A stretch of DNA of 64,000 bases from Dehalococcoidia bacterium (GTDB taxonomy: Bacteria > Chloroflexota > Dehalococcoidia > Bin125). The position numbers were made by a program, and so were the translations under genes. Location: NCBI GenBank assembly GCA_963663235.2, contig CAXXNO010000012.1, positions 407,333-471,332 on the forward strand. Reading direction: 5' to 3'. Every line of letters begins with the position of its first letter. Position 1 is the first letter of the stretch. The notes beneath the pieces were generated by a model. It was not told the DNA's origin. It did no database searches and saw nothing but the letters and a program-made list of their open reading frames with translations. Below are positions 1 through 64,000 of the stretch, piece after piece.

Positions 1-705
1 GTTCAACGCCCCCTCTACGTGGATTCGCAACTCCTCCATCCGACCCTGCACGGCCAGCGACGTCATCGAGACGATGCTGCGGTCCCGACGCGAGAGCTGC
101 GGTCGCGCCCACACCTCGCCGAGGAGGTAGTTGAGCGTCAGCGGCGCGAAGCGGCCGAACCGTTGGTCCAAGCCCTCCAGGTACGCGCTCTCCGCCTCCG
201 CGCCCGAGGCCAGGTCCCGCAGCGTGCGGGCCACGTCCAACCCGTCGCGACGGCGCTGCGCGTCGTCCTTGCGCTCGGCCGGCTCGTGCGCGGGCTGCTC
301 CTTGCCGCCGTCGAGCGCCTTGAACACCTCCTGCACCTCGCGGAACGAGCCGATGGCGCGGGGGAAGCCGGCATAGGCGCTGAGGTGGACCAGCACCTCC
401 TCCACTTCCTCGCGCGTCATGCCGTGGTTGAGCGCGCCGCGGGTGTGGACGCGGACCTCCATCGGCTGGCCGCCGAGCGTCACCAGCGCCGTGAGCACGA
501 CCATGCTGCGGTCCCGGCGCGAGAGGTCGGGCCGGGACCACAACTCGCCCATGGTGAAATCGCAGGCGAAGGTGCCGATAGCGCCCCAGGCGCGCTCGGT
601 GTTCTCCGCGCCGGCCTGCGCGTTGTCGACGCGTCCCGCGCGGAGCTTGGCCATGACGTCCAGGGCGGTGGCGCGTCGGTCGGCTTGGGTGGTGGGAGTA
701 GTCAT
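1..705 (-). CDS. Carboxymuconolactone decarboxylase (CMD/AhpD-like) family protein, tandem-domain, runs off window edge
   Basis: Own translation from ATG at 705 (SD AGAGGA): MTTPTTQADRR...LWSRPDLSRRDRSMVVL...HTRGALNHGMTREEVEEVLVHLSAYAGFPRA...VWARPQLSRRDRS; paralog of 1340-2155; absent from ORF track because its stop lies outside the window. Confidence 0.88.
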   Translation of the reverse strand, partial: MTTPTTQADRRATALDVMAKLRAGRVDNAQAGAENTERAWGAIGTFACDFTMGELWSRPDLSRRDRSMVVLTALVTLGGQPMEVRVHTRGALNHGMTREEVEEVLVHLSAYAGFPRAIGSFREVQEVFKALDGGKEQPAHEPAERKDDAQRRRDGLDVARTLRDLASGAEAESAYLEGLDQRFGRFAPLTLNYLLGEVWARPQLSRRDRSIVSMTSLAVQGRMEELRIHVEGALN

Positions 706-749
706 GGTCAGATCCTCTCTCGCAGTGGCGAAATCTATCTGAGCATCCC

Positions 750-1340
750 TTATGTGGCGGCTACCTGCTCGCCCATTCCCAGGAAGTTCCGCAGCAGGTC
801 GTGCCCCACCGAGGTCATGATGCTCTCGGGGTGGAACTGCACGCCCTCTAGGGCGTAGCGCACGTGCCGCAGCCCCATTAGGACGCCCGAGTCCGACCAG
901 GCCGTGGGCAGAATCTCCTTCGGCAGCGTGTCCGGGTCGACCGTCAGGCTGTGGTAGCGCGTGGCCTCGAACGGGTTGGACAGGCCCGCGTAGACGCTCT
1001 TGCCGTCGTGGCTGATCGGGCTGGTCTTGCCGTGCCTGATCTCGCCCGCCCCGACGATCTCCGCCCCGAACGCCGCCCCGATGCACTGGTGCCCCAGGCA
1101 GACGCCCAGGATCGGCGTGCGCCCGGCGAAGCGCCGCACCAGCTCGACGCTGATGCCTGCCTCCTTGGGCGTCTTGGGCCCGGGCGAAATGACGATCCGC
1201 TCCGGCGCCATCGACTCGACCTCATCCAGCGTGACTTGATCGTTGCGACGCACGGTCACATCGGCGCCCAGCTCTGCCAGGTACTGGTAGAGGTTGTAGG
1301 TGAAGGAGTCGTAATTATCGATGAGCAGAAGCCCGGCCAT
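750..1340 (-). CDS. trpG: Anthranilate synthase component II (glutamine amidotransferase)
   Basis: IDNYDSFTYNL, ISPGP, GVCLGHQ, TRYHSL, GVQFHPES motifs; downstream of trpE. Confidence 0.93.
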   Translation of the reverse strand: MAGLLLIDNYDSFTYNLYQYLAELGADVTVRRNDQVTLDEVESMAPERIVISPGPKTPKEAGISVELVRRFAGRTPILGVCLGHQCIGAAFGAEIVGAGEIRHGKTSPISHDGKSVYAGLSNPFEATRYHSLTVDPDTLPKEILPTAWSDSGVLMGLRHVRYALEGVQFHPESIMTSVGHDLLRNFLGMGEQVAAT

Positions 1341-2155
1341 CAGCCACCCTTGTCAATCTCGGCGAAGATCTCGCGCACCTTCTGGTACCCGGTGACGGCG
1401 GTCGGCCAGCCGGCGTAGGCCAGCAGGTGCACCATCACCTCTTCGATCTCCTCGCGGGTCAGGCCGTGGTTCAGCGCCCCGCGCACGTGGGTGGGGAACT
1501 GGCCCGTGCGGCCCAGGACGGTCAGCACCGACAGCGTGACCAGGCTGCGGTCCCGACGCGAGAGCTGCGGCCGCGCCCACACCTCACCGAAGAGGTACTG
1601 GATGGTGGGCTCCGCCAGCGGCCCCATCCGCTTCTCCATTTTCTCCGCGTCGGCTTCGGGGTCGGACCAGCCCATGAGCGTTTTCAGCACGTCGAGGCCG
1701 TCACGACGGCGCTCTTCGTCGCTCTTGCGCGCGGCCGGTTCGTGCGGCGGTAGCTCTCCGCCTTCGTACTCCGTGAGTCCCTTCTGCACGGTGCGGATGG
1801 CCGCGAGCGCGCGAGGGAAGCCAGCGTAGGCGCTCACGTGCGTGACGACCTCCTCCACTTGCTCGCGGGTGAGCCCGTGGTTGAGCGCGCCCTGCGTGTG
1901 TACCTTCAGCTCTTTGTCCGCTCCGATGGTGATCAACGCCGCGAGGACGATAAGGCTGCGGTCGCGACGGGGGAGCTGCGGTCGCGCCCAGATGTCCGCC
2001 AGCACGAAGTCGATGGTGAACGAGCCGGTTGCGCCCCAGAGATCTTCCGTGTGCTTGAGGCCGCCCTCCACGTCCTTGAGACGGTCGCCGCGCAGCTTGC
2101 GCAAGCCGTCCACGGCCAGCTGGCGTCGTTCAGCGTGAGTCAAACCGGTGGTCAT
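1340..2155 (-). CDS. Carboxymuconolactone decarboxylase family protein, two CMD domains
   Basis: Two copies of W(A)RPQLxRRDRSL...HxxGALNHGLTRExxEE...YAG(F/W)P; no CxxC; stop overlaps trpG start (TGATG). Confidence 0.9.
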   Translation of the reverse strand: MTTGLTHAERRQLAVDGLRKLRGDRLKDVEGGLKHTEDLWGATGSFTIDFVLADIWARPQLPRRDRSLIVLAALITIGADKELKVHTQGALNHGLTREQVEEVVTHVSAYAGFPRALAAIRTVQKGLTEYEGGELPPHEPAARKSDEERRRDGLDVLKTLMGWSDPEADAEKMEKRMGPLAEPTIQYLFGEVWARPQLSRRDRSLVTLSVLTVLGRTGQFPTHVRGALNHGLTREEIEEVMVHLLAYAGWPTAVTGYQKVREIFAEIDKGG

Positions 2156-2175
2156 CGTTCGTCCTCCCTCTGTCG

Positions 2176-3651
<1,476 letters not shown>

Positions 3652-3664
3652 CGCGTCCCCGTGG

Positions 3665-3705
3665 AAATGAAAACCGCGCCCAACCCACGAAGGGGCGGAG
3701 CGCGG
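3665..3705 (-). terminator. Intrinsic terminator of the T-box leader
   Basis: CCGCGC-TCCGCCCCTTCGTGGGTTGG-GCGCGG followed by TTTTCATTT on the minus strand. Confidence 0.8.
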
Positions 3706-3962
3706 CCGCGGTGCCACCCTTCTTTCCCTCCCAAAGGCGGAAGGACACTCATGGCAGGGACGGCGGTCAATCCCTTCGCAAGGGACGGAGCTCAATCCCC
3801 TCGGCCTTGATAACGGAGCCGTACCGGCTGCGCCTACTGCTCCCTGCGGAGGTTCGGGCAGCGACTCCCGGGCCCATTCCCCGCCCGCGCAACCGCCGGT
3901 CTCTCAGCTATGGCCGGCTCTCTGAAGGTTCGCTTGAGCGGGTACTCTTCCCGTTCACAGTC
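3665..3962 (-). promoter_or_regulatory. T-box riboswitch with tryptophan specifier (UGG)
   Basis: Minus strand: AGTA, AGAGAG and GCTGAGA stem I motifs; GAA-TGG-G specifier (3874-3876); CCGTTATC motif; T-box AAGGGTGGCACCGCGG (3706-3721); then GC hairpin with TTTTCATTT. Confidence 0.92.
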
Positions 3963-4031
3963 GATCGGCTATTCAATTGTCCATCGACGGTACGCGCGGG
4001 CGGAACAGCCTGTCAATCACGGCCGCAACGG

Positions 4032-4631
4032 TCAGACCTCCGGCAGCGATCGACGGGTGTCGGCGCGCTCCCGGCGCAGGATCGTCAACAGCTCCTCCAC
4101 TGCCACCTCCTCCTTTCCGTCGCGGTTCACGATCACGTAGTCAAACAGGCCGGCCTGGGCCATCTCCGCCGGGGCGGCGGCCAAGCGGCGTTGGAGCTCT
4201 ACCTCGGAGTCGACGTTGCGGCCGCGGATGCGACGCTCCAGCGTGCCGTGATCAGGCGCGGTGACGAAGACCAGCAGCGCACCGGGGACCCGCTCGCGGA
4301 GGGTACGGGCGCCCTGAAGGTCGGTGCGGGCGACGACGGTCCGCCCCGCGGTCAGCGCCGCCCGGACCGGAGCGCGGGGCACGCCGCTCCGGTGGCCGTA
4401 GACCTCGGCGTGTTCCAGGAACTCCCCGGCGGCGACCATCGCGTCGAACTGTGCGTCCGAGAGAAAGAGATGGTGGACGCCGTCCTGCTCGCCGGGGCGG
4501 GGCGGTCGGGTCTTGGCTGTGGCGACGCGGACGCTGTTGGGATCGCGCTCAAGCAGCGCCGTCAACAACGTGTCCTTGCCAACGCCGGAGGGACCGGAGA
4601 GCACCACGAAGAGCGGCCGCTCACTCCCCAT
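4032..4631 (-). CDS. gmk: Guanylate kinase
   Basis: LSGPSGVGKDT P-loop, TRPPRPGEQDG, EFLEHAEVYG, FDYVIVN. Confidence 0.93.
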   Translation of the reverse strand: MGSERPLFVVLSGPSGVGKDTLLTALLERDPNSVRVATAKTRPPRPGEQDGVHHLFLSDAQFDAMVAAGEFLEHAEVYGHRSGVPRAPVRAALTAGRTVVARTDLQGARTLRERVPGALLVFVTAPDHGTLERRIRGRNVDSEVELQRRLAAAPAEMAQAGLFDYVIVNRDGKEEVAVEELLTILRRERADTRRSLPEV

Positions 4632-4884
4632 CGTCGAGAGCGCGCTCGCCGGCGAGGCGGCGGGCGATGGTCTCCGGCGCGATCGCCGCCGGCACCACGT
4701 GACCGCTGTCCATCACCACCACGGCCTTGGTGCGGCGGCCACTGGTCAGATCGATAATGCGCCCCAAGCTCTTGCCCTCCTGAACGAGACGCTTCGTCGG
4801 CGCTGCGTCGGGCGCGGCCACCGCAACGATGTGGTTCACCGTCAAGACGTTCCCGAAGCCCACGGGCACCGACTCGGTCTGCAT
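4621..4884 (-). CDS. remA: DUF370 / RemA-family protein
   Basis: VGFGNV...IVAV...KRLVQE...IIDLTSGRRTKAVVVMDSGHVV..AIAPETIARR; conserved position upstream of gmk. Confidence 0.85.
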   Translation of the reverse strand: MQTESVPVGFGNVLTVNHIVAVAAPDAAPTKRLVQEGKSLGRIIDLTSGRRTKAVVVMDSGHVVPAAIAPETIARRLAGERALDDGE

Positions 4885-4907
4885 GACGCTCCGATCGCCC
4901 GCAAGGC

Positions 4908-6215
4908 TCAGGCCAGAGTGGCCGCACCGGCCAAGCTCTGGAAGTCCGACCAGAATGCCGCGTAGGAGACGTTCACCGCGTCTTCGCCGTGCAGCTCCGT
5001 CTCGCCCTCGGCGGCGAGAGCGGCAACGGCCAGGGCCATGGCCAGCCGGTGATCGCCCTGGGAGTCGACGCGCGCGCCCTGCAGCCGCTCTTTCCCTTCG
5101 ATGACCAGCCCGTCGGGTCGCTCCTCTATCCGGGCCCCCAGCGCCCGTAATCCCGCCGCCGTCGCGGCGATGCGATCGGATTCCTTGACTCGCAGCTCGG
5201 CGGCGTCGCGGATCTCAGTGATCCCGTCCGCGAGGGCCGCCGCCACCGCCAGCACCGGCAGCTCATCGATGGTGCGCGGGATCAACTCGCCGGCGATCGT
5301 CGTGCCCCGCAGCGACGCCGAGCGCACGGTGAGGTCGGCCACCGGCTCGCCGGCAACGGTGCGTTCGCCGGAGACCGCGATGTCGGCGCCCATCGCTCGC
5401 AGCACCTCAATCACGCCAGCGCGGGTCGGGTTGATCCCAACCGCCGGCAGCTCGATCTCCGACTCCGGTGTGATGCTGCCGGCCACCAGCCAGAACGCCG
5501 CCGCGCTGAGATCGCCGGGCACGTCCACGTCGACGGGACGGAGTGCATCGCCGGGCGGTTCGATGCGGACGGCTCGCCCGGTCCGCGTCAGCGCCACGCC
5601 CATCGCGCCGAGAAGGATTTCGGTGTGGTCGCGCGTGGGCACGGGCTCCGCGACCGTGCTGGGGCCGGACGCCGCCAGTGCCGCGAGGAGGACAGCGCTC
5701 TTAACCTGCGCGCTGGCCACCTCAAGGCCGCCCTGGAAGGGCCGCAAGGCGCCGCCGCGCACCGTGATGGGGGCGAGCGTGCGGCCGGCCCGCCCATCGA
5801 CACGGGCTCCCATCGACGCGAGCGGCTGCAGGACGCGATCCATGGGGCGGCGGCGCAGCGACGCGTCGCCGTCGAGGACGGTGAGGGCATCAAGGCCCGC
5901 CGCGACCCCGGCGACCAGGCGCATGGTGGTCCCGCTGTTGCCGCAATCGACAGGACCGGCAGCCTCGTGCAAGCGACGCCGGCCTGGACTGCGAACCAGC
6001 ACCGTCGCTCCGTCGTCCACTCGTTCGACTGAGACGCCGAGCGCAGTCATCGCGCCGATCGAGGCCAGAGTGTCAGCGGCGGCGGAGAAGCCTCGGACGC
6101 GGGCGTCACCGCGCGCGAGGCCGTTCAGGATTACGGCGCGATGAGAGATCGACTTGTCGCCGGGAACGCACAGCCTGCCGCGCAAGCGCGAGGCCGGCGA
6201 GAGGCGAACGGTCAT
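4908..6215 (-). CDS. aroA: 3-phosphoshikimate 1-carboxyvinyltransferase (EPSP synthase)
   Basis: PGDKSISHRA, GNSGTTMRL, SAQVKSA, RDHTE, ELRVKESDRI, DHRLAM. Confidence 0.96.
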   Translation of the reverse strand: MTVRLSPASRLRGRLCVPGDKSISHRAVILNGLARGDARVRGFSAAADTLASIGAMTALGVSVERVDDGATVLVRSPGRRRLHEAAGPVDCGNSGTTMRLVAGVAAGLDALTVLDGDASLRRRPMDRVLQPLASMGARVDGRAGRTLAPITVRGGALRPFQGGLEVASAQVKSAVLLAALAASGPSTVAEPVPTRDHTEILLGAMGVALTRTGRAVRIEPPGDALRPVDVDVPGDLSAAAFWLVAGSITPESEIELPAVGINPTRAGVIEVLRAMGADIAVSGERTVAGEPVADLTVRSASLRGTTIAGELIPRTIDELPVLAVAAALADGITEIRDAAELRVKESDRIAATAAGLRALGARIEERPDGLVIEGKERLQGARVDSQGDHRLAMALAVAALAAEGETELHGEDAVNVSYAAFWSDFQSLAGAATLA

Positions 6216-7180
6216 GCCGGCCCGCCCAAGCGTCGCAGCCGCTCGTATAGCCGCCCGCCGAACAGCATGCCGCCGACTTGTGATCCGACCGATGGCAACT
6301 CCGCCTGCTGACGATCCGCGTCGGACTCAGCGGACTCGAAGCTCCTTCGATCTCGCTGCGCGCCGGCGAACTCGCGCTCGATCTCCTCTCGCGGGCGGTC
6401 CAGGAGATCACGGAACCGCTGGAGCTCCGCGACGTAGCGGTCAATCCAGTACTGCACGTTCTCGCGATTGGTGACGGCGATGTCCGCGGCCATCCGCGGG
6501 TCGCCGGAGGCTAATCGTGTCAGGTCACGATAGGCCGGCCCCGAGATGCGGGCGAAGTCATCCCAGCCAGGGCTGCGACGCAGCAGCGTGAAGAGAGCGG
6601 TGGAGGCCGTCAGCGGCAAGTGGCTCACCGCCGCGACTAGACGGTCGTGCTCGTCGGCGTCGATGAAAAGCTCGCGCGCGCCAATACTCCGCACCAGACT
6701 GGATACCGAGTCCACGGCGGCACTTGAGGCGGTAGCCGCCGGCACCAGCGCATAGGGACGGTCGCGGAAGAGATCGGCGTCGGCATTGGCGATGCCCTGA
6801 TCGCTCTTGCCGGCCATCGGATGACCGCCCACATAGGAGACGGTCTCCGGCAGCAGCCGCTCGGCCCACTCCATCACCCGAGACTTGGTGGACGCGGTAT
6901 CTGTCACGGCCGCGCCGTGGGCCAGACGGCCCGCGATCCGCTGGAACACGCTCTCCATTGCGAGAGGAGGCACGGCAACAATCACAAGGGCCGCGCCCTG
7001 GACCGCAGACTCCGGCGACTCCACGGCCGTGTCCACGGCGCCCAGACGGCGGGCGTCTTGCATGACGTCCTGGTCCGTATCGAACCCGACGACTTCGAGA
7101 TCTTCACGACCCTGCGCCCTGATGGCGAGCCCAAGCGAGCCGCCGATCAGCCCCAAGCCGACGATCGTGATGCGGGCCAT
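6212..7180 (-). CDS. tyrA: Prephenate/arogenate dehydrogenase
   Basis: GLGLIGGS, TDTASTK, GGHPMAG, EHDRLVAAVSHLP, RDLTRLASGDP; 4-bp overlap with aroA. Confidence 0.93.
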   Translation of the reverse strand: MARITIVGLGLIGGSLGLAIRAQGREDLEVVGFDTDQDVMQDARRLGAVDTAVESPESAVQGAALVIVAVPPLAMESVFQRIAGRLAHGAAVTDTASTKSRVMEWAERLLPETVSYVGGHPMAGKSDQGIANADADLFRDRPYALVPAATASSAAVDSVSSLVRSIGARELFIDADEHDRLVAAVSHLPLTASTALFTLLRRSPGWDDFARISGPAYRDLTRLASGDPRMAADIAVTNRENVQYWIDRYVAELQRFRDLLDRPREEIEREFAGAQRDRRSFESAESDADRQQAELPSVGSQVGGMLFGGRLYERLRRLGGPA

Positions 7181-7329
7181 TGGCGCTCTTCCTCAAGGGA
7201 ACGACGCTACCACGACGGCGACACGCATGCGGAAGCGATCAAGCCAAGTGGTGCGGCTGCGAAGGAGTATAGCATCGGTCCAGCCGGGTCCCCGCGCGCT
7301 TCGCCCGCGTGCGCCGTCACGACGTCGGC

Positions 7330-7357
7330 TTGACCGACCCTTGAGCGATGCTAGAGT
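7330..7357 (+). promoter_or_regulatory. Putative sigma70-type promoter
   Basis: TTGACC-N16-TAGAGT with extended TG, in the divergent intergenic region. Confidence 0.4.
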
Positions 7358-7407
7358 CGACGGGCTCTCGAAAGAGGCGGGATCCGGCGGGGTTTACGCG
7401 GACGTCC

Positions 7408-8538
7408 ATGCGTCTGACCGTAACGCGAGCCCGGTCAATCGGTGCTGCGGGCCTGCTCACGGCAGCAGCCGTGAGCGCTGTGCTACTCGCGAGTCCTTGG
7501 GACGACCGCGGAGCACGGGCTGGGTCCACTGGGCCGGACCGCGGCGCGCTTCTGATTAGCGAGTTCCATCCCAACGCCAGCAACCTCTACTTGATCGATC
7601 CATCCGATCTGGCCTCGCGCACACCGTACTTGGACGTGCCCCATGCCACAGGCTGGGAGATCATCGGGGCGCTAGCTCCCGATGGCACGCGGTTCGCCTA
7701 CCTGGTCCTGCCCCCCGGCACATACGACCCGTCGACGCAGGCGCAGCTGGCGCTGCGCGACCACAACGGTCTGCGCGTCCTGGCGGATCGGCTGGATCTC
7801 GGGGGTGGGCTGGTCTGGAGTGCGGACGGCTCTGCTCTCTACGCTCGACGAACCGCTGCGGACGGGGTCCATCAGTCGCTGATTGAGGTTGACGCCGAGC
7901 ATGGAGAGACCCGGACCCGGTTCGAGGGCGGAGAGAGCCTCAGCCTCTACGCCGTGGGGCGACCGGCGGACGGGCCGCTCTACGTCGTCGTCATCGGGTC
8001 GAACGGCAGCAAACTCGTCGCGCTCGACGGCAGCGGCCGGCCGGCGCGCTCGCTCTCTCTCTCGAGCGGCGTCACCCGCGACTGGGCGCTGTCAGCGGAT
8101 GGGGCACACTTGGCCTTCACGGAGCAGCAGGGCCTGCAGCTCCACGTCCGTGTCGTCTCGCTTCGAGACGACACCCCCACCCTCTCGGTCGCGAGCGCCA
8201 TCGCCGCCGCACCGACGGCGGGGAGCGGCTCTGCCGCGCCGCTCTGGCATCCAGATGGATCGCTGAGCGTGGGGACCTTCGGCGCAAAGGACAGCTCGTC
8301 CGTCCTGCGGGTGCAGGCCGCGGGCGCAGCGGAGGTCGACGTGCGACCAGCGAGCGGCTTCGCGCTGCCCGTGGCCTGGTCCGCCGATGGTCGTCGCTTG
8401 GCGCTGCGGGCGTTCACGGGACGAGGGCCGGGCGATGTGGGTCAGGAGCGGGCGGCGCTCATCGGCCCAGACGGCCAGCTCCATACGATCGAGGGGGAGT
8501 TCATTCGCGTGCTGGGCTGGTGGTATGGCGGGGACTAG
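7408..8538 (+). CDS. Secreted TolB/PD40-like beta-propeller protein
   Basis: N-terminal hydrophobic signal; repeated (W/L)SxDG and PDG blade motifs. Confidence 0.7.
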   Translation: MRLTVTRARSIGAAGLLTAAAVSAVLLASPWDDRGARAGSTGPDRGALLISEFHPNASNLYLIDPSDLASRTPYLDVPHATGWEIIGALAPDGTRFAYLVLPPGTYDPSTQAQLALRDHNGLRVLADRLDLGGGLVWSADGSALYARRTAADGVHQSLIEVDAEHGETRTRFEGGESLSLYAVGRPADGPLYVVVIGSNGSKLVALDGSGRPARSLSLSSGVTRDWALSADGAHLAFTEQQGLQLHVRVVSLRDDTPTLSVASAIAAAPTAGSGSAAPLWHPDGSLSVGTFGAKDSSSVLRVQAAGAAEVDVRPASGFALPVAWSADGRRLALRAFTGRGPGDVGQERAALIGPDGQLHTIEGEFIRVLGWWYGGD

Positions 8539-9913
8539 GCGCGCGCTGCTTGTCTTCGCGCTGGCAGGGTTGCTCGGATCGCTCGCCGTGGCCGCGCTTC
8601 TATCCCCGGAGACGCACGGGCAGTCGCCCGCTTGCCCCTTCGGCGGCGGCCCGTCGTTCGACATCCATACGTACGAGGCGGCGCGTGACCGGCAAGTCTA
8701 CCTCCTGACGCAGCGCCTCTCCGCGGCGGACCAGCTCTTTCCCGGCCTCCCAACCTTCGCCTTGCCTCAGATCCTGACGGGCCAGGCGGACAACCGCACG
8801 CCACTACAGAACGGGACGATCCCGGCGGAGATCTTGCACGCGATCGGCTGGATCGAGAGCAACATGATCCAGGCAGCCCGCCACGTGCCCTTCGAAAGCA
8901 TCGGTGAGGCGCTGATCTCGCCCGACTGCGGTTACGGCATCATGCAAGTGACCTCGTACTTCAACCACGACGGTGGCGTCCCCTCTCGCGATGAGGGGCT
9001 GGTCGGCGCGCACTATGCGAACAACATCGCGGCCGGCGCGCAGATCCTGGTCGAGAAGTGGAACTCGGACTTCTTCCCGGTTGTCGGGCAGGGCAATCCC
9101 AACGTGATCGAATCCTGGTACTACGCCCTCTGGGGCTACAACGGTTGGTCGTTCCGGAACCACCCCGTCGGTGCAGAAGTGGACCCGTTCCGCGCTTTGC
9201 CGTTTTCCTGCGATGGGCCGCGCAACGGCTACGCCTACCAGGAATTGGTGCTGGGATGCATGCAGAACCCGCCCGGCGTTGACGATCTGCGTCTCTGGAA
9301 CGCCCGTCCGGTCCAACTTCCGAATCTCGCCGCCCTGGCCGTGCCGGGTGGGCCGCTGGATCCGGACGTCTACTTCGCGGGGTGGGATACGGTGTTCAGC
9401 GCGCCGTTCACCGGCGCCGATGCGAGTACCCCGTTCCGGGCCATGGCGATGCCCCTTCCCCCGGGCGCCACGCCGATCCCGCCCAACTCAATGAGCGTCC
9501 CGAGCGCCGCGACGGCCCGAGAACAAGTGCTGGGCGCCCCGGTGCTCGCGCTCGAGACCCGCGAGGTGCGCATCAGTGTCACCGACGACCGCATCGAGTT
9601 GGGGGCGATCACCATCAGCAACAGCGGCCAGGGATTGTTGGTCTATCGCGTGGTCGCGGACGTGCCTTGGATTGAGATCGACATTGTTGTAGGCGTCGCG
9701 GCGGGCGCCGACGTGCCGTTGCGAGATGGATTGCGGCGTAGCGCTACCATTACCGTGCGACCCGATGCGGAAGGGCTGGTGGCCGGCATTTACCACGGCA
9801 CAATCAGCATTGAAGCGCTGTTGCCGGACGGCGGCATCCGGATCGAGACAGTGAGCGTCGAGCTGGACAAGGAGGGCGTCCCTAGCTACGAGGCCGGGAC
9901 GCCCATCAGCTAG
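8525..9913 (+). CDS. Secreted lytic transglycosylase (SLT/lysozyme-like) domain protein with C-terminal Ig/BACON-like domain
   Basis: Signal peptide; AIGWIES, GYGIMQV, NIAAGAQIL, ALWGYNG motifs; C-terminal TISNSG...VPWIEI...YHGTISI. Confidence 0.72.
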   Translation: MAGTRRALLVFALAGLLGSLAVAALLSPETHGQSPACPFGGGPSFDIHTYEAARDRQVYLLTQRLSAADQLFPGLPTFALPQILTGQADNRTPLQNGTIPAEILHAIGWIESNMIQAARHVPFESIGEALISPDCGYGIMQVTSYFNHDGGVPSRDEGLVGAHYANNIAAGAQILVEKWNSDFFPVVGQGNPNVIESWYYALWGYNGWSFRNHPVGAEVDPFRALPFSCDGPRNGYAYQELVLGCMQNPPGVDDLRLWNARPVQLPNLAALAVPGGPLDPDVYFAGWDTVFSAPFTGADASTPFRAMAMPLPPGATPIPPNSMSVPSAATAREQVLGAPVLALETREVRISVTDDRIELGAITISNSGQGLLVYRVVADVPWIEIDIVVGVAAGADVPLRDGLRRSATITVRPDAEGLVAGIYHGTISIEALLPDGGIRIETVSVELDKEGVPSYEAGTPIS

Positions 9914-9938
9914 GCGCACTCCAGCGAGGAGTTCGGCG

Positions 9939-10427
9939 ATGATGGCAAACGGCGTCCGCGCGGTGCGGCGCAACCACGCCCTGGAGCACGCAACGGTGGC
10001 CGTCCTGCTGAGCCGGCGCGGTCCGGGGCTGCGGCTGATCGGGCGGGCGGCGCCGGACGGCTTCTACATCTTCGGAGGCCTGGCCGCGGACGAACTAGCC
10101 GATGCGGCGGCAGAGGCGCTGGCGCGTTTGCAACGCGGCGAGTCGGACCTCGCGGTGTCCCCGCTCTGCGGAACCAACCTCGCCGTGGCGGGACTCCTGG
10201 CCGGGCTAGCCTCGCTGTTGGTGCTGGGATCCGGGGACCGCTGGGAGCGGCTGCCGAGCGTCCTCACCAGCGCCTTGATGGCGGTGGTCGCGGCCCAGCC
10301 GCTAGGGCGCTCCGTCCAACGCCACGTGACGACGTCTGCCGATCTCCGGACTACACGAATCACCGGGGTCCGAGAGGGGGGCAGCGGCAGACGCCGCTAC
10401 CTGAAGATCGAAACCGCGTCGCGATAG
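9939..10427 (+). CDS. DUF6391-like membrane protein
   Basis: RRNHALEHAT...ALARLQRGE..LAVSPLCGTN...QRHVTT pattern recalled from Chloroflexota proteins. Confidence 0.65.
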   Translation: MMANGVRAVRRNHALEHATVAVLLSRRGPGLRLIGRAAPDGFYIFGGLAADELADAAAEALARLQRGESDLAVSPLCGTNLAVAGLLAGLASLLVLGSGDRWERLPSVLTSALMAVVAAQPLGRSVQRHVTTSADLRTTRITGVREGGSGRRRYLKIETASR

Positions 10428-10464
10428 ACTGACGGCAGACTGGCGGTGCGCGGACGGTACGTCA

Positions 10465-10541
10465 GCCCCCGTAGCTCAACCGGACAGAGCAGCGGCTTTC
10501 TAATCCGCAGGTTGCAGGTTCGAGTCCTGCCGGGGGCGCCA
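10465..10541 (+). tRNA. tRNA-Arg, anticodon TCT
   Basis: GCCCCCG acceptor pairs with CGGGGGC; D-arm TAGCTCAACCGGACAGAGC; loop TTTCTAA; GGTTCGAGTCC T-arm; encoded CCA. Confidence 0.95.
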
Positions 10542-10661
10542 TTTTCCCCATCTGGTGGAGGGCGGCGCAGTGAAGCCGCCCAGGGCCCATTCGGGCGGCG
10601 TGACAGCCACGTTGACAGCCAGGGGGGAGGGTCTGCGATCTTAGCAGGCGAGGTCACGCCG

Positions 10662-10856
10662 ATGCCTAACGCCTTCTCCGTCTGGCTGCGCGCCCAGCGC
10701 CAACGCCTCGGGCTCTCGCAACGCGCGATGGCCCAGACGCTCGGCATCCACCGTCGCACCTACGTCCGCTGGGAGGTCGAACGCACCGAACACGAACGCC
10801 TCGTCACCCTCGCCGTCAAGCAACTCGTCCAGGAACGCACGGCACCCCCGTCCTGA
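10662..10856 (+). CDS. Small XRE-family helix-turn-helix protein
   Basis: LRAQRQRLGLSQRAMAQTLGIHRRTYVRWE; SD GAGGT upstream of ATG 10662. Confidence 0.75.
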   Translation: MPNAFSVWLRAQRQRLGLSQRAMAQTLGIHRRTYVRWEVERTEHERLVTLAVKQLVQERTAPPS

Positions 10857-10915
10857 GCCACGAGCAAGGACACCGCCACGGCCACGCCGCCGGAGCGAAC
10901 GGAAGGAACGCAAGC

Positions 10916-12082
10916 ATGATCGACGTGCGACACATCGCGGCCGCGCCGGAAGACGTGGGAATCGACAGCGAGCGACTCGAGGCCGTTTTCACGCGCGCCA
11001 AGCGTGATGTCGACGAAGGGGTGCTGCCAAGCGCCCAGGTGGCTGTGGCCCGGCGAGGCAAACTGGCTGGCGTGCGGACGTTCGGCTCGGCGGTGCAGGG
11101 CGGCGTCGACCGGGCCGCCACCGACGCGACACTCTACTGCATCTACTCCGCGACGAAGGCTGTCATCGGCGTCGCGGTCTGGAAGCTCTTGGAGGACAAG
11201 CTGGTGCGCCTGGAGGAACGGGTGGCGGAGATCGTTCCTGAGTTCGGCACCAACGGGAAGGGCGATGTCACGGTGGAGCAGGTCATGCTGCACGGTGGCG
11301 GCTTTCCCACACCGCCGAATCCCGAGAGCAATTGGGGCGATCGCGCCGCGCTGCTGCAGGCCTTCGGTCGATGGGAGTTGAGCTGGGAGCCCGGCAGCAA
11401 GTTTGAATACCACCCTAGTTCCGCCCACTGGGTGCTGGCGGAGATCATTACCCGCCGTGCAGGCGTGGACTACCGAGAGTTCGTCCGCGACCAGATCACG
11501 GGACCGATCGGTGTGCGGGAGCTGTTCGTGGGGATGCCGGCTGAGATGAACGACCGTGTGGCCGACGTCCGCCATATGGGGACTCCCGAACCACCGCCGA
11601 GTGGCTGGGGCGAAGTGACGCCGGAGTGGATCCTGACGTTCAACCAGCCCCACGTCCGCGAGATCGGGGTTCCCGGCGCCGGCGGCATCACCGGCGCCGC
11701 CGAGCTGGCGCTGTTCTACCAACCGCTGATCAACGGCGGGCAGACGGCAGATGGAACGCGCATCCTCCAACCGGAAACGATCGCGCTGGCCACCGCAATC
11801 CGCACGACGGACCGGTACCTTGACCCCGCAACAGGCGCACCAGCGAACCGCGCCCTAGCCGTGGTGGTGGCTGGCGACGACGGCCAGGCCAACCTCCGCG
11901 GCTTCGGCCGTTCGGCTTCTGGCCGGACGTTCGGTCATCCCGGCGCGGGAGGCCAGATCGGGTGGGGCGACCCGGAGAGCGGGATCTCCGTGGGGTACTG
12001 CACGAACGGCTTCGTCGATGAAGTGACGCTGGGCCGTCGGACGACGGCCATCTCCAGTCTGGCGGCCGGTTGCGGCATCTAG
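10916..12082 (+). CDS. Serine hydrolase, beta-lactamase class C / EstB-like
   Basis: SxxK (YSATK), WEPG..FEYHP, FGHPGAGG. Confidence 0.9.
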   Translation: MIDVRHIAAAPEDVGIDSERLEAVFTRAKRDVDEGVLPSAQVAVARRGKLAGVRTFGSAVQGGVDRAATDATLYCIYSATKAVIGVAVWKLLEDKLVRLEERVAEIVPEFGTNGKGDVTVEQVMLHGGGFPTPPNPESNWGDRAALLQAFGRWELSWEPGSKFEYHPSSAHWVLAEIITRRAGVDYREFVRDQITGPIGVRELFVGMPAEMNDRVADVRHMGTPEPPPSGWGEVTPEWILTFNQPHVREIGVPGAGGITGAAELALFYQPLINGGQTADGTRILQPETIALATAIRTTDRYLDPATGAPANRALAVVVAGDDGQANLRGFGRSASGRTFGHPGAGGQIGWGDPESGISVGYCTNGFVDEVTLGRRTTAISSLAAGCGI

Positions 12083-12144
12083 GACGTAGCGGGTAGCGGG
12101 ATCAGCGACGGCGGCGATCAAGCACCGTCTCCGACCCTCGCGCC

Positions 12145-12640
12145 CTAATCGCTCTCGGGCAAGAACCCTGCCGGCCTGGGACACCGATACGGAACCTGCA
12201 TCGTCATCGTTCCCTGATAGCCGGGCACGACGATGGTCCTCGTCAGTTCCAGCGAGCGTTGCGGGTGGGTCTCTCCATTCAACGCTGTCCAGTCTTTGGC
12301 CACGGCGCTCTCAAAGGCGCAGTGGTACAGCACCGGAACCAGCCCGATTCCGCTCTCCACTCCGACGTCCGTCATCGAAGCGACCGCCTCAGGGTCCGCC
12401 ATCAGCAGGCGGAGATCCTCCACGAACCCACTCATGAACTCCGTTCCCTCGTCGTCGGGATTCGGGTCCGCCACATCGAAGTTGAAAAAGAGGTGGTCCT
12501 CCTCGACGAAGTCCTGGTCGGCCTTGGCCTGCGTGTCCGCGTCGGTCGCCGTGACAACGATGTGGACGTTGGGTAGCGCCGCAAGCACCTCCACGAAGGC
12601 GCCCGAATAGCACGACGCCATGAGCACCGCGCCCTCTGGG
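12145..12640 (-). pseudogene. N-terminally truncated clan CD (caspase/legumain-like) peptidase fragment
   Basis: SCYSGAF catalytic-Cys-like motif, IVVTATDA strand, C-terminal HPQ; no upstream His-Gly half or convincing start. Confidence 0.5.
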
Positions 12641-12726
12641 GACAGTCGAGCGCGGGTTGTGACGGTACCTGCCAAATGCTAGCGTCGCCGCCACCGGCAC
12701 CGCGATTCCGAGAAGGAAGTGCGCCC

Positions 12727-13224
12727 ATGCCGACCCTCGAGGAGCGCATCCAGCGACTCGATGACATTGAGGCGATCCGGCGTCTGAAGCTGGAATACGC
12801 CCGCCACATGTCCACTCCGCACCCCACAGACGGCCCATTCCCGTCCGAGGAGTTCCTGAACCTCTTCACGGACGACATCATCTGGGACGCGGAGAACATT
12901 GGGCGGCACGAAGGCAAAGTGGCGCTGAGGGAGTTCCTCACCAAGCTAGGCGGCTGGGTGGAGCTGGCCGTGCAGTACATGACCAACCACGCGATCGACA
13001 TCGCCCCCAGCGGTACAGAAGCGACGGGCCGCTGGCTCATCTGGGAACCGTCGATCAACGTGGGGCGGGCGCTGTTCAACGCCGCAACCTACAAAGATGA
13101 GTACAAGAAAGTCGACGGGCGCTGGCGGTTCCATCGCATTAATGTGCGCCTCCACTTCATGACGCCGTACGAATCCGGATGGGTCAAGGAGCCGTGGCGC
13201 GCGGAGAGCGAATTCGACGCCTAG
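12727..13224 (+). CDS. SnoaL-like / NTF2-family protein
   Basis: LEERIQRLDDIEAIRRLKLEYA...ATGRW...YKDEYKKVDGRWRF; SD GAAGGA. Confidence 0.88.
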   Translation: MPTLEERIQRLDDIEAIRRLKLEYARHMSTPHPTDGPFPSEEFLNLFTDDIIWDAENIGRHEGKVALREFLTKLGGWVELAVQYMTNHAIDIAPSGTEATGRWLIWEPSINVGRALFNAATYKDEYKKVDGRWRFHRINVRLHFMTPYESGWVKEPWRAESEFDA

Positions 13225-13304
13225 CCGTGCTGGTTGACGGCGCCACTCGCTAAAATCGGCCCATCGTATCGTCGAGGGGCCAGCCTGGGAGGAGTTCCAA
13301 CGCG

Positions 13305-15116
13305 ATGGCGCCCACGCAAGATCGCGACGCGACGACGGTCGATCCCATCACTATCGAGGTTCTGCGCAGCGCGTTCATCGCGATCTGCAACGAGATGGCC
13401 ATCACCGTGGCCAAGACGGCCTATTCCACACCGGTCAACGAAGGGCACGATTTCGCCACCGGCCTGTATGACCGTCACGGGATGCTGATCGCCCAAGGAG
13501 AATTCGACTTGCCGGCGTTCGTGGGGCTCACGCATCTCACCGTCCCGGAGATCATCCGCGCGATCGGGTTGGAGAACATGGCGCCCGGCGACGTTTACAT
13601 GATCAACGACCCCTACGTCGCCACGACCCACTGCAATGACATCCACTTCGTGCGGCCGATCTTCTCCGGCGACCAGCGGGTGGGGTTCGCCACCTCCACC
13701 GCGCACTGGTCGGACGTGGGCGGCGTGGCGCCCGGATCGCTGAACACCGCGGCCCGCTCCGCCTACGAGGAGGGGATCCGCATCCCGGGGATCACGCTCT
13801 ACAAGCGCGGAGTCATCAACCAGGACGTCGTTTCGCTGCTGCTTGTCAACATGCGGCAGTCTTGGGAACGTCTGGGTGACCTCAACGCGCAGGTCGCCGC
13901 GATCAAGTTGGGCGACCAGCGGCTGCAGGCGCTCATCGACAAGCACGGAATGGATGCCGTGCTGACGACCATGGAGGAGATCCAGAACCATTCCGAGCGG
14001 ATCGCGCGCGCCGCCTTCGCCAGCCTGCCCGACGGGAGCTACAGGGCGGAGGACCGCGTCGATCAAGATATGTACACCGGCGAGGTGAAGACGATTCGCC
14101 TCAATCTCACGATCAAAGGCGATCACGCGATCTTCGACCTCACTGAGAGCGACGGCCCCGCCGAATCCGCCATCAACGCGACCATCGCCGGCGTCACGTC
14201 GGGAATCTTCATCGCCATGGCCTCCATCCTGCCCCCGATGCCGATGAACGCCGGCGTCATGCGCGCCATCGAGATCAAGGCGCGGCGCGGCTCCATCGTC
14301 TGGGCGCAGCCGCCGATGCCGGTCTCCGTGATGACCATCACGAGCATGGATTGCGTCATAGGGTCCGCGACCCTGGCCCTGGGACAAGCGCTGCCCGAGC
14401 GCGCAGTAGGAGTAGCCGCCAGCATCCTCAACTCAACCTACGCCGGCGACGACCTGCGGCCGGCGTTCACCGCGCCGTTCATCAACTACACGTGGGCGTT
14501 CGGTGGCATGGGTGGCGCAAAGGACCACGATGGGCCCAACGCCATAGCGCCGCCGTTTGGTGCGAGCGGCAGCACAATCCCTGCCGAGCTGCAGGAGCGC
14601 CGGTACCCGGTCCTGTACCGCCGCTGCAATCTGCTCGCCGACTCAGGCGGGCCCGGAAAATCGCGGGGCGGCCTTGCCTTGAACACCATCATGGAGTTCC
14701 CGTTCTCCGACGTTGCGGCGGGCGGTCTCTCCACACTGGGGAACCGAGAGCGCTTCGGCCCCGCCGGGGCTTTCGGCGGCAGTCCCGGCAACCCGGCCCG
14801 TCTGGCGCTCAACGACGGGACCGAAAACGAGCAACATCTCGGCACAACCTCAACCAATGTCCCCGTCCAGCGAGGCGACCTGCTCACCTTCAGGACAAAC
14901 GGGGGAGGCGGCTACGGTGAACCGTTGGAGCGATCGCCGGAGCGTGTGCTGGAGGACATCAAGGACGACTACGAAACGCCCGCCGGGGCGCGCGAGCAGT
15001 ACGGCGTGGTGATCCGGACGATCGACAGGCGCACGCTACAGTACGAGGTCGACGAACGGGAAACGACGGAACTCCGGCAATCGATGCGGGCGAGCAAGAC
15101 GCAGCGCCCGGCGTAG
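13305..15116 (+). CDS. Hydantoinase B / 5-oxoprolinase family protein (copy 1)
   Basis: DPITIEV, EM...KTAYS, NDPY...HCND, HWSDVGG, EEGIRIP, DSGGPGKSRGG, GGGGYG. Confidence 0.92.
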   Translation: MAPTQDRDATTVDPITIEVLRSAFIAICNEMAITVAKTAYSTPVNEGHDFATGLYDRHGMLIAQGEFDLPAFVGLTHLTVPEIIRAIGLENMAPGDVYMINDPYVATTHCNDIHFVRPIFSGDQRVGFATSTAHWSDVGGVAPGSLNTAARSAYEEGIRIPGITLYKRGVINQDVVSLLLVNMRQSWERLGDLNAQVAAIKLGDQRLQALIDKHGMDAVLTTMEEIQNHSERIARAAFASLPDGSYRAEDRVDQDMYTGEVKTIRLNLTIKGDHAIFDLTESDGPAESAINATIAGVTSGIFIAMASILPPMPMNAGVMRAIEIKARRGSIVWAQPPMPVSVMTITSMDCVIGSATLALGQALPERAVGVAASILNSTYAGDDLRPAFTAPFINYTWAFGGMGGAKDHDGPNAIAPPFGASGSTIPAELQERRYPVLYRRCNLLADSGGPGKSRGGLALNTIMEFPFSDVAAGGLSTLGNRERFGPAGAFGGSPGNPARLALNDGTENEQHLGTTSTNVPVQRGDLLTFRTNGGGGYGEPLERSPERVLEDIKDDYETPAGAREQYGVVIRTIDRRTLQYEVDERETTELRQSMRASKTQRPA

Positions 15117-15133
15117 AAGGGGGAGCAACGGCA

Positions 15134-16927
15134 ATGGCAGCGAAACAGCCGCCGGCGGCGACGACGACACTCGATCCCATCACGTTCGAGGTGCTGCGCA
15201 GCGCCTTCGCAGCCATCTGCAACGAGATGGCCTTGGTGGTAGCGAAGACCGCCTACTCCACTCCCGTCAACGAGGGCCACGACATGGCTACGGGGCTCTA
15301 CGACCGCAACGGGAAACTGTTCACCCACGGCGAAGCGGACATGCCGGTGTTTGTCGGGCTGGGACTGCTGACGGTCCCCGAGGTGATCCGCGCTATCGGC
15401 CTGGAGAACATGGAGCCCGAGGACATCTACATCATCAACGACCCATACGTCGCCAGCACGCACAACAATGACATACATATCATGAAGCCGATCTTCCACG
15501 AGGGGCATTTGGTGGCGTTCGCCTCCTCCACGGCGCACTGGTCCGATGTCGGCGGCACCGCCCCCGGCTCACTCAACCCGCGGGCGCGCTCGCACTTCGA
15601 AGAGGGGGTGCGCATCCCGGCGCTCAAGCTCTTCAAGCGGGGCGTGCTGGACAGAGACATTGTGGCCATTCTGCTCGCCAACATGCGGCAGTCCTGGGAG
15701 CGTCTGGGTGATCTGCACGCGCAGGCCGCGGCGATCAAAGCCGGCGACAAGCGGATCCAGGGACTCATCGCCAAGTACGGGCTGGATGCCGTCCTTGCGG
15801 CCATGGACGAGATCCAGAACTACTCGGAGCGCCTCGCGCGCGCGTCCTTTGCACGGCTCCCCGATGGGACGTACGAGGTGGAAGAGAAGGTCGACCAGGA
15901 TGTGTGGACAGGCGAGCCTGTCACCGTTCGACTTAAACTGACGATCGACGGGGACCACGCCGTCTTCGACCTCACCGACAGCGACGGTGCGACCGAATCC
16001 GCGATCAACTGCACCATCGCCGGCACGACCTCCGGCGTCTACATCGGCATCGGCTCCATCCTGCCCCCGATGCCGATGAACGCCGGCGTCATGCGCGCGA
16101 TCGAGATCAAGGCCAAGCGGGGCTCCGTGGTATGGGCGCAGCCGCCCGTCGGGGTGTCGTGCATGGCCATCACCACGCTGGATATGGTGCTCGGCACGGG
16201 GATGCTGGCCTTGGGACAGGCGCTGCCCGAGCGTGCCGTCGGGCTGGCGAGCGCCATCCTGAACACCTGCTACGCCGGTCACGACAGCCGCCCGGAGTTC
16301 GACGCACCCTTCATCAACTACACCTGGGGCTTCGGCGGCATGGGAGGCGCGAAGACACACGACGGCTCGAACTACGTCTCGGCCCCGTATTCGGCGGTGG
16401 CCACGAATATCCCCTGTGAGTTGCAGGAGCGGCGGTATCCCGTTCTCTACCGGAGGGCGAACTACACCCAGGACTCCGGCGGGATCGGGGTCTGGCGCGG
16501 CGGGGTCGGTATGAACATCCAGATGGAGTTCCCCTACGGGGGCGGGACGCTGTCCAACATCGGCAACCGGGAGCGCTTCGGTCCCACCGGCATCTTCGGC
16601 GGCAGCCCCGGCGGCCGCGCGCGCCTAATCTTGGGCGAGGGGACCGAGAACGAGCAGGTTCTGGGGACGTTCGCCGTCAACCATCCCGTCAACAAAGGCG
16701 ATCGTCTGACGTTCGTCACCAATGGCGGGGGCGGGTACGGCAATCCAATGCAGCGGCCCGCGGCGCGGGTGCTGGAAGACGTCAAGGACGAGTACGTCTC
16801 CATCGCCCGAGCGCGGGAGGACTACGGCGTGGCGATCCGGGAGATCGACCGGCGCACCCTCCAGTACGAGGTGGATGAAGAAGCCACCGCGAAACTGCGC
16901 GCCTCAGCGGGGACCACTCAGCGCTAA
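15134..16927 (+). CDS. Hydantoinase B / 5-oxoprolinase family protein (copy 2)
   Basis: Same motifs (HNND, HWSDVGG, GGGGYG); close paralog of copy 1. Confidence 0.92.
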   Translation: MAAKQPPAATTTLDPITFEVLRSAFAAICNEMALVVAKTAYSTPVNEGHDMATGLYDRNGKLFTHGEADMPVFVGLGLLTVPEVIRAIGLENMEPEDIYIINDPYVASTHNNDIHIMKPIFHEGHLVAFASSTAHWSDVGGTAPGSLNPRARSHFEEGVRIPALKLFKRGVLDRDIVAILLANMRQSWERLGDLHAQAAAIKAGDKRIQGLIAKYGLDAVLAAMDEIQNYSERLARASFARLPDGTYEVEEKVDQDVWTGEPVTVRLKLTIDGDHAVFDLTDSDGATESAINCTIAGTTSGVYIGIGSILPPMPMNAGVMRAIEIKAKRGSVVWAQPPVGVSCMAITTLDMVLGTGMLALGQALPERAVGLASAILNTCYAGHDSRPEFDAPFINYTWGFGGMGGAKTHDGSNYVSAPYSAVATNIPCELQERRYPVLYRRANYTQDSGGIGVWRGGVGMNIQMEFPYGGGTLSNIGNRERFGPTGIFGGSPGGRARLILGEGTENEQVLGTFAVNHPVNKGDRLTFVTNGGGGYGNPMQRPAARVLEDVKDEYVSIARAREDYGVAIREIDRRTLQYEVDEEATAKLRASAGTTQR

Positions 16928-16951
16928 AAGACGCCGTCCGTCTCAGGCGGG

Positions 16952-17945
16952 TCACCCGATCAGTTGCACCGCGTCCAGGAACGCCTTCTTCGTCTCGCGC
17001 TCGGTCATCGGCATGGGGTAGATGATCGGGTGCTCCAGCCCGCCGGCCCGGTACTCCTCGATGCGAGCGCGGCACTCGTCCACGTCCCCGATGATCGCCA
17101 CGGAGTCCGCCAGTTCGTCGGAGAGGAGCCGGGCAGCGCCTTCACGGTTGCCGTCTTGCCAAGCCCGAGCCGCCAGGCTCGCCTCCTCGAAGCCGGACTC
17201 CAGCATCAAGTGCTCGTAGCGGGTGAACGAGCCCACGTACCAGGCCATGTGCTCTTTCACCATCTTCCGGCCGGCCTCTTTATCCTTCGTCACCACGGTC
17301 AGCAGGTAGCTGCCGATCTCCACCTCCGAGGGGTCGCGGCCGGCGTCGATCGCGCCCTGCCGAATCCACTGCGCCAGTTGCGCCGAGCGTTCGGCGGTGA
17401 GCTGCGTCGCCACAGCGCCGTCTGCGATGGCGCCGGTGCGCGCCGCGCTCTTCGGGAACATGGGCGGGAACCAGATCGGGATGCGGTTACGATAGAACTT
17501 GACCCAGGGCTTGTAGTCGAGCGAGTAGATGCGGCCGCGATAGGACACCTCCCCATCGCGGATCAGCGCCCGGATGATCTCCGTGTGCTCCACCATGCGC
17601 TGGGTGGCGTCCTTGAATTCCAGCCCGTTCTCCTTCTCCACGATTGAGCGGTGCCCTTGGCCGATGCCGAGGATCAGCCGTCCCTGAGGAGATCGTGTCC
17701 AGCGACGCGGCGGCCATCGCCAGGGTGGTGGGGGCGCGGTTGAAGACCACGACCACGCCCGTGCCCAACCGGATCCGCTCCGTCACCACGGCGCAGGCTG
17801 CCAGCACGGCGAAGGGATCGCCGGACTTGTAGTCGGACATCCAGAGGGAATCGAAGCCGGCCTCATCGGCGATACGCGCGCACTCCTGGGTCTCCTCGAT
17901 CTGGAGCGAGTCAGTGTCGGGGAACTTGATGCCGAGGCGGGCCAT
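16952..17945 (-). CDS. LLM-class flavin/F420-dependent oxidoreductase, split by a one-base insertion at about 17683
   Basis: ORF 17487-17945 (GFDSLW, TERIRLGTGV) joins ORF 16952-17641; removing one G from TCA-GGG-A restores ISSGRLILGIGQGH. Confidence 0.85.
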
Positions 17946-18048
17946 CGCTCACCACCGTCCTCTCGTCGGGGCGTGGGGTATCGCCGCGTAGGGTACGGCC
18001 TGCAGCGCTGCGATGACATCCCCAAGGAGCACAAAATGGACGCGCACG

Positions 18049-18078
18049 TTGACAGCGCCGGAATCCGGCGGCTAGCCT
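18049..18078 (+). promoter_or_regulatory. Putative sigma70-type promoter of the amidase operon
   Basis: TTGACA-N18-TAGCCT. Confidence 0.45.
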
Positions 18079-18132
18079 CCTGCCGACTTCCCGGCAGCCC
18101 TCGTTGACAGCACACCGAAGTGGAGCGACGCC

Positions 18133-18345
18133 ATGGAATCACGGGAGATCATCAAGGCCAAGCTGGCCGAATGGGGCATCGTCCCCAGCGAGGATGACCT
18201 GCAGGAGTTAGAGCCCGCGTATGAGGCCCTGATTCGCTGGCAGAGCGTCCTGGAGGACATGCTGCGGATCAAGTCGCTCGGCAATGACATGGAGATGCCG
18301 CTGAGCGAACCCGCGCTGATCCACGACATCGAAAGGTACCGTTAG
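18133..18345 (+). CDS. Small amidase partner protein (AtzG/GatC-like)
   Basis: 70 aa helical protein ending in EPALIH, 2 bp upstream of the amidase start; SD GGAG. Confidence 0.6.
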   Translation: MESREIIKAKLAEWGIVPSEDDLQELEPAYEALIRWQSVLEDMLRIKSLGNDMEMPLSEPALIHDIERYR

Positions 18346-18347
18346 CC

Positions 18348-19754
18348 ATGGCTCCCTCTGCGCAAGAACGGGCATTTTCGTCGATCGAGGACCTGTCCGG
18401 TCGCATCCGCTCCAAGGAGGTCTCACCCGTCGAGGTGGCGGAGCTGATGCTCGCCCGCATCGACGAGCTCAATCCCAAGATCCACGCCTTCTACACCGTC
18501 TTCCATGACGCGGTGCTGTCCGACGCCCGCCGCGCCGAGGAGGAGGTCGGGCGCGGCCAGTACCGCGGGCCGCTGCACGGCATCCCCATCGGTATCAAGG
18601 ACATCTACGAGAGCGGGCGCACAACCGGCGGCTCCAAGACGCTCCAGCACTACGTAGCGGATGAGGACTGCGTGGCGGTGAGCCGGCTGAAGGAGGCGGG
18701 GGCGCTGATTCTGGGGAAGACCGCCACGTACGAGTTCGCCTACGGCATCCAGAGCCTGAAGTCGCCCGTCCCTCCGGTGCGCAGCGCCTGGGACCTGAGC
18801 CGCGAGGCGGGCGGCTCCAGCAGCGGCTCGGCGGGGGCCATCGCGGCCGGCATGGCCTATGCCGGCATGGGGTCGTGCACCGGCGGCTCCATCCGCTGGC
18901 CCGCCCAGTGCTGCCTGCTTGTGGGGCTGAAGGCCACGTATGGCCGCGTGAGCCGGCGCGGCATCTTCCCGCTGGCCTGGAGCCTGGACCATGCGGGGCC
19001 GCTGGCCCGGACGGTGAAGGACTCGGCCTACATGTTGCAGGGCTGCGCCGGCTGGGACCCGCTGGACCCGGCCTCGGCGCGAGTACCGGTTCCCGACTTC
19101 ACCTCCAAGATGGATCGCGACATCCAGGGGATGAAGATCGGGCTCATGACCAGCATCTACGGCAAGTGCGACCCCAAGGTGCTGGCGCCGTACAACGAAG
19201 CGCTGCGCAAATTCGAAAGTCTGGGCGCCCAACTCATCGAACTGCCGGAGCTGCTCACGCTGGAGCAGATGGAGGCGATCGGCATGCCCCTTATCTGGGC
19301 CGACGCCGCCGCCGTCCACTACAAGAACGTGCGCAAGCGTGGCGACGACTACAACCCCAACACCCGGCAGTTCCTGCAATGGGGCATGCTGATCGGCAGC
19401 ACCTACTATCTGCTGGCGAATCAGGCGCGGGCTCAGGCGCGCGACGACCTGATCGAGGCGATGACCAAGAAGGTGGACGTCTTGGTCCTTCCCACGGCGG
19501 GATTCCCGGGACCGCCGCCGGTCGCCGAGGAGTCGCCCGGCCTGAATTTCATCGGCGCGGGTTTCGAGATCTATACGCCCGTGTTCAACTTCACCGGGCT
19601 GCCCGCGGTCCAGGTGCCCTGCGGGTTCGACAGTGACGGCCTCCCGGTGGGCTTGCAGGTCGCGGCCAAGCCGTTCGACGAGGAGACCATGTTCCAGGTC
19701 GCCCGCGCCTATGAGCAGGCCTCCGAGTGGCACACGATGCACGCCGACATCTGA
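18348..19754 (+). CDS. Amidase-signature family amidase
   Basis: GPLHGIPIGIKD, GKT..YEFA, GGSSSGS, GSCTGGSIRWPA, GLKATYGRVS, GLPVGLQV. Confidence 0.93.
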   Translation: MAPSAQERAFSSIEDLSGRIRSKEVSPVEVAELMLARIDELNPKIHAFYTVFHDAVLSDARRAEEEVGRGQYRGPLHGIPIGIKDIYESGRTTGGSKTLQHYVADEDCVAVSRLKEAGALILGKTATYEFAYGIQSLKSPVPPVRSAWDLSREAGGSSSGSAGAIAAGMAYAGMGSCTGGSIRWPAQCCLLVGLKATYGRVSRRGIFPLAWSLDHAGPLARTVKDSAYMLQGCAGWDPLDPASARVPVPDFTSKMDRDIQGMKIGLMTSIYGKCDPKVLAPYNEALRKFESLGAQLIELPELLTLEQMEAIGMPLIWADAAAVHYKNVRKRGDDYNPNTRQFLQWGMLIGSTYYLLANQARAQARDDLIEAMTKKVDVLVLPTAGFPGPPPVAEESPGLNFIGAGFEIYTPVFNFTGLPAVQVPCGFDSDGLPVGLQVAAKPFDEETMFQVARAYEQASEWHTMHADI

Positions 19755-20112
19755 GATCGGGCGTCAGATCGGGCCGCCGCCGCGCCGATGACGCCAGGCC
19801 TGCGACCAAGAGGACGTATGGCAGGCCGCGCGCCATGCAGGCAGCTGCCGGCTTGGGAGCGTCGAGCGCCGCTGAGCGAGGCCAGCCGCGTCACCACAGC
19901 CCCGAAGGGTCCGGACGGAGTGGTCACCGGCAGCGGCCGCAGCAGTGCCGCTAAGACGATGATCGTGTCGTAGCAGTGCGTGGTCGGCTCGTACGTGCGC
20001 CGTGGCGCCGGCACTCCTTGACCACCAACTCGATGGTGAAGGCCACTCTGGCTACCTGCCGCCGGATCCGCCTGGTAGTATGCTGCGGTCTGTCTACCCG
20101 GAAGGACTGCTT

Positions 20113-21189
20113 ATGCAAGTAGGCACGAACCTCATCTTTCAGAACCCCTTCAACCAGCTGGCGGACCTGGACCTGTACCAGGGCGAGATGCTCTTGGCGG
20201 ACCTGGCGGAGCCACTGGGCTTCGACTCGGTCTGGGGGGTGGAGCACCACTTCACCGATTACACGCTCTGCCCGGACGTCGTGCAGTGGCTGACCTGGGT
20301 CGCCGCGCGCACGGAGCGGATTCAGGTCGGCTCGATGGTGGTGGTGCTGCCGTGGCACGATCCGATTCGCGTGGCCGAGGAAGTGGCCATGCTCGACAAC
20401 CTCTGCAACGGGCGCTACCTCTTCGGCATCGGGCGTGGCCTGGGCCGCGTCGAGTTCGACGGGTTCCGCGTGTCGATGGATGAGACCCGCGAGCGCTTCG
20501 TCGAGAGCGCCGAGATGATTATCAAGGGACTGGAGCAGGGCTACATCGAACATGAGGGGAAGCACTACCAGCAGCCGCGGCGGGATCTCCGTCCCGCGCC
20601 CTTCAAGTCGTTCAAGGGGCGCACCTTCGCGGCGGCGATCTCCCCGGAGACCATGCACATCCTGGCCCGGCTGGGGGTTGGCATGCTGCTCCTTCCGCAG
20701 AAGCCGTGGGACGCCATTCGGGAGGACCTCGCCAACTACCGGACGGCGTACCGGGTGGCCCAAGAGGCCGACGCGCCGCCGCCGGTCGTCGCCACGTTCA
20801 CCTACTGTGACGAGAACCCGGACCGCGCCGAGGAGATGTCCCAACGCTACGTTGCCACCTACTACGACTCCATGCTGCGCCACTACGAGCTACAGGCGGA
20901 GCACTTCGGCCAAGCGAAGGGATACGAATACTACAAAGATATGGGCAAGGCCGTTACGAAGTACGGGACCGAGCGCACCGGAAACTTCTTCCAAGATCTC
21001 CAGGTGTGGGGCACGCCCGAGCAGTGTCTGGAGAAGATCCGCTTCATCATGGACACCACCGGCGGTGACCATTTCGTGGCGACGTTCTCGTTCGGCGGGA
21101 TTCCGCACAAGGACGCCGAACGGAGCATGCGGCTCTTCGCCAAGGAGGTCCTGCCCGCACTCAAGCAAATTTCCGTCACGGCCGCGTAG
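20113..21189 (+). CDS. LLM-class flavin-dependent monooxygenase (paralog 1)
   Basis: GFDSVWGVEHHF, LPWHDPIRVAE, GIGRG, SMRLFAKEV; start at ATG 20113 with SD AAGGA. Confidence 0.92.
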   Translation: MQVGTNLIFQNPFNQLADLDLYQGEMLLADLAEPLGFDSVWGVEHHFTDYTLCPDVVQWLTWVAARTERIQVGSMVVVLPWHDPIRVAEEVAMLDNLCNGRYLFGIGRGLGRVEFDGFRVSMDETRERFVESAEMIIKGLEQGYIEHEGKHYQQPRRDLRPAPFKSFKGRTFAAAISPETMHILARLGVGMLLLPQKPWDAIREDLANYRTAYRVAQEADAPPPVVATFTYCDENPDRAEEMSQRYVATYYDSMLRHYELQAEHFGQAKGYEYYKDMGKAVTKYGTERTGNFFQDLQVWGTPEQCLEKIRFIMDTTGGDHFVATFSFGGIPHKDAERSMRLFAKEVLPALKQISVTAA

Positions 21190-21251
21190 TTCCGGCAGTG
21201 TCGTCCGGATCCGCGAGCATCCGGCCGGCGGCGATCGCTAGGAGGATTGCA

Positions 21252-22331
21252 ATGAAAGTCGGCATCAACCTTCTCCTTTCCAATCCCGGGGACAAAGTCT
21301 CGGACCAGCAGTTGTGGCGGGATCATCTGCACCTCGCCAGCCTGGTGGAGCCGCTGGGCTACGATTCCGTCTGGGGCGTCGAGCATCACTTCACCGACTA
21401 CATCATCTCCCCGGACATCCTCCAGTTCTTGACCTGGGTGGCCGCCCGAACTGAACGGGTGGAGTTGGGGACGCAGGTCGTGGTGCTGCCCTGGCACGAC
21501 CCGTTGCGCGTCGCGGAGCAGATCGCGCTGCTGGACACCATTTCCGACGGGCGCTACATCTTCGGCTTCGGCCGGGGGGCGGCGCGGGTGGAATTCTCCG
21601 GCTTTCGCGTGCCGATGGAGGAAGCCCGTGGGCGCTTTGTTGAAGGCGCCGACATGATCATGAAGGGCTTCGAGACCGGCTACTGCGAGTACGACGGCGA
21701 ATACATCAAGCAGCCTCGTACGCCCATCCGCCCCACCCCGTTTAAGTCGCTCAAGGGCCGGAGCTATGCGGCGGCGATCTCACCAGAGACGATGGGGATC
21801 ATCGCCAGGCTCGGCGTGGGGATGCTGATCAACCCGCAGAAGCCGTGGGACACGATCCTGAAGGAGCTGGAAGACTATCGCAGCACCTTCCGTGAGGTGC
21901 AGGGGGTCGAAGCGCCGCCGCCGATCGCCGCCGTCTTCGGCTACTGCGATTCAGACGCCGAGCGGGCGGAAGCCGTCACCGATAAATACATGGGCGACTA
22001 CTACCAGTCCGCCCTCCGCCACTACGAATTCACCGGCGAGCATTTCAGCTCAATCAAGGGTTACGAGTTCTACGCAAAGATGTCTCACATCATGAACAAG
22101 GTCGGGGGCGAGGGCGCGTCGGACTTCTTCCGCAACCTGCAGCCCTGGGGCACGCCGGACCAGTGCATCGAGAAGATCATCGATACACAAAATAAGATCG
22201 GCTTCGACCACCTCACGTTGAACTTCGCCTTCGCCCACCTGCCGGTGGAGGACGCGGAGCGCAGCATGCGGCTCTTCGCCCAGGAGGTGCTACCGGTGAT
22301 CAAGAAGATCGAGGTCGCCGCCCCGGCCTAG
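21252..22331 (+). CDS. LLM-class flavin-dependent monooxygenase (paralog 2)
   Basis: Same motifs; SD GGAGG before ATG 21252. Confidence 0.92.
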   Translation: MKVGINLLLSNPGDKVSDQQLWRDHLHLASLVEPLGYDSVWGVEHHFTDYIISPDILQFLTWVAARTERVELGTQVVVLPWHDPLRVAEQIALLDTISDGRYIFGFGRGAARVEFSGFRVPMEEARGRFVEGADMIMKGFETGYCEYDGEYIKQPRTPIRPTPFKSLKGRSYAAAISPETMGIIARLGVGMLINPQKPWDTILKELEDYRSTFREVQGVEAPPPIAAVFGYCDSDAERAEAVTDKYMGDYYQSALRHYEFTGEHFSSIKGYEFYAKMSHIMNKVGGEGASDFFRNLQPWGTPDQCIEKIIDTQNKIGFDHLTLNFAFAHLPVEDAERSMRLFAQEVLPVIKKIEVAAPA

Positions 22332-22368
22332 CGCACGCGCCAAGGCCGCTGATCCACTCTGTCTGCCT

Positions 22369-22397
22369 CCCGAGCGCGCCCTCTGGGCGCGCTCGGG
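22369..22397 (+). terminator. Perfect 13-bp hairpin between LLM paralogs 2 and 3
   Basis: CCCGAGCGCGCCC-TCT-GGGCGCGCTCGGG; no U-tract. Confidence 0.5.
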
Positions 22398-22494
22398 GCG
22401 ATCCCGTCCGTCCTAGGATCCAGCCAGGCGACCGCGGGTGCGCGCCGATCCGCTAGAATACCGAGAATCGCGCAACAACCAGTGGAGGGCATCG

Positions 22495-23574
22495 ATGAAG
22501 GTCGGACTGAATCTCGTCTTTTCCAACCCCGTTGACTACAAATCGGACCTAGATCTCTGGCAGGAGCACCTCCAACACGCCGACCTGGCCGAGCCGCTCG
22601 GCTTCGACTCGGTCTGGGGTGTGGAGCATCACTTCACCGATTACATCATCTGTCCGGACGTCCTTCAGTACCTGACCTGGGTCGCCGCGCGCACCGAGAA
22701 GATTCAAGTGGGCTCGCAGGTTGTCGTGCTGCCCTGGCACGACCCGCTGCGCGTCGCCGAGCAGGTCGCGCTCTTGGACACTATGTCCAACGGCCGCTTC
22801 ATCTTCGGCATAGGGCGAGGCGCCGCGCGGGTGGAGTTCAACGGCTTCCGCGTCCCGATGGAGCAGACCCGCGGCATGTTTGTTGAGAGCGCCGAGATGA
22901 TCCTCCAGGGACTGGAGACCGGCTACTGCGAGTACGACGGGGAATACATCAAACAGCCGCGCGTCCCGATTCGTCCCGCGCCTTTCAAGTCATTCAAGGG
23001 CCGGACCTACGCCGCCGCCATCTCGCCCGAGACGATGGGCATCGTCGCTCGGCTCGGGGTGGGGATGCTGATCAACCCCCAGAAACCGTGGGACCTGGTC
23101 GACAAGGAACTGAACGAATACCGCACCACCTTCCGCGAGATCCACGGGGAGGCGGCGCCGCCCCCGGTCGTCGAGATCTTCAGCTACTGCGACGCGAACG
23201 CTGAGCGTGCCAAGGCGATGATCGCGAAACACCTGGCCGACTTCTACCGCACGATCCTCCGACACTACGAGTTTGCCGGCGATCACTTCTCCTCGATCAA
23301 GGGCTACGAGTTCTACGGCAAGATGTCGAAGATCTTGCAAAAGTCCGGCGACGAGGGCGCAATCAAGTTCTTCCTTGACCTGCAGCCGTCGGGCACGCCC
23401 GACGAGTGCATCGAGCAGATCCTCGAGATCCGAGAGAAGATTGGGTTCGACCACATCAACGTGACCTTCGCCTTCGCCGAGATGCCGATGGACGAGGCCG
23501 AAAAGAGCATGCGGCTCTTTGCCTCGGAGGTCATGCCGGTGCTCCAGAAGACCGAGGTGGCCACGCCCGCCTGA
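22495..23574 (+). CDS. LLM-class flavin-dependent monooxygenase (paralog 3)
   Basis: Same motifs; SD GGAGG before ATG 22495. Confidence 0.92.
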   Translation: MKVGLNLVFSNPVDYKSDLDLWQEHLQHADLAEPLGFDSVWGVEHHFTDYIICPDVLQYLTWVAARTEKIQVGSQVVVLPWHDPLRVAEQVALLDTMSNGRFIFGIGRGAARVEFNGFRVPMEQTRGMFVESAEMILQGLETGYCEYDGEYIKQPRVPIRPAPFKSFKGRTYAAAISPETMGIVARLGVGMLINPQKPWDLVDKELNEYRTTFREIHGEAAPPPVVEIFSYCDANAERAKAMIAKHLADFYRTILRHYEFAGDHFSSIKGYEFYGKMSKILQKSGDEGAIKFFLDLQPSGTPDECIEQILEIREKIGFDHINVTFAFAEMPMDEAEKSMRLFASEVMPVLQKTEVATPA

Positions 23575-23639
23575 GGCACATCGCGCGCGGGACGACCGTG
23601 CAGCCCGGGCGGTGCGCATCGCCCGGGCCGCGCGCTGTC

Positions 23640-23912
23640 TCAGGCCGCTTCCTGGTTCCGGCCAGCCAAAAGCATCCCTCCGGCCAGCGCCAGGGGGATG
23701 CCGCCGATCCGCCCGTACTCCCAGACGAAAAGAATCGATGCTCCCAGCCCGATGGCGACCATCAGCGCCGACGCGAGGAGAGGCGCGCGGCGGACAGAGA
23801 CGCTCGCCGCGAAGCCCAACGGCCAGACGAGCGCCGTGTCGGCCCAGGACCAGCCCGCATAGTCCATGCCGTCGGCTGCGTTGACCGCCATCACCCCGAG
23901 GACCACGGCCAA
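23640..23912 (-). CDS. Small membrane protein, start uncertain
   Basis: Several hydrophobic segments; fills the gap between convergent genes; no clear SD. Confidence 0.4.
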   Translation of the reverse strand: MAVVLGVMAVNAADGMDYAGWSWADTALVWPLGFAASVSVRRAPLLASALMVAIGLGASILFVWEYGRIGGIPLALAGGMLLAGRNQEAA

Positions 23913-23981
23913 CCCCGTTGCCGAGGCCAGCGCCCCGACCCAAGACCCGGCACGCCGTCCCGAGCGATCATCGTCGCTTCC

Positions 23982-24776
23982 TCACGGCGCGGGTGCGGTG
24001 CCGTGACCGGCGAAGTCTGTGATCACGTCCGCCAGCCCCTCGGGTACTTCCCAAGGGATGAAGTGGCCAACCCGGTAGAAAACATGCAGGGCGGAGTTCG
24101 GGATGCGCGCGGCGTCAGCCAAGTTGTCGTTGCGTAGGAAGTCGCGGTCGCCAACGACGACCATCGTCGGTGCGGTGATCTCGCCCAAGCGCGCCGCAAT
24201 GTGCATTCGCTCCATGGTCTGCCAGGATTCCTCCAGGTGTCCCTCGGAGCAGCCAACCGCGTCCTCCACGTAGATTTTGAACAGCTCCTCCCGGGGCGGC
24301 CGAGTCCACAGCGTCTTGGCCGTCTCCCGGTACAGGGACGGATTCGCGCGCGCCTCCCGCATGCCGCGCAGGAACTCATCCGACCAGTCCGCGCCCTCCC
24401 AGCCGTCGGCCGGGGCGGGCGCGATCAGAATGAGGCTGCGCAGCCGCTGAGGGTGACGGAGCGCGAGCTGCATCCCGGTCATGCCTCCCATGGACGTGCC
24501 GGCGTAGTGAAACGTCTCCACGCCAAGGCCCGACATCGCCGCGGCGATGTCGTCGGCGTACTGAACCGGATCATAGCCAGAATCCGGCCGATCGCTTTCG
24601 CCCGCCCCGCGGAGGTCGAAGGCGAAGACGCGGAACCGATCGAGCGGCAGGTTTGCTATGACGTCGCACCAGACGCGATGCGAACTCTGGTAGCCGTGGA
24701 CCAGCACCAACGGCTCAGGTCCGTCGCCCACTTCCTGGTAGTGCAACTGGATCTCGTTCGCCTGGACCCGTGGCAT
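23982..24776 (-). CDS. Alpha/beta hydrolase
   Basis: LVHG, FDLRGAGES, GTSMGG nucleophile elbow, GH near the C-terminus; SD GGAGGT. Confidence 0.92.
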   Translation of the reverse strand: MPRVQANEIQLHYQEVGDGPEPLVLVHGYQSSHRVWCDVIANLPLDRFRVFAFDLRGAGESDRPDSGYDPVQYADDIAAAMSGLGVETFHYAGTSMGGMTGMQLALRHPQRLRSLILIAPAPADGWEGADWSDEFLRGMREARANPSLYRETAKTLWTRPPREELFKIYVEDAVGCSEGHLEESWQTMERMHIAARLGEITAPTMVVVGDRDFLRNDNLADAARIPNSALHVFYRVGHFIPWEVPEGLADVITDFAGHGTAPAP

Positions 24777-24860
24777 AGTCACCTCCGTTCAGCGCATCGG
24801 TGTGCGGCTAGCCCAGGGCAGGATAGCGCCGCCAGGCCCCCGCCCACGTAGGATCGCTCG

Positions 24861-25628
24861 GTGAGCCGGATTGACAACTCCTGGTATGACGGACTCCACG
24901 ATGCCTGGTGGGACCCCGGCGGGCCCGTCCGCGCCCTGCATGAAGTAAACCCTGTGAGCCTCGACTACTTCCTGGGCGTTCTCGGCGACCTGCGCGGCCG
25001 ACGCGTGCTGGATCTCGGCTGCGGAGGCGGTCTGATGACTGAGACGTACGCGCGCGCCGGGGCCATCGCCGTGGGATTGGATCTCTCGCTGCCGTCGCTG
25101 CGGGCGGCGCGGCGCCATGCGCGAACCGCGCCAGACGGCACGCCTCGATACGTCGGAGCGCGGGCGGAGTCGCTCCCGTTCGGCGATGCCACGTTCGACG
25201 TCGTTTGCACCGCCGACAGCCTGGAGCACGTGGACGACCTGCCCACCGTCCTGGATGAATCCAGCCGTGTCTTGCGGCCGGGCGGCCTCTTCATCTTCGA
25301 CACGATTAACCGGACATGGCGATCGCGGGTCATGATGATCTGGGCCGCACAGCACGTGCTACGATTCGCGCCTCAGCGAACGCACGTATTCGAACGCTTC
25401 ATCCGGCCGAAGGAGCTGCGCGCCTCCCTGAACGCGCGTGGGCTTGGCTGGCGGGAGTTGCGCGGGTTGAGCCTGCGCCGGCACCCGGCCATCGCCGCCT
25501 GGCTCTACGTGACCAGCGGACGCCTGGGCGGGTTCACCCTCAGCAAGGATACGCGTGTCTCCTACGTCGGCTATGCCCGCAAGGATCCGGCGGGGCGGGG
25601 CGGCGCTTCCGGGTCCGCATCGACTTGA
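24861..25628 (+). CDS. UbiG-like SAM-dependent O-methyltransferase
   Basis: WWDP..LHEVNP, VLDLGCGGG, LEHV, LRPGGLFIFDTINRT, FIRPKEL. Confidence 0.85.
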   Translation: MSRIDNSWYDGLHDAWWDPGGPVRALHEVNPVSLDYFLGVLGDLRGRRVLDLGCGGGLMTETYARAGAIAVGLDLSLPSLRAARRHARTAPDGTPRYVGARAESLPFGDATFDVVCTADSLEHVDDLPTVLDESSRVLRPGGLFIFDTINRTWRSRVMMIWAAQHVLRFAPQRTHVFERFIRPKELRASLNARGLGWRELRGLSLRRHPAIAAWLYVTSGRLGGFTLSKDTRVSYVGYARKDPAGRGGASGSAST

Positions 25629-25647
25629 ACCACGCTAGACTGGCGCC

Positions 25648-25965
25648 GTGACCGAAGTCCGCGACATCGCGCTCATCGCCGGGTTCATTGCGCTGACATT
25701 GTTGGCGCTTATGGCGCTGGCCGCCGTCACGATCGCGGGTTATATCACGTTCCGCATCGTGCGGGGGCTCCGGCGCCTTCACGATGGGCGACTGGAGCCA
25801 GCCGTCGAGCGGCTCAGCGCCAGGCTGCGCGAGCGCGGCGAACAGGGGCCGATGTCGGCCGCAGAGGTGGCCGGGCAGCTCTTCCGTAGCGTCCGGCTGC
25901 TGCGCGCCGTCCGCCGGCGGAAACGGAAACGGCGCCGTGCGCGATTCGCCTTCCTGCGGGCGTAG
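25648..25965 (+). CDS. Small membrane protein with basic tail
   Basis: Long N-terminal hydrophobic segment; fits between co-oriented genes; TAGACT 6 nt upstream of GTG. Confidence 0.6.
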   Translation: MTEVRDIALIAGFIALTLLALMALAAVTIAGYITFRIVRGLRRLHDGRLEPAVERLSARLRERGEQGPMSAAEVAGQLFRSVRLLRAVRRRKRKRRRARFAFLRA

Positions 25966-26004
25966 GCCGCTGATGCGTGGCCGCCACTCGCCGACGGCAT
26001 CGCT

Positions 26005-27087
26005 GTGAAGGCCGCGATCCTCCACGAGCCGAAGCAGCCTCTCACGATCGAGCAGATTTCGATCCGCGATCCACAGCCGAACGAGGTCCTGGTCCGCACG
26101 GTCGTGAGCGGCGTGTGCCACACGGACCTCCATATGGCGGACGGCAAATGGAGCGTCAGCACACCCGTCGTGCTGGGACATGAGGCCACCGGCGTTGTGG
26201 AAGAGGTCGGCTCGGCGGTGCGCTACGTTCGCCCCGGCGACCGCGTTCTGATCTCCGGGATGCCGTTCTGCGGTCGCTGCACCTTCTGCCTTTCCGGCCG
26301 GCCCTTCCTCTGTCGCGACGCGGCGATCCGGGCTCAGAGCGCAGATCGGTTGAACTGGAACGGAACGCCGGTCACGCAATACTCCTTCGTGTCCTCCTTT
26401 GCCGAGTACATGCTCACGAACGAGACGGGCCTCGTGAAACTGCCGGACGCCATGCCGATGGTCGAAGCCACCCTGATCGGCTGTGGGGTGATGACCGGGG
26501 TGGGAGCGGCGCTCTACACGGCGGCAGTGCCGGGTGGCGCGGTAACCGCCGTCCTGGGCTGCGGTGGTGTGGGGCTCAGCATCGTGCAGGGGTGCCGCAT
26601 TGCCGGGGCAAGCCGGATCGTCGCGATCGATCTAGTCGACCACCGACTCGCCCTGGCGCAGCAGTTTGGAGCCACCGACGTCATCAACGCCCGGAACGCC
26701 GATCCCGTACAGGCGGCCAAAGCGCTCACGGGCGATGGCGTGGAATTCGCCTTCGAGGCGATCGGGGATGTCCAGGCGGCGCGTCAGGCGTTCGACATGG
26801 TGCAGCGTGGCGGGACGGCGGTGATCGTCGGCGGCATGCCGCACGGCGCCGAGATCCGTCTGCCAGGGCTAGATTTCCTCTGGGAGGCGAAGCGGGTCAT
26901 CGGTTGCCTGTACGGCAGCACCCGCTTCCGCGAGCACATGCCCAAGCTGATGGCGCTCTACCTCCAGGGCCGGCTCAGACTGAGCGAGATGATCAGCGAG
27001 CGCTACACGTTGGAGCAGATCAATGACGCCTTCCGCGCAATGGAACAGGGCACCGTGATCCGCCCCATCATCGAGTTCGATTCCTAG
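26005..27087 (+). CDS. Zn-dependent alcohol dehydrogenase (class III-like)
   Basis: GVCHTD, GHE, CGRCTFC...C, IGCGVMTG, GCGGVG. Confidence 0.93.
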   Translation: MKAAILHEPKQPLTIEQISIRDPQPNEVLVRTVVSGVCHTDLHMADGKWSVSTPVVLGHEATGVVEEVGSAVRYVRPGDRVLISGMPFCGRCTFCLSGRPFLCRDAAIRAQSADRLNWNGTPVTQYSFVSSFAEYMLTNETGLVKLPDAMPMVEATLIGCGVMTGVGAALYTAAVPGGAVTAVLGCGGVGLSIVQGCRIAGASRIVAIDLVDHRLALAQQFGATDVINARNADPVQAAKALTGDGVEFAFEAIGDVQAARQAFDMVQRGGTAVIVGGMPHGAEIRLPGLDFLWEAKRVIGCLYGSTRFREHMPKLMALYLQGRLRLSEMISERYTLEQINDAFRAMEQGTVIRPIIEFDS

Positions 27088-27177
27088 CCCGCCGGTGGCC
27101 CCGAACGCCGCCGGACGATACGCTAGTGCGCGCTCGCGGTCGTCCTGCGCCGCCAGGCGAGCGGGGGTCTATGCCCA

Positions 27178-28068
27178 ATGCCCAAGATTCTGATTCCCCT
27201 CGACAGCTCAGCGACATCCACCGGCACGCTTGCCGGCGCGCGCGCGATCATGGGCCAGCGGCCGTGGACCGTGCGCCTGCTCTACGCCGGCGCAGACCCC
27301 GAAGGGCTGGAGCGCGCCCATCTGGAGAGCGTGGCGGACGGGATGCGGGCTGAAGGGCATTTCCCCGCGGTCGTAATGACGGGGGGCAACAATTCCGCCA
27401 AGACGATCGTGCGCGCAAGCGTTGCGCCCAAGATGGACGTGGTCGTTCTCCCACATGAGGCGCGCGCCGAGGCCGACAGCTGGCTCACCGCCGCCGTCGC
27501 GCTGGAGGTGGCGGAGCAGGTGCAGTTCTGTCCGGTCCTGTTAATGCAGCGGTCTCCAGCCAACGACGGCTGGCAAGACTACGCCGTGCGACAGATCCTC
27601 GTGCCGCTGGACGGGTCCACGACGGCGGAACTGGGTGTCGACGTCGCGCTGGGGCTATCTGAGCGCCTGGGCGCCCGGATCACCGTCGTGGTTGCCGTGT
27701 CCCCGGAGCCAAGCGGTGCGGCGCCGGCATCCCCATCACCGGACGGTGAGAACGCTGAGCCGGCGCTTCGGGACGAAGCGGATGCGCAGAGCTATCTTGA
27801 CGGCCTGACGGAGCGCCATCGTGACCGCATCCGCTTCGGCCGCGTCGTCGCGGACGGCGTCGCCGAGGAGGCCATCATCTCGACGGCGACAGCGCAGCGC
27901 GCCGATCTGATCGCCATGACCACGCACGGCACGCGCGGCACGGTTCGCACCGGGCTCGGTCTTGTCGCGCGGGCAGTAGCCCGCGCATCAAGCGTGCCGG
28001 TGATGCTGGTCCGCCCGACCGGCGCCGAGGCGCGCTTCGGTTCGGTCGCTTTGCTGCGCGGACGCTAG
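27178..28068 (+). CDS. Universal stress protein, two Usp domains
   Basis: KILIPLD, QILVPLDGS, DLIAMTTHG, VPVMLVR. Confidence 0.85.
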   Translation: MPKILIPLDSSATSTGTLAGARAIMGQRPWTVRLLYAGADPEGLERAHLESVADGMRAEGHFPAVVMTGGNNSAKTIVRASVAPKMDVVVLPHEARAEADSWLTAAVALEVAEQVQFCPVLLMQRSPANDGWQDYAVRQILVPLDGSTTAELGVDVALGLSERLGARITVVVAVSPEPSGAAPASPSPDGENAEPALRDEADAQSYLDGLTERHRDRIRFGRVVADGVAEEAIISTATAQRADLIAMTTHGTRGTVRTGLGLVARAVARASSVPVMLVRPTGAEARFGSVALLRGR

Positions 28069-28086
28069 CTAGCGCTGGGGCAGCCG

Positions 28087-28716
28087 CTAGCTCTTGCCCA
28101 CAGTCGTCTTGGCGACGACCTTCACGCCCTGAATCGTGCCCTCGACCGATCGGCGAACGCGCACAGCCGCCGCATCGCTCACCTCACCGGCAGCCTCAAT
28201 CGCGCCGGTCGCCGCGGCGGCCGCGGCCTCTTCCACGCTGAGCCCCGTCTTCTTCGCCACCTCAATGGCGCCTTCGACCGCACCAACGGCGGCGGTGGTG
28301 ATGTCCGCCCCGATCGCGGCGGTCTCCGTCACTGCGCCGCGGCTTGTCTTGCCGATGGCGTCGATCGTCTCGGTCCCGACCTGTGCGGAGCCCTGCACGG
28401 CGCCGATCACGGCGCCCTTGGCCGCATTGCCCACGGAGCTTCCCACCTGTGTCGCTGCGTCCACGGTCGTCGTCAAGGTATTGGCCGTGGTCTGCGCGGC
28501 TTGACCCCCGACATCCCCGACGGCGTCGATGGCGCCTTTCACCGCTCCCACGGCCACGCCACCGGCGGCGGCGCCGGTTTCGCCCGCCGCTTCGACCGTC
28601 TTCTGCACCGTTGACGCGACCGTATCCACAGTCGCTTGCGTGATCTCCCCGGTCCCTTTGATCACGCCGATGATGCTGCCCTTGACCCGCCGGCCGATCT
28701 CACGTTCGTCTACCAT
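28087..28716 (-). CDS. Ala/Gly/Thr/Val-rich helical repeat hypothetical protein
   Basis: Repeated GAVxGA(I/V)xA units; SD AAGGAAG before ATG 28716. Confidence 0.75.
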   Translation of the reverse strand: MVDEREIGRRVKGSIIGVIKGTGEITQATVDTVASTVQKTVEAAGETGAAAGGVAVGAVKGAIDAVGDVGGQAAQTTANTLTTTVDAATQVGSSVGNAAKGAVIGAVQGSAQVGTETIDAIGKTSRGAVTETAAIGADITTAAVGAVEGAIEVAKKTGLSVEEAAAAAATGAIEAAGEVSDAAAVRVRRSVEGTIQGVKVVAKTTVGKS

Positions 28717-28875
28717 CCCACTTCCTTTCACTGAAACAGGGCCCCGTCGGTTGCGCCACACCGGCCGGGGGAAAACAGACCTAAAAATCGCCCGAGCCGG
28801 GCGAGGACGCTCAAAGAGGCTAGCACAGAGGCCTCAGCCGAGCATCCTGTCTCACACGGAAGTGGGCCTCGGGCG

Positions 28876-29176
28876 CTACGTGACGCCGACGATACGGCCG
28901 CCCGTCAGGATTCGCAAGTCAGAGGGGCGGAGACGAAAGACCGCGGGCGGCGTGCCGGCGGGCCGCCCAGATCTCGTCGTACCGGAGCAGATCCTCATCG
29001 ATGAGTACCTGCATGGGCTCGCGATGGCCGACCGGCGGCACCCCGCAGCCGAGGGCCGCCGCCGCTTCCGTCGCGGTGCGCGTGGTGGCGGGCAGCTCCC
29101 GCACCGACAGCGTCATGCCGCGGGCCGCGATCGCCTCTTGCACGCGGCGGGCGCTATTACTCAGCGGCTCAGCCAT
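28876..29176 (-). pseudogene. YbaK/EbsC aminoacyl-tRNA deacylase remnant
   Basis: TRTATEAAAALGC fused directly to GVPPVGH (central part missing), then IDEDLL..DEIWAA; frameshift at about 28961 before AGTP.AVF. Confidence 0.75.
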
Positions 29177-30086
29177 TGGCGCCCTCCTCCCCAGAGCCGC
29201 CGCGCCGCACCTCCACGCTGCCGAGCGACTCGAACACCCGCACCAATGCCTGTGTGCCCTCGTCGCCGGCGCCCTCCGCGTCAAGCGAGAGGAATAGCTG
29301 ATGCGCCAGAGCCGTTCCGGGCAACGGGAGCCCCAGTGCGTCCGCCGCAGCCAGGGCGAGACGCAGATCCTTCTGCTGGAGCTTGACCGTGAATCCCGGG
29401 GCGAAATCGCGGTCGAGTACACGCGGTGCGAGGTTGCTTAGCATCCACGAGCCCGCCGCCCCGGAACTCACGGCTTCCAGCATCTTCGCCGGGTCGACTC
29501 CGGACTTCTGTGCCAGCACCAAGCATTCACTCATCGCCAAGAGGTGAATCGCGCCGGCCACCTGATTGCACAGCTTGACGGACTGTCCCGCCCCGACCGG
29601 GCCGACGTGCACGATCGTCTTGCCCATCGCCTCAAGAATCGGGCGGCAGCGCTCCACCACGGCCGCCTCGCCGCCGACCATGATCGCTAGGGTGCCGGTT
29701 TTGGCGCCGCCTTCGCCGCCAGACACCGGCGCGTCCAGCACCGCCACGCCCCTCTCTGCGAGGCGATTCGCCAGGCGGCGCGTCACCGCAGGGCTGATGG
29801 TGCTCATGTCGATGAACACGTCTCCAGCCCCAAGTCCCTCGGCGGCGGGGTCCGGCCCAAACAGCACCTGCTCAACGTCCGGAGAGTCGGTCACCATCGT
29901 GATGAGCACATCGCTGGCTTCGGCGACGGCGCACGGCCCGGCGGCCGCAAGGGCCCCGGCGTCGACGGCTGCATCGACGCCCGGGCGGCTGCGGTTCCAG
30001 ACGGCTACCTGGTAGCCGGCGCGCAGCAAGTTCGCCGCCATCGGCCGACCCATGATGCCAAGGCCTATGAAGCCGATCCGCTCCAT
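29169..30086 (-). CDS. Beta-hydroxyacid dehydrogenase (2-hydroxy-3-oxopropionate reductase / MmsB family)
   Basis: GFIGLGIMG, DMSTISP, LDAPVSGG, KLCNQ, KDLRLA. Confidence 0.92.
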   Translation of the reverse strand: MERIGFIGLGIMGRPMAANLLRAGYQVAVWNRSRPGVDAAVDAGALAAAGPCAVAEASDVLITMVTDSPDVEQVLFGPDPAAEGLGAGDVFIDMSTISPAVTRRLANRLAERGVAVLDAPVSGGEGGAKTGTLAIMVGGEAAVVERCRPILEAMGKTIVHVGPVGAGQSVKLCNQVAGAIHLLAMSECLVLAQKSGVDPAKMLEAVSSGAAGSWMLSNLAPRVLDRDFAPGFTVKLQQKDLRLALAAADALGLPLPGTALAHQLFLSLDAEGAGDEGTQALVRVFESLGSVEVRRGGSGEEGANG

Positions 30087-30228
30087 CCATACCCCCCCAC
30101 ATCCGGCCCGTAGAGGACTACGATGGCCGCGAATCGATCGCGTGGCAAGGCGCCATCCCAACCCAGCGTCCAGGCGCAAGAATGGAGTGCGGCCGCGACG
30201 AGCGGTAGCCGATGAGAGAAAGCGAATC

Positions 30229-30456
30229 GTGACGAATCTGCCGACAGATCCGACGGAAGCGCCGACGCGCGGCGAGCGATTCCGCGACGAACTCAAGAAC
30301 ATTCCCAAAGCCATCTGGTTCTTGATCTCGCTGGTGCTCTACGGCGTTGGGCTCGCACTTTCGGTCGCAGGGCGGGCGCTGATCACGCTGAGCAGATGGG
30401 GTCCAGACGAGACCGCTGCGGCCGCGCCGTATACCTCACCCGAGTCCGAGCGCTGA
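30229..30456 (+). CDS. Small single-span membrane protein
   Basis: GTG start after GAGAGAAAG; hydrophobic AIWFLISLVLYGVGLALSVAG segment. Confidence 0.45.
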   Translation: MTNLPTDPTEAPTRGERFRDELKNIPKAIWFLISLVLYGVGLALSVAGRALITLSRWGPDETAAAAPYTSPESER

Positions 30457-30584
30457 GTCGGGCTACGCTGACTTCTGCCTGTAACCACTATGTAAAATAC
30501 GCCGGGCGAGAGCAGGGCGGAAAGCCCGCGTCCGCACGAGCGGCTCCAGATGGTCTATAGTTAGGTCTCGTTGAACAATTGAAT

Positions 30585-30715
30585 AGCGAATGGGCCGAAT
30601 CCCTCTACCCAGAGGGAGCGGGGGACCCGATTTTCGGGGTGAATGGGGCGAAAACGCCCCTAGGCGCACTCCTTCGCGCCGAACCCGACAGCTAACCTCG
30701 TAGGCGACTGAAGGG
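30585..30715 (+). promoter_or_regulatory. c-di-AMP riboswitch (ydaO-yuaA family)
   Basis: GCCGAATCC...GGGGGACCC..TTTTCGGGGTGAAT...GAACCCGACAGCTAACCTCGTAGGCG matches the conserved ydaO blocks; TATAGT -10-like box at 30556. Confidence 0.88.
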
Positions 30716-30732
30716 GAATTCGGATCTTCAGT

Positions 30733-30763
30733 TGCCGACCCTACCCAGCGCGTCGGCATTTTT
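30733..30763 (+). terminator. Intrinsic terminator (riboswitch expression platform)
   Basis: TGCCGAC...GTCGGCA followed by TTTTT. Confidence 0.75.
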
Positions 30764-30880
30764 ATGTCCGTGCCCGGTAGCGGTGGGCCCATCCAACAAC
30801 GCGGGAATCCGTCGGCTGCTCTCGCAGCGGTCGGCGGCCCAAAAAGGGACAGGGCTCTCGCTCTCCCTGTCCGCCTCCTG

Positions 30881-30913
30881 ACCAACCCGGGTGCGCTTTG
30901 CACCCGGGTTGGT
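30881..30913. terminator. Perfect 14-bp inverted repeat abutting the SRPBCC stop codon
   Basis: ACCAACCCGGGTGC-GCTTT-GCACCCGGGTTGGT. Confidence 0.6.
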
Positions 30914-31399
30914 TCATTTCCGAGGCTCCTTCGCCGCCAGCGTCTCGGCCCGGCGCGCCCAGGCTTCGATCTGGCGCTGGCCCGTCGCGCGCAAGCGAAC
31001 GATCCGGAACACGGCGCGGGCGAGCAGCATGACGAGTGCGGGCCCGGTAAATGTATACGCGTCGTGAAGCTCGCAGCCAGCCGCCACCGGACGCACGATC
31101 CAGGAGTGGCGGCCGGTCACGAAGAGGTAGCGCGCCTCCCACGTGAGACGCTCACCTTCGATCCGGTCCAGAATCGTAAGCCGGAAGCGTGGGACGAACG
31201 GGCCCCGCCGAACCCGCTCCTCCCAGAGAGAACCTGGGACTGCGCCGCCACCCTGTTCGTCTGCCGACGGACGATCCAACCGTCGCACCGAGACGACATG
31301 GGGGTACCACTCCGGCCAGCGTGGCAGATCCATGAGTACGGCCCACGCCGCTGGCGCCGGAGCGTAGCAGGAAGTCACGTGTCGAATGTCGATTCGCAT
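30914..31399 (-). CDS. SRPBCC / polyketide cyclase-like protein
   Basis: APAPAAWAVLMDLPRWPEWYPHV...RLTWE...FTGP; SD GGAG. Confidence 0.8.
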   Translation of the reverse strand: MRIDIRHVTSCYAPAPAAWAVLMDLPRWPEWYPHVVSVRRLDRPSADEQGGGAVPGSLWEERVRRGPFVPRFRLTILDRIEGERLTWEARYLFVTGRHSWIVRPVAAGCELHDAYTFTGPALVMLLARAVFRIVRLRATGQRQIEAWARRAETLAAKEPRK

Positions 31400-31491
31400 C
31401 GGCGCTCCACGCGACGATAGGACCATCGCCGGTCGATGCAAGCGAATACACGCCAATAGACGCATCGACGGCTCCGGCTCATACTCCGCCC

Positions 31492-32334
31492 ATGCGACCC
31501 GATCCCCTCGCCGCGTTCCCGGCGCGTTCCGCATCCGCAGTGCCCGCCGTGACCGGCGCACAAATGCGCGAGGTCGATCGGCTGGCGATGCAGGACGCGG
31601 GCCTCTCTCTGCCACAGATGATGGAGAGCGCGGGGCGCGCGTTGGCGTCGCTGGTTCGCCACTATCTCATCGACGCCTCCACGACCGCGGAGAGCAACGT
31701 GGCCGGCGACACCGCCGACTCGGGCGCTGCCCCGCCAGCCGGGCCCGTCTTGGTCCTCGCTGGCAGAGGAGGCAATGGCGGCGGCGCTCTGGCGGCAGCG
31801 CGTCACCTGCGCAACTGGGGCTATGCGGTCCAAATCACGCTCAGCGCGCCGCCGGGCAACCTGGACGAAGCCGCGGCCGGCCAACTGCACATCCTGCATA
31901 AGGACGGGTTGCGCGCCCTCTGGCCTGCCTCACCGGAATTTGACGATCGCTTCCCCCGAGAGCTGGAGACCGCCGCCGTGGTGGTGGACGGCCTGGTGGG
32001 CTACAGCCTGCGCGGATCGTTGGAGGGCGATGTCGCCCTCCTGGTGGAGGCGGTGCTCGACCGCGCGCCGCCCGTCGTGACGTCCCTGGACATCCCCAGC
32101 GGCTTCGACGCGACCACCGGCGCCGTCTCAGCCACGGGCATCGTGGCGACGGCCACACTCACCCTGGCGCTGCCCAAGTCGGGCCTGTTCAAAAGCGACG
32201 CCAGCGCGGCCGGCGGTGAACTCCTGCTGGCCGATATCGGCATCCCGAATTACATCTACGAGCGCCTGGGGATCGAGGGAGTGCGGGGTATCTTCGCCGA
32301 GGGACCGATTGTGCGGCTGCACTGGACCTACTAG
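31492..32334 (+). CDS. nnrE: NAD(P)H-hydrate epimerase (stand-alone YjeF_N)
   Basis: QMREVD, MMESAG, GNGGG, VVDGLVG, SLDIPSG, LADIGIP. Confidence 0.85.
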   Translation: MRPDPLAAFPARSASAVPAVTGAQMREVDRLAMQDAGLSLPQMMESAGRALASLVRHYLIDASTTAESNVAGDTADSGAAPPAGPVLVLAGRGGNGGGALAAARHLRNWGYAVQITLSAPPGNLDEAAAGQLHILHKDGLRALWPASPEFDDRFPRELETAAVVVDGLVGYSLRGSLEGDVALLVEAVLDRAPPVVTSLDIPSGFDATTGAVSATGIVATATLTLALPKSGLFKSDASAAGGELLLADIGIPNYIYERLGIEGVRGIFAEGPIVRLHWTY

Positions 32335-32346
32335 CGCGACTATCGA

Positions 32347-33093
32347 TCAGCGCGTCCTCGCACCCTTGCGGCGCGGCGGTTCGACCCAGCACACGATCTG
32401 CGCCTCGCGAGCACCGCTGTCGGCGCGGACGGCGTGGCAGCGCCGACGCATGGGACAGCGAGTGCAGTCGGGGTTGCGGGCCGTGCAGATTTGCGCCCCG
32501 AAGTCCATCAACCCCTGATTGATGCTCCATCCGTCGCCGCGTGGCAGGATAGCGGCGGCCAGAGCCCACAGCCGCCGGCGACGCCGGGCGGCGGGCTCGC
32601 CGTCCGGCAACGCCCCAGCGAACCAGCGCTCCAGCACGCGCGCCACGTTCGTATCGAGGATTGGCGACGGCACGCCGTAGGCGAAGGTCATCACCGCCCC
32701 CGCCGTGTAGCGCCCCACACCTGGGAGTGCCATGAGTTCATCATTCGTGGCCGGCAGCTCTCCGGCGCGATACGCAACCGTCGAGTCGGCGATGCGTTTG
32801 ATCCATGTCCCCCGCACCTTGTAGCCAAGCGGGTCCGTGATCGCCTTGACGTCATGCAGCGGCGCCTCCGCAACGTGATGGATCGTGGGAAAGCGATCCA
32901 GGAACTCTTGGTAGACCTCCGTGACTCGCGGGACTTGCGTCTGGTGGAGCATGATCTCGGAGACGAGGATGCGGTATGGGTCGCGGGTATGTCGCCAGGG
33001 CAGATCGCGGCCGTGGGCACGAAACCAGCGCCGCAGATTGCCACGGTAGTAGCGCAGCCGGACCGGATCGATGCGTGCCTCCAACGGTCGCAC
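32347..33093 (-). CDS. mutY: A/G-specific adenine glycosylase, MutY-like, catalytic domain only
   Basis: RDLPWR..DPY.ILVSEIMLHQT, LPGVGRYTA HhH, DTNVARV, CTARNPDCTRCPMRRRC Fe-S motif; 248 aa. Confidence 0.8.
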   Translation of the reverse strand: MRPLEARIDPVRLRYYRGNLRRWFRAHGRDLPWRHTRDPYRILVSEIMLHQTQVPRVTEVYQEFLDRFPTIHHVAEAPLHDVKAITDPLGYKVRGTWIKRIADSTVAYRAGELPATNDELMALPGVGRYTAGAVMTFAYGVPSPILDTNVARVLERWFAGALPDGEPAARRRRRLWALAAAILPRGDGWSINQGLMDFGAQICTARNPDCTRCPMRRRCHAVRADSGAREAQIVCWVEPPRRKGARTR

Positions 33094-33316
33094 CTCCGGT
33101 GGGGATCCTAGCCACGGTCAAGGCCTTGCCGCCATCGAGCGCCGGCGTGGCAGCCCCCTCGGCGTAGGGCGGCAAGGGCGCCGCGATCGGCCGCGGCGAG
33201 ATCGCTCCCCTCGCCGAACGGGGCGATCCCCTAGACTTTTCGCGCATGACCGTCCGCCCGCCGCTCACAGTCTGTGAACGACGCCCGCCGGCGCCGGCCG
33301 GCCGACGGCGGGAGCG

Positions 33317-34378
33317 ATGATCTGGATCGCCGTCGCGCTGGCAGCCGCCGCTGTCTGGGCGCTCTCCAGCACGCTGCTCGCCTCGCAGACAAAACAAGTT
33401 GACACGATCTCTATCAGCGCCCTGCGGGCGTTCTGGGCAATCCCATTCTTCGTGGCTGCGCTGTTCGCCTTCGGGGCCCAGAGCGATATCGCCAAGATGA
33501 GCCTCGGCGACATCCTGCAAATCTTCGGCCAAGGTGTGGTGGGCCCCACATTGGGTGACACGCTCTACGTCGCCGCGATCGCCATGCTGGGGATGACGCG
33601 GGCGTTCACTACCGTCATGGGGCTGTATGGCCTGATGGCCTACGTTTGGGCGGCGATCTTCCTGGGCGAGTCGGTCTCCTGGGAGGTCGCGGCTGGATCA
33701 GTCTTGGTGATCACGGGCGTGTACCTGGTGGCGCTTTACGGCCGGCCGCGAGGCACCACGGCCCCCGAGCCGACCCGCCGTTGGGCGTGGGCTCGCCGGC
33801 GCAAGCCGTCCAGCATCGCGGGGGGCAGCGGCGCCGAAAAGGGGCGCATAGCGGCGCGCTCCACGCACGCGGCTCCATCAGAGTCCCGCAGTCCTCCGCC
33901 TCCTCAGCGCGATGCGATTCCTCTGCCGTGGGGCGGCTCGCTCCGGCCGCGCGTCGGCCTGGGCATCGCGGCGGCGCTCTTGGTCGGCCTGCTCTGGTCG
34001 GGATCGTCCGTGTGGCTGCGCAGCATCTCCGACGGGGTCGATGCGTCGGCGGTGGGGATGGTGCGCGTGCCGTTCATCGCGATGATCTTGCTCGGTGCGT
34101 CATGGTTCGTCCGCGGCTCCACGCTTCGGCGGAACAGGATCTCGCTGCGCAGCCACTGGGTCTTAGCGCTGTCCGGCATCATCGGCACCGGCCTCACGAC
34201 GCTCTTGTTCATCCTAGCCATACAAGAGATCGGCGCGGGCCAGACCGTCGTCTTGTTCTCCACATCACCACTGTTTGCGCTGCCGATGGGATTCTTCTTC
34301 CTGCGGGAGAAGATCACCATCTGGGTGGTCGTGGGCACAGTCGTCGCCGTGGCCGGCATCATTCTGCTGGCCGCCTAG
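33317..34378 (+). CDS. DMT/EamA-family transporter
   Basis: Two EamA halves (IFLGE; FFFLREKI) with a long hydrophilic linker. Confidence 0.88.
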   Translation: MIWIAVALAAAAVWALSSTLLASQTKQVDTISISALRAFWAIPFFVAALFAFGAQSDIAKMSLGDILQIFGQGVVGPTLGDTLYVAAIAMLGMTRAFTTVMGLYGLMAYVWAAIFLGESVSWEVAAGSVLVITGVYLVALYGRPRGTTAPEPTRRWAWARRRKPSSIAGGSGAEKGRIAARSTHAAPSESRSPPPPQRDAIPLPWGGSLRPRVGLGIAAALLVGLLWSGSSVWLRSISDGVDASAVGMVRVPFIAMILLGASWFVRGSTLRRNRISLRSHWVLALSGIIGTGLTTLLFILAIQEIGAGQTVVLFSTSPLFALPMGFFFLREKITIWVVVGTVVAVAGIILLAA

Positions 34379-34524
34379 CCACCAGAAGCGCGGGGGCGTC
34401 CCCTGCATCTGATCACGGGCACTCAACCGGCGACTCGCTTGCCGAGCGGAGACCTGCGCGCCGATGAAGCCCACGCTACCCCCGATCGGGGTACGCACGC
34501 ATGGCCCCGCTTCCCCGTTTCGGC

Positions 34525-35487
34525 TCAGGCGCCGATCGTGATACCGAGCAACGCGGCTCTCACGCCACAAAGAGCCACGAGTGTAAGCAAGAGACGGTCT
34601 CGCATGAACACGCCGACCGGATCGCCCCCACCACCACGGCGCAAAATCTGGAGATAACGCGCGAGGCCAAACGCCATGAACGGCGGAATCGCGTAGAGCA
34701 CCCCTCCGACCGGAGCACCCTCATCACCAGACCACTGCACGGTCAGCGCGGTCCAAGCAGCGAGCGCACCGATCGCCCCCATCAGCACGAGGAGATCCAG
34801 CGCGCGCGGGCGATAGCATCGAAGGACGCCGCGATGTGCAACGGCCTGAGAGCCGAGCGTCATCAGTTCCGCCCGTCGCTTCCCTGCGACCAGCACGAGG
34901 GCCGCCAGGAGCACGCTGAGATCCAGCCACAGCGGGATCTCCACCCCGCCCGCCTCAGCGCCGGCGCGCAGGCGGAACGCGAAGCCCACGGCCACAATCC
35001 CTAGCTCCAGGTAGGGCACACGTTTCAGGCCAAGTGAGTAGACGAGGGCGATGGCCGCATAGCCGGTGGCCAGAGTCCCGACGGTGTGGTCCAGTGCGAA
35101 CGCCAAGGGCAGCGCGAGTGTCAACAGGACGGCCGCCACCACGAGAGCCAAAAGCGGCGAGAGGCGGCGCGAAGCAATAGGCCGTTGCCGCTTGACGGGA
35201 TGCACGCGATCGCCGGGAGCATCGATGACGTCGTTCACCAGATACAGCGCGCCGGCGACCAACGAGAACAGGCCGGCGGCGGCGGCCACGTGTAGCACCG
35301 GTCGAGTCCAGGTGCCCGGGTCGAACAGGGACCAGGCAACGCCGAGTGTCAAAACCGATGGCACAAAGAGCAGCACATTCTTCAGCCACTGGGAGGGACG
35401 CAGGGCCCGCACCAGCGGGCGTCCCATGTCCGCGCGCAGGGAGACGCTCGGACGCTCGACAATCCTGGCGCTCTCGTAGGAGGTCAT
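34525..35487 (-). CDS. Decaprenyl-phosphate phosphoribosyltransferase-like UbiA-family protein
   Basis: LRPSQWLKN, YLVNDVID..DRVHPVKRQRPIAS, YSLGLK, GFAFR, KRRAE, typical of the DPPR-synthase subfamily. Confidence 0.85.
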   Translation of the reverse strand: MTSYESARIVERPSVSLRADMGRPLVRALRPSQWLKNVLLFVPSVLTLGVAWSLFDPGTWTRPVLHVAAAAGLFSLVAGALYLVNDVIDAPGDRVHPVKRQRPIASRRLSPLLALVVAAVLLTLALPLAFALDHTVGTLATGYAAIALVYSLGLKRVPYLELGIVAVGFAFRLRAGAEAGGVEIPLWLDLSVLLAALVLVAGKRRAELMTLGSQAVAHRGVLRCYRPRALDLLVLMGAIGALAAWTALTVQWSGDEGAPVGGVLYAIPPFMAFGLARYLQILRRGGGGDPVGVFMRDRLLLTLVALCGVRAALLGITIGA

Positions 35488-37160
35488 TGCTCCGGAGGCC
35501 CGCGCTTGAGCCGGAACAGCTTCCAGTCTGGGCCCGTCCCCGGGAAGTCCAGCACCTTCACGGCGCGCCCGTTCAATTCCGGATAGATGTTCGGGTTCGC
35601 CTGGTGGATGGCATTGAATTCATCGGCGCCGACAGGATTTGGGAGCAATACCCAGTCCGCGAACTCCCACGGCTCCTCTACGGCATCCGCATAACCGGAG
35701 TGCGTGTAGTCAAAGACTGTGTCGCCCTCAAGACCGTAGCGAACTGCGAAGCCCGATCCAACGTAGTCCAGTAACACCCGCTCTCCGTCAGGGACCAATT
35801 GCTCGATCGTCTCCCCCACGGCCTTCCCTTCGGCCAGCGCGCGATCCGGTACCCGTTCACCTCGGAGCGCATCCCAGACGGTGGCCTCGACCTCCGTACG
35901 TCCGGACTCGCCCAGCGTGATCGCCCCGATCAGAGCGCCGAAGGCCAAAAGGACCAAGAGCATGCCCGCAGCCACAGGTCGAACGACATGCTGCCAGCGG
36001 TTCGGCCGCGGGAAGGCGATGAAGATGTACAGCATGGCGGGAAACGAGAGCGGAATCACCAGCGTGTACGGCCGAATCACCTCAACGCCGAACCCAGCGG
36101 CGAGCAGGACCGCTTGGGTGGCCGGCACCGTGATCACCAGGAGGCCCAAGCCCGCCCCCATGACCGAACGTCGCAAGATCCCGACGCCCAGCGCCCCGAG
36201 GCCAGCGATGATGGCGGTCGGGAACGCGATCATGGTGAGCCAGGAGGCCAGGCGGATGCCGCCGATGGCGCCCAAGGCGTCTTTCTCCGGCGCCAGCGTC
36301 AGCAGACCTTGGTCGCCATAGAGGAACCACAGCCCGTGGTCCTTGATCAGCCAACTCGCGACGATCCACAGCAGCATCGGGTAGAGCGCCGCCGCCAGAA
36401 ACGCGAGAACGACACCAAACCCTCGCGACGCACGAGTGAAATCGTCCGGCCAGCGAGGGGCCGGCTCCTGCCACACGGACCGGATCAACACCAGCGCCGC
36501 GGCCACCAGGGCTACGATCATCAGTTCATAGCGAGTAACGGTGGCAAGACCCAGCCAGATGCCGGCGAACACGACATCAGAGAGCTGACCGTCCCGGTTG
36601 TACTTCAGCAGACGATAGGCACCTCCGGCGAGGAACGCATAGGCGATCGGTTCACTCACGCTCACCATGGCCATCGCGACGACAACCGGGTTGAGGATGA
36701 AGAGCGCGGTGAACGCGATCCGCATTTGCCAGCCGAAGCCCAGCAGTGCGCAGGAACGCCAAATATGGAATGAGGCTAGCGCCATGAACACCGACGAGAC
36801 GATGCCAACGGCATAGAAGCTGGTGAAGAGCGGCTTGATCGCCGCGAACGGAATGAGAACGAGAGTGGGGATGGGCGGCAGGAGGAACCCAATGGACGCG
36901 AGCCGGCGCTCTTCACCGTGCGTGACGAGGTGTGCGCTCAGCAAACGGATTACCGAGTCGTCGCCGCGCAGTTCGCGATCGAAGATCAACCAGGCGGACA
37001 GCGAGAGAAACAGGATCAGGACCAGGGCCGGGATGACCCAGGCCTCATTCCGCGCGATCCACGTATCACGGCTGCCGACGGCGGCGCGCCAGCGAGCCTC
37101 TGGCAACACGCGAGGGAGCGGGCGAGGCGGCGCTGAGCCGAGGCGACGCTCCACGCTCAT
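35484..37160 (-). CDS. GT-C fold membrane glycosyltransferase (family 39-like)
   Basis: GD..R loop, IGFLLPPIP, LNP, SEP, TRYE; many TM helices and a C-terminal extracytoplasmic domain. Confidence 0.75.
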   Translation of the reverse strand: MSVERRLGSAPPRPLPRVLPEARWRAAVGSRDTWIARNEAWVIPALVLILFLSLSAWLIFDRELRGDDSVIRLLSAHLVTHGEERRLASIGFLLPPIPTLVLIPFAAIKPLFTSFYAVGIVSSVFMALASFHIWRSCALLGFGWQMRIAFTALFILNPVVVAMAMVSVSEPIAYAFLAGGAYRLLKYNRDGQLSDVVFAGIWLGLATVTRYELMIVALVAAALVLIRSVWQEPAPRWPDDFTRASRGFGVVLAFLAAALYPMLLWIVASWLIKDHGLWFLYGDQGLLTLAPEKDALGAIGGIRLASWLTMIAFPTAIIAGLGALGVGILRRSVMGAGLGLLVITVPATQAVLLAAGFGVEVIRPYTLVIPLSFPAMLYIFIAFPRPNRWQHVVRPVAAGMLLVLLAFGALIGAITLGESGRTEVEATVWDALRGERVPDRALAEGKAVGETIEQLVPDGERVLLDYVGSGFAVRYGLEGDTVFDYTHSGYADAVEEPWEFADWVLLPNPVGADEFNAIHQANPNIYPELNGRAVKVLDFPGTGPDWKLFRLKRGPPEQ

Positions 37161-37236
37161 GGCTGGCGCACCGGTAGCGCATTATCGCGATGGGATTGGA
37201 GGCCCGCCCAGAGCGGCAGGCCGGGCCGCAGCGACC

Positions 37237-37461
37237 TCAGGCGACCTCGGAACCCCTTGGAGGTATCGACGACGGTCGCGGCCGGCCGCGATGGAGCCAG
37301 TATCGCTTCCGATCGGTGCGCACGACGAGAAGCGTGATGAGGCCGATCGGACCCCAGATGCCGCCAAGGAGTGCGCCGACGATCGGCGAATCGCCCAGCC
37401 GCCAAGCCAGCAACAGGCCCATTACAGCGGATACTAGCGGGATCACAACAACGAACAGCAT
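37237..37461 (-). CDS. Small two-TM membrane protein
   Basis: MLFVVVIPLVSAVMGLLLAW...GALLGGIWGPIGLITLL; SD GAGGG. Confidence 0.55.
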   Translation of the reverse strand: MLFVVVIPLVSAVMGLLLAWRLGDSPIVGALLGGIWGPIGLITLLVVRTDRKRYWLHRGRPRPSSIPPRGSEVA

Positions 37462-37550
37462 GGCGTCCCTCGCGTCCTGGGATAAGCATTCTATTCCATT
37501 CCATCTGGCCGGCCAATCGCTCGCTCCGAACGAGCAGCGCCGCGTATCCC

Positions 37551-37918
37551 TTACGCGGCGGACGCATTGCGGGTCAGCAGGGCCACCCCCCCGGCGATGA
37601 TTGCGATTGCCAGCCAGCGGGTCGGCGGCACCCGCTCGCCCAGGGCCCAGGCGGACAGGATGACGACCGCGACGTAACCCAGGGCCAGCATCGGATAAGC
37701 CACGTTGAGGGGAGCCCCGATAGCACCCAGAGCCACAAGACGAGCGAGAGGCCGTACGCCGCAAGGCCGCCCCAGATCATCGGCGCTGTCAGCGCATCCA
37801 CGACCACATCCATGGGGGCGCGTCCATCGCCATCACCGACGCCCTGTTTGAAGGCCAGTTGCCCGGCCACGCCCAGCCCAATCGATCCGAACAGCGGTAG
37901 CAACCATGCCAACATCAC
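37551..37918 (-). CDS. SMR/ArnEF-like lipid-linked sugar flippase, split by a one-base deletion at about 37710
   Basis: GQLAFKQG...WLWVLSGLP joins LNVAYPMLALGYV...LGE when one C is added to a C4 run. Confidence 0.78.
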
Positions 37919-39705
37919 ACACCCCCTGCGCGATCCAGCTCCGAGGCAAGCGCGCCTGCCACTTCCGAGCGGCCGTCTGACGGCACATCGTCCGCGTCGG
38001 ACGGCCCGATGACGCGGAACAGCCGATGCTGGGAGCCGCTCTCCGGGAAGTCGGCCACCAACTCCACGAAGCCTTCACTCCCCTCGTAAAGGTCGGGATA
38101 GATGCGATAGATCAAGTTGCGGTCCGGCTCATTGATCTTGGACGCGCCCACCAGGATGTAGGTCACGCCACTGCTGTAAGGCCGGTGCACGAGATCGTCG
38201 TAATCGCGGTCCGTATTGATCACCACCCGATCGCGGTGTTCGATGTCGAACAGCAACAGAATCGTCTGGGTGGCGTCCACAAGGAGCAGATCGTCCGGCT
38301 GGAGAACGTCGTTGATGAGACCGGCCACGGGAGCGTTGTCGTCCCGCCAAGAGACCGCGGATTTGCTGAACAGCCCGTTGCTCGGCTGGCCATCCGTGTA
38401 GAGGCCGTTGTCCGCCATGGAGAACGCAATGGTTGCGGCTGAACCGATTACCACCGCACCGAGCCCGGCGGCGCTGAGCCATTGCTGCCGCGCGTGCGAT
38501 CGCGCTGTCCAGACCAGGTAGGCCAGCACCACGAGCCCGAGTGGAGTCGCATGGTTCCAGTTGCGGAGATAAGGCGGAAGCGTCCCTGTGTAGGTCTGGG
38601 CCGCCTGCGCGACCGGCACAGACAAGCTGAGTGCGAGCAGCGCAAGCGCCATGCGGTCATGCCGCGCCACCACCCGCCAGACAAGGAAGGGCACCGCGAT
38701 AAGGAACGGCGCCGCGGCCTGCAGCATCTTCAGGCTTGCCTGCGTGATCGTGCCGAAGACCGAGCCCTGCGCGGCGAAGAAGTCATTAATCGGACCCACG
38801 ATGCGCGCCACATCCAAGGCGTTCGCCGTCGAATAGGCGGAGTTCAGGTAGAAGAAGGGGTCACCCTGGATCTGGTAGTTCAGCCATGTCCACAGCGCGA
38901 CGGCCCACAGCAGCGGGGCCGTCAACGTGACCAAGGAAGCGGCGATAAAGGGCGAGCCCTCGCGGGGCGCGCTGCGGAAATGCACCAGCAGGGCCAGCAC
39001 CGCCGCGAACGCGACCGTCTCGTAGCGCGCCAGAAACGCGAACGCGAGCGACACGCCCGCCACGATGAGCGTGGAGTGGCTCCCTTCGCGCTCCCAGCGC
39101 AGCACTTGGTACAGCGCGAGGAGCACGAAGAAGATCCCCATCACCTGCGTCATGCCGTTGGCGGAGTACAGCCAGATCAGAGGGTTCAGGCTCCAAGCCA
39201 GGAGCCACGCCACCTGCCAGCCGCTGGACAGACCCCAATGGGCCAGCACGCGGCGCATCACCACGAGGGTACCGGCGCCGAAGATCACCGAGACCACGGG
39301 TCCCGCGTACAGGGTGAGCCCAATGGGTGTGAGGATGGGGAGCAGGGCCAGCCTGAGCAGTGTTGGCAGAGGAGGCCAAACGAAGCCGATCGCCCCCAGA
39401 TGGGGATCGCGGCTGCTGAGCACGCTGACGGCATCGAACGTGCGCGTGAGGGAATCGCCGGGCTGCCTCTCCCAGATCTCGACGACAAGCACGGCGAGAG
39501 CCAAGTACGCGGCTAGGGCAACGATGAAGATCCCGACGTCCCCGCGCACGAGCGCCAGCAGACCCGGCCGATCGGCGTCCCCCGAGGCGACGGCCTGAGC
39601 GCCCCGTGCGGCGCGCGTGTACGTGGTCGATTGGACGGCGGCCCGGATCCCTGCCCGAGTGGACGTCACCGAGAGCGCCGGCAGCGGTAGCGGCCTGCGG
39701 TTCAC
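37915..39705 (-). CDS. GT-C fold membrane glycosyltransferase (family 39-like)
   Basis: GDSLTR, SRDPHLGAIGFVWPPLP, LNP...NGM, ARYE; paralogous to 35484-37160. Confidence 0.78.
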   Translation of the reverse strand: MNRRPLPLPALSVTSTRAGIRAAVQSTTYTRAARGAQAVASGDADRPGLLALVRGDVGIFIVALAAYLALAVLVVEIWERQPGDSLTRTFDAVSVLSSRDPHLGAIGFVWPPLPTLLRLALLPILTPIGLTLYAGPVVSVIFGAGTLVVMRRVLAHWGLSSGWQVAWLLAWSLNPLIWLYSANGMTQVMGIFFVLLALYQVLRWEREGSHSTLIVAGVSLAFAFLARYETVAFAAVLALLVHFRSAPREGSPFIAASLVTLTAPLLWAVALWTWLNYQIQGDPFFYLNSAYSTANALDVARIVGPINDFFAAQGSVFGTITQASLKMLQAAAPFLIAVPFLVWRVVARHDRMALALLALSLSVPVAQAAQTYTGTLPPYLRNWNHATPLGLVVLAYLVWTARSHARQQWLSAAGLGAVVIGSAATIAFSMADNGLYTDGQPSNGLFSKSAVSWRDDNAPVAGLINDVLQPDDLLLVDATQTILLLFDIEHRDRVVINTDRDYDDLVHRPYSSGVTYILVGASKINEPDRNLIYRIYPDLYEGSEGFVELVADFPESGSQHRLFRVIGPSDADDVPSDGRSEVAGALASELDRAGGV

Positions 39706-39850
39706 GCTGTCGCGCTCCCCTCATGCACGCGCACGACACCAGACCACCCGGCCCTGATCGCTACCGACGCGCGGCCCCCGCCCGGACACTTGAGCGGAGC
39801 CGACTGCACTACGTTCCGAAGTCTCGTCATGCGACGCACCAACAACGTCC

Positions 39851-40723
39851 CTACTGCGACAACAGCGCCCGGCTCGCAACGCGCATCTGAGACCGCCGGG
39901 CGAATTCCAAGGCCTGCTCGGCCTCGTTGATCAGATCGCCCACGGACACGGCATCTTCCGGAAACTCCGCCAAGCCGATGCGCACGCTGATGGCGAGATC
40001 CTGCTGGAGTCGCTCCACCAACCGCTCGGCGAGAATGCTGGCACCTGCGGACGGCGTCTCCGGGAGGATCAAGGCGAAGGCGGAGGGCGTGTGCTGGATC
40101 ACCTTGTCGGTGGTGCGCAGGATCCCGATCATCACCTCCACGACGCCGCGCAGCACGCGGTTCGCCTCGTCCGGGCCGCGATCCGACACGATCTGCGTCC
40201 AGTTCTCGATCCCCATCAGCATCAACGACAGCGAGTGATGGTAACGCCGAGAGCGCTCGTTCTCTTCGGTCAGCAGTTGCTGGCCGAAGCGGGGCTCCAG
40301 CGCGCCGGTGACAATATCGAAGCGGCTCAATTCACGGATTGCCTGACTCCGCGTGGCCAACTCACCGCGGACGTTCGCGCCGGCTGCGTGATAAGCCCGG
40401 GCCAAGAGCCACGCGCCCACCAGGGTCACAGCCATCACCGCGGCCGGCAGGATGCCGTCGTCCTGGAGGTCCAGGGCGGCCTGATTATCCGCGCGCGCGA
40501 TCATCACGATCGCGAAGGCCACAGCCGCGATCACGGCCGCAATCTCTACCGCGAACAAGACCGGGTGCGTCAGCACGGCGATCACGGCCACTGCCAGGAT
40601 GGCGACACCGAGCACCGCGAACTCGTCCTCATCAGTAACGAGCACCAGCACGCCAGCGCCGACAATTACCCACGCCGCCAAGCAGGCGGCCCAAAACTGT
40701 AAGAGCAGGGTGTACTTAATCAT
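39851..40723 (-). CDS. 4-TM protein with degenerate GGDEF domain (putative c-di-GMP receptor)
   Basis: DIVTG, ERSRRY..LSL, RTTD (RxxD I-site), active-site position reads TPSAF instead of GGDEF, ILPET, GLAEFP; start overlaps the upstream stop. Confidence 0.8.
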   Translation of the reverse strand: MIKYTLLLQFWAACLAAWVIVGAGVLVLVTDEDEFAVLGVAILAVAVIAVLTHPVLFAVEIAAVIAAVAFAIVMIARADNQAALDLQDDGILPAAVMAVTLVGAWLLARAYHAAGANVRGELATRSQAIRELSRFDIVTGALEPRFGQQLLTEENERSRRYHHSLSLMLMGIENWTQIVSDRGPDEANRVLRGVVEVMIGILRTTDKVIQHTPSAFALILPETPSAGASILAERLVERLQQDLAISVRIGLAEFPEDAVSVGDLINEAEQALEFARRSQMRVASRALLSQ

Positions 40724-42944
40724 GTTCCAGTTCCTCGCTGGAGCGATCCACGCGCCACAAGTGCAGCCCGAGTAACGCCAGGCCGAAGACACCCAGCGCC
40801 GCGACCACGGCCGCTATCACCTTGTCGTCAAAGTCCAGGCCGCCGTCGTCGTCGCCTTCGCGGTCGACGTCTGTGATATTGGCCGTGAGCGCCTCCGTGA
40901 TCTCGGCGGCGGTGCGGGGAAACGTTTCGACCTTGTCGCGGGCGGTCACCACCGTGAGGGGCCCACTGGCCTCCAGGCGGCCGAGGGCCCGTCTCCCCCA
41001 GAAGAGGCCGTCTCGGGACGTGCCTGTGACGACCAGAAGCGATTTCTCGGTGTTCCAGGGTGAGGGGGCGACCATCAGCACGCCCAGTTCCGCCTCCGGA
41101 TCGATCCCGCGATCAAGCAGGACCTCGGTGCGCAAGATCCGGTCGGTCCCATTGACGAACTGGAGCGGCAGGCTGGCGCCCGCCTCGTTGATCAAGCCGA
41201 GGGCGCTGGGCCGCCCCACCAGGATTACATGGTGCCCCGCAAGGAGCGCGTCCGTGACTTCATCTTCCGGCACCACACGCAGCGAGAAGGGGTCCAGCCC
41301 CGAGTACGCGCCGAGGTCAAAGACCAAGCCGAACAACTCCTCGGGCTGCATCCCGGACGGCACGACCACCAAGGTCCCGCTGGGGTCACCGAACGCGTCC
41401 ATGAACGGCCACGGATAGAAGGTGAGATCGTGCAGGGGGATGACGTCCGTGCCCGGGAGGCGGATCCGGCTTTCGGGATGAATCTCCAGCCAGGCGCGTT
41501 CTTCCGCGAGTGGATCGTCCAGGCAAGTGTTGAAGGGCCCTTCCGGCTGGTCCAGGATATATAGGCCGGTGGCGAGGGTCAGTTCGTTCACACCCGGACG
41601 GATCGCCTCCGCCGGGATCGTGATGGGAATGGAGATCCGCTCGAAGCGGCCGTCGAAGCGGAGCGGAATGGTCTCCAGGTTCACGCCGTTCAGGATGATG
41701 AGCAGATTGGAGGGCTCCGGGTCCAGCTCACGCGAGAGGGAGACGATCAACTCCAGCTCGCCATCGCCGGTGGGCGCGGGCGCCAAGAACTGGATCGTGG
41801 CGAGGGCACCGCTGATGCCCCGCAGCTGGATGCCGAAGGGCGCCTGCAGGTCGGCGAAGGCGAACTGCACACCCCCGTCAAACGGTTGCCCGCGGACCGT
41901 CGCGCCGAGTGCGTCGCGGACGATGGCGAACTCGCCGGCCAGCGTATCCATCCCTTCGCTGCCGGAGACCGCCTGAGCCGCCCTGCTCAGCCCGACGGGG
42001 CCGTCGCCAGAGACGATCAAGGCGCCGTGCTTATCGCTGAACGGACTCACGGTCTCTTGCAGGAAGCCCACGCTCGGACCGGTGACGGTGGCGCCGGTGG
42101 ACGATACGTCGCCACTCACCACAAGCGGATTCCGCCCCGTGGTGCCGACACTGATGATCGACGCATCGGCGGTGGCTGCCGACGACGGTACGCCGATGTC
42201 GAACCGCACCGGCACAAAGAACGCAGCGCCCGGGCCTACGATCTGTCCGAGGCCACCCACGATTGAGGCCGCGGCCGAGAGCTCTGCGCTGTTCGGATTC
42301 GCCGGCAGCAGCACGTGCGTGTCGGTCTTGAAGGGGAAGGGAAGGCGCAGATATGGCTCGGGATAGTTCGCAAGGTTCGGCACGAAGATCGGGCGCGTGT
42401 CGTCAGGCACGTACTCGTAGTGCAGCAGCGTGGGACTTTCGATGAGCGTCCAGAGCGCCGGGTTCTCCGCGTCGTCGCAGAAATCCGTGAGGCGCATGAG
42501 GAAACTCAATCCGATCCGGTTGAACAGCGGATCCAGGAGGCGGGCCGGTAGGTCCACCGTGATCGTCGTGGATTCGATGTTGATCTCGTCGAGCCGCACG
42601 GATGTCAGAGAGGAATCGTTCAGCAACACCGTCATGGTGGAGAGATCCGGGCGCAAGAGCGGCGAGTGGCTGAACGTCAGTTGCAAGAAATGACCAGACG
42701 GCTCCAGCACCCAGCCATCCGGACCGGGGAAGAAGATCTCCACGGTGGCGATGATCCCTCGCGCGACGACGTCTCTGATCTGCAAGTCAATCAAGGTGAC
42801 GTCTTGTGGCGGTGGATCGTCGGCGTGCAGTGACCGCACGCTCACGGCGGTCGCGCTCACAGCGACGGCCAGTAGCGCCACCGCAAGCAAAATCCTGCTG
42901 GACACCCGTCGCCAGACTTTGTGATTATTCGGTGCGTGCACCAC
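40716..42944 (-). CDS. BcsB-like polysaccharide synthase partner subunit
   Basis: Signal peptide; twofold repeat (FSHSPLL..DLSTMTVLLN / SNLLIILNG; LANYPEPY / LTFYPWPF; SPF / SPWN); C-terminal TM anchor; SD AGGAGG. Confidence 0.8.
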   Translation of the reverse strand: MVHAPNNHKVWRRVSSRILLAVALLAVAVSATAVSVRSLHADDPPPQDVTLIDLQIRDVVARGIIATVEIFFPGPDGWVLEPSGHFLQLTFSHSPLLRPDLSTMTVLLNDSSLTSVRLDEINIESTTITVDLPARLLDPLFNRIGLSFLMRLTDFCDDAENPALWTLIESPTLLHYEYVPDDTRPIFVPNLANYPEPYLRLPFPFKTDTHVLLPANPNSAELSAAASIVGGLGQIVGPGAAFFVPVRFDIGVPSSAATADASIISVGTTGRNPLVVSGDVSSTGATVTGPSVGFLQETVSPFSDKHGALIVSGDGPVGLSRAAQAVSGSEGMDTLAGEFAIVRDALGATVRGQPFDGGVQFAFADLQAPFGIQLRGISGALATIQFLAPAPTGDGELELIVSLSRELDPEPSNLLIILNGVNLETIPLRFDGRFERISIPITIPAEAIRPGVNELTLATGLYILDQPEGPFNTCLDDPLAEERAWLEIHPESRIRLPGTDVIPLHDLTFYPWPFMDAFGDPSGTLVVVPSGMQPEELFGLVFDLGAYSGLDPFSLRVVPEDEVTDALLAGHHVILVGRPSALGLINEAGASLPLQFVNGTDRILRTEVLLDRGIDPEAELGVLMVAPSPWNTEKSLLVVTGTSRDGLFWGRRALGRLEASGPLTVVTARDKVETFPRTAAEITEALTANITDVDREGDDDGGLDFDDKVIAAVVAALGVFGLALLGLHLWRVDRSSEELEHD

Positions 42945-42952
42945 GTCCCCTC

Positions 42953-44266
42953 CTATGCAACCGCCAGGGCAACCGCGAGCGTCCCGCTCCCGGTCACCGC
43001 CAGCGCCATTCCGATCGATGCAACGACTGCTGGCCGCGACCTGAACGGCAGCTGGCGATCGCCGCTCAGTGCACTCAGCGCCAGCAACACGACTACCAGG
43101 GCCGCCATCAGCGGCCCGATCAGTTGTCCCACGAAGGGCGTGGCCGTGATGCCAACCAGGGTCAGCAATCCAACCGCGAGTATGGCGAGTCCCACGAGAC
43201 CGGCGCCCGCTCCCGGATGTCCGCGACGGGCAGCCCACACGATCAGCGTCAGCAAGGGAAGGCCCGCCACGACGGCCGGCGCCGCGACCGCGATCTTCTC
43301 AGCGAACGACCAACCACCGATCGTGTTGCCCAGATCGGCGAAGGCGCCGCCGAACGCGCTCCACCAGACGCTCTGCGAACCGATGGCGAGCAGCGGGTCG
43401 CGGCCGCTCACCAGGTCGGCGAGCGCAACCACCCGGGTCCAAAGCACCGCCACAGCCGCGAAGACGACCGGCACGAGGTAGGCCGAGAGAACCGCCTCCA
43501 CGGCAGCGCTCCGTTGGATCCCGTCGCGGTCGTCCGCGGGCGTCGTCAGCCGGCGCAGTGTGCGTGCTCGCATGAAGAGCACGGCCAGGATCGCCAACGC
43601 CACGGGCACGACCGCATACCACATCATCAGCGTGAGCCCCACGAAGAACCCGGCGGTGACCACCGGCCCCGCTTCTCGCGATGGCGCCCAGCGCCAGAGC
43701 GCCGGTACCACGGCGATTGCGAGCAGGACCAGCGCGACCGTGGCGGATCCCGCTCCGGCCGTGAGCAGCACCAGTGGATTCACGAAGAACGCCGCCCAGA
43801 TCAGCCAGCGCAGGGGACGGCTCAGACTGAGCGACCGCAGCAGCGCCAACAGCATGGCCGACGCGATGGCCAGTACGAACGCGGCGGCAATCGGATCGGC
43901 AAGGCTGTGGCGGTCGATGGTATCTACCGCGGCGAAGGGAGCCCGCAGCAAGGCCCAGACGGGAGCCCAGGTCTGCGCCGCCCAGGTGTCGGCCTGGTAA
44001 TCCAGCGCGAGCGCGCGCCAGGATACGAGCGCGTCCTGCCACGCAGCCGGCAAGGGGCTGTGCCCCGGAAACGCCAAGAGCAACGCGGCCAGCAAGACGA
44101 GTGCGGGCGCCAACACCAGAGCCACCCAGATCTCACCGTGGGGCAGGACGACGGCCGCGCGCGGCCGCTCGATCATGCGGGCGGCCAACGCCGCCGGGCT
44201 CTGCGAGACCGGGGTGAGCGTGGGCGGCGCCATTTGCGGCTCAGCGCTGGAGACGAAGGTCGACAT
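42953..44266 (-). CDS. Multi-pass membrane protein, distantly GT-C-like
   Basis: About 11 hydrophobic segments; FVNPLVL motif shared with the two GT-C genes. Confidence 0.6.
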   Translation of the reverse strand: MSTFVSSAEPQMAPPTLTPVSQSPAALAARMIERPRAAVVLPHGEIWVALVLAPALVLLAALLLAFPGHSPLPAAWQDALVSWRALALDYQADTWAAQTWAPVWALLRAPFAAVDTIDRHSLADPIAAAFVLAIASAMLLALLRSLSLSRPLRWLIWAAFFVNPLVLLTAGAGSATVALVLLAIAVVPALWRWAPSREAGPVVTAGFFVGLTLMMWYAVVPVALAILAVLFMRARTLRRLTTPADDRDGIQRSAAVEAVLSAYLVPVVFAAVAVLWTRVVALADLVSGRDPLLAIGSQSVWWSAFGGAFADLGNTIGGWSFAEKIAVAAPAVVAGLPLLTLIVWAARRGHPGAGAGLVGLAILAVGLLTLVGITATPFVGQLIGPLMAALVVVLLALSALSGDRQLPFRSRPAVVASIGMALAVTGSGTLAVALAVA

Positions 44267-44275
44267 GTACGTGCC

Positions 44276-46898
44276 CTACCGTCTCTCTGTACCCACGGAC
44301 ACGACAACTTCGCCTCGGAAGAGGCCGTGCTCGGTCTTCTCCCAATAGAACGGCCGGAAGATCAGTTGGTATGCCGCCTTCCAGGCCGCCACGCTCATCA
44401 AGATCCAGTACAAGGGACTGATCAGGCCCCACTTCACCAGGCCGTAGTAGCGGCGCCGAAGGGCTCCGGCCATGGCGACATAGGCGAAGGCGAAATTACC
44501 GAAGTAGAGGGTCACGGCTCCCATGAAGAAGATGGGCGTGGGAAAGAGATCATTGATGAAGTCGGGTCGGAAGACCAGCCAGATCACCGTGATCGTCCAG
44601 AAGATCGGATTGGCCAGGAAGCCGAAAATCGTTCCCGCCATGATCATCTGGAACGAGAAGAAGCCGTACGTGCCGAGTTCGCGCCACAGCTTGATCGGCC
44701 GACGCATATGCACCAACCACGTCTGCATGTAGCCCTTCACCCAGCGGGAACGCTGGCGGATCCAGTTGCCCACGGCGGAGTTGGCTTCCTCGAAGGTCGT
44801 GGAGTCGATTACCGCGGTGTTCCAGCCGCGCTTGAAGATCCGCAGTCCCACGTCCGCGTCCTCCGTGACGTTGAAGGGGTCCCAGCCACCGACCTCGCGG
44901 AGCCGATCGGTCTTGAAGTGATTCGATGTGCCGCCGAGGGGAATCGGCGCGCCCGTTCCGTCCAGCCCCGGCATCAGCAGGTCAAACCACATGGAGTACT
45001 CGCTGGTGAACCAGCGCGTGAGGATATTCTGGTTGCGATTGAAGTAGTTCAGTTTGGCCTGCAGGCACACGTACTCATCCGGCAACTTCCGGAACGCCAC
45101 CACGGCCTTCCGTAGCTGGTCGATCTCGGGCACGTCTTCGGCGTCGTAGATGACCAGATACTCCCCGCGGGCGTGGAGCAGACCGTAGTTACAGGCCTTC
45201 GGCTTCCCTTTCGGATCGCCCTGCGGCACGATCAGCATCTCCATGTGCGGCGGAAGGCGGAGGCGGCGCACGGCCTCTACGGTCTCCGCGTCGTCCTCTT
45301 CCAGGATCACCTTGATGTCCAGTTTGCTCCGCGGATAATCGAGCGAGTTCAGCGCAGAGACGACCAGCGGCACGATCTGCGGTTCTCGATACATCGGGAC
45401 CAGCACGGTATAGATGGGGAGCGAGGCGTCTCCGAGTTCGGCGAGCTCTTCCTTGCTCGTTGGGACCTCGAACTCGTGTCCCAATGCTCGATAGATGAGG
45501 TAGAACTTGTACGACGAGAACGCCGTGTAGAAGGCAGCGGCGGCGCCGAACAACACCTGCAGCGTGATCTTCCAGTCCAGCAGCAGTCCCAGCACCACCA
45601 GCGCCCCGATACCCGCTGCCCAGAGCAACTGCCTCTTCGTGAATACGGTGGACGCCGAGTCTTCGGGGAAGCGGACCAGGAGCTCCGTGGCCGCCCGCTC
45701 CACGTACTCCGCCCGATAGATCCGCTCAAGGACCTGTTCAATCGCCTCCTCGGAAGCCCACACCGGCTGCACCGGCTGTCCGACCTCGCGCCGGATGGTC
45801 TCCAGCGCCGCGGTATTCAGTGGATCGGACATGGCCACCGTGATCCCGCTGTCGGTGACGAAGATCGGAATCGCCAGGTAACGACGCGCCGTGGCTTCGC
45901 TCAGGCGTCGCACGACCTGTTCCTCGGGTTCCATCTCGGCAAGGTCGAAGAAAGGGACCTCGTGCTGCTCGGCGAGAAAGGAAGCCAGTTGCTCGGCCGT
46001 GATGTAGCGCAGCTCGCGCAGCGCCTGCCCGAGGCGCACGCCAGTCGCGCGGCTCAGGCGCAAAGCATGCTGCAGTTCGGTGCGCGAGATGATTCCCGCC
46101 AAGCGCAGATGCTCTCCCAGCGAAAACTGTCCGTTGACGCGTTTGGTCGCAGCGCGCACTTCACCGCGCGGCGCAGCGACGACCGTGATCGGCGAGGACA
46201 GGGCCTCTTGCACTGCAGCCCTCGCCGCCTCGTCCGTGGGGTCGGCGAACGCGACGGTCAGCCGTCCATCCCGCTCCTCGTATGAGATGGCCACGTGTTG
46301 CTCGGCGATGGGCCGTGGCAGATGATAGGCAGCGGCCGGGTCCACCGGATCGACTGTGATGGTCTGGATGCTGCGCACGCCGACGGCGTCCACGACCTCC
46401 CGAGCCTCCTCGCGCAAATCGAGTGAGACGAGCGGGACGCCGGCCACCTGTGCCATTTCAGCCGCGACATCAGCCGGCATGAGCGTCGACGCGGCGAGCA
46501 CTGCCTCGTCGCCCGGAAGGCGCTCGTCCACCACTAGATGCCAAGCGCGGACGCGGTCCGCCGGCGAGAGTTTGCCCGCCTGAACGAGCCGGTCGGTCAG
46601 CAGATGCACTGAGGACGGCACCTCACCGCGGTCCACGCCGCGGGAGGCCGCCGCCATGGCGAATTCCCCGGGTGGCGCCACCGCCGCGAGCACTGGCCGC
46701 CCGATGCGATCGCTCAGCGCTCGCACGCGCTCCGGCGCGGGGTCCGTGAAGGCGATCGTGACAACGCCATCATCCCACCGCAGAGGGCAGGCCTGGAACT
46801 CCGCCACGTCAGCTTCGGAGAGGTGGCGGAGAACGGTGCGGTCGGGCAGCCAGCGCAGCGGCGACACATTCGGCAGCCCGTAGCTAATCGCCCGGGCT
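44276..46898 (-). CDS. Processive GT2 polysaccharide synthase with tandem N-terminal MshEN/T2SSE_N domains, 5' end cut by IS
   Basis: VLVPMYRE, KPKACN, YDAED, TED, QRSRW, WEKTEHG; MshEN motif SLGEHLRLAGII...RLGQALRELRYITAEQLASFLAEQ; three AFxDP/AMSDP repeats; ORF-track start lies inside the IS. Confidence 0.88.
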
Positions 46899-46965
46899 TG
46901 ACCTGCCCCCCCAGAACCGGTCCAGATCCTGTGCGAGGATTCGGGCCGGTGCGAAGGGAGTCGGC

Positions 46966-47244
46966 ATGGCACGCAAGCGGTACGCGGCCGAGGAGATCAT
47001 CGGCCACCTGCGGGAGGCGGAGGGGGTGCTCGCGCCGGGGGAATCGGTCGCGCCGGTCGCGCGCCGCCTCGGCGTGGCCGAGCCAACGTATTACCGCTGG
47101 CGGCGGGAGGACGGGGGGCTGCGGGTCGACCAGGCCAAGCGGCTGAAAGAACGGGAGCGCGAGAACAGTCGGCTGAAGCGGGTGGTGGCCGATCAGGCGC
47201 GGGACAACGCGATGGTGCGGGACGTCGCAGCGGGAAACTTCTGA
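46966..47244 (+). CDS. IS3 transposase OrfA (HTH)
   Basis: MARKRY..EEII..LRE...TYYRWR...ENSRLKRVVAD. Confidence 0.88.
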   Translation: MARKRYAAEEIIGHLREAEGVLAPGESVAPVARRLGVAEPTYYRWRREDGGLRVDQAKRLKERERENSRLKRVVADQARDNAMVRDVAAGNF

Positions 47245-48083
47245 GCCCGGCCAAGCGGCGCCGGGCGACATCCTACCGCACGGACCCGTACGCGGTGGCG
47301 GAGCGGCGGGCCTGCCCGGTCACCGGCCAGGCGCGGGCGACCCAGCGCGACGTGCCCCGGCCGTCCCCGGATGCGCCGGCGCTGATCGCGCGCAGCGTCG
47401 CGCTGGCCACCCGCTGCGGCCGCTACGGCTCCCGTCGCATCCCGGCCCGGCTGCGCCAGGCGGGCTGGCGGGTGAACCCCAAGCGGGTCGAGCGGCGCTG
47501 GCGTCAGGAAGGCTGGCGGGTCCCCGGGAAGCACCCCCAACGGGGCCGCCGCTGGCTCGCGGCCGGCTCGCGGGTGCGGCGGCGGGCCGAGCGGCCGTCC
47601 CACGTCTGGTCCGACGCCTTCGTCTTCGACCGCACCGCCGAGGGGCGCCCGGTGCGGATCCTCGCCATCGTGGATGAGGACCACCCGCGAGGGCCTGCGT
47701 CTCGACGTCGCCCGCCGACGGCGCCGCGACGTCGAGGCCTGGCGCGGTTGGCCCAGCTGTTCGTCGAGCGCGGGCCGCCGACGTTTCTGCGGTCCGCCAA
47801 CGGCCCGGCGTTCACCGCCACCGCGGTGCGGGACTGGCTGCACCGGGTCGGGGGCACGACCCGCTTCATCGAACCGGGCAGGCCTTGGGCGAACGGCTCT
47901 GGGGAATCGTTCAACGGCAAGCTGCGCGACGCGTGCCTCAATCGCGAGCGCTTCGACACCCTGCTGGAAGCCCAGATCCTCATCAAGGGCTGGCGGCGGG
48001 AGGACAACCCGATCCGCCCCCACCGTGCCCTCGGCTCCCGCCCCCCGCCCCGGAAACGCAGCAACCCCGGAAACGTCCCATGA
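47241..48083 (+). pseudogene. IS3 transposase OrfB, catalytically dead
   Basis: rve core recognisable (ESFNGKLRD, RPH) but DDE aspartate positions read Ala (WSDAF, RSANGPAF); local frame disruption at about 47680-47740. Confidence 0.85.
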
Positions 48084-48141
48084 CGCGCGTCCCGGCGATC
48101 GGACGAACTTAACGACTGGTACAACGATCGGGGGCAGGTCA

Positions 48142-48462
48142 CTTCAGTAGGTAGCTCTTGGCGCCGGCGCGCAGCGCCTCGAAGACGTAGCGGTCTTCGT
48201 CATAGTTCGAGAGGATGATCACCTCCGTGGCGGGGAACTCCGTACGAATACGACGGGTGGCCTCCACGCCGTCCATCCCACTCATGCGCACGTCCATGAG
48301 GACGACATTCGGGCGGAGGGCCTGTACTTTCTCGAGGGCCTGCTGGCCGTCCCCGGCCTCCCCCACGACTTCAAGATCAGGCGAGAGTGCGGTCATCTTG
48401 CGCAAGCCCTCGCGAATCACCGGGTGGTCGTCGACGATGAGGAGCGAGATGCGAGCCATCAT
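48142..48462 (-). pseudogene. NarL-type response regulator truncated by IS
   Basis: LIVDDHPVIREG, VLMDVRM, GAKSYLLK then a stop supplied by the IS end; last helix and HTH missing. Confidence 0.88.
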
Positions 48463-49980
48463 TCGACCTCCGGTCTCGGAATCGCCACTTCAATAATCGT
48501 CCCTACGTTGGGCTGGCTCACTATCGCCGCGCGTCCGTGCATGCGCGCGGCGCGCTCCCGCATGCCGGCCAGGCCGAAATGGTGTGAGGAGGCGGCTCCC
48601 GTGAGCGCCTCGTCGACCGGAAAGCCGACGCCGTTATCCTCCACGCTCACGGCGATGAAGTCTTCCGCAAACTCGACGGCGGTGCACACGGCCGAGGCGC
48701 GCGCATGCTTGTTCACGTTGAGCAATGCCTCCCGCGCGATCAGGAACAAGCCCTGCTGGATTGATTCCGGCAGCTGGACCGGCTCGCCCTCCACCACGAA
48801 GTCAAGTTGCAGGCCGTTGGTTCGGGCGAAATCCTCCGCATAGTCGCGCAGCGCCTCGCTCAGTCCAAGATCGCCGACGTTGGCCAGCCGCAGATCAAAG
48901 ATGAGACTGCGGAGCTGACTGATCACCCGTCTGACCTCATCCCGGACGTTCTGGATCGAGAGCGCGGCCCCGCGAGAATCCTGCTCCAGAACTCGCAGAG
49001 CCAGCTCGCTCTCAATCACGGCGCTGGTCAGCTGCTGGACCGGGCCGTCATGGAGCTCACCGGCCAAGCGTCGCGATTCGGCAGCTTGCAGTGTCTGCAA
49101 GTCGATACACCGATCTGCGTTGACGTCACTTCCCGTCAGCCGCTCGGCGAGCGTTCCCGCGGCCTCAGTATCGACGGTGTCGAAGGGCCGCTCCATCGGA
49201 TCGAAGAAGGCGAGGACACCGGCCTCGCCGTACGTGGCGGCGAGGGGGACAGCGAGCAGATCCACCACGCCGGCGCTCTGGAGGCGATCGCGTGCCGGAT
49301 AATCGTCCGTAATGAGCGGTCGCCGTTGAAGGGCAACAGGCGAGTGAGAGACTCGCGGGCGGCGACGCGAGCGGGCTCGGAGTCCTCGCCGGGCCACTCC
49401 ACGTAGCGGCACGCGCCCGTGGCGGTGGGGATCAGCGCGGTGACGCGAGACGCCCGCAGGAGCCGTCCGACGAGGCTGAGATCCCAGCCGCTCACGGTGG
49501 CCTCGCCCGAGGTCGGCGCCCAACGACCACCGACGTCCGCCACCACGACGATGTCCCCCGCGAGAGCGTCCACGGCTTCTGCCACCGACGCGGCCATCCT
49601 CAGGCGGGCCAGCACAGGGCCGAGGGTCGTGGCGAGACCCTGGAGCAAGCGAGCGCGCCCCTCCATGCGGTCCTGCGGCCCGCCGATCATGACCAGTTCG
49701 CCGAACGGCTCCTCCATGGGGAGCACCTGCCGCAGCACGAGGCGGATGGATCCGGACTTATCGGGCCAGACACGCATCGACGCGCCGTTCACCGACGCAT
49801 CCGCCCGGAGCTGGGCGACGGCCTCATACCACTCGCTGGGGAAGGGCCGATCCGGGTCATCGTACAGCCGGTCGTCCCCAGGACCAGCCCCCCCACGTCG
49901 CAGGCCGTGAGCGAGCGCGCAGCGCGCACGACGCCGGATAAGAAGGGACGCAACTCCGGCGTGGAAAAGTCTACTGGCAT
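48459..49980 (-). CDS. HisKA_3 (NarX-type) sensor histidine kinase with GAF-like region, split by two frameshifts
   Basis: ESRRLAGELHDGPVQ, REALLNVNKHA, DNGVGF, FGLAGMRERA; three ORFs join by adding one base at 49876-49879 and one at 49331-49333. Confidence 0.8.
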
Positions 49981-50190
49981 CGCTTTGGGCAGTCCTACGC
50001 CACGCTTTCCGACAATAGTCTGTCAGACCTTTATAGGATGTTCGGATTCGCGGGTTGCGTCAACGGCGACTCTGGCGGCCTCACGAGGGTGGACGACCCC
50101 GGGGCCCGACTTGGCCCACCGGATGCACCCGTCTAGACTATCGCCCGTCGTGCCTCCGGACTTCCCCGTAGCGCCGCCGTCGGACCGCCA

Positions 50191-51222
50191 GTGAGCCCGG
50201 CACTGATCCTATCCGGCGGTTCGGCCACGCGGCTGCGTCCCCTGACCGAGGAAGTCCCCAAGGCGCTGTTGCCACTCGGCCCTTCCTGCGTGCTTGAACT
50301 GCAACTGCGGTGGTTGCGGCAGTCTGGGGTTCAGGAGATCACGATCGCAGCGGGCCCGGCCACCGCGGCCATCCAGGAGCGCTTCGGCGGCGGGGAGCAG
50401 CTGGCCGTAGCGATCGGGTATCTTCCAGAGCCGGAGCCGCTTGGCTCGGGCGGCGTCCTTCGCGCCGCGGCGCGTTGCTGGCACGAACCGTTCTGGGTGC
50501 TCAACGGGGACGTGGTCATTGATCTCGACCTGGAAGGCATGGCGCAGCGCCACGCGGCGAGCGGCGCCTGGGCATCGATCGCGTTGGTCGAGGTAGCAGA
50601 CGTGAGCGGGTTCGGGGTCGTGGACGTAGGCCCGGATGACGACATTCGCCGCTTCGTCGAGAAGCCGACTCGCGAGGAGGCGCCATCTCGCCTGGTCAAT
50701 GCAGGTGTCTGGCGCTTTCACCCGGAGGCGGTGTCCCTGCTTCCGCCGCGAGGGTTCGCCTCCGTCGAGTACGATCTGTTTCCGGCCATCCGCGCCGCCA
50801 GCCAGCGTCTGCAAGGGTTCCGAGCCGGCAACTACTGGGTGGACATGGGCACGCCGGAGCGCTACCGGCGTGTCGCGCTGGATCTGGTTGCCGGGCGTTT
50901 ACCGATGGCGAGCGGGGAGCCTGCGCCGGCCGGCGGCCGGTTCATCGGCCCCACGGCGCGCATTGACCGAGCGGCCAGACTAGAGGCACCCTGCCTCGTT
51001 GGGAACGAAAGCATCGTGGCGGCGGGGGCGACCGTGGTAGGGTCTGTCCTCTGGGACGCCGTTCGAGTGGGTGAGGGAACGCGGATCGAGGGATCGATCA
51101 TCGCCAGCGAGGCCCAGATCGGAGCGGGCCTGCACCTACGGGAGGTCGTGGTAGGCCGTCGGGCCAGGGTGACACGGAATCCGGAGCCGGGCGCCCGGAT
51201 CCCGACGGACGGCCAGGCCTGA
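50191..51222 (+). CDS. NDP-sugar pyrophosphorylase (mannose-1-phosphate guanylyltransferase-like)
   Basis: LSGGSATRLRPLT..PKAL, EPLGSGG, NGD, FVEKP, YWVDMGTP, hexapeptide tail. Confidence 0.88.
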   Translation: MSPALILSGGSATRLRPLTEEVPKALLPLGPSCVLELQLRWLRQSGVQEITIAAGPATAAIQERFGGGEQLAVAIGYLPEPEPLGSGGVLRAAARCWHEPFWVLNGDVVIDLDLEGMAQRHAASGAWASIALVEVADVSGFGVVDVGPDDDIRRFVEKPTREEAPSRLVNAGVWRFHPEAVSLLPPRGFASVEYDLFPAIRAASQRLQGFRAGNYWVDMGTPERYRRVALDLVAGRLPMASGEPAPAGGRFIGPTARIDRAARLEAPCLVGNESIVAAGATVVGSVLWDAVRVGEGTRIEGSIIASEAQIGAGLHLREVVVGRRARVTRNPEPGARIPTDGQA

Positions 51223-51257
51223 TTGACGAGAGCACGACAGGCGGGGAGGATGCCGTT

Positions 51258-51704
51258 ATGCCGCTGAGTCGCACCGAAGCCGCCTATGCACAGCTGTTTC
51301 GCACTCATACGGCGCTCGATCGTGCGCACGAGCGCTGGCTGACAAGCGCGGGCAGCAATGGCGCGCGCTACGCGATTCTCGCCGCGCTGGCCCTGAGCGG
51401 TAAGGCCGTGACCCCATCAACGATCTCCGCAATCACGGGCCGGAGCCCCAACGCGATCTCGCCGTTGCTCAATGGGCTGCAGCAAGACGGGCTGATCCGG
51501 CGGACGGCGAACCCAAGCGATCGACGATCCCACTATGTGCAACTCACCGCCGCGGGGCGCCGCGTGGCTCAACGGCTGCGCAAGGAAGAGGCGGCTTTCG
51601 TCCGGTCCGCGTTTGGCGGCCGGGCGGCGCGCGAACTCGACACCCTTACCAATGTACTCAGCGTGCTGGAGGAGCAGGCGGCGTCCATCCAGCGCGATCG
51701 CTAA
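51258..51704 (+). CDS. MarR-family transcriptional regulator
   Basis: LQQDGLIRRTANPSDRRSHYVQLTAAG. Confidence 0.88.
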   Translation: MPLSRTEAAYAQLFRTHTALDRAHERWLTSAGSNGARYAILAALALSGKAVTPSTISAITGRSPNAISPLLNGLQQDGLIRRTANPSDRRSHYVQLTAAGRRVAQRLRKEEAAFVRSAFGGRAARELDTLTNVLSVLEEQAASIQRDR

Positions 51705-51718
51705 GCGGACGCACCGAA

Positions 51719-52897
51719 TCACCCCTCCAAGGGTGAGCCAATGCGGTAGACCACCCCACGCACCTGATCGGCGACGAACACCGTCGCCATCGGGCCGCTC
51801 GCGACATCCGAGGCCTCGGCGAAGCCCGACGCGAAATCGCGCAGGATGAGACTGCCGTCGGGCAGCAGCCGAGCGAACCGGACGTGCGCGCCCTCCGCCG
51901 GGCCATCGCCGTGGGCGAAGGCGATGTAGAAACCTCCGCTGAGCTTGGGAGGGACGAGATCCGATTCGAACCAAGCGATGCCACGGGCACCAGCATCCCG
52001 GCCGAGGTCCAGTGCGGACGCGCCGGAGACGGATGCACGCTGGGGCCCAGGTTCCTGCGCGCAATCCGGCCGACCATCCGCCGTGCCGAACGCGACGCGG
52101 GTGAGTCGCTCAGAGGTGACACAGGGGGAATCGAAGCCACGATCGGTGGCCCAGAGCGCGCCGTCCGGCGAGAAGGCCAGACCGTGCGGATCGTGCAGGC
52201 CCGACGCATAGCTCTCCAGTTGCGGACTGTCAGGGTGCAGCGTCAGGATCGAGACAGAGAGCGGGTTGTTCTCGGCACACGGCCCGTCGCACGGCGAGAC
52301 GATGGTTATGTAGACTCGACCGTCCGGTCCGAGCGCGATCCTGTTGCTCGCGTGTTGACCGACGAACAAGTCGCGAACGAGCGGCGCAACGGTATCCGCG
52401 CGACCGTCGCCGTCGCGATCCCGAGCGACGCTGACGTGGCCGCGCCCGCCGAGATACACCAACCGGTCCGAGGCCACCGCGATGCTGTGTAACCCCGCGT
52501 CCACCTCAGCGAAGAGGATGCCCTCCTCTGCCCGGCCATCCCCATCAGCATCGAGGAAGGTCCAGACACGCCCGCCTGTTTCGGCGACGAAGAGACGGCC
52601 ATCCGGGCTGAAGGCGAGCGCGATGGGCTCCTCCAGCGCGTCCGCCCATTGGACCGCCGCGAAGCCGGGCGGCAACTCGAACTCCGCCGCCACTTGGGGG
52701 ACGGCTGCGGACGGGGTCGTTCGGAGCGGGTCGGTGGCGGGGATATCGATCGAGGCGGCGGGTAGGGCAGGGCGAGGCGCGTCGTCACTGTCCTGCGATG
52801 AAACGAAGGAGCAGGCGCCCAGAAGCACCGGGATCGCAACCGTGGCGGCCGCGAGAGCCAGCGATCGGCGCAGGAAGTCAAGGCTCTGAGCCAGCAT
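51719..52897 (-). CDS. PQQ-dependent glucose/sorbosone dehydrogenase-like beta-propeller lipoprotein
   Basis: Lipobox LLGAC; LPPGF, LAFSPDGRL, DxDGDGRA repeats, ASGLHDPHGLAFSPDG. Confidence 0.78.
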   Translation of the reverse strand: MLAQSLDFLRRSLALAAATVAIPVLLGACSFVSSQDSDDAPRPALPAASIDIPATDPLRTTPSAAVPQVAAEFELPPGFAAVQWADALEEPIALAFSPDGRLFVAETGGRVWTFLDADGDGRAEEGILFAEVDAGLHSIAVASDRLVYLGGRGHVSVARDRDGDGRADTVAPLVRDLFVGQHASNRIALGPDGRVYITIVSPCDGPCAENNPLSVSILTLHPDSPQLESYASGLHDPHGLAFSPDGALWATDRGFDSPCVTSERLTRVAFGTADGRPDCAQEPGPQRASVSGASALDLGRDAGARGIAWFESDLVPPKLSGGFYIAFAHGDGPAEGAHVRFARLLPDGSLILRDFASGFAEASDVASGPMATVFVADQVRGVVYRIGSPLEG

Positions 52898-53158
52898 GAC
52901 CCATTTATCCCCGCGCCGCAATGGTCCCGACGCGCCAGCATCGGCGGGCGGCGGGGGCGTCCGTAGCCTTCCTGCGTCCGGATGGTGAAGGAACCGTAGG
53001 GGGGCGCAGGCGTTTTCTAGTGGGACGCGGCGGACGCCGCCGCGGCAGGTGTGGTCTTGCCCGCTCCGCGAGAGTCGGTAGGCTGGAAGATGGTCGGTGA
53101 CATGACGTCAGTCCGAGCGGCGCGCGGCATGCTGGTGGGGTAATGGGACTGGGTGCGA

Positions 53159-54283
53159 ATGCCTAACTGGCGCGACGCGTGGCGCCGATGGGGCGCTGAA
53201 CGGCTCTGGATCTTCGCCACGGCGGGCGGCGCCGTGGCAATTTTCTTCGTGACGTTCGCCGTTGTCAGCACGCTGCAAGGGGACAGCGACTCCGCTGCCG
53301 CCCCCAGCGTGGCCGCGCCGCCCAGGCTCACCGCCTCGGAGACGGTGAGCGCCGCCCCAACTGAGCGTGACGATTCGCGGACCCGCCCCACTGAGCCGTT
53401 GGCCGAGACGCGCGAGACCGAGGTGCAAGAGCGGCCCCGTGTGCCGCTCCCCGCGTTCGACGAATCACTGTTGATCGTCGGCAATGACGGGCACCACGGC
53501 GCAATCCTCGGCGGCCCGGGGATCGTCAGCAGCAGCACGGCGGACAGGCGCACCCCCTGGCAGTTGCTGATTCCGTCGGCGCGGATCAAGGCCGCGATTG
53601 TCGCGGTCGGGCTCACGGCGACGGGCGCGTTCGGCGCGCCGGACAACCCGTATGTGATCGGATGGTGGGAGGACGGACCGAAGCCGGGCGAGCGCGGCAA
53701 CGTGCTCCTGGACGGCCACCGCGATTTCACGGACATCGACGATTTCCGGGGAACCGGGGTTTGCTGGTACCTGCCGGACACGGGGCCCGGCGACTACATG
53801 ATCATCCGCGACAACGAGGCAAGGGTGCATCACCTGTACACGGTGACAGAGACCGCATCGATCGAGTGGAATGCGCCGGATGGAGTGGAGTATCTAGCGC
53901 CGACGCCGATCGCGACTCTCACCCTGGTCACCTGTGAAGGCTCTTTTGATCTCGACGCGCACAACTACTCGAACCGCCGCATCATCGTGGCGGAGTTGAC
54001 GGAGTCCATCCCGTTCGTCGAGTCCGGCTTTGAAGGTGACGACGGCGTCTATGCCGGATTCGGCGGGTCGGCGCTGCTCGCGCCCGAGGAGAGCGATGCG
54101 GATGGCGAGGGCGAAGGCGAGGGCGAGGGCAACGAAAACGGAGAGCCAACCGACGCCGACGAGTCCGGCGACGCTGTCGGCTCCGGTGAATCCGGCGACA
54201 CGGCGGAGCCCGACCAGCCGAGCGACGCCGACCAGCCGACCGATCCGGATGACCCGGGCGACGCCAACGGCCCCGTTGAATAG
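53159..54283 (+). CDS. Class F sortase with long acidic C-terminal tail
   Basis: N-terminal TM; GWW..GPKPGERGNVLLDGHRD, LTLVTC, NRR (His-Cys-Arg). Confidence 0.85.
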   Translation: MPNWRDAWRRWGAERLWIFATAGGAVAIFFVTFAVVSTLQGDSDSAAAPSVAAPPRLTASETVSAAPTERDDSRTRPTEPLAETRETEVQERPRVPLPAFDESLLIVGNDGHHGAILGGPGIVSSSTADRRTPWQLLIPSARIKAAIVAVGLTATGAFGAPDNPYVIGWWEDGPKPGERGNVLLDGHRDFTDIDDFRGTGVCWYLPDTGPGDYMIIRDNEARVHHLYTVTETASIEWNAPDGVEYLAPTPIATLTLVTCEGSFDLDAHNYSNRRIIVAELTESIPFVESGFEGDDGVYAGFGGSALLAPEESDADGEGEGEGEGNENGEPTDADESGDAVGSGESGDTAEPDQPSDADQPTDPDDPGDANGPVE

Positions 54284-55151
54284 TCAGGCACGGCGAGATC
54301 CCGGGTCGCGGCAGGGACAGCGCCGTCCGACCACCGGCATTTTTCTCCATCTAGGCGCCGCCTGTGCGGCGGTCGCGGTCTTCCTTGCGTCGTACGTCGT
54401 GGTCGGCGACATCACCGGCGGAGATGGGGGCGGAGGCAGCCGCGCGACCGTCGGCGGGCTCAGCAGCGCGCTCGTGGAGCGGGGTGAGAGCGCCGCCGTC
54501 CGGCCGGGGGAGGCCATCGACCTGCCGCTGTTCGATCCGGCGGAACTGACGCTGGGTGGGAGCGGCGAGGCAGGCGCGATCTTGGCCGGGCCGGGCGTCG
54601 TGCCGAGCGTGGACCACCGGACCGCGTACGTCATCCAGATCCCGACGGCGCGCATGCAGGCCGCGATCGTCGGGCTCGGTCTGGCGCCGGACGGCGCCCT
54701 GGGAGCGCCGGACAACCCCGACGTGGTGGGGTGGTGGGCGGACGGCGTGAAGCCCGGCCAGTTGGGCAACGTGCTGCTGGACGGGCATGTCGATTACACG
54801 GACGTGGCGGAGCAGGTGGGACTGGGAGTCGCCTGGGCGCTCCGCGAGGTGCAGGTCGGCGACCCGATCCTGATCCGCGATCACGAGCGCGAACAGACGT
54901 ACCTCTACCGTGTCACGGAGACGGTCCTGGTGGGCGCGACGAGCGCCGACGGATTACGCTACCTGAAGCCGACGGTGGGGCCCATGCTCACCTTCGTCAC
55001 CTGCGAAGGCTTGTTTGACCGGGCCGCGTTCGCGTACGCGGAGCGCCGCGTGGTGCGGGCGGTCCTGGAAACCACCGTCCCGTTCGCCGAGGCGGCGCCG
55101 ACCAGCCTCAGCGCCGCTCCGAGCGCGCGCCCAGGCACGGCTGGCGTCTGA
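54276..55151 (+). CDS. Class F sortase (paralog 2)
   Basis: GWW..GVKPGQLGNVLLDGHVD, LTFVTC, ERR; probable TTG start overlapping the upstream stop. Confidence 0.85.
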   Translation: MNSQARRDPGSRQGQRRPTTGIFLHLGAACAAVAVFLASYVVVGDITGGDGGGGSRATVGGLSSALVERGESAAVRPGEAIDLPLFDPAELTLGGSGEAGAILAGPGVVPSVDHRTAYVIQIPTARMQAAIVGLGLAPDGALGAPDNPDVVGWWADGVKPGQLGNVLLDGHVDYTDVAEQVGLGVAWALREVQVGDPILIRDHEREQTYLYRVTETVLVGATSADGLRYLKPTVGPMLTFVTCEGLFDRAAFAYAERRVVRAVLETTVPFAEAAPTSLSAAPSARPGTAGV

Positions 55152-55226
55152 AGCCGCCAGCGGGGATATTCCGCGCGTCCCACGGCTTCCGCCACACCGG
55201 CGGCCAAGCAGAGAGGGAGGATCGGA

Positions 55227-57167
55227 ATGGCGCAGCGAAGGCGCTCCAATTGGTGGTTCGTTCTGGTGGCGGGACTCCTAACTCTCGTCGCGGCCGCGCT
55301 GGTGACACTGAGCCTCAGCAGCAGCGGCAGCGGGCAAGAGCAGACCGTGACGCGGGCCCCGACGCAGCACCGCCCTCTTCCGCCGCAAACGGTGGGCTAC
55401 GGCAGCACCGGTCTGGATGCCGCGCAACTGAGCGAGCTATCCCGACTGGAAGTCCCGACGCTGGACGAAGACATGTGGGAGCCGGCCGCGATCTTCAACG
55501 ACGGGGCTGAATCGACCACCTTCGAGATCGCGTTCGAGGGCGGCATCTTCGACTCCGCCTATATCTCGACGGAAGGGGTCCTGGATCCTGACACCGGCCT
55601 CGACCCCATTCTGGATCAGGTCGCGGCCGACGTGGGCAGCCCGTTGATCCAGATCTTTGACGACGGCAGCAACGGCGACCGGGTGGCCGGAGACGGCATC
55701 TACAGCCGAGGGGGCATCACCGCATCCGGCACGCCGCAGCACGCCGCGGGCACACACCAGCGAGTCCAGATCTTCGTGGCCTTCCTGGAGCAAGTCGGGG
55801 GCGGATCCCAGTGGGGCTGGATCGGCCGCATGCCGTGGGGCAGCGGAGTCGTGGACACGAGCCAGCGGAGGTCGGCGCCGACGACGCAGCTCAGCGCGGC
55901 CCAGGCCGGCCCCACCATCAGCGCGATATCGCACGCGATTTTCGTGGAAGACGACGGCACGTTCCTCCCGACCCACCCGACGGTGGACAGCGACGCCGTG
56001 ACGTTGACGTGCCGCGCGTGCGAGGTTCTCATCGACCGCTTCGGCGACGTGTTCGACTTCGTCCAGATCTCGTTCGTCGGCTTCATTCAGGACACACCAG
56101 CCTGCGAGTGCCAAGCGTTCCACCGTCAGGAGCGTAACGACGTGAGCGGCATTGGCCTCGATATCTTCGACAACAACCTTGGACCCAGTGTCTTCGACGA
56201 CGGCAGGCCGTTCAACACGTTCTCGGACGGGTTCCTGCGGGGCGTCATCTTCAACAAGCAGCTCGATGCCTCCCCGCTGGCGCACGAGATCATGCACCAG
56301 TGGGTGTTATGGCTTCCGGAACAGCTGGGCTTGGCAGACGGCACCTTCCACTACAGCGAGTTCAACGACGTCAACGGCATCATGGACATCGAGATCTTAG
56401 ATGCGAACAACGAGCCGGCGGATTTCGTGTCGAACGGCGACGGGAGTTTCCGGGTAGTGGCGCGGGCGGGCGAGTACAACCCGACGTTCGCGCCGATGTC
56501 GCTGTACCTGGCGGGGCTGCTCTCGCCGGCCGAGGTCGCGGCGACGAACCTCCTGGTGGGCTCCGTGGACCTCAGCAACCCGGAGCAGGTGATTCCCAGC
56601 GGCGGCATCCAGGTAGTGACCATCGACGACGTCACCGCGATCGAGGGGCCGCGGACGCCCTCCGTCGCTTCCTCCCCGAAGAGCTTCACGGTCGGCACGA
56701 TCGTGTTCAGCGCGGGGCCGATCACGGAGGCCGAGCGCACCTTCGTGACGCTGGCGTTGCGGCACTTTGAGGGAAACAGCGCGTACGACGGGTTCGGCTC
56801 GCCGACCTTCAATGCGGCGACCGGGGGGCGTGGCAGCGTCCAGACCGCGCTTCCCGGCCTGGTCATCGAAGAGCCGCCGGAGGAGGAGCCCGTCGAAGAG
56901 GAACCCGTGAAGGAGGAGCCTGTTGAGGAGGAGCCGGACGGCGGGGAGATCCTCGCGCTGAACGCGGGCGGGCAGTTCCTGTTCTGGCAGTTCGGGCCGG
57001 CCAACGCGGCGGACGTGTTCGGCGGGCTGAAGATCGCCTGGCTGTTCAATCCGGCCACGAGTTCCTGGATCGCGTTCAACCCGATCCTCGGTAGCGTGAA
57101 CTTCCCGCTGGTGAACGGAGCCGTGTTGTGGCTGGTGGCGAACAGCGCCATCGATATTGAGGTCTGA
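55227..57167 (+). CDS. Secreted zinc metallopeptidase-like protein
   Basis: N-terminal signal/TM; FDDGSNGDRVAGDGIYS motif; HEIMH (HExxH); EEEP linker; short aromatic C-terminal domain; SD GGAGG. Confidence 0.75.
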   Translation: MAQRRRSNWWFVLVAGLLTLVAAALVTLSLSSSGSGQEQTVTRAPTQHRPLPPQTVGYGSTGLDAAQLSELSRLEVPTLDEDMWEPAAIFNDGAESTTFEIAFEGGIFDSAYISTEGVLDPDTGLDPILDQVAADVGSPLIQIFDDGSNGDRVAGDGIYSRGGITASGTPQHAAGTHQRVQIFVAFLEQVGGGSQWGWIGRMPWGSGVVDTSQRRSAPTTQLSAAQAGPTISAISHAIFVEDDGTFLPTHPTVDSDAVTLTCRACEVLIDRFGDVFDFVQISFVGFIQDTPACECQAFHRQERNDVSGIGLDIFDNNLGPSVFDDGRPFNTFSDGFLRGVIFNKQLDASPLAHEIMHQWVLWLPEQLGLADGTFHYSEFNDVNGIMDIEILDANNEPADFVSNGDGSFRVVARAGEYNPTFAPMSLYLAGLLSPAEVAATNLLVGSVDLSNPEQVIPSGGIQVVTIDDVTAIEGPRTPSVASSPKSFTVGTIVFSAGPITEAERTFVTLALRHFEGNSAYDGFGSPTFNAATGGRGSVQTALPGLVIEEPPEEEPVEEEPVKEEPVEEEPDGGEILALNAGGQFLFWQFGPANAADVFGGLKIAWLFNPATSSWIAFNPILGSVNFPLVNGAVLWLVANSAIDIEV

Positions 57168-57225
57168 CCCAAGCGCTACGCGGCATCGCGTCCACCGTGA
57201 TCGAGATTCCAATGGAGGGCGGCGG

Positions 57226-58358
57226 CTACTCCGCGAACACCGCCGTCGCGACGTCCGGCAGGCTGGCCCAGGTTAAACGACCGTCATCGACGTAGGGCGC
57301 CACCGCGGCGAAGAGATCGCGCGCGAACCCCTCCGCCGGAACCGAGCCGACGCTCCAGGCGTAGACGAGCGCCCCCACGCGGGCCGGATCATGCAAGGCC
57401 AGATATTCCTCGATATCCACGCGCACTTGGGCGATGTCGTCGGCGTCGCCGACGCAGCCAGCGCCGCCAGAGCGTCCTTCCCCGATGCAATCCACCGCCC
57501 CGCCAGACTGCCCCACGATGAGCAGCAGGCCGTCCTCCGCGTCGCCGCGGATGAAGTCGGCGCTGGACGCCGCGTAGAAGGGATGAACGCGAAGGGCATC
57601 GGGCAGCGGGAGCGGCCCGTGACACTCGGCCGGGGAGGGGCAGCCGGAGATGTCCACCCCCTCCGGCACGTACTGCTCGTCGAGCGAGGTCAAGCAGTAC
57701 TCGACCGCGCCGGCCACGGAGCGGAACCCGGCGGCCAGCGCCGCTTCCACCCAGGGCCCGCGGGAGCAGATGCCGGAGACATGGGTGGTCTCCAGTCCCA
57801 AGTCCGCCAGCCCGGTGCGCATCCGGACCAAGTCGGACCGCAGTCTCTGTAAGGACGGCGATCCTCGACCGCCGACGTCCGCGTGAATGGCGACGCCTTG
57901 GCCCATTCCCAGCAGCGTCGCCACGATATCAACGTCGTAGAGGTTGCTCGCCTCGATGAACGTGCGATCGAGCTCAAATGTCAGCACGGCACCCGCCGCC
58001 ACAGCGTCCGCCGCCAGATCCAGCACGATGTCGCGGTGCCGCTCGTAGAGCGGGCGTTGCTCCACTTCTTGGGTGTAGCCCTCCACGTGGATCGAGATGC
58101 CGAAAAGAGCGGGCGCGGGTCGGCCTGCTGCACGTCTACCTCGTCTGGACTGCCCTGGGTGGCGCTCGGGCGTGACTGCGCATCACCGGAGTCGGCCTGC
58201 TGCACGTCTACCTCGTCTAGACTGCCCTGGGTGGCGCTGGCGCTCGGGCGTGACTGCGGATCACCGGAGGTGGTGGGCGCGTCCGCTCCCCCGTCGTCGC
58301 TACAAGCGTCGACCACGAGAACTCCGGCGACAGCGAGCAGCAACGGCGTCAAGCGCAC
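57226..58358 (-). CDS. Putative lipoprotein, possibly deacetylase-like barrel, split by a one-base deletion at about 58105
   Basis: GTG 58358 with SD GGAGG; LLLAVAGVLVVDAC; adding one T to a T4 run joins it to FGISIHVEG and ORF 57226-58086. Confidence 0.65.
58119..58268. repeat. Tandem in-frame duplication (72 and 78 bp units)
   Basis: Two near-identical copies encoding SGD(P/A)QSRPSA(SA)TQGS(L/P)DEVDVQQAD. Confidence 0.9.
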
Positions 58359-58399
58359 GGGCGCCCCTCCGGAACGTGTGCGGGCCAGCGATGTGGCGG

Positions 58400-58645
58400 C
58401 TAGCCTTCGACGATGTCGCCGGGCAGGGGATCGACGCGTACGCCGCGCTCCTCCGCCCAGCGGAGGCTGCGCTCGATCTCGTCCGCTTCGCCGTCGATCT
58501 CCAGGATGACCCAGCCGAAGTCGTGCTCTACGTCCGCCATGCGGATGTTGGTGACGATACGGAACTCGTGGCCCATGTTGTAAATGAGTGGCTCCTTCAC
58601 GGCATCCCCCGCAAACGTGAGCCGGACGCGCTTTGACGCGATCAT
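58400..58645 (-). CDS. NIL domain protein
   Basis: KRVRLTF...EPLIY...VTNIRMADV...GWVILEIDG...GDIVEG. Confidence 0.85.
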   Translation of the reverse strand: MIASKRVRLTFAGDAVKEPLIYNMGHEFRIVTNIRMADVEHDFGWVILEIDGEADEIERSLRWAEERGVRVDPLPGDIVEG

Positions 58646-58669
58646 CGGAGTCCCCCGCGCTCGACTGTC

Positions 58670-59905
58670 CTAGGTCGCTCCGGTTGCGGCGAAGGCGGCC
58701 TCGAAGGCGTCGAGGTTGGCCTCCACTCGAATGGGCGTGGGCACGTGACCGGAGATTGCTTCCACGGTCTTGAGGCCGCCGCCCGTGATGAAGGCGACCG
58801 TGGAGCGGTCTGGGTCGAGCAGGCCCTGCGCCAAGGCGTTGCGCAGCCCCGCGACGGTGACGCCCCCAGCGGTCTCGGCGAAGACCCCCTCGCACTCCGC
58901 GAGCAGCTTGATCGCCTCGATGATATCGCCGTCCGTGGCGGACACGGCGCCGCCGCCGGTCTCGTCCATGGTCTTGAGCGCGTAGTAGCCATCGGCCGGA
59001 TTGCCGATGGCGAGACTCTTGGCGATGGTGTTGGGCTTGACCGGGCGGATGGTGGTGGTGCCGTCGGCCCAAGCCGTCGTGATGGGCGAGCAACCGGCGG
59101 CCTGCGCGCCGATCATCTTCAGCGGCGCGTCATCCACCAAGCCAAGATCGACGAACTCCCTGATCCCTTTGTGGATCTTGACGAAGAGCGCCCCGCTCGC
59201 CATCGGCACCACGCATTGCTCCGGGACCCGCCAGCCCAACTGCTCCACCACCTCATAGCCCAAAGTGCGGCTGCCCTCTGTGTAGTAGGGCCGCACGTTG
59301 ATGTTAACGAAGGCCCAACGGCGATTGTCCGCCAGCTCCGAACAGAGGCGGTTGACATCGTCATAGGAGCCGTTGACGGCCACAATCGTCGGACCGTAGA
59401 CGGCGGAACCGACCACTTTGCCCATCTCAAGATCCTGGGGGATGAACACGACCGCGCGCATCCCCACGCGAGCCGCGTGCGCGGCCACGGCGTTGGCAAG
59501 ATTGCCGGTGGAGGCGCAGGCGAGGGTATGGAAGTTGAATTGCCGCGCGCGGCTGATGGCGACGGCGACGACCCGGTCCTTGAACGACCAAGTGGGGTTG
59601 ACGGTGTCGTTCTTGATCCACAGTTCGCGCATACCGAGGCTCCGGGCCAGGTTGTCGGCGCGCAAGAGCGGCGAGAAACCGACGCCGAGGTCCACGAGGA
59701 ACTCCGGATCGACGGGCAAGAGATCGATGTAGCGCCAGATGGACTTGGGGCCGCGCTCGATGGACTGGCGGGTGACGCGGCCGCGCATGGCGTCGTAGTC
59801 GTAGGTGACCTCTAAGGGGCCGAAGCAGAAATCGCAGGCGTTGCGAGGCTCCAGGGGGACCTCGTTGCCGCACTCGCGACAGTGCAAAGCGGTAGCGTAG
59901 GTCAT
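58670..59905 (-). CDS. thrC: Threonine synthase (PLP, N-terminal Zn ribbon)
   Basis: CREC...CDFCFGPL, NPTWSFKDR, ASTGNLA, KSLAIGNP, ETAGG, TGGGLK. Confidence 0.88.
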   Translation of the reverse strand: MTYATALHCRECGNEVPLEPRNACDFCFGPLEVTYDYDAMRGRVTRQSIERGPKSIWRYIDLLPVDPEFLVDLGVGFSPLLRADNLARSLGMRELWIKNDTVNPTWSFKDRVVAVAISRARQFNFHTLACASTGNLANAVAAHAARVGMRAVVFIPQDLEMGKVVGSAVYGPTIVAVNGSYDDVNRLCSELADNRRWAFVNINVRPYYTEGSRTLGYEVVEQLGWRVPEQCVVPMASGALFVKIHKGIREFVDLGLVDDAPLKMIGAQAAGCSPITTAWADGTTTIRPVKPNTIAKSLAIGNPADGYYALKTMDETGGGAVSATDGDIIEAIKLLAECEGVFAETAGGVTVAGLRNALAQGLLDPDRSTVAFITGGGLKTVEAISGHVPTPIRVEANLDAFEAAFAATGAT

Positions 59906-60119
59906 CAACGGAACTTTCTGTGGAGGCGACCGGCGGCTGCCGGATCAGGGAACGGCCGGAAAACGGCTACGGGCCCTTCCGCGGAAGGGCCCCAGGCATC
60001 GCCATGAGGACGATCGCGCAGCGCGATTGCATAACGTCCCCGAGCGTGCCACGCAGCCGCCAGTCCTGTCAATCTTCGAAAAGGGAGGCAGGGCAAGAGC
60101 GGAGAGAGCGTGTGGAATC

Positions 60120-60416
60120 CTAGATCGTAATGCGCTCCTGGGCCAGGCCGTCCATGGCGAGCACCGTGCCGACACCCATGCACTGGAGTCCGAACTCCAG
60201 GGCGGCCTGGAGAAGGGGGTCCGGGATGGCGGACCGTGGATCCGCCGCCAGAGCGGACTCGAGGAACATCTGGCTGAGGAGCACCTCCCAGATCTCCGCC
60301 TCCGTGGCGGCCTCTAGGCGCAGCTTCTCGATCTGCGTCGCATACTTATCCGCCAGCTCGTTGTGGCGATCCACTCGCTGCTGCACCGCGCGCAACGTGA
60401 TCTCGCGCTCTTCCAC
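60120..60416 (-). CDS. Small hypothetical protein
   Basis: GTG 60416; 98 aa helical sequence VEEREITL...ERITI, the C-terminal part of a longer spurious ORF. Confidence 0.55.
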   Translation of the reverse strand: MEEREITLRAVQQRVDRHNELADKYATQIEKLRLEAATEAEIWEVLLSQMFLESALAADPRSAIPDPLLQAALEFGLQCMGVGTVLAMDGLAQERITI

Positions 60417-60556
60417 TTTGGCACCCCCAGATCCGTGACGGCCCGCGCCCGGAGCACGATGGCGGGTCGCGTCTAATGAATCGACGCGAGGGCGCGCCTT
60501 CGCATGGGGGTTTCCCCGAGCGCGGAGGCGGAACGCACGCCAAATTGGGCGGCATA

Positions 60557-62605
60557 TCAGCGCGGGAAGGCCGCGGGCACGCCGCCATCGACGGTCAGCG
60601 TGCAGCCCGTGATCTTGGCGGCGGCATCCGAGATGAGAAAGGCGACCGCGTCCGCCACATCCTCCGGGCTGATGGGCAGGCCCAGCAGGTTGCGCTTGGC
60701 ATAGAACGCCTCGAGCGCATCTTCCGAGACGCCGTGGGCTTGCGCGCGACCCCGACGCACCTCCGGCGACCACAGGCGTGAGCCGCCGAAGACGGCGTCC
60801 GGGTTGACCATGTTCACGCGGATGCCGGCATCGCCGCTTTCGAGGGCGAGCACCTTGGCGAGTTGCGTCTCGGCCGCCTTGGCGGCGCTGTAGGCGCCGA
60901 AGTCGCCGCCGGGGGCGAAGGCGTTCTTGGAGGAGATGAAGACGACGCTCCCACCACGTCCCTGCCGGCGGAGGAGGCGCGCGGCGGCGCGCGCCGCGAG
61001 GAAGTGGCCTCTGGCGTTCACGGCGAAGCTGCGCTCCCAATCGGCCAGCGAGAGCGCGTCGATGCGAGAGACCACCGCGACCCCGGCGTTGGAGACGAGG
61101 ATATCCAGGCCGCCGTACTCCACCGCGAGAGCGGTCAGGCCTTCCTGGACCGAGCGCTCCTCGGTGACGTCCATAGCGATGGCCATGGCGGCGCGGGGGT
61201 GGGGCGCGCGATCCGAGATGGCGGCCGCGACCGCCTGCGCGCCCTCGGCATCGACATCGGCCACACCGACAACGGCACCGTCGCCGGCGAGCCGCTCCGC
61301 GATGGCGCGGCCGATGCCGCCGGCCGCGCCGGTGACGAGCGCGATCTTGCCCTGGAGCGGCCGCGGCGGGGGCGCAAGCGTCAGCTTGTAGAGTTCCAGC
61401 GGCCAGTACTCGACGTCGAACAGGTCCGGCTCGGCGACGGGACGGTAATCGCCGACGGCGGTGGCATTGGCTTGCACCACGATGGTCCGGCGATAGACGT
61501 CTTGGGCGATGCGAGCGTCCTTCGTGCCGCGCGCGGCGGAGAACGCGCCCAGTCCGGGTACCAGGATGACGCGCGGATATGGATCCAGGCGGGGCGTGTC
61601 GGGAGCCGCGTAGCGGTCCACGTACTCCTCATAGCGCTGCGCGTAGAGGGCGACGGCATCGCGCACGTGTTGGTCAAGGGCGTCGGCGTCGGCGTCGGCG
61701 TGCGGGGGAAGGTCCACGAAGGCGGGCCAGCCCTTGGTGCGCAAGGCGTGATCGGGCGTCGCGGGGCCGCGCTGGGTCACCGTCGCCGCGAGCGGATCGG
61801 CGAGGAAGGCGAGCATCTCAGGCGAGCCGTCGTGGTCGATCACGACAGGGAAAGGGATGGCGCCGCGAATGGCGACGGCCGCGCGGGCGACGCGCTCGGG
61901 GTCGGGGGATGGTGGGGCCACCGCGGCGAAGTGTCGCGCGTCGGCGCGCGCCTCGGCGATGAACTGCTCCGCCTCCGTCACGAGGGCGATGGTGCGCTCG
62001 TAGGACGCGCGGGCGTCGTCGTCGAAGGTGAGGAGGCCGTGGTTGACGAAGGCCACGCCCTGGGCGGAGGGGTCCGCCTCCCAGGCCTGCGCCACCGCGC
62101 GCGAGAGGGCGAAGCCGGGCCGGACCCAAGGAACCACCGCCAAGCGATTGCCGAACAGGCGCCGAAGCGTGGCGGGTCCGTCGGGCTGATTGGTGAGGGC
62201 CACGATGGCATCGGCGTGGGTGTGATCGACAAAGCGGTGGGGTAGGAAGCCGTGCAGCAGCGTCTCGATGGAGGGGCGGGGGTCATCGGGATCGAAGAGG
62301 GCATGAGCGAGGTAGGCGACCATCTCGTCGTCGGACATCGAGGGCACATCGCGGAGGCGGCGGACATCGGCGAGGCGGACGCCGGCGAAGTGGCGGCGCT
62401 CGATGGTCTTGAGGTCGGAGCCGCTGCCTTTGACGCGGAGGACATCCACCCGATCGCCGCGGTAGTCGGTCTGGGTGAGTTTGACGGAGGTATTGCCGCC
62501 GCCCCAGAGAACGAGCGATTCCTCAGCGCCGATGAGACGGGAGGTGTAGACGCGGAGATCGAGGAGGTCGGTGGGGGCGTCGGCGTGGGACCAGCGGGAG
62601 CGCAT
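60557..62605 (-). CDS. Bifunctional rhamnulose-1-phosphate aldolase / short-chain dehydrogenase (RhaEW/YuxG-like)
   Basis: GGGNTSVK, KGSGSDL, SIETLLH, HTH, TPDH, EYWPLE; SDR TGAAGGIG, YSAAK, VNPDAV. Confidence 0.92.
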   Translation of the reverse strand: MRSRWSHADAPTDLLDLRVYTSRLIGAEESLVLWGGGNTSVKLTQTDYRGDRVDVLRVKGSGSDLKTIERRHFAGVRLADVRRLRDVPSMSDDEMVAYLAHALFDPDDPRPSIETLLHGFLPHRFVDHTHADAIVALTNQPDGPATLRRLFGNRLAVVPWVRPGFALSRAVAQAWEADPSAQGVAFVNHGLLTFDDDARASYERTIALVTEAEQFIAEARADARHFAAVAPPSPDPERVARAAVAIRGAIPFPVVIDHDGSPEMLAFLADPLAATVTQRGPATPDHALRTKGWPAFVDLPPHADADADALDQHVRDAVALYAQRYEEYVDRYAAPDTPRLDPYPRVILVPGLGAFSAARGTKDARIAQDVYRRTIVVQANATAVGDYRPVAEPDLFDVEYWPLELYKLTLAPPPRPLQGKIALVTGAAGGIGRAIAERLAGDGAVVGVADVDAEGAQAVAAAISDRAPHPRAAMAIAMDVTEERSVQEGLTALAVEYGGLDILVSNAGVAVVSRIDALSLADWERSFAVNARGHFLAARAAARLLRRQGRGGSVVFISSKNAFAPGGDFGAYSAAKAAETQLAKVLALESGDAGIRVNMVNPDAVFGGSRLWSPEVRRGRAQAHGVSEDALEAFYAKRNLLGLPISPEDVADAVAFLISDAAAKITGCTLTVDGGVPAAFPR

Positions 62606-62654
62606 GGGCGCATGGTAGCGAGCGCGCCGCGGCGCGGCGCACGGCGGCATCGAG

Positions 62655-63232
62655 CGGTGGCGCCTGCTGATCGTTGACGATGCCTTCGAGTTGCTGGGCC
62701 TGCCGCTCGCCGACGGGTGAGTTGCGGGGCACTTTTCTGTCACCCCCTTCGCGCCGCTCACCAGATGGGAAGGCGGCCAGCCGTGCGCCGCCAGCGGCCA
62801 GGGGGCGACAGAAAGGGACGCCGGTCGAGCGGGCCTGGACAGGCCTCGGTCAGGCCGGCGGCAGGCGGCGGCCAGGGGTCGGACAGGCGGGGTGGCGGCG
62901 CGGGGGGCAGTGGGGGCCGATGGTTGCTGGGATGGGGGAAGCAGACAGCGGCGCACGCATCCACAGGGAAGTGCGAAACGCCGCATCCCCCGCATCTCGC
63001 CGCGGCGGCCGCCGCCGCACGGCTACACCGAGAGCCTCTACGCGACCCGCCAGTCGATTGAGCGGTGCTTCTCTCGGTTGAAGGGCCATTGGACGCCGAT
63101 ACCCATTGTCGGCGCGGGCTGCGGAGAGTGCGGCTGCATGTGCTGATGTCGGTGCTGGCCCTGCAAGCGGGGGCGGTGGTGGCCCTCGACCGGGGTGAGA
63201 ACGTGCGTGCCTGCACCCGCAAGGTGGCCTGA
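62655..63232 (+). mobile_element. Highly degenerate DDE transposase remnant (IS4/IS5-like)
   Basis: LYATRQSIERCFSRLKG, then in another frame HCRRGLRRVRLHVLMSVL...VRACTRKVA*; upstream part fragmented. Confidence 0.6.
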
Positions 63233-63276
63233 CTCATTCCCGCTCCAGATGACTGAGCGGGCGTAGGAGGAGCTCA

Positions 63277-63539
63277 TCACGAACGAGGCTCCCCTTCATC
63301 CTCCGTCGCAGGGTCAGCCTCAAACGCAACCTCGCGCGCTCCCCCCGAAGGAACCTGCACGGGATTGACTCCGATGCGGATCAGGCCGCTCCACGCCTTG
63401 CAGCACCGCAATTTGACAGTGAGAGGGATTCGGTCGCCTTTCTTCTTTCGCACGTCAGGGAACCGCAACCCGGTAGTCCGTTGGGGGGTATATGAAGAGC
63501 CTCCATCGGCCTTCAGGTCAGTAATCTGAATGATGCTGC
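63277..63539 (-). pseudogene. 3' fragment of an unknown lower-GC gene interrupted by IS
   Basis: Open frame from the IS junction to TGA 63277; visibly more AT-rich than its neighbours. Confidence 0.4.
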
Positions 63540-64000
63540 TGACCTGCCCCCCCAGAACCGGTCCAGATCCTGTGCGAGGATTCGGGCCGGTGCGAAGGGA
63601 GTCGGCATGGCACGCAAGCGGTACGCGGCCGAGGAGATCATCGGCCACCTGCGGGAGGCGGAGGGGGTGCTCGCGCCGGGGGAATCGGTCGCGCCGGTCG
63701 CGCGCCGCCTCGGCGTGGCCGAGCCAACGTATTACCGCTGGCGGCGGGAGGACGGGGGGCTGCGGGTCGACCCGGCCAAGCGGCTGAAAGAACGGGAGCG
63801 CGAGAACAGTCGGCTGAAGCGGGTGGTGGCCGATCAGGCGCGGGCCAACGCGATGGTGCGGGACGTCGCAGCGGGAAACTTCTGAGCCCGGCCAAGCGGC
63901 GCCGGGCGACATCCTACCGCACGGACCCGTACGCGGTGTCGGAGCGGCGGGCCGGCCCGGTCACCGGCCAGGCGCGGGCGACCCAGCGCGACGTGCCCCG
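63540..64000 (+). mobile_element. Second copy of the IS3-family element (partial, window edge)
   Basis: Same IRL TGACCTGCCCCC; matches 46899-47359 apart from 4 substitutions; orfA at 63607-63885. Confidence 0.95.

Follow-up and report, generated by a model that had tools for sequence, protein, structure and literature searches.

What would a bacterium build with a c-di-GMP-gated polysaccharide synthase, a BcsB-like subunit, several GT-C-type glycosyltransferases and a lipid-linked pentose pathway, all encoded in a single run of genes? Cellulose, PNAG, Pel and alginate are the textbook synthase-dependent biofilm matrices, and we know of no textbook synthase-dependent exopolysaccharide (EPS) that has a GT-C enzyme as a fixed partner. 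The question is raised by nine genes, all on the minus strand, at positions 34525-46898 of a 64,000-nt stretch of a Dehalococcoidia bacterium contig (hereafter, the window). An earlier note, made from the sequence alone, proposed a hybrid system in which a backbone extruded by the synthase is branched outside the membrane with pentose from a polyprenyl donor. The c-di-GMP-responsive GT2 synthase with its BcsB, dead GGDEF and GT-C companions remains from that proposal; the pentose part turned out to be rare and this copy to be damaged. With moderate confidence, we read the locus as a damaged example of a c-di-GMP-gated EPS synthase machine that is widespread but biochemically unstudied, and to which a pentofuranose side-chain module has here been joined. 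The nine genes are real and their identities are those claimed (Pfam, NCBIfam, profile comparison and Foldseek). They form the co-oriented, often overlapping run that had been described: junctions are mostly tight, with gaps of 9 and 11 nt and three overlaps of 8, 4 and 4 nt, and looser ones lie between g4 and g5 (145 nt) and on either side of g7 (~90 and 76 nt). The features are as follows.

44276..46898, minus strand: g1, 5′-truncated synthase with three MshEN domains, two transmembrane (TM) helices, a processive GT2 domain and a C-terminal TM part (Pfam, NCBIfam)
42953..44266, minus strand: g2, divergent GT-C-like protein, TM part only, in the slot directly after the synthase (hhalign)
40716..42941, minus strand: g3, BcsB-like subunit; signal anchor at the N terminus, TM helix at the C terminus (PF03170)
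39851..40723, minus strand: g4, four-TM protein with a degenerate GGDEF domain (PF00990, motifs in the translation)
37915..39705, minus strand: g5, GT-C-fold protein of a clade normally found directly after the synthase (AF2, Foldseek, tree)
37551..37918, minus strand: g6, small putative lipid-sugar flippase, four-TM and DMT/EamA-like; gene frameshifted (two-frame reading)
37237..37461, minus strand: g7, 74-aa protein with two TM helices (ORF reading)
35484..37160, minus strand: g8, GT-C-fold protein of a donor-cassette-associated clade (NF047440, tree, neighbours in relatives)
34525..35487, minus strand: g9, UbiA-family polyprenyl-phosphate phosphoribosyltransferase-like protein of the DPPR synthase/PPPRS type (NF008978, PDB 8j8j)
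46899..48141, plus strand: IS3-family insertion sequence (HTH_Tnp_1, rve_3, blastn copies)
48139..49523, minus strand: two-component pair upstream of g1 (Pfam)

Pfam recognised in g1 three MshEN stretches (2e-42) together with GT2 families (Glyco_trans_2_3, 9.4e-22). The catalytic motifs DAED, TED and QRSRW are legible in the translation, and the GT2 motif columns are invariant across 58 g1 homologues. The protein therefore carries D, DxD, TED and Q(R/Q)xRW and has its GT domain flanked by TM helices, confirming the processive GT2 with D,D,D,QxxRW that had been assigned to it. The MshEN receptor domain is described as two 24-residue motifs with 5 residues between them (PMC5013675). Tandem motifs of this kind start at residues 284 and 313 of g1, each fitting 9 of the 11 motif positions, in the membrane-proximal MshEN domain; the same 29-residue spacing occurs in the last MshEN domain of three relatives, and no such motif pair was found in the other two MshEN domains of g1. 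The model NF053729 scored 46.4 bits (cut-off, 38 bits), so that the claim of an MshEN-bearing synthase agrees with both the motif pair and the family model. The three MshEN matches of g1 are the sole ones in the genome, which contains 7 further GGDEF regions besides g4.

The BcsB-like subunit of the earlier note was likewise upheld. g3 matched BcsB (PF03170) at 7.8e-45 and 153.8 bits against a 21-bit cut-off, its translation shows hydrophobic ends corresponding to a signal anchor and a C-terminal TM helix, and it probably starts with the GTG at 42941, which AGGAGG precedes. g4, which starts with the ATG at 40723, combines four hydrophobic helices with a GGDEF domain (PF00990, 2.6e-16) in which TPSAF replaces GGDEF while the I-site RTTD (RxxD) is kept, exactly the four-TM degenerate GGDEF protein that had been described. 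GGDEF homologues were found in 34 of the 79 related synthase loci that we compared. A BcsB-like subunit together with a four-TM degenerate GGDEF protein recalls PssD/E of Listeria and YdaN/K of Bacillus. The TM helices, dead GGDEF, RxxD and position beside GT2 and BcsB-like genes place g4 with the PssE/YdaK type; as a precedent, an I-site GGDEF receptor holds, although PelD, the one originally cited, is a weaker comparison than Listeria PssE or Bacillus YdaK. Judging from these motifs, both the MshEN domain of g1 and g4 may bind c-di-GMP.

The earlier note had the gene identities right and missed two defects, both observed directly, that bear on intactness. The first is an IS3 element with orfA at 46966-47244 and orfB at 47295-48083 (HTH_Tnp_1, 8.5e-18; rve_3, 9.4e-20, both Pfam). 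It is multicopy, blastn giving another 19 matches in the genome, complete or partial, with identities of 85-99%, and it lies directly between the truncated synthase and a response regulator that is truncated too. The part of g1 homologous to full-length relatives begins at 46897 and the multicopy element begins at 46899; hence g1 is without its native start, and no obvious ribosome-binding site was seen at the in-frame start codons of the truncated gene. In a 1321-aa relative the homology to g1 begins at residue 446 of the relative, and by this alignment the element has cost g1 its promoter, its start codon and ~445 codons, with which went three of six MshEN domains. A search of the genome (92% complete) did not recover the lost 5′ part. 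All four sequencing runs compared show a jump in contig depth at 46899, and contigs from runs of two studies end at the IS boundary or 26 bases inside it. The second defect lies in g6, whose coding sequence changes reading frame near 37715-37718. In run X12 one extra base behind 37717 joins the two frames, whereas runs X7, X10 and X11 read as the window does; one related strain carries an intact g6. The upstream pair consists of a GAF/HisKA_3 histidine kinase (48459-49523, minus strand) and a response regulator (48139-48462, minus strand) of which the IS has left the receiver domain; 7 of the 79 related loci encode regulators of this family, with a median length of 228 aa. Because the IS has cut the 5′ end of g1 and g6 is frameshifted, polysaccharide output in this strain is probably reduced or lost.

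A stronger version of this conclusion is that the locus is a decaying relic that makes nothing in this strain, a statement about present activity that is compatible with any other reading and to which we give slightly less than even chances. The exact coincidence of the IS junction with the start of homology, the unrecovered 5′ part, the agreement of contig ends between studies, the g6 frameshift common to three of the four runs, the cut response regulator and the loss of conserved residues in all three GT-C copies (see below) argue for it. Against it, the other eight frames are open, with a third-position GC typical of the genome's genes, and g1 retains a motif-bearing MshEN domain and a complete GT2 domain. 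MshEN domains number 5-6 in Chloroflexota relatives, 3 in what is kept of g1 and only 2 in Thermoleophilia relatives. Moreover, the open frame of g1 continues to 46972, within the IS, where there is an in-frame GTG, and IS ends can drive outward transcription.

We then considered the GT-C proteins. g5 and g8 gave weak PMT_2 matches and hits to the NCBIfam LA_3751/3752 putative glycosyltransferases (for g8, NF047440 at 1.4e-5). The AF2 model of g5 (pLDDT 85, pTM 0.87) retrieved 27 PDB matches at E ≤ 1e-3 with Foldseek, all GT-C enzymes among the matches listed, ALG12, ArnT, STT3, AglB and DPY19 being the top ones. The first extracytoplasmic loop, which follows TM1, has an acidic position (D84 of g5) that is occupied by D or E in 56 of the 57 family members. 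The two clear GT-C proteins proposed before are thus confirmed, g5 by its fold and g8 by its family placement. The third, weak one is g2, which matched no Pfam or NCBIfam family; profile comparison, the one source of its assignment, places residues 44-365 in the GT-C family of the locus (hhalign against GT-C alignment A2, 98.4% probability, E 5e-15). In the tree, g5 falls in a 24-row clade (SH-aLRT 96) and g8 in an 8-row clade (SH-aLRT 100), each on a long branch, and the g8-clade genes of relatives mostly have as neighbours a flippase-like gene and one for a polyprenyl-phosphate sugar synthase. The full family signature is absent from all three copies: g5 is without three family-conserved charged residues (having Q164, Q187 and A255), g8 is without the conserved E255, and g2 is without E187, R227 and the C-terminal domain.

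GT-C proteins proved to be far more tightly linked to the synthase than had been supposed. g5-type tblastn matches were present in 74 of the 79 related loci. A same-strand GT-C ORF started within 400 nt past the synthase stop in 65 loci; in the remaining ones the GT-C lay elsewhere in the locus (9), the contig ended (2) or none was found by this query (3). Among 200 sampled Chloroflexota genomes, 27 had a match to the GT-C profile and 31 to the synthase, all 27 being within the 31 (synthase only, 4; GT-C only, 0; neither, 169). Four genomes checked encode GT2 and GT-C in one ORF of 993-1231 aa; of two fused ORFs scanned by Pfam, one gave GT2 plus PMT_2 and the other GT2 only, and AF2 modelled one fusion with a pTM of 0.76. 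Co-folding of the Pelolinea submarina GT2 and GT-C proteins gave a score of 0.65, the best of three controls giving 0.00. Among solved complexes 58 of 80 attain this mark, and among mismatched pairs 2 of 110; contact agreement between runs was at least 67% and partner pLDDT at least 81, with custom alignments. In both families the residues at the predicted interface vary little or not at all. Both co-fold and fusions concern proteins of relatives rather than those of the window. The family was found in Chloroflexota, in Actinomycetota and on a Geobacillus plasmid. The conserved unit is therefore the MshEN-array GT2 synthase with a dedicated GT-C-fold protein, and the pentose part is not included in it. 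That GT-C enzymes work with the synthase had been foreseen; that they are a near-constant partner rather than an add-on had not.

What the partner does is less certain. Tentatively, it could be an obligate, physically bound co-subunit of the synthase that modifies the chain at the channel exit, with lineages swapping the donor cassette, an ArnC-like synthase and MprF-TM-like flippase in some and a PRPP-dependent UbiA protein and small DMT flippase in the window; we regard this as possible rather than probable. If true, it would represent a new mode of co-synthetic polysaccharide decoration. Alternatively, the GT-C protein might be a structural co-subunit, or else a transferase whose acceptor is a lipid, a protein or the wall and which primes the whole polymer there or attaches it; its role would then be in export or anchoring and not in decoration. 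This alternative draws on the shortage of lipid-sugar synthases in most loci (ArnC-like in 7 of 79, UbiA in 1 of 79), on the absence of the extracytoplasmic C-terminal domain from fused forms and g2, on several conserved residues lying in the predicted interface helix and not in an obvious active site, and on Thermoleophilia loci that have GT2 and GT-C without BcsB. We consider it unlikely, given that nearly all family members keep the acidic residue after TM1 that is typical of GT-C catalysis, that housekeeping polyprenyl-phosphate sugars could be the donors, and that genes for a lipid-sugar synthase and a flippase adjoin the GT-C genes in some loci. In three of the seven loci with ArnC/GtrB-like genes (E 1e-51 to ArnC structures), namely L017, L018 and L055, that gene stands beside a g8-clade GT-C gene and an MprF-TM-like gene.

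Turning to the pentose module, g9 has as its best NCBIfam match decaprenyl-phosphate phosphoribosyltransferase (NF008978, 2.9e-48), at 164 bits, below the 207-bit cut-off. With the Mycobacterium tuberculosis DPPR synthase (PDB 8j8j) it gave a full-length match (3.8e-29, residues 20-310) in which the NDxxD..DR and KR..RPIA stretches line up. These matches bear out the DPPR-synthase-like UbiA assignment, and g9 would supply the UbiA-family phosphoribosyltransferase of a pentofuranose system. The candidate for the SMR/ArnEF-like flippase is g6, a putative small four-TM DMT-like protein; it is frameshifted, and its C-terminal half alone gave a weak EamA match (2e-4, Pfam). The small membrane protein is g7, 74 aa with two hydrophobic helices, for which we found no Pfam family and no homologue in the 79 related loci. 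No HAD or PAP2 phosphatase domain was detected in any of the nine genes (Pfam, NCBIfam), and published three-component pentofuranose systems are described as needing a phosphoribose phosphatase (PMC11127046). With respect to the sugar, the earlier choice between arabinose and ribose can be narrowed. Since the 92%-complete genome gave no match to the ALO/DprE1 domain (PF04030), the transferred pentofuranose is more likely ribose than arabinose.

The pentose part is a rare add-on to the synthase cluster. The earlier note expected its genes to co-occur in relatives, which is true of synthase and GT-C but not of UbiA, found within one of the 79 loci, or of SMR-like proteins, matched in none. Of 401 Chloroflexota genomes 233 have a UbiA homologue, as a rule not near the synthase, and 45 UbiA loci, most spanning ~1.5 kb each side, showed no adjoining g5, g8, g6 or g7 homologue. 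Neither g5 nor g9 was found in any of 24 same-family genomes; therefore, the region was probably acquired. That g1-g4 and g5-g9 are unrelated neighbours, a c-di-GMP-gated EPS synthase and a module decorating another envelope glycan or protein, fits the 145-nt gap between g4 and g5, the abundance of UbiA without synthase in the phylum, its absence from 78 of 79 related loci and the separate contigs of the two in genome G027, yet we find it improbable because the g5/g8 GT-C family is, in the 200-genome sample, confined to synthase genomes (27 of 27) and mostly adjoins the synthase, g8 clade-mates lie within synthase loci of relatives and, in L013 too, the UbiA gene adjoins the cluster.

Our preferred reading of a damaged synthase machine with a pentofuranose module suggests the following mechanism. 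The core would be a processive GT2 with an MshEN array (g1) and, dedicated to it, a membrane partner with the GT-C fold (g2 and g5 types), to which Chloroflexota add the BcsB-like subunit (g3) and the four-TM dead-GGDEF I-site receptor (g4). Binding of c-di-GMP to the membrane-proximal MshEN domain and to the RxxD of g4 would switch the synthase on; the enzyme would then polymerise a nucleotide-sugar and extrude the chain through its own channel, BcsB helping. The GT-C partner, docked on the last TM helices of the synthase, might modify the emerging chain from a polyprenyl-phosphate sugar. In the window, g9 would convert PRPP into polyprenyl-phospho-ribose(-5-P), g6 would move polyprenyl-phospho-ribose across the membrane, and g8 would transfer the pentofuranose, probably ribose. 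The window would accordingly represent a system that has gained a pentofuranose donor cassette and has been eroded by an insertion sequence. If the partner does decorate the nascent chain, c-di-GMP-gated synthases and lipid-linked extracytoplasmic glycosylation, which have been studied apart, would be joined, and biofilm and mineral-stalk genes would acquire testable functions.

Among known systems, BcsA-BcsB resembles g1/g3 in pairing a processive GT2 (D, DxD, TED, QxxRW) with a BcsB partner, and PDB 4hg6 and 5ej1 match residues 504-873 of g1 at ~1e-15. g1 was nevertheless rejected as a BcsA cellulose synthase proper because Pfam found no PilZ domain in it and it scored 80.6 bits against the CelA model TIGR03030, far below the cut-off of 699; it also has fewer TM helices than BcsA, and cellulose cannot be assumed as its product. 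Escherichia coli NfrB is reportedly a c-di-GMP-activated GT2 EPS synthase controlled by a fused MshEN domain. The NCBIfam NfrB model matches g1 in the MshEN part only (2.3e-17). NfrB has a single, C-terminal MshEN domain where g1 has an N-terminal array, the GT domains gave no mutual match at the threshold used, and the partner of NfrB is NfrA rather than GT-C and BcsB.

The earlier note did not recognise the combination as a characterised pathway. For its pentose part, UbiA, flippase and GT-C together are the published three-component pentofuranose type, exemplified by ORF15, ORF14 and ORF12 (the GT136 founder) of Citrobacter youngae O1/O2, which are described as a side-chain system (PMC11127046). 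There, the lack of an epimerase is taken to predict ribofuranose (PMC11127046). As described, this system and mycobacterial DPPR synthase, Rv3789 and Emb-Aft resemble the window in placing pentofuranose outside the membrane. They differ in acceptor (O antigen or arabinan, against a synthase-extruded polymer) and in flippase (MATE, or SMR in mycobacteria, against the small DMT-like g6), and ORF15 has its own phosphatase domain whereas this locus has none.

Listeria monocytogenes PssA-E and Bacillus subtilis YdaJ-N share with the window, by description, a GT2, a BcsB-like protein and a membrane dead-GGDEF I-site receptor. PssE and YdaK adjoin the GT2 and BcsB-like genes; PssE has a Kd for c-di-GMP of 0.79 uM and YdaK four predicted TM helices (PMC4125290, PMC5422440). 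In contrast, the synthase of the window itself bears MshEN domains and has a near-constant GT-C-fold partner, and no GH8-type hydrolase is encoded in the window. By domain descriptions, the overall layout resembles that of Xanthomonas xagABCD and the iron-oxidiser bcsB-xagBCD, sfz1-6 and sfb1-4 clusters. The xag/sfz order is given as BcsB-like, T2SS-E(MshEN-type)-GT2 with QxxRW/TED, a ~500-aa gene and a glycoside hydrolase (PMC8250860, PMC4643136), and xagA and xagB contribute to biofilm formation (PMC3609779). The arrangement of BcsB, MshEN-GT2 and a ~500-aa protein is consequently not new, having been named xag/sfz/sfb (PMC4643136, PMC8250860). Those clusters are described from Proteobacteria and with one sensor domain, and the papers report no dead-GGDEF partner and do not recognise a GT-C protein. 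On the published domain descriptions, the synthase–GT-C family may include both the Xanthomonas xag and the iron-oxidiser stalk sfz clusters, and a bound GT-C co-subunit, if that tentative reading is true, would provide a function for their unexplained third gene.

The window, which has a high GC content, belongs to a genome of 2.75 Mb (14 contigs, 92% complete), and its relatives are Dehalococcoidia-class Chloroflexota. Nine minus-strand frames between positions 34525 and 46972 showed a GC bias at third codon positions like that of real genes. Pfam and NCBIfam searches bore out the nine-gene list proposed in the earlier note, g2, which matched no family in either collection, being placed by profile comparison.

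Genes of the cluster (34525-46898)
g1, minus strand: synthase with GT2 families and three MshEN stretches (2e-42; Pfam, NCBIfam)
g2, minus strand: GT-C by its transmembrane part (profile comparison with the GT-C family of g5 and g8, probability 98.4%, E 5e-15)
g3, minus strand: BcsB (7.8e-45; Pfam/NCBIfam)
g4, minus strand: GGDEF protein (2.6e-16) after four hydrophobic helices, with RTTD kept and TPSAF at the GGDEF site
g5 and g8, minus strand: weak PMT_2 matches and the NCBIfam 'LA_3751/3752 putative glycosyltransferase' family
g6, minus strand: small flippase-like protein
g7, minus strand: 74-aa protein with two transmembrane helices
g9, minus strand: UbiA; best family decaprenyl-phosphate phosphoribosyltransferase (2.9e-48, under the family cut-off)

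Along its full length, the g9 protein also matched the Mycobacterium tuberculosis enzyme of PDB structure 8j8j (3.8e-29). Just past g9, on the opposite strand, lies a full-size EamA-family transporter gene (33317-34378, plus strand; 1.3e-31). A promoter and terminator scan of 34300-48300 yielded no excess of sites over shuffled sequence, left the g4-g5 gap empty and has no bearing on operon structure.

Homology searches with g5 returned 24 matches, all hypothetical or unnamed (top non-self identity 33%), and a protein atlas search gave generic PMT_2 and ArnT-like clusters only, mainly from Actinomycetota. Because a sequence search against PDB chains yielded nothing usable (best E 0.65), the fold of g5 had to be predicted. 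The AF2 model was confident (pLDDT 85, pTM 0.87) and obtained 27 Foldseek matches at E ≤ 1e-3; all those listed are GT-C enzymes, including ALG12, ArnT, STT3, AglB, DPY19, PMT, AftD and PglB. The modelling thus supports the GT-C fold that had been claimed for this protein.

We then examined how far the gene set is conserved. A pattern scan using one genome per species gave 297 relatives of g1, from which 79 loci were kept, belonging to Chloroflexota (mainly Anaerolineae) and Actinomycetota (Thermoleophilia). The earlier note had treated the nine genes as one system; when the window proteins were compared with these loci by tblastn, that grouping held for the g5-type GT-C (74 of 79 loci) and in part for BcsB (38/79) and the dead GGDEF protein (34/79), but not for UbiA (1/79) nor for the SMR-like protein or g7 (0/79). 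In 65 of the 79 loci a GT-C frame of the same strand started within 400 nt past the synthase stop codon, in many cases with an overlap. The proteins right after the synthase in two loci, L017 and L024, were ruled out as GT-C (hhalign probability <1%); a CE4 deacetylase and a GH113 hydrolase are encoded there instead. A reverse test used 200 Chloroflexota genomes chosen independently of the synthase: 27 carried both the synthase and the GT-C profile, mostly as adjacent genes, four the synthase without the GT-C profile, none the GT-C profile without the synthase, and 169 neither. The GT-C partner is the defining, unexplained feature of this synthase family. Related clusters also hold a conserved ∼95-aa ORF without a Pfam family just upstream of the synthase (13/79 loci, e.g. 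L012:2206-2508; the window has lost the corresponding stretch) and, in genome G027, a 2589-aa open frame after the GGDEF gene (L005:2015-9784).

A plasmid search extended the pairing beyond these phyla. The conjugative Geobacillus stearothermophilus plasmid pEF60063-1 (L136) carries nucleotidyltransferase, BcsB, GT2 and 'GT39 family' genes consecutively, the last matching the GT-C profile at 2.4e-12. Since this BcsB-GT2-GT-C set sits on a conjugative plasmid, flanked by transposase and recombinase genes, the module is evidently mobile. The GT2 relatives of Shinella and Mycobacterium riyadhense found in the same search had no adjoining GT-C or BcsB by profile.

The two modules also occur naturally in single ORFs, of which we examined four (993-1231 aa), with GT2 at the front and a GT-C module lacking the C-terminal domain at the rear.

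Fused GT2 and GT-C ORFs (locus:positions)
L132:4097-7534
L133:1757-4744
L134:2501-6196
L135:1929-4910

Pfam scans of two of them recognised GT2 and PMT_2 in one and GT2 alone in the other, and detected no MshEN domain in either. The AF2 model of one fusion (pTM 0.76) was confident for both modules, not for the linker. Co-folding of the separate pair from Pelolinea submarina scored 0.65 versus 0.00 for the best of three controls, a mark that 58 of 80 solved complexes attained, against 2 of 110 mismatched pairs; these counts hold only roughly here, as own alignments were used. The runs shared at least 67% of contacts, with a partner pLDDT of at least 81, and we know of no solved complex of a GT2 synthase with a GT-C protein that the model could have memorised. 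In the predicted contact, the last transmembrane helices of the synthase meet the GT-C helix bearing conserved Glu, Tyr and Trp; the Glu is kept in g2 and absent in g5 and g8. Overall, the model supports binding between GT2 and GT-C without demonstrating it.

Gating of the synthase by c-di-GMP, as proposed in the earlier note, is consistent with the motifs present. The MshEN signature is described as two 24-residue motifs within the domain (PMC5013675); in g1, as in three relatives, the final MshEN domain contains two such motifs, with starts 29 residues apart, and the NCBIfam MshEN motif model scored above its cut-off on g1. The RxxD site of g4, a predicted c-di-GMP binding site, is also kept. 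Seven further GGDEF regions elsewhere in the genome indicate that c-di-GMP signalling is present.

As for the polymer, a CE4 polysaccharide deacetylase or GH113 hydrolase gene directly follows the synthase in some relatives (Anaerolineae; e.g. L017:4143-5897 and L024:4417-8675), and this adjacency offers a lead, hinting at a backbone that may be N-acetylated or mannan-like. A gene 3 kb upstream of the cluster (50191-51222, plus strand) encodes a sugar-phosphate nucleotidyltransferase whose tail has hexapeptide repeats and which may supply the donor of the synthase; the Geobacillus plasmid operon likewise begins with a 'sugar phosphate nucleotidyltransferase'.

The lipid-linked pentose decoration would depend on g6, g8 and g9. 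A published three-component route combines a flippase and a GT-C protein with a polyprenyl-phosphate phosphoribosyltransferase that uses PRPP, to add pentofuranose outside the membrane (PMC11127046); judged from sequence, g8 and g9 match it, with g6 as the putative flippase. In the window g8 and g9 overlap by 4 nt. No ALO/DprE1 domain was found in the genome (92% complete), and this absence points to ribofuranose rather than arabinofuranose; Pfam and NCBIfam found no phosphoribose phosphatase within the locus. A quick tree placed g8 among seven GT-C proteins (SH-aLRT 100), three of which (in L017, L018 and L055) are encoded away from the synthase, adjoining an MprF-TM-like gene and one for a polyprenyl-phosphate glycosyltransferase of the ArnC/GtrB kind (1e-51 to ArnC structures), and g5 among partners encoded directly after the synthase (support 96). 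Both placements are provisional because both proteins sit on long branches. UbiA homologues of the g9 type are present in 233 of 401 Chloroflexota genomes, usually one apiece (230 of 398 leaving out three unpublished genomes), which suggests a common polyprenyl-phospho-pentose pathway in the phylum. They appear not to be otherwise linked to the synthase or the GT-C family: 45 such loci in other Chloroflexota, most covering only ∼1.5 kb on each side, had no neighbouring relative of g5, g6, g7 or g8. Searches of 24 genomes of the same family found no g5 and no g9, so the region looks acquired.

The window's copy carries two lesions. When g1 is aligned with the 1321-aa synthase from a relative of its class, the match begins at residue 446 of the latter (window position 46897), next to a 1.24-kb IS3-family element (46899-48141; orfA, HTH_Tnp_1; orfB, rve). 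Full-length Chloroflexota synthases measure ∼1320 aa with 5-6 MshEN domains and those of Thermoleophilia ∼750 aa with two; the missing 5′ part of g1 corresponds to ∼445 residues with three further MshEN domains and was absent elsewhere in the genome (92% complete). On the far side of the element, a response-regulator gene is shortened to its receiver domain. We compared the region with Logan contigs of four public sequencing runs from two studies, leaving out runs X1-X6, which contained only 5-6% of the sampled words and support no conclusion on habitat: contigs of three runs ended exactly at 46899, the fourth extended 26 bases into the element, and contig depth rose 20- to 100-fold at that position. 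By blastn the genome holds 19 more full or partial matches to it (85-99% identity; contigs C4, C6, C8, C9, C10, C11 and C12), and because several end contigs, the element is probably the cause of the assembly breaks. The synthase gene is cut by this insertion sequence. The second lesion lies in g6, which runs for 68 codons in one frame and continues in another. Runs X7, X10 and X11 were identical to the window at this site, and X12, with 10 letter differences over 9.6 kb, had one extra base behind 37717 that unites both frames; the frameshift is thus a real strain-level mutation and not an assembly slip.

Taken together, these findings confirm what the earlier note observed and support its interpretation in part: the locus belongs to a widespread, partly named and biochemically unstudied synthase family, of which it is a damaged copy, and its pentose cassette is a rare variant assembled from a known module. 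Searches of the literature, limited to main texts, turned up no account of a system of MshEN-GT2 with GT-C, nor of the partner as a GT-C protein, of such fusions or of a pentofuranose add-on. Judging by the available descriptions, the trio of BcsB, GT2 and transmembrane dead-GGDEF proteins resembles Listeria PssC/D/E and Bacillus YdaK/M/N (PMC4125290, PMC5422440). In the sfz clusters, as described, a gene for BcsB-like Sfz1 is followed by one for Sfz2, which joins an N-terminal T2SS-E domain to a GT2 domain, and by one for the ∼500-aa Sfz3, to which the papers assign no function (PMC8250860, PMC4643136), and xagA and xagB matter in Xanthomonas biofilm (PMC3609779). By their published descriptions, the xag and sfz clusters appear alike in layout to the cluster in the window.

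Follow-up and report, generated by a model that had tools for sequence, protein, structure and literature searches.

This locus raises the question of whether a c-di-GMP-gated polysaccharide synthase and a lipid-linked pentose pathway, encoded side by side, work as a single machine. It lies in a 64,000-nucleotide stretch of a Dehalococcoidia genome, hereafter the window. The earlier note on this DNA had claimed nine co-oriented, often overlapping genes, and had read them as a hybrid system in which a synthase-extruded backbone is branched outside the membrane with arabinose or ribose from a polyprenyl donor. Nine minus-strand ORFs are indeed present at 34525–46898, all co-oriented and with tight junctions: there are 4-bp overlaps at 35484–35487 (UbiA/GT-C2) and 37915–37918 (flippase-like/GT-C1), the BcsB and GGDEF genes overlap by 8 bp if the ATG at 40723 is the GGDEF start, and a 437-aa ORF is flanked by gaps of 5–9 nt. 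We favour, with some reserve, the reading that the locus is a composite exopolysaccharide (EPS) operon of two modules, damaged in this genome. The first module, from 46898 to 39851, would comprise:

44276–46898, minus strand: GT2 synthase gene, 3′ 874 codons, with multiple MshEN repeats (Pfam, NCBIfam and comparison with an intact allele)
42953–44266, minus strand: divergent GT-C paralogue, 437 aa, without the C-terminal domain (hhalign)
40716–42947, minus strand: BcsB-like subunit with hydrophobic helices at the N- and C-terminus (Pfam BcsB, E = 7.8e-45)
39851–40723, minus strand: degenerate GGDEF protein with four transmembrane (TM) helices, 290 aa from the ATG at 40723, candidate I-site c-di-GMP receptor of the YdaK/PssE type (Pfam GGDEF, E = 2.6e-16)

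The glycosyltransferase region of the synthase is whole despite the 5′ truncation. The motifs EDD, DAED, TED and QRSRW are readable in its translation and Pfam Glyco_trans_2_3 matches it (E = 9.4e-22), in agreement with the proposal of a processive GT2 (D,D,D,QxxRW), and membrane helices flank the region. Its closest solved relatives are BcsA chains (4hg6, E = 9.3e-16), and the NCBIfam CelA model also matches (E = 6.5e-23). Together with the BcsB-family partner, these matches would fit a plain BcsA-BcsB operon for bacterial cellulose with additional genes beside it, an explanation that we consider very unlikely. The CelA match reaches 80.6 bits against a cut-off of 699, PgaC scores nearly equally (E = 1.9e-18), and the cluster holds no glycoside hydrolase gene. 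The resemblance to BcsA-BcsB lies in the catalytic and membrane region of the GT2 and in the BcsB family. Unlike in BcsA, no PilZ domain was found by Pfam among the cluster proteins, which would instead sense c-di-GMP through MshEN and the GGDEF I-site, and the family scores fall far under the equivalog cut-offs. Moreover, the BcsB orthologue of Listeria, PssD, is encoded in the Pss EPS operon, whose polymer is argued by the authors of PMC4125290 to differ from cellulose or PNAG.

The two partner proteins were assigned to the families proposed for them. The BcsB-like protein scores 153.8 bits against a Pfam cut-off of 21, and E. coli BcsB chains match it (E = 5.6e-5). In the GGDEF protein, four hydrophobic helices are followed by RTTD-KVIQH-TPSAF, in which TPSAF stands for GGDEF and RTTD precedes it by five residues. 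The I-site residues R203/D206 and also R157/R160 are invariant, and the GGDEF motif is degenerate, in 5/5 partner proteins. The synthase may carry a sensor of its own: Pfam finds three MshEN stretches in the retained product (E = 2.2e-42) and four in the intact allele, and the membrane-proximal repeat passes NF053729, the NCBIfam c-di-GMP motif model (46.4 bits against a cut-off of 38). By the motif defined in PMC5013675, which consists of two tandem 24-residue motifs, 9/11 key positions are kept in each half, which falls short of the published relaxed pattern in both cases; R stands at the family-consensus turn glycine and S replaces the first R.

Our model suggests that the processive GT2 polymerises and translocates the chain, that the membrane-proximal one of its N-terminal MshEN repeats retains the c-di-GMP motif, and that the degenerate 437-aa GT-C copy serves as a membrane partner of the synthase. 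The BcsB-like subunit and the GGDEF protein would complete the module, the latter sensing c-di-GMP at its RxxD I-site. The conserved I-site and the match to the NCBIfam MshEN model support what the earlier note had proposed, a synthase gated by c-di-GMP that acts with a BcsB-like subunit and a receptor of the RxxD kind, and we hold it highly probable that the core (GT2, GT-C, BcsB and GGDEF) is a c-di-GMP-gated EPS synthase.

The earlier note had not recognised the combination as a characterised pathway. For the combination this appears to hold, yet each half has a characterised analogue that was left unnamed. For the core, the closest are Listeria PssC-E and Bacillus YdaK-N, and module 1 would be a synthase-dependent machine of this type. 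As judged by family, motif and published description, Listeria monocytogenes PssA-E and Bacillus subtilis YdaJKLMN likewise pair a processive GT2 with a BcsB-like protein. Each also includes, in the same operon, the gene for a receptor, a degenerate GGDEF protein that is anchored in the membrane and has its RxxD I-site five residues ahead of the degenerate motif. YdaK is described in PMC5422440 with four TM helices, SDERI in place of the motif, a required RxxD (R202-D205) and RxxR (R157-R160), and PssE is described in PMC4125290 with DKDDA, RxxD five residues upstream and a Kd of 0.79 uM. Unlike these systems, the window GT2 bears N-terminal MshEN repeats, a candidate second c-di-GMP sensor, and is accompanied by GT-C proteins, whereas the glycoside hydrolase role of YdaJ or Lmo1913 was not found among the nine cluster proteins. 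The MshEN-gated GT2 of E. coli, NfrB (N4 glycan receptor), differs further: its single MshEN is C-terminal to the GT domain, the NfrB model does not match the window GT region, and no NfrA-type outer-membrane partner was found among the cluster proteins.

The second module, from 39705 to 34525, would be a three-component extracytoplasmic pentofuranosylation system, and comprises:

37915–39705, minus strand: GT-C paralogue 1 (GT-C1), 596 aa, membrane domain plus C-terminal alpha/beta domain (AF2 model, Foldseek)
37551–37918, minus strand: putative lipid-sugar flippase gene, EamA-type, 4-TM (ArnE/F-like), frameshifted (two halves in two frames, EamA match of the C-terminal half)
37237–37461, minus strand: 74-aa ORF with two hydrophobic stretches, doubtful as a gene (ORF only)
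35484–37160, minus strand: GT-C paralogue 2 (GT-C2), 558 aa, its stop overlapping the UbiA start by 4 bp (homology to GT-C1)
34525–35487, minus strand: UbiA-family polyprenyl-phosphate phosphoribosyltransferase-like gene, 320 aa, single domain, without a phosphatase domain (Pfam UbiA, E = 1.4e-18)

Two clear GT-C proteins and a weak one had been named, and all three belong to this fold family. The AF2 model of GT-C1 (pLDDT 82.4) has 28 PDB matches at E<=0.001 in Foldseek, led by ArnT 5f15 (2.2e-6); the matches listed are GT-C enzymes and include ArnT, STT3, DPY19, AftD and AftA. GT-C2 is its full-length paralogue (25% identity, E = 1e-16). Both have weak Pfam PMT_2 matches, and GT-C2 also a weak one to LA_3751/3752. 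Position D84 of loop 1 (GT-C1 numbering) is D or E in 28/28 family members and R88 is kept in 27/28; GT-C2 retains the D..R, ..SE and RYE motifs, and GT-C1 has Q in the NGMSE motif where most relatives show E or D. The 437-aa protein, which had no Pfam match, aligns to the GT-C family with an hhalign probability of 98.3% (E = 1.4e-14). Only 4 remote homologues were found among 1.84 billion representatives, and the best Foldseek matches of its AF2 model (pLDDT 78.7) are GT-C enzymes, none at E<=0.001. It reads AGSAT and WYA in place of NGMSE and RYE, a loss of 2/3 conserved charged motifs, and is probably catalytically degenerate, as judged from these residues.

GT-C genes also accompany this synthase elsewhere. 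Five Chloroflexota relatives (G027, L016, L017, L019 and L022) combine a multi-MshEN GT2 with one or two PMT_2-like GT-C genes, and most of them also encode BcsB and a membrane GGDEF protein, the exceptions being L016, in which BcsB was not seen, and L017, in which neither was. BcsB orthologues are present in loci G027, L019, L022 and L115, and further same-class loci agree with the conserved core. Across Chloroflexota, Actinomycetota and Bacillota, a GT-C tblastn match lies beside this GT2 clade in 32/80 loci, and in 25 of the 74 assessable ones it starts at most 1.2 kb downstream on the same strand. The clade is accessory, since it was found in 0/25 same-family genomes and in only 19/401 same-class genomes (G000 included).

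That recurrence would also suit a different role, in which the GT-C proteins are subunits of the synthase complex and not side-chain decorators, acting as a structural exit or hand-off partner or as an enzyme moving the finished chain to an anchor. No donor-synthase gene was seen in five annotated GT2/GT-C loci; without a cis-encoded donor synthase, the GT-C proteins of the relatives therefore need another donor or role, although donor genes may lie elsewhere in those genomes. The window copy that adjoins the GT2 is the one that lost its charged motifs. Complex prediction that paired the membrane part of GT-C1 with the membrane and GT part of the synthase gave a score of 0.58, against 0.01 for the best of three controls, with a contact agreement of at least 74% and a partner pLDDT of at least 75. 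Of 157 solved complexes, 116 reach the mark for such scores, as do 2 of 215 mismatches, but scores of at most 0.60 at that mark came from only 18 of those 157 complexes and from both passing mismatches; in this band a prediction errs more often than not, save for pairs that were likely beforehand, and the predicted pair lends weak support. The subunit role appears improbable to us, as the loop-1 acidic residue and arginine typical of active GT-Cs are kept and the fold of GT-C1 matches catalytic GT-Cs.

We prefer a model in which module 2 is enzymatic. Its UbiA protein was matched best, among NCBIfam models, by decaprenyl-phosphate phosphoribosyltransferase (E = 2.9e-48; 164 bits, under the 207-bit cut-off) and, among PDB sequences, solely by mycobacterial DPPRS (8j8j/8j8k, E = 3.8e-29, residues 20-310), which upholds the proposed likeness to DPPR synthase. 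Residues N85, D86, D89 and D93 of its NDxxDxxxD motif are invariant in nine homologues. The flippase-like gene, described earlier as SMR/ArnEF-like, is EamA-type by profile (C-terminal half, Pfam E = 6.4e-5). The small membrane protein gene did not fare as well: the 74-aa ORF has no Pfam match at E<=5, and tblastn found it in none of 90 GT2-centred and 84 UbiA-centred loci.

Metagenomic relatives of the UbiA gene adjoin DprE2/DprE1-like pairs, PAP2, GtrA or Wzy/Wzz genes. The window's own genome, 91.9% complete, yielded no DprE1/DprE2-like epimerase pair in the search that the earlier note had suggested. An ALO-domain match was not found there, while the positive control, Corynebacterium glutamicum, matched; a DprE1-like query from L154 hit solely a FAD-binding subdomain (E = 1.9e-10), and a DprE2-like query, run without a positive control, had no match at E<=1e-5. 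As no such pair was found, the donor sugar is more likely ribofuranose than arabinofuranose, so that of the two branch sugars proposed it is arabinose that loses ground. No HAD or PAP2 match that might remove the 5-phosphate occurs among the cluster proteins. In our model, polyprenyl phosphate would receive ribose-5-phosphate from PRPP through the UbiA enzyme. Once the lipid-linked sugar had been flipped by the 4-TM EamA-type protein, the two GT-C enzymes would pass it on outside the membrane, with the nascent polymer as the most plausible acceptor.

This tail of UbiA, flippase and GT-C genes corresponds to the three-component system for pentofuranose transfer described by Kelly et al. 2024 (PMC11127046): in Citrobacter youngae, ORF15/14/12 encode together a UbiA-type phosphoribosyltransferase, a small 4-TM flippase candidate and a GT-C. 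Mycobacterial DPPRS/Rv3789/Emb-Aft and Pseudomonas pilin arabinosylation are related systems. In contrast to these, the window UbiA is single-domain, without a fused HAD phosphatase, and the cluster holds no phosphatase or epimerase gene. The flippase family named in PMC11127046 also differs from the frameshifted EamA-type candidate here, the window GT-C proteins form an unassigned PMT_2/ArnT-like family, and, unlike in Kelly et al. 2024, the backbone system next to them depends on a synthase. The main text of PMC11127046 contains none of the words synthase-dependent, exopolysaccharide and cellulose.

Whether the two modules belong together was approached through gene-neighbourhood co-occurrence, which had been named beforehand as a refuting test and which divides the hybrid reading: the putative c-di-GMP-gated core with its BcsB-like partner recurs, whereas the tail does not travel with the synthase. 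By tblastn, the UbiA gene, the EamA-like gene and the small ORF were matched in 0/80 and 0/10 GT2-centred loci (0/90 in all), and the window GT-C, GT2, BcsB and GGDEF proteins matched in 0/84 UbiA-centred loci, 51 of them at least 6 kb long. The UbiA homologue of G027 is encoded on a different contig from the synthase, next to a DUF2079 protein. Two separate systems may thus adjoin here, the core polymer being undecorated or otherwise decorated while GT-C1, EamA, GT-C2 and UbiA glycosylate something else, be it a pilin, a surface protein, a wall polymer or a lipoglycan. The acceptors of three-component systems described in PMC11127046 and the commentary PMC11194591 are O antigens, pilins and arabinan, and a 145-nt gap (39706–39850) separates the GGDEF gene from GT-C1, that is, one module from the other. 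Two sortase genes and a 646-aa ORF without family assignment lie 6-10 kb from the cluster. Even so, we think this arrangement rather unlikely. The nine genes are co-oriented with overlaps or short gaps, and terminator-like sites in the cluster are no more numerous than in shuffles (7 found, 7.1 expected). Furthermore, GT-C1 at least belongs with the synthase family, because it is homologous to GT-Cs encoded directly downstream of the synthase elsewhere (26-30% identity, E down to 5e-43).

Returning to the composite operon, we put decoration of the module 1 polymer by module 2 at slightly short of an even chance. A more elaborate form is doubtful: the EPS would be branched while it emerges, by synthase-docked GT-Cs using polyprenyl-phospho-ribofuranose; MshEN-GT2 with an obligate GT-C would be an uncharacterised, widespread c-di-GMP-gated class; and in the Chloroflexota forms a single machine would be gated by two c-di-GMP sensors, MshEN and the GGDEF I-site.

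The locus is damaged at two points, which had been missed although the gene-family calls otherwise stood, the doubtful 74-aa gene aside. Next to the synthase lie:

46899–48141, plus strand: IS3-family insertion sequence with HTH_Tnp_1 and rve ORFs and inverted ends TGACCTGCCCCC / GGGGGCAGGTCA
48139–48462, minus strand: receiver domain of a response regulator, truncated at position 99 of the 111-position profile, with a stop codon from the IS end (Pfam)
48459–49523, minus strand: GAF and HisKA_3 histidine kinase (Pfam)

The truncated GT2 frame continues 25 codons into the IS, which gave 20 BLAST rows in the genome and has no matching 3-bp pair in its flanks. An intact 1272-aa GT2 allele in another assembly is 99.4% identical over residues 398-1272, and its first 397 residues are absent from this genome. 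An IS3-associated deletion has removed the C-terminus of the regulator together with codons 1-397 of the synthase and the region upstream of them. The HisKA_3 kinase is likely the operon's cognate regulator; in L019 and L022, a HisKA_3 kinase and an intact NarL-type regulator with a GerE domain adjoin the system. The second lesion is one base missing at 37717, which splits the flippase-like gene into two halves in two frames. An extra G follows 37717 in contigs of run X12 and is absent from those of X7, X10 and X11, while allele P0031 reads through the site with an EamA match (E = 4.5e-6). Given the deletion and the frameshift, the machine is probably inactive or deregulated in this strain, and it seems improbable that the system is functional here. 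The IS-truncated synthase, the frameshifted and intact flippase genes and the intact 1272-aa allele could serve as ready-made natural mutants.

Extracytoplasmic GT-C glycosylation has been described for O antigens, teichoic acids, pilins and mycobacterial arabinan. GT-C glycosylation of polymers made by BcsA-like synthases is not described in the literature consulted on related systems. Two known kinds of machinery would thus be joined here in a manner not yet described, a coupling that we infer from operon structure in one lineage only and from one damaged operon. Should the nascent chain be the substrate of the GT-C partners, they would offer a new route to biofilm polysaccharide diversity, as well as a way into a large and uncharacterised clade of synthases from Gram-positive-type phyla.

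The operon consists of nine minus-strand ORFs, read from 46898 to 34525 and with GC3 of coding type, in a genome of 2.75 Mb (68% G+C, 14 contigs, 91.9% complete). The best relatives of its proteins come from records titled Chloroflexota. We divide it into a core (GT2 synthase, 437-aa GT-C-like protein, BcsB-like protein and GGDEF receptor candidate) and a tail (GT-C1, EamA-like protein, GT-C2 and UbiA protein), with these junctions and borders:

GT2 gene and 437-aa ORF (42953..44266), minus strand: 9 nt between them
437-aa ORF and BcsB-like gene, minus strand: about 5 nt
BcsB-like and GGDEF genes, minus strand: 8-nt overlap, if the GGDEF start is the ATG at 40723
GGDEF gene and GT-C1 (37915..39705, 596 aa), minus strand: 145-nt gap
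GT-C1 and EamA-like gene, minus strand: 4-nt overlap
GT-C2 (35484..37160, 558 aa) and UbiA gene, minus strand: 4-nt overlap
33317-34378, convergent: EamA transporter gene bordering the cluster end

The protein families that the earlier note had assigned to this cluster were borne out by Pfam and NCBIfam. The GT2 protein matches Glyco_trans_2_3 (E 9.4e-22) and carries three MshEN stretches (E 2.2e-42), and the BcsB-like, GGDEF and UbiA proteins match their families with E values of 7.8e-45, 2.6e-16 and 1.4e-18, respectively. The two large membrane proteins, GT-C1 and GT-C2, gave weak matches to the PMT_2 and LA_3751/3752 families. A promoter/terminator scan of the locus found no excess over shuffled sequence (3 against 1.2 expected; 7 against 7.1 expected), and thus it is silent on whether the genes form one transcript or two.

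As judged from its sequence, the core would be a c-di-GMP-gated, synthase-dependent exopolysaccharide machine of the Pss/Yda kind, a reading in which we have good confidence. It is predicted to go beyond that kind in two ways, as its synthase would carry a sensor of the MshEN type and have partners from the GT-C family. Across five partner GGDEF proteins, an RxxD site (R203, D206) and an RxxR site (R157, R160) are invariant, and the GGDEF position is degenerate in all five. According to the portion of PMC5422440 consulted, Bacillus YdaK has four TM helices, the sequence SDERI, a primary I-site (R202-D205) required for EPS and a secondary RxxR at R157-R160. Listeria PssE, in the part of PMC4125290 that concerns it, has DKDDA with an RxxD five residues upstream, binds with a Kd of 0.79 uM, and its gene accompanies those of PssC, a GT2, and PssD, a BcsB orthologue. 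As far as these portions describe them, YdaK and PssE share their receptor architecture with the five partner GGDEF proteins.

The membrane-proximal MshEN repeat is, by invariant columns, the best-conserved portion of the synthase N-terminal region, and with the NCBIfam c-di-GMP motif model it scores 46.4 bits, above the cut-off of 38. The window's MshEN retains 9 of 11 key positions per half-motif (motif from PMC5013675); both strict and relaxed regular expressions gave zero matches in the window protein, so that support for the motif comes from position scoring and the NCBIfam model. NfrB, the characterised MshEN-GT2 protein, has a single C-terminal MshEN in the portion of PMC8669469 used here, unlike the window synthase with its N-terminal repeats. 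Literature on XagB yielded nothing pertinent to this GT2 clade.

The clade is patchy, being found at E <= 1e-100 in 19 of 401 same-class genomes (the window's own included) and in none of 25 same-family genomes. Among annotated Chloroflexota relatives, the synthase carries five to six MshEN stretches in G027 (the closest same-class relative) and in the loci L016, L017 and L019, and three in L022. One or two genes for PMT_2-like membrane proteins come after it in all five, most of which also hold BcsB and a gene encoding a membrane GGDEF protein of about 285 aa. In L019 and L022 there are, besides, genes for a HisKA_3 kinase and for a NarL-type regulator that is intact. GT2 and GGDEF are paired again in further loci of the class, in some of them with GT-C or BcsB. 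In L019 (8005-12202), the MshEN and GT2 regions form two overlapping ORFs of 586 and 833 aa, which is either a split gene or an assembly frameshift. In G027 the gene for the GGDEF receptor has as its immediate downstream neighbour, in the same orientation, one that encodes a protein of 2589 aa with FG-GAP, RHS-repeat and CARDB (L013:2015-9784).

GT-C1 and GT-C2 are paralogues (25% identity, E 1e-16). The model of GT-C1 (pLDDT 82.4) has 28 PDB matches at E <= 0.001 in Foldseek and resembles ArnT, STT3, DPY19, ALG, AftD, AftA and PglB. When 28 members of the family are aligned, loop 1 shows D or E at its acidic position in every one and, four residues on, arginine in 27, with NP, NGMSE-like and RYE motifs further along. 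The 437-aa protein is a divergent member of this family (hhalign 98.3%, E 1.4e-14). A word-based homologue search returned only the protein itself, and a full HMMER scan of 1.84 billion representatives found four remote relatives, of which three have 541-573 aa and the fourth 253 aa; two of the four match PMT_2 weakly and one matches PIG-U weakly. Foldseek gave zero matches at E <= 0.001 for its model; the top weak ones were GT-C enzymes, towards whose fold the model is biased because GT-C sequences dominate its alignment. The protein is devoid of the C-terminal domain, and AGSAT and WYA replace the family's NGMSE and RYE; we read it as probably degenerate in catalysis.

We counted linkage in the best 80 GT2-centred loci, one genome per species, by tblastn with the window's proteins. 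A GT-C of the window's family is present in 32 of the 80 (32 of the 74 having at least 2 kb downstream), and in 25 of the 74 its match begins within 1.2 kb downstream of GT2 on the same strand. Matches to BcsB occur in 11 of the 80 loci (16 at E <= 1e-3) and to the GGDEF partner in four. The remaining 48 loci, mostly from Bacteroidota, Proteobacteria and Patescibacteria, gave no tblastn match to GT-C, a count to be read knowing that these queries miss GT-Cs outside that family, for example the DUF2079 protein adjoining UbiA in G027. Complex prediction of the synthase membrane/GT part with the GT-C1 membrane part scored 0.58, against 0.01 for the best control, with contact agreement of at least 74% and partner pLDDT of at least 75. 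Of 157 solved complexes, 116 attain that mark, as do 2 of 215 mismatches; scores of 0.60 or under include just 18 of the 157 solved complexes, yet both of the passing mismatches. The prediction thus lends weak support to an association of GT2 with GT-C1.

The tail would act as a polyprenyl-phosphoribose glycosylation module. Among PDB sequences, its UbiA protein matches mycobacterial DPPR synthase only (E 3.8e-29, residues 20-310), and it retains NDxxDxxxD. The top NCBIfam model is decaprenyl-phosphate phosphoribosyltransferase (E 2.9e-48), with 164 bits, under the 207-bit cut-off. The gene is single-copy in the window's genome; 8 of 16 sampled other-family genomes of the class hold homologues with 33-41% identity, as against none of 24 same-family genomes. 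In G027 the homologue lies on a different contig, adjoining the DUF2079 membrane protein. The metagenome scan used a single-protein query, the alignment being too diverse, and all relatives found were at most 41% identical. By tblastn, the window's GT-C, GT2, BcsB, GGDEF and EamA-like proteins were found in none of the 84 UbiA-centred loci (80 metagenome and 4 genome loci, 51 of them at least 6 kb), in which many large membrane ORFs without a family assignment adjoin the UbiA homologues. Other neighbours include PAP2 (L140 and L147), GtrA (L147), and Wzy, Wzz and UDP-glucose dehydrogenase genes (L122 and L151). In four loci (L137, L142, L154 and L170), the UbiA homologue is directly followed by SDR and FAD_binding_4/ALO genes, DprE2/DprE1-like, an order that would represent a complete polyprenyl-phospho-arabinose pathway arrangement outside the named actinobacterial examples.

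In the window's genome, 91.9% complete, we found no ALO domain, with a positive control in Corynebacterium glutamicum. A DprE1-like query matched the FAD subdomain only (E 1.9e-10), and a DprE2-like query gave zero matches at E <= 1e-5. Unless the genome has an epimerase that escaped recognition, ribofuranose would be the sugar. A three-component system described in 2024 combines a UbiA-type synthase, a small 4-TM flippase candidate and a GT-C for extracytoplasmic pentofuranose addition; that work, as drawn on here from PMC11127046 and PMC11194591, covers O antigens and mentions that some relatives, in Bacillus and Xanthomonas, have several GT-Cs. As described there, its gene combination resembles that of our tail, in which the flippase candidate would be the frameshifted EamA-like gene; the tail differs in being without a phosphatase domain or gene and without an epimerase. 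The words synthase-dependent, exopolysaccharide and cellulose are absent from the main text of PMC11127046, whose supplements are indicated to list further candidate systems. Among open-access papers and preprints, we found none on a DPPR transferase with Chloroflexi.

Coupling of tail and core is plausible because all their genes point the same way in a single compact cluster, and because GT-C1 is homologous to the synthase-linked GT-Cs of other genomes. The arrangement was seen in the window's operon alone, and we therefore put the chance that the tail decorates the core's polymer at a little below even. Core and tail are each of a known kind; in open-access papers and preprints, through searches framed otherwise than for the union itself, we found no description of that union or of the GT2 and GT-C pairing.

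The window also holds the following features:

13305-16927: two tandem Hydantoinase_B/oxoprolinase paralogues, 77% identity across a 300-nt repeat
16952-17641: partial fourth luciferase-like monooxygenase copy
20002-23574: luciferase-like monooxygenase paralogues, three in tandem, seen as direct repeats of 68-76% identity
46899-48141: IS3-family element, inverted ends TGACCTGCCCCC / GGGGGCAGGTCA
50191-51222, divergent from the kinase gene: nucleotidyl-transferase and hexapeptide-repeat gene (sugar-1-phosphate nucleotidylyltransferase type)
53153-57167: two adjacent sortase-domain ORFs in overlapping frames, then a 646-aa ORF without a Pfam family
58119-58243: pair of direct repeats of 53 nt (94% identity, spacing 72 nt), between an unassigned 286-aa ORF and a PALP-enzyme gene
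63540-64000: second IS3-family copy, from 63540

The gene at 50191-51222 could supply the synthase's donor, and the sortase region could be a surface-protein anchoring unit and an alternative glycosylation acceptor.

The earlier note ended the cluster at 46898; it missed that this position is the border of the IS3-family element. BLAST against the 2.75-Mb genome gives 20 rows for the element, of which several lie at contig ends and two are just 85% identical; it is probably a main cause of the assembly breaks. The GT2 reading frame extends 25 codons inside it. P0002, a 1272-aa synthase allele from another assembly, is 99.4% identical over residues 398-1272 to the window's GT2 product, and its residues 1-397 have no match in the window's genome. 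Beyond the element, downstream of a GAF-HisKA_3 kinase gene, a response-regulator receiver domain breaks off at position 99 of the 111 in its profile, and the IS end contains its stop codon. The 3-bp flanks are unlike, gct on one side and ctt on the other. We take this for an IS-associated deletion, of roughly 1.7-2 kb, in preference to plain insertion; it appears to have removed the regulator output domain, the intergenic region and the 5' third of the synthase gene.

A second lesion is a frame change at 37717 in the EamA-like gene. P0031, a 113-aa allele from another assembly, has an EamA match and runs uninterrupted through this site as ..VLSRAPLNVAYP.. Separately, against window positions 37551-37600, P0031 shows a frame change at a G-run near its 3' end (ending ..IIAGGWPC), where the window continues to ..GGVALLTRNASAA; since the run contigs compared with the window have no indel there, this may be an error of that assembly.

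Public sequencing runs X1-X6 (0.05-0.07 of words) were left out of the contig comparison. At 37717, contigs of X7, X10 and X11 are the same as the window, so that three runs, coming from two studies, bear out the frameshift; the window itself may derive from one of the three. The X12 contig has an additional G that restores the frame, along with 10 substitutions. X7 covers 37500-46925 with zero differences from the window. One X12 contig stops at 46899, and a 56-letter record covers 46870-46925. Contigs of X10 and X11 continue 319 and 638 letters beyond 46899, unlike the IS; our guess is that these contigs carry the intact synthase allele. Four apparent joints in run contigs had sides of just 20-21 letters and were taken as chance. 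The IS and frameshift lesions appear to be polymorphic among close strains, and, reading from the sequence, the machine in this strain is probably off or deregulated.

Follow-up and report, generated by a model that had tools for sequence, protein, structure and literature searches.

A putative c-di-GMP-controlled exopolysaccharide locus with GT-C-like proteins, apparently acquired and now damaged, in a Dehalococcoidia bacterium

The nine-gene cluster described here is, with a confidence that we put at about even, a locus gained by horizontal transfer that specifies a synthase-dependent, c-di-GMP-activated exopolysaccharide, which GT-C proteins would decorate with lipid-linked ribose supplied by a UbiA-family and an ArnE-like protein. 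The locus is damaged in the sequenced strain. The cluster occupies positions 34525–46898 on the minus strand of the window (the whole 64,000-nucleotide stretch of DNA analysed). Gene identities drawn from Pfam, NCBIfam, PDB and fold searches agree with those proposed by an earlier sequence-only reading, which was also right that the nine genes are co-oriented and tightly packed, with short gaps and overlaps. That reading overlooked two lesions: the 5′ end of the synthase gene is truncated by an insertion sequence (IS), and the ArnE-like gene carries a 1-bp frameshift. The features, in the order of transcription of the cluster and followed by its upstream neighbours, are:

44276–46898, minus: GT2 synthase, XagB-like, 3′ 874 codons (Pfam, NCBIfam, MshEN alignment, motifs)
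45965–46123, minus: sole canonical c-di-GMP-binding MshEN motif pair, GT2 residues 284–336 (NF053729, domain alignment)
42953–44266, minus: memb437, divergent GT-C-like membrane protein, 437 aa, no C-terminal soluble domain (hhalign)
40716–42944, minus: BcsB-family subunit, ~742 aa from GTG 42944, ORF reaching 43238 (Pfam BcsB)
39851–40723, minus: 4-TM degenerate GGDEF protein (TPSAF), likely start M24, ORF reaching 40792 (Pfam GGDEF)
37915–39705, minus: GTC596, membrane protein of the GT-C fold, 596 aa, whose C-terminal domain is extracytoplasmic (AF2, Foldseek)
37551–37915, minus: ArnE/ArnF-like EamA-type 4-TM flippase gene, frameshifted (three-frame translation; NF011625, PF00892)
37237–37461, minus: possible small protein of 74 aa with 2 TM segments, weakly supported (codon-position GC; hydrophobic stretches)
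35484–37160, minus: GTC558, GT-C-like membrane protein, 558 aa (homology to GTC596; NCBIfam LA_3751/LA_3752)
34525–35487, minus: UbiA-family prenyl-phosphate phosphoribosyltransferase-like protein, 320 aa (Pfam, NCBIfam, PDB)
46899–48141, plus: IS3-family insertion sequence, orfA 46966–47244 and orfB 47295–48083 (Pfam HTH_Tnp_1, rve_3, HTH_21)
48142–48462, minus: response-regulator receiver domain, 107-aa ORF, cut by the IS, no output domain (Pfam Response_reg only, 98.9 bits)
48459–49523, minus: GAF / HisKA_3 / HATPase_c histidine kinase (Pfam)

The GT2 and memb437 genes are separated by 9 nt and the memb437 and BcsB genes by about 8 nt (provided that BcsB starts at GTG 42944), the BcsB and GGDEF genes overlap by 8 nt (with the GGDEF start M24 at 40723), and 4-nt overlaps join GTC596 to the ArnE-like gene, which sits between GTC596 and GTC558, and GTC558 to UbiA. 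The larger gaps in the cluster measure 145 nt (GGDEF to GTC596), 89 nt and 76 nt; given the 145-nt gap, the GT-C/flippase/UbiA half could be a separate transcription unit.

In the mechanism that we favour, the membrane GT2 would polymerise and translocate the chain, as in Listeria PssC/D/E and B. subtilis YdaK/M/N, and the BcsB-family subunit would guide the chain outside. The 4-TM degenerate GGDEF protein would sense c-di-GMP at its RxxD site, and the synthase would have a sensor of its own in the sixth and last of its N-terminal MshEN-like domains. At the outer face, the three GT-C proteins would most likely add side sugars to the emerging polymer from polyprenyl-phosphate donors: the UbiA protein, which resembles decaprenyl-phosphate phosphoribosyltransferase (DPPR synthase), would make polyprenyl-phospho-(5-phospho)ribose from PRPP, and the ArnE-like protein would flip this product.

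The synthase core and its predicted c-di-GMP sensors

Of the GT2, the window retains the TM region and the GT2 domain together with MshEN-like domains 5 and 6 and a portion of domain 4. Pfam families Glyco_trans_2_3 (78.2 bits) and Glyco_tranf_2_3 (77.1 bits) and the motifs DAED 609, TED 703 and QRSRW 740 bear out the proposal of a processive GT2 with QxxRW, and the membrane-bound enzyme thus carries the DxD, TED and QxxRW motifs by which a Pss/Yda-type synthase is recognised. Three MshEN stretches in the remnant score 143 bits. An intact, near-identical GT2 from another assembly (P0001) is 1272 aa long with six MshEN-like domains; compared with it, the window’s protein is without the first 398 residues, which were not found in the window’s assembly.

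An MshEN domain was counted as a c-di-GMP receptor if it had a tandem pair of RLGxx..Q motifs, each of 24 residues, with 5 residues between them. In an alignment of all MshEN-like domains these motifs are present in the last, membrane-proximal domain 6 only, where NF053729 scores 46.4 bits (cut-off 38), and they are missing from the other five domains of the intact GT2. As a description of sensing, the label ‘multi-MshEN’ is an overstatement, since domain 6 alone retains the binding motif.

Related architectures differ from this one. E. coli NfrB, which c-di-GMP activates, also has MshEN fused to GT2 (NF008411, E 2.3e-17 over GT2 residues 283–438), but the match falls at model positions 482–635 of 723, which places the NfrB MshEN at the C-terminus, whereas here there are six N-terminal copies, five of them degenerate. 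Thermus PilF shares a tandem MshEN/GSPII array, of three domains (PDB 6f8l, 3 stretches, E 3.7e-20), but it is an ATPase and not a glycosyltransferase. The likeness to Xanthomonas xagABCD comes from relatives of the GT2, two of 27 of which are named ‘glycosyltransferase XagB’ by JGI. The xag genes yield biofilm exopolysaccharide in Xanthomonas (PMC3609779), and a BcsB gene precedes xagB in the bcsB-xagBCD cluster of the iron-oxidising Ferriphaselus and Mariprofundus (PMC4643136); in the available text of these two papers, however, the polymer is not defined and no UbiA or GGDEF receptor is described.

The BcsB-like partner is upheld by Pfam BcsB (153.8 bits, cut-off 21), and the subunit has TM segments at both ends (residues 18–36 and 709–727). 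It is no equivalog of proteobacterial BcsB: the best NCBIfam score is 86.7 bits against a cut-off of 750. The GGDEF protein also matches its earlier description as a 4-TM degenerate GGDEF protein with RxxD: it has hydrophobic N-terminal segments and a GGDEF domain (60.3 bits, Pfam) in which TPSAF replaces GGDEF, with an RTTD I-site five residues upstream (RTTD-KVIQH-TPSAF). Its relatives were found by tblastn in four related clusters (G027, L019, L024 and L015). The genome holds eight GGDEF loci, and the seven outside the cluster score 71–162 bits. Taken together, the canonical MshEN motif and the RxxD degenerate GGDEF support the prediction that one locus encodes two types of c-di-GMP sensor.

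By analogy, the triad of GT2, BcsB and TM-GGDEF receptor would be of an already characterised type. In Listeria, PssC is the GT2, PssD the BcsB ortholog and PssE the I-site receptor (PMC4125290), and B. subtilis YdaK has 4 TM helices and RxxD five residues upstream of a degenerate SDERI (PMC5422440). The comparison with Listeria PssA-E and B. subtilis YdaJKLMN was made by domains and descriptions; the RxxD site of the GGDEF protein activates synthesis in those systems. The available text of the same two papers describes neither an MshEN array on PssC or YdaM nor any GT-C protein, UbiA or ArnE-like gene. Conversely, Pfam domain calls on the cluster and its neighbours here gave no glycoside hydrolase of the PssZ/YdaJ kind. 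The earlier statement that the combination is not a characterised pathway therefore fails for the core triad, known from Listeria Pss and B. subtilis Yda, but may stand for the pairing with GT-C proteins, which seems new.

GT-C-like proteins, their partnership with the synthase and the donor sugar

The two GT-C proteins named as clear from sequence retain that assignment. The AF2 model of GTC596 (pLDDT 80.7, pTM 0.83) retrieves GT-C-fold chains at all of ranks 1–43 in a Foldseek search against the PDB (best E 2.4e-6), among them STT3, ArnT (5f15), ALG12, DPY19, AglB, PglB, AftA/B, Emb and PIG-U of GPI transamidase; fold similarity of this order (TM ~0.5) does not discriminate between donor types. 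GTC558 is its paralog (25% identity over 521 aa, E 1e-16) and matches the NCBIfam LA_3751/LA_3752 family (E 1.4e-5); its nearest relative in a quick tree is the GT2-adjacent GT-C of locus L024 (SH-aLRT 99). Both proteins score under the Pfam PMT_2 gathering threshold (20.0 and 17.6 against 26.1 bits), which relatives clear (35.3 bits in L048, 33.2 in L024 and 39.8–40.8 for the G027 protein). All 27 of 27 family members have an acidic residue (D/E) in the D84 column, which lies in the first extracytoplasmic loop, and 26 of the 27 retain R88. None of the 20 family proteins retrieved carries a functional name.

The 437-aa protein, called a weak GT-C earlier, has no Pfam or NCBIfam match and just 4 weak relatives among 1.84 billion representatives, but profile comparison by hhalign ties residues 44–299 to the GT-C family (probability 97.9%, E 4.2e-13). 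The top Foldseek rows of its AF2 model (pLDDT 76.5) are GT-C proteins (PglB, E 3.1e-3), with none below 1e-3. Profile and model thus lend weak support to placing memb437 with the GT-C proteins.

A GT-C family member is present in 69 of 80 GT2 loci across phyla (45/77 by plain tblastn), and GT2 lies within 1.5 kb of GT-C in 21/29 Chloroflexota GT-C loci. Two loci, G027 and L019, have the order GT2-GTC-GTC-BcsB-GGDEF. The GT-C proteins thus seem, from their sequences and neighbourhoods, to form an unnamed PMT_2-related family that accompanies the XagB-like GT2 family. The expectation that the cluster’s genes co-occur in relatives holds for this recurrent pair but not for UbiA, which is found with it in just one of the 80 GT2 loci and with GT-C in none of the 29 Chloroflexota loci. 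A UbiA homolog occurs in 31/42 GT-C-positive Chloroflexota genomes against 259/400, which, as a comparison of two tables, indicates no enrichment. Since the GT-C family accompanies GT2 nearly everywhere without UbiA, the UbiA link would be a peculiarity of the window locus and would not account for the association with GT-C. A PgfS/ArnC-like polyprenyl-phosphate sugar synthase stands beside the GT2/GT-C pair in four Paenibacillaceae loci (L075, L059, L071 and L046), an arrangement that indirectly favours decoration on the outer face from a lipid-linked donor.

The UbiA protein, the sole copy in the genome, scores 67.6 bits with Pfam UbiA. Its top-scoring NCBIfam families are decaprenyl-phosphate phosphoribosyltransferases, all under their equivalog cut-offs: NF008978 (164.4 bits, E 2.9e-48, cut-off 207), NF008977 (151 against 234) and NF008976 (129.7 against 474). 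The proposed likeness to DPPR synthase is supported by alignment with the M. tuberculosis enzyme (PDB 8j8j, E 3.8e-29, residues 20–310 against 12–293 of 302), including the NDxxDxxxD...HPxKRxRPIA stretch. The flippase assignment holds in part: the C-half of the ArnE-like gene matches NF011625 (E 5e-8, 33.1 bits, under the cut-off of 92) and EamA PF00892 (E 6.3e-5), but the gene is split between two frames and the N-half gives a family match of E 0.094 only. The suggested small membrane protein has two hydrophobic stretches and moderate coding support (GC by codon position 0.68/0.52/0.72), but no Pfam or NCBIfam family.

Side sugars had been proposed to be arabinose or ribose. Taking FAD_binding_4 plus ALO as the mark of a DprE1-type epimerase, we found no match to the ALO domain PF04030 in the genome, which is 91.9% complete, so that absence is not proven; the control was positive in C. 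glutamicum. Without a detected DprE1-type domain arabinose is unlikely and ribose likelier, and the donor sugar would be ribofuranose rather than arabinofuranose. The mycobacterial decaprenyl-phospho-arabinose pathway is similar in that UbiA aligns end to end with Mtb Rv3806c and GT-C enzymes stand in the same locus, with the GT-C arabinosyltransferases AftA, AftB and Emb among the GTC596 fold matches. It differs in its DprE1/E2 epimerase, in that UbiA here stays under the equivalog cut-off, and in that the GT-C proteins here come from another, PMT_2-related family and the flippase is ArnE-like. A lipid-phosphate sugar synthase combined with a small flippase and a GT-C protein is also the scheme of three-component periplasmic glycosylation, as in ArnC/ArnEF/ArnT, GtrA/B/C and S. 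mutans PgfS with its GT-C partners, and PgfS/ArnC-like genes of Paenibacillaceae stand next to this GT2/GT-C pair; here, by contrast, the donor synthase is a UbiA-type phosphoribosyltransferase within a synthase-dependent exopolysaccharide locus.

Acquisition and lesions

Among genomes of the same family, the GT-C query found nothing in 40, the UbiA query no real match in 40 (one at E 1e-4) and GT2 proper was absent from 24. Horizontal acquisition of the cluster as a block would best explain this distribution.

The sequence-only reading took the GT2 gene as whole, which it is not: position 46898 is a GT2/IS junction, and the 898-aa ORF starts with 25 codons that belong to the IS end, the open frame reaching GTG 46972 inside the IS. 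Eleven further full-length IS copies in the genome (96.9–98.7% identity) share the ends 46899 and 48141, and IS read depth is 20–400x that of the flanks in all four runs. An IS3-associated deletion would account both for the missing first 398 residues of the synthase and for the loss of the output half from the adjacent response regulator. Beside its own cluster, the related locus L019 carries a complete HisKA_3 kinase together with a REC-GerE regulator, and, by this parallel, the kinase and truncated response regulator here are probably the cluster’s regulator pair.

The 1-bp frameshift in the ArnE-like gene lies at about 37715–37718, with the N-half at 37718–37915 and the C-half at 37554–37715 in another frame. 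Runs X7, X10 and X11 carry the frameshifted sequence as in the window, while run X12 has one extra base behind 37717, restoring one frame by codon arithmetic. Both lesions are polymorphic in public runs, which yield an allelic series running from an intact form, through one with the frameshift only, to one with both IS deletion and frameshift; sibling populations keep intact alleles. The machine has probably been inactivated or altered in the sequenced strain.

Alternative readings and the wider GT2/GT-C pairing

The cluster could instead consist of two unrelated neighbours, a Pss/Yda-like exopolysaccharide synthase (GT2, memb437, BcsB and GGDEF) and an independent three-component system for lipid-linked pentosylation (GTC596, the ArnE-like gene, the small ORF, GTC558 and UbiA) that glycosylates another acceptor, e.g. 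a surface protein or wall polymer. The 145-nt gap between the halves agrees with this, as do the 79 of 80 related GT2 loci without UbiA, the lack of UbiA enrichment among GT-C-bearing genomes and the top fold matches of GTC596, which are protein oligosaccharyltransferases and ArnT. We nevertheless regard it as rather unlikely, given that the second-half GT-Cs belong to the very family that adjoins GT2 in most of the 29 independently sampled loci, that G027 and L019 have two such genes between GT2 and BcsB, and that the halves share a strand and are jointly missing from 40 genomes of the family. It is improbable, in our estimate, that the GT-C-like proteins are ligase- or OST-like enzymes or structural co-subunits that take over a lipid-primed polymer from the synthase and join it to a cell-surface acceptor, with the UbiA product as lipid primer or anchor. 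Such a role would fit the near-universal GT2/GT-C pair, which persists in loci that lack a neighbouring donor-synthase gene, the best fold matches to the en-bloc transferases STT3, PglB and AglB, and, in the first outer loop, the conserved acidic residue; but the fold similarity cannot tell donor type, monosaccharide-donor synthases of the PgfS/ArnC kind stand beside the pair in four loci, and QxxRW synthases of this kind are not known to require a lipid primer.

The lesions raise a further reading, that the cluster in the sequenced strain is a decaying remnant without function and that a working machine persists in sibling strains only. The 398 codons and the regulator output domain lost in association with the IS, the flippase frameshift in three of the four runs and the expansion of the IS to at least 12 copies all point that way. 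Against it, 898 codons of the GT2 frame remain open, with every catalytic motif and the canonical MshEN motif kept, natural GT2 family members of 752–926 aa with two MshEN-like domains exist, and the other seven genes are intact; we think it quite improbable, and, since it concerns activity and not identity, it overlaps with the preferred reading of an acquired, GT-C-decorated exopolysaccharide locus.

Beyond the window, we tentatively propose, as a possibility somewhat short of even, that the GT-C family is an unrecognised core part of a widespread synthase machine, XagB-like and MshEN-controlled, that occurs in Chloroflexota, Actinomycetota, Bacillota, Bacteroidota, Patescibacteria and Pseudomonadota. 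It would follow a hybrid route, with GT-Cs that draw on lipid-linked sugars modifying or attaching the extruded polymer outside; here the supply would be polyprenyl-phospho-ribose, made by the DPPR-synthase-like UbiA with no epimerisation. For the sequenced genome alone the finding is a modest one, an acquired and partly broken exopolysaccharide locus, although the natural allelic series offers a ready-made genetic comparison. An array of six MshEN-like domains in which one motif is competent, encoded next to the second predicted c-di-GMP receptor, may provide a tractable example of layered control by a second messenger. Synthase-dependent glycan assembly and the lipid-carrier-dependent kind are generally regarded as separate routes; a conserved pairing of QxxRW synthase and GT-C would join the two and, if true, would give a function to a large GT-C family that is at present annotated as hypothetical.

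Organisation of the locus

The run of open frames at 34525-46972 on the minus strand has the third-position GC of coding sequence in this 66% GC genome. The nine-gene locus that the sequence-only reading described here is real. In order of transcription, the genes are:

44276-46972, minus strand: GT2 synthase, first
42953-44266, minus strand: 437-aa polytopic protein, second
40716-43238 (likely start 42944), minus strand: BcsB-family protein, third
39851-40792 (likely start 40723), minus strand: GGDEF protein, fourth
37915-39705, minus strand: 596-aa GT-C-like protein (GTC596), fifth
37551-37915, minus strand: small EamA-type gene, sixth
37237-37461, minus strand: doubtful 74-aa ORF, seventh
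35484-37160, minus strand: 558-aa GT-C-like protein (GTC558), eighth
34525-35487, minus strand: UbiA-family protein, ninth and last transcribed

GT2, three MshEN stretches, BcsB, GGDEF and UbiA all scored above the Pfam cut-offs in the Pfam and NCBIfam searches, and the GT2 carries the DAED, TED and QRSRW motifs. The GGDEF protein reads RTTD-KVIQH-TPSAF: with TPSAF in place of GGDEF, its active-site motif is degenerate, while RTTD preserves the I-site. On paper, the locus would be c-di-GMP-regulated; the genome holds seven other GGDEF loci. A promoter and terminator scan yielded three promoter-like and seven terminator-like sites, no more than shuffled sequences, and none usefully placed.

The combination of a GT2, a BcsB and a degenerate-GGDEF receptor is of the same type as in Listeria Pss and B. 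subtilis Yda, exopolysaccharide systems whose receptor is a transmembrane protein (excerpts of PMC4125290 and PMC5422440). Excerpts of further papers note MshEN fused to glycosyltransferases (PMC5013675), feature NfrB (PMC8669469), connect Xanthomonas xagABCD with biofilm exopolysaccharide (PMC3609779) and propose a role in stalk formation for the bcsB-xagBCD cluster of iron oxidisers (PMC4643136); two GT2 relatives are labelled 'XagB' by JGI. In the literature searched, which lies outside subscription journals, we met no account of a GT2 that combines an N-terminal MshEN array with GT-C partners.

Elsewhere in the window are three tandem luciferase-like monooxygenase genes (20002-23574; Pfam 195-214 bits), a group at 53153-57167 in which overlapping sortase-domain ORFs (53153-54283 and 54030-55151) are followed by a 646-aa protein without a Pfam family, and an 812-aa protein in which a class II aldolase domain is fused to a short-chain dehydrogenase (60557-62995).

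Two lesions in the window strain

The front of the GT2 is missing. Codons 1-25 of its 898-aa frame recur at many sites across the genome and are the end of an insertion sequence (IS):

46899-48141 (1243 bp): IS3-family element, orfA with HTH_Tnp_1 and orfB with rve

P0001, an intact near-identical synthase from another assembly, is 1272 aa long, differs from the window GT2 at only three residues over the shared part, and coincides with it from 'ARAISYG' on, that is, from window-frame residue 26, at 46897. When P0001 residues 1-420 were searched against the whole assembly by tblastn, only 399-420 were found. Beyond the IS lie a response-regulator receiver domain lacking its output domain and then a GAF/HisKA_3 kinase. 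As both the 5' end of the GT2 and the output domain of the regulator are absent, the IS sits at a lost segment, which would comprise the 3' half of the regulator and the 5' 1.2 kb of the synthase, with the IS in its place.

P0001 and two further GT2 relatives, P0002 and P0012, have six MshEN-like domains each according to an iterated domain profile, and Pfam finds six stretches in the ortholog of the same-class genome G027; the window GT2 retains domains 5 and 6 together with the back part of domain 4. In the alignment of these domains, two RLG...Q motifs occur in domain 6 only, which also passes the NCBIfam c-di-GMP-motif model (46.4 bits versus a cut-off of 38).

The IS3 element has eleven further full-length copies in the genome (96.9-98.7% identity), i.e. 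at least 12 in 2.75 Mb, and it forms the end of several contigs, among them that of the window (63540-64000, 99% identical over 461 nt); it has expanded in this genome. The kinase and the regulator cut by the IS occupy 48142-49523. Since the cluster at the Chloroflexia locus L019 is adjoined by a whole HisKA_3 kinase and REC-GerE regulator, the window pair may control the exopolysaccharide genes. At this same locus, which comes from a Chloroflexia MAG, two overlapping ORFs of 586 and 833 aa encode the MshEN array and the GT2 separately (L019:8005-12199), either a split form of the synthase or a frameshift.

The second lesion is in the EamA-type flippase gene, whose N-terminal and C-terminal halves lie in different frames in a three-frame translation. 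The C-half matches ArnE (E 5e-8), ArnF and EamA, and the N-half shows a weak, in-register match to ArnF; the ArnEF-like flippase of the sequence-only reading stands as a family assignment, not as an intact gene in the window. We compared contigs of four public sequencing runs (X7, X10, X11 and X12, the last three from one study) with window 34001-50000, setting aside short contig joints (sides of 20-35 letters) as repeat or foreign matches; marine runs with small shares (0.05-0.06) were left out as uninformative. X7 has IS junctions on both sides, its contigs stopping 27 nt into the IS. Contigs of X10, X11 and X12 reach 46899 and continue for 319, 638 and 1054 letters of non-IS sequence, and on the regulator side X12 also continues past 48142, for 1448 letters. 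A single additional base behind 37717 is peculiar to X12 and by codon arithmetic places the ArnE-like halves in one frame. The runs form an allelic series: neither lesion in X12, the frameshift with an uninterrupted GT2 in X10 and X11, and both lesions in X7 and the window. Both lesions are real and polymorphic, as seen in contigs rather than reads, so that rare variants are invisible, and the machine in the window strain is damaged in two places.

A GT-C family that accompanies the synthase

GTC596 and GTC558 are paralogs (25% identity, E 1e-16), both below PMT_2 gathering. No PDB sequence was retrieved with single members of the family or with its profile, so a fold search was needed. The AF2 model of GTC596, built from the family alignment (A2) with 25 relatives from other loci, has a pLDDT of 80.7 and a pTM of 0.83, and every chain at ranks 1-43 of its Foldseek search has the GT-C fold (best E 2.4e-6, TM ~0.5): STT3, ArnT, ALG12, DPY19, AglB, Pmt4, PglB, AftA/B, Emb and PIG-U of GPI transamidase. 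The first outer loop of the family holds an acidic residue in 27/27 members and an arginine in 26/27. The two clear GT-C proteins proposed earlier are thus upheld, GTC596 by fold and GTC558 by paralogy.

The third, weak candidate fares less evenly. The 437-aa protein found only itself in a word-based homolog search, and 1.84 billion representatives yielded just four relatives, all weak; the protein does align with the GT-C family profile over residues 44-299 (97.9% probability). Its model (pLDDT 76.5), behind which stands an alignment dominated by the GT-C family, places GT-C enzymes at the top of the fold search, none under E 1e-3. We read it as a probable divergent, C-terminally short GT-C paralog.

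Within the GTDB family of the host, the GT2 query matched in three of 24 genomes, only through its IS-derived N-terminus; among 40 genomes of the family, the GT-C query gave no match and the UbiA query one weak match (E 1e-4). In the same-class genome G027, two GT-C-like genes, BcsB and a GGDEF-like gene come after a GT2 of 48% identity, and no UbiA lies within 30 kb; L019 shows the same order. In G027 a 2589-aa FG-GAP/RHS-repeat protein directly follows the GGDEF-like gene (L011:17-7783). The locus was acquired as a block. We sought the flanking EamA transporter and NTP-transferase genes in five relatives; three have both, ~130 kb to 720 kb apart, and two are without, so the island borders could not be set.

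A one-genome-per-species scan yielded 584 GT2 relatives, and the analysis continued with the 80 best loci. For 77 of these the flank measures 1.5 kb or more; tblastn placed a GT-C relative immediately downstream in 31 of the 77 and at another position in 14, and detected none in 32. By the same search, 13 of all 80 loci have BcsB, 3 have GGDEF and 1 has UbiA. The family HMM raises the GT-C count to 69/80 (45 adjacent by our criterion, 24 elsewhere), and several of the 11 loci without a member are short contigs. Conversely, the GT-C profile matches 43/301 Chloroflexota genomes, and a GT2 lies within the 1.5-kb flank in 21/29 of the best GT-C loci, genome G000 left out. The gene-neighbourhood check that the sequence-only reading called for supports co-occurrence of the GT2 and GT-C genes from both sides.

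In a quick tree the partners of GTC558 and GTC596 are GT2-adjacent proteins, from L024 (support 99) and L020 (support 92) respectively; as all rows come from GT2 loci or 437-aa matches, the tree shows subfamily, not association. Of the 20 proteins that the GT-C profile retrieved, none has a functional name (10 'hypothetical protein', 10 without a name). In a Nocardioides locus the gene immediately upstream of the MshEN-GT2 belongs to the GH5 cellulase family (L040:8323-9540), which hints at a beta-glucan-like backbone there; the window's cluster contains no hydrolase that we could find.

A proposed source of lipid-linked pentose

The UbiA protein had been called DPPR-synthase-like. It aligns with the solved M. 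tuberculosis enzyme over nearly its full length (E 3.8e-29), including the Asp-rich and HPxKRxRPIA stretch; in NCBIfam it scores highest with three decaprenyl-phosphate phosphoribosyltransferase models, reaching the cut-off of none (best 164.4 versus 207). For the DprE1/DprE2-like epimerase suggested alongside, the ALO domain, hallmark of DprE1, was not found in the 91.9%-complete genome, the control being positive in Corynebacterium glutamicum. The literature searched, which excludes subscription papers (the original xagABC paper among them), yielded no description of DPPR synthase in Chloroflexi.

UbiA homologs occur in 260/401 Chloroflexota genomes at E 1e-20 or better, a count including three genomes flagged unpublished (G264, G182 and G077). 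In eight other Chloroflexota genomes UbiA lies in a housekeeping setting: an FtsJ-like methyltransferase adjoins it in 4/8, and tblastn detected no GT-C family member. UbiA is present in 31/42 GT-C-positive genomes versus 259/400 overall, with kin not independent; given this lack of enrichment, dependence on this UbiA is not general in the GT-C family. Reliance of cluster-bearing genomes on a housekeeping UbiA, which 3/5 have elsewhere, was likewise dropped, the phylum showing no enrichment. In the window, UbiA is tied to the machine by its 4-nt overlap with GTC558, by the ArnE-like gene between two GT-C genes, and by the common strand and joint absence from relatives.

A parallel is seen in four Paenibacillaceae loci, where a ~340-aa GT2 joins the GT2/GT-C pair. 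It matches PgfS (E ~1e-72) and ArnC end to end, below cut-offs, and is of the polyprenyl-phosphate sugar synthase type:

L075:13497-14525: PgfS/ArnC-like gene
L059:13498-14469: PgfS/ArnC-like gene
L071:12076-13038: PgfS/ArnC-like gene
L046: PgfS/ArnC-like gene, two copies

UbiA-fed ribosylation is plausible as a trait specific to the window's locus, for which the best reading is a synthase machine of Pss/Yda-like kind to which GT-C enzymes and its own supply of lipid-linked pentose have been added. The part of broad interest is the conserved partnership of synthase and GT-C proteins.
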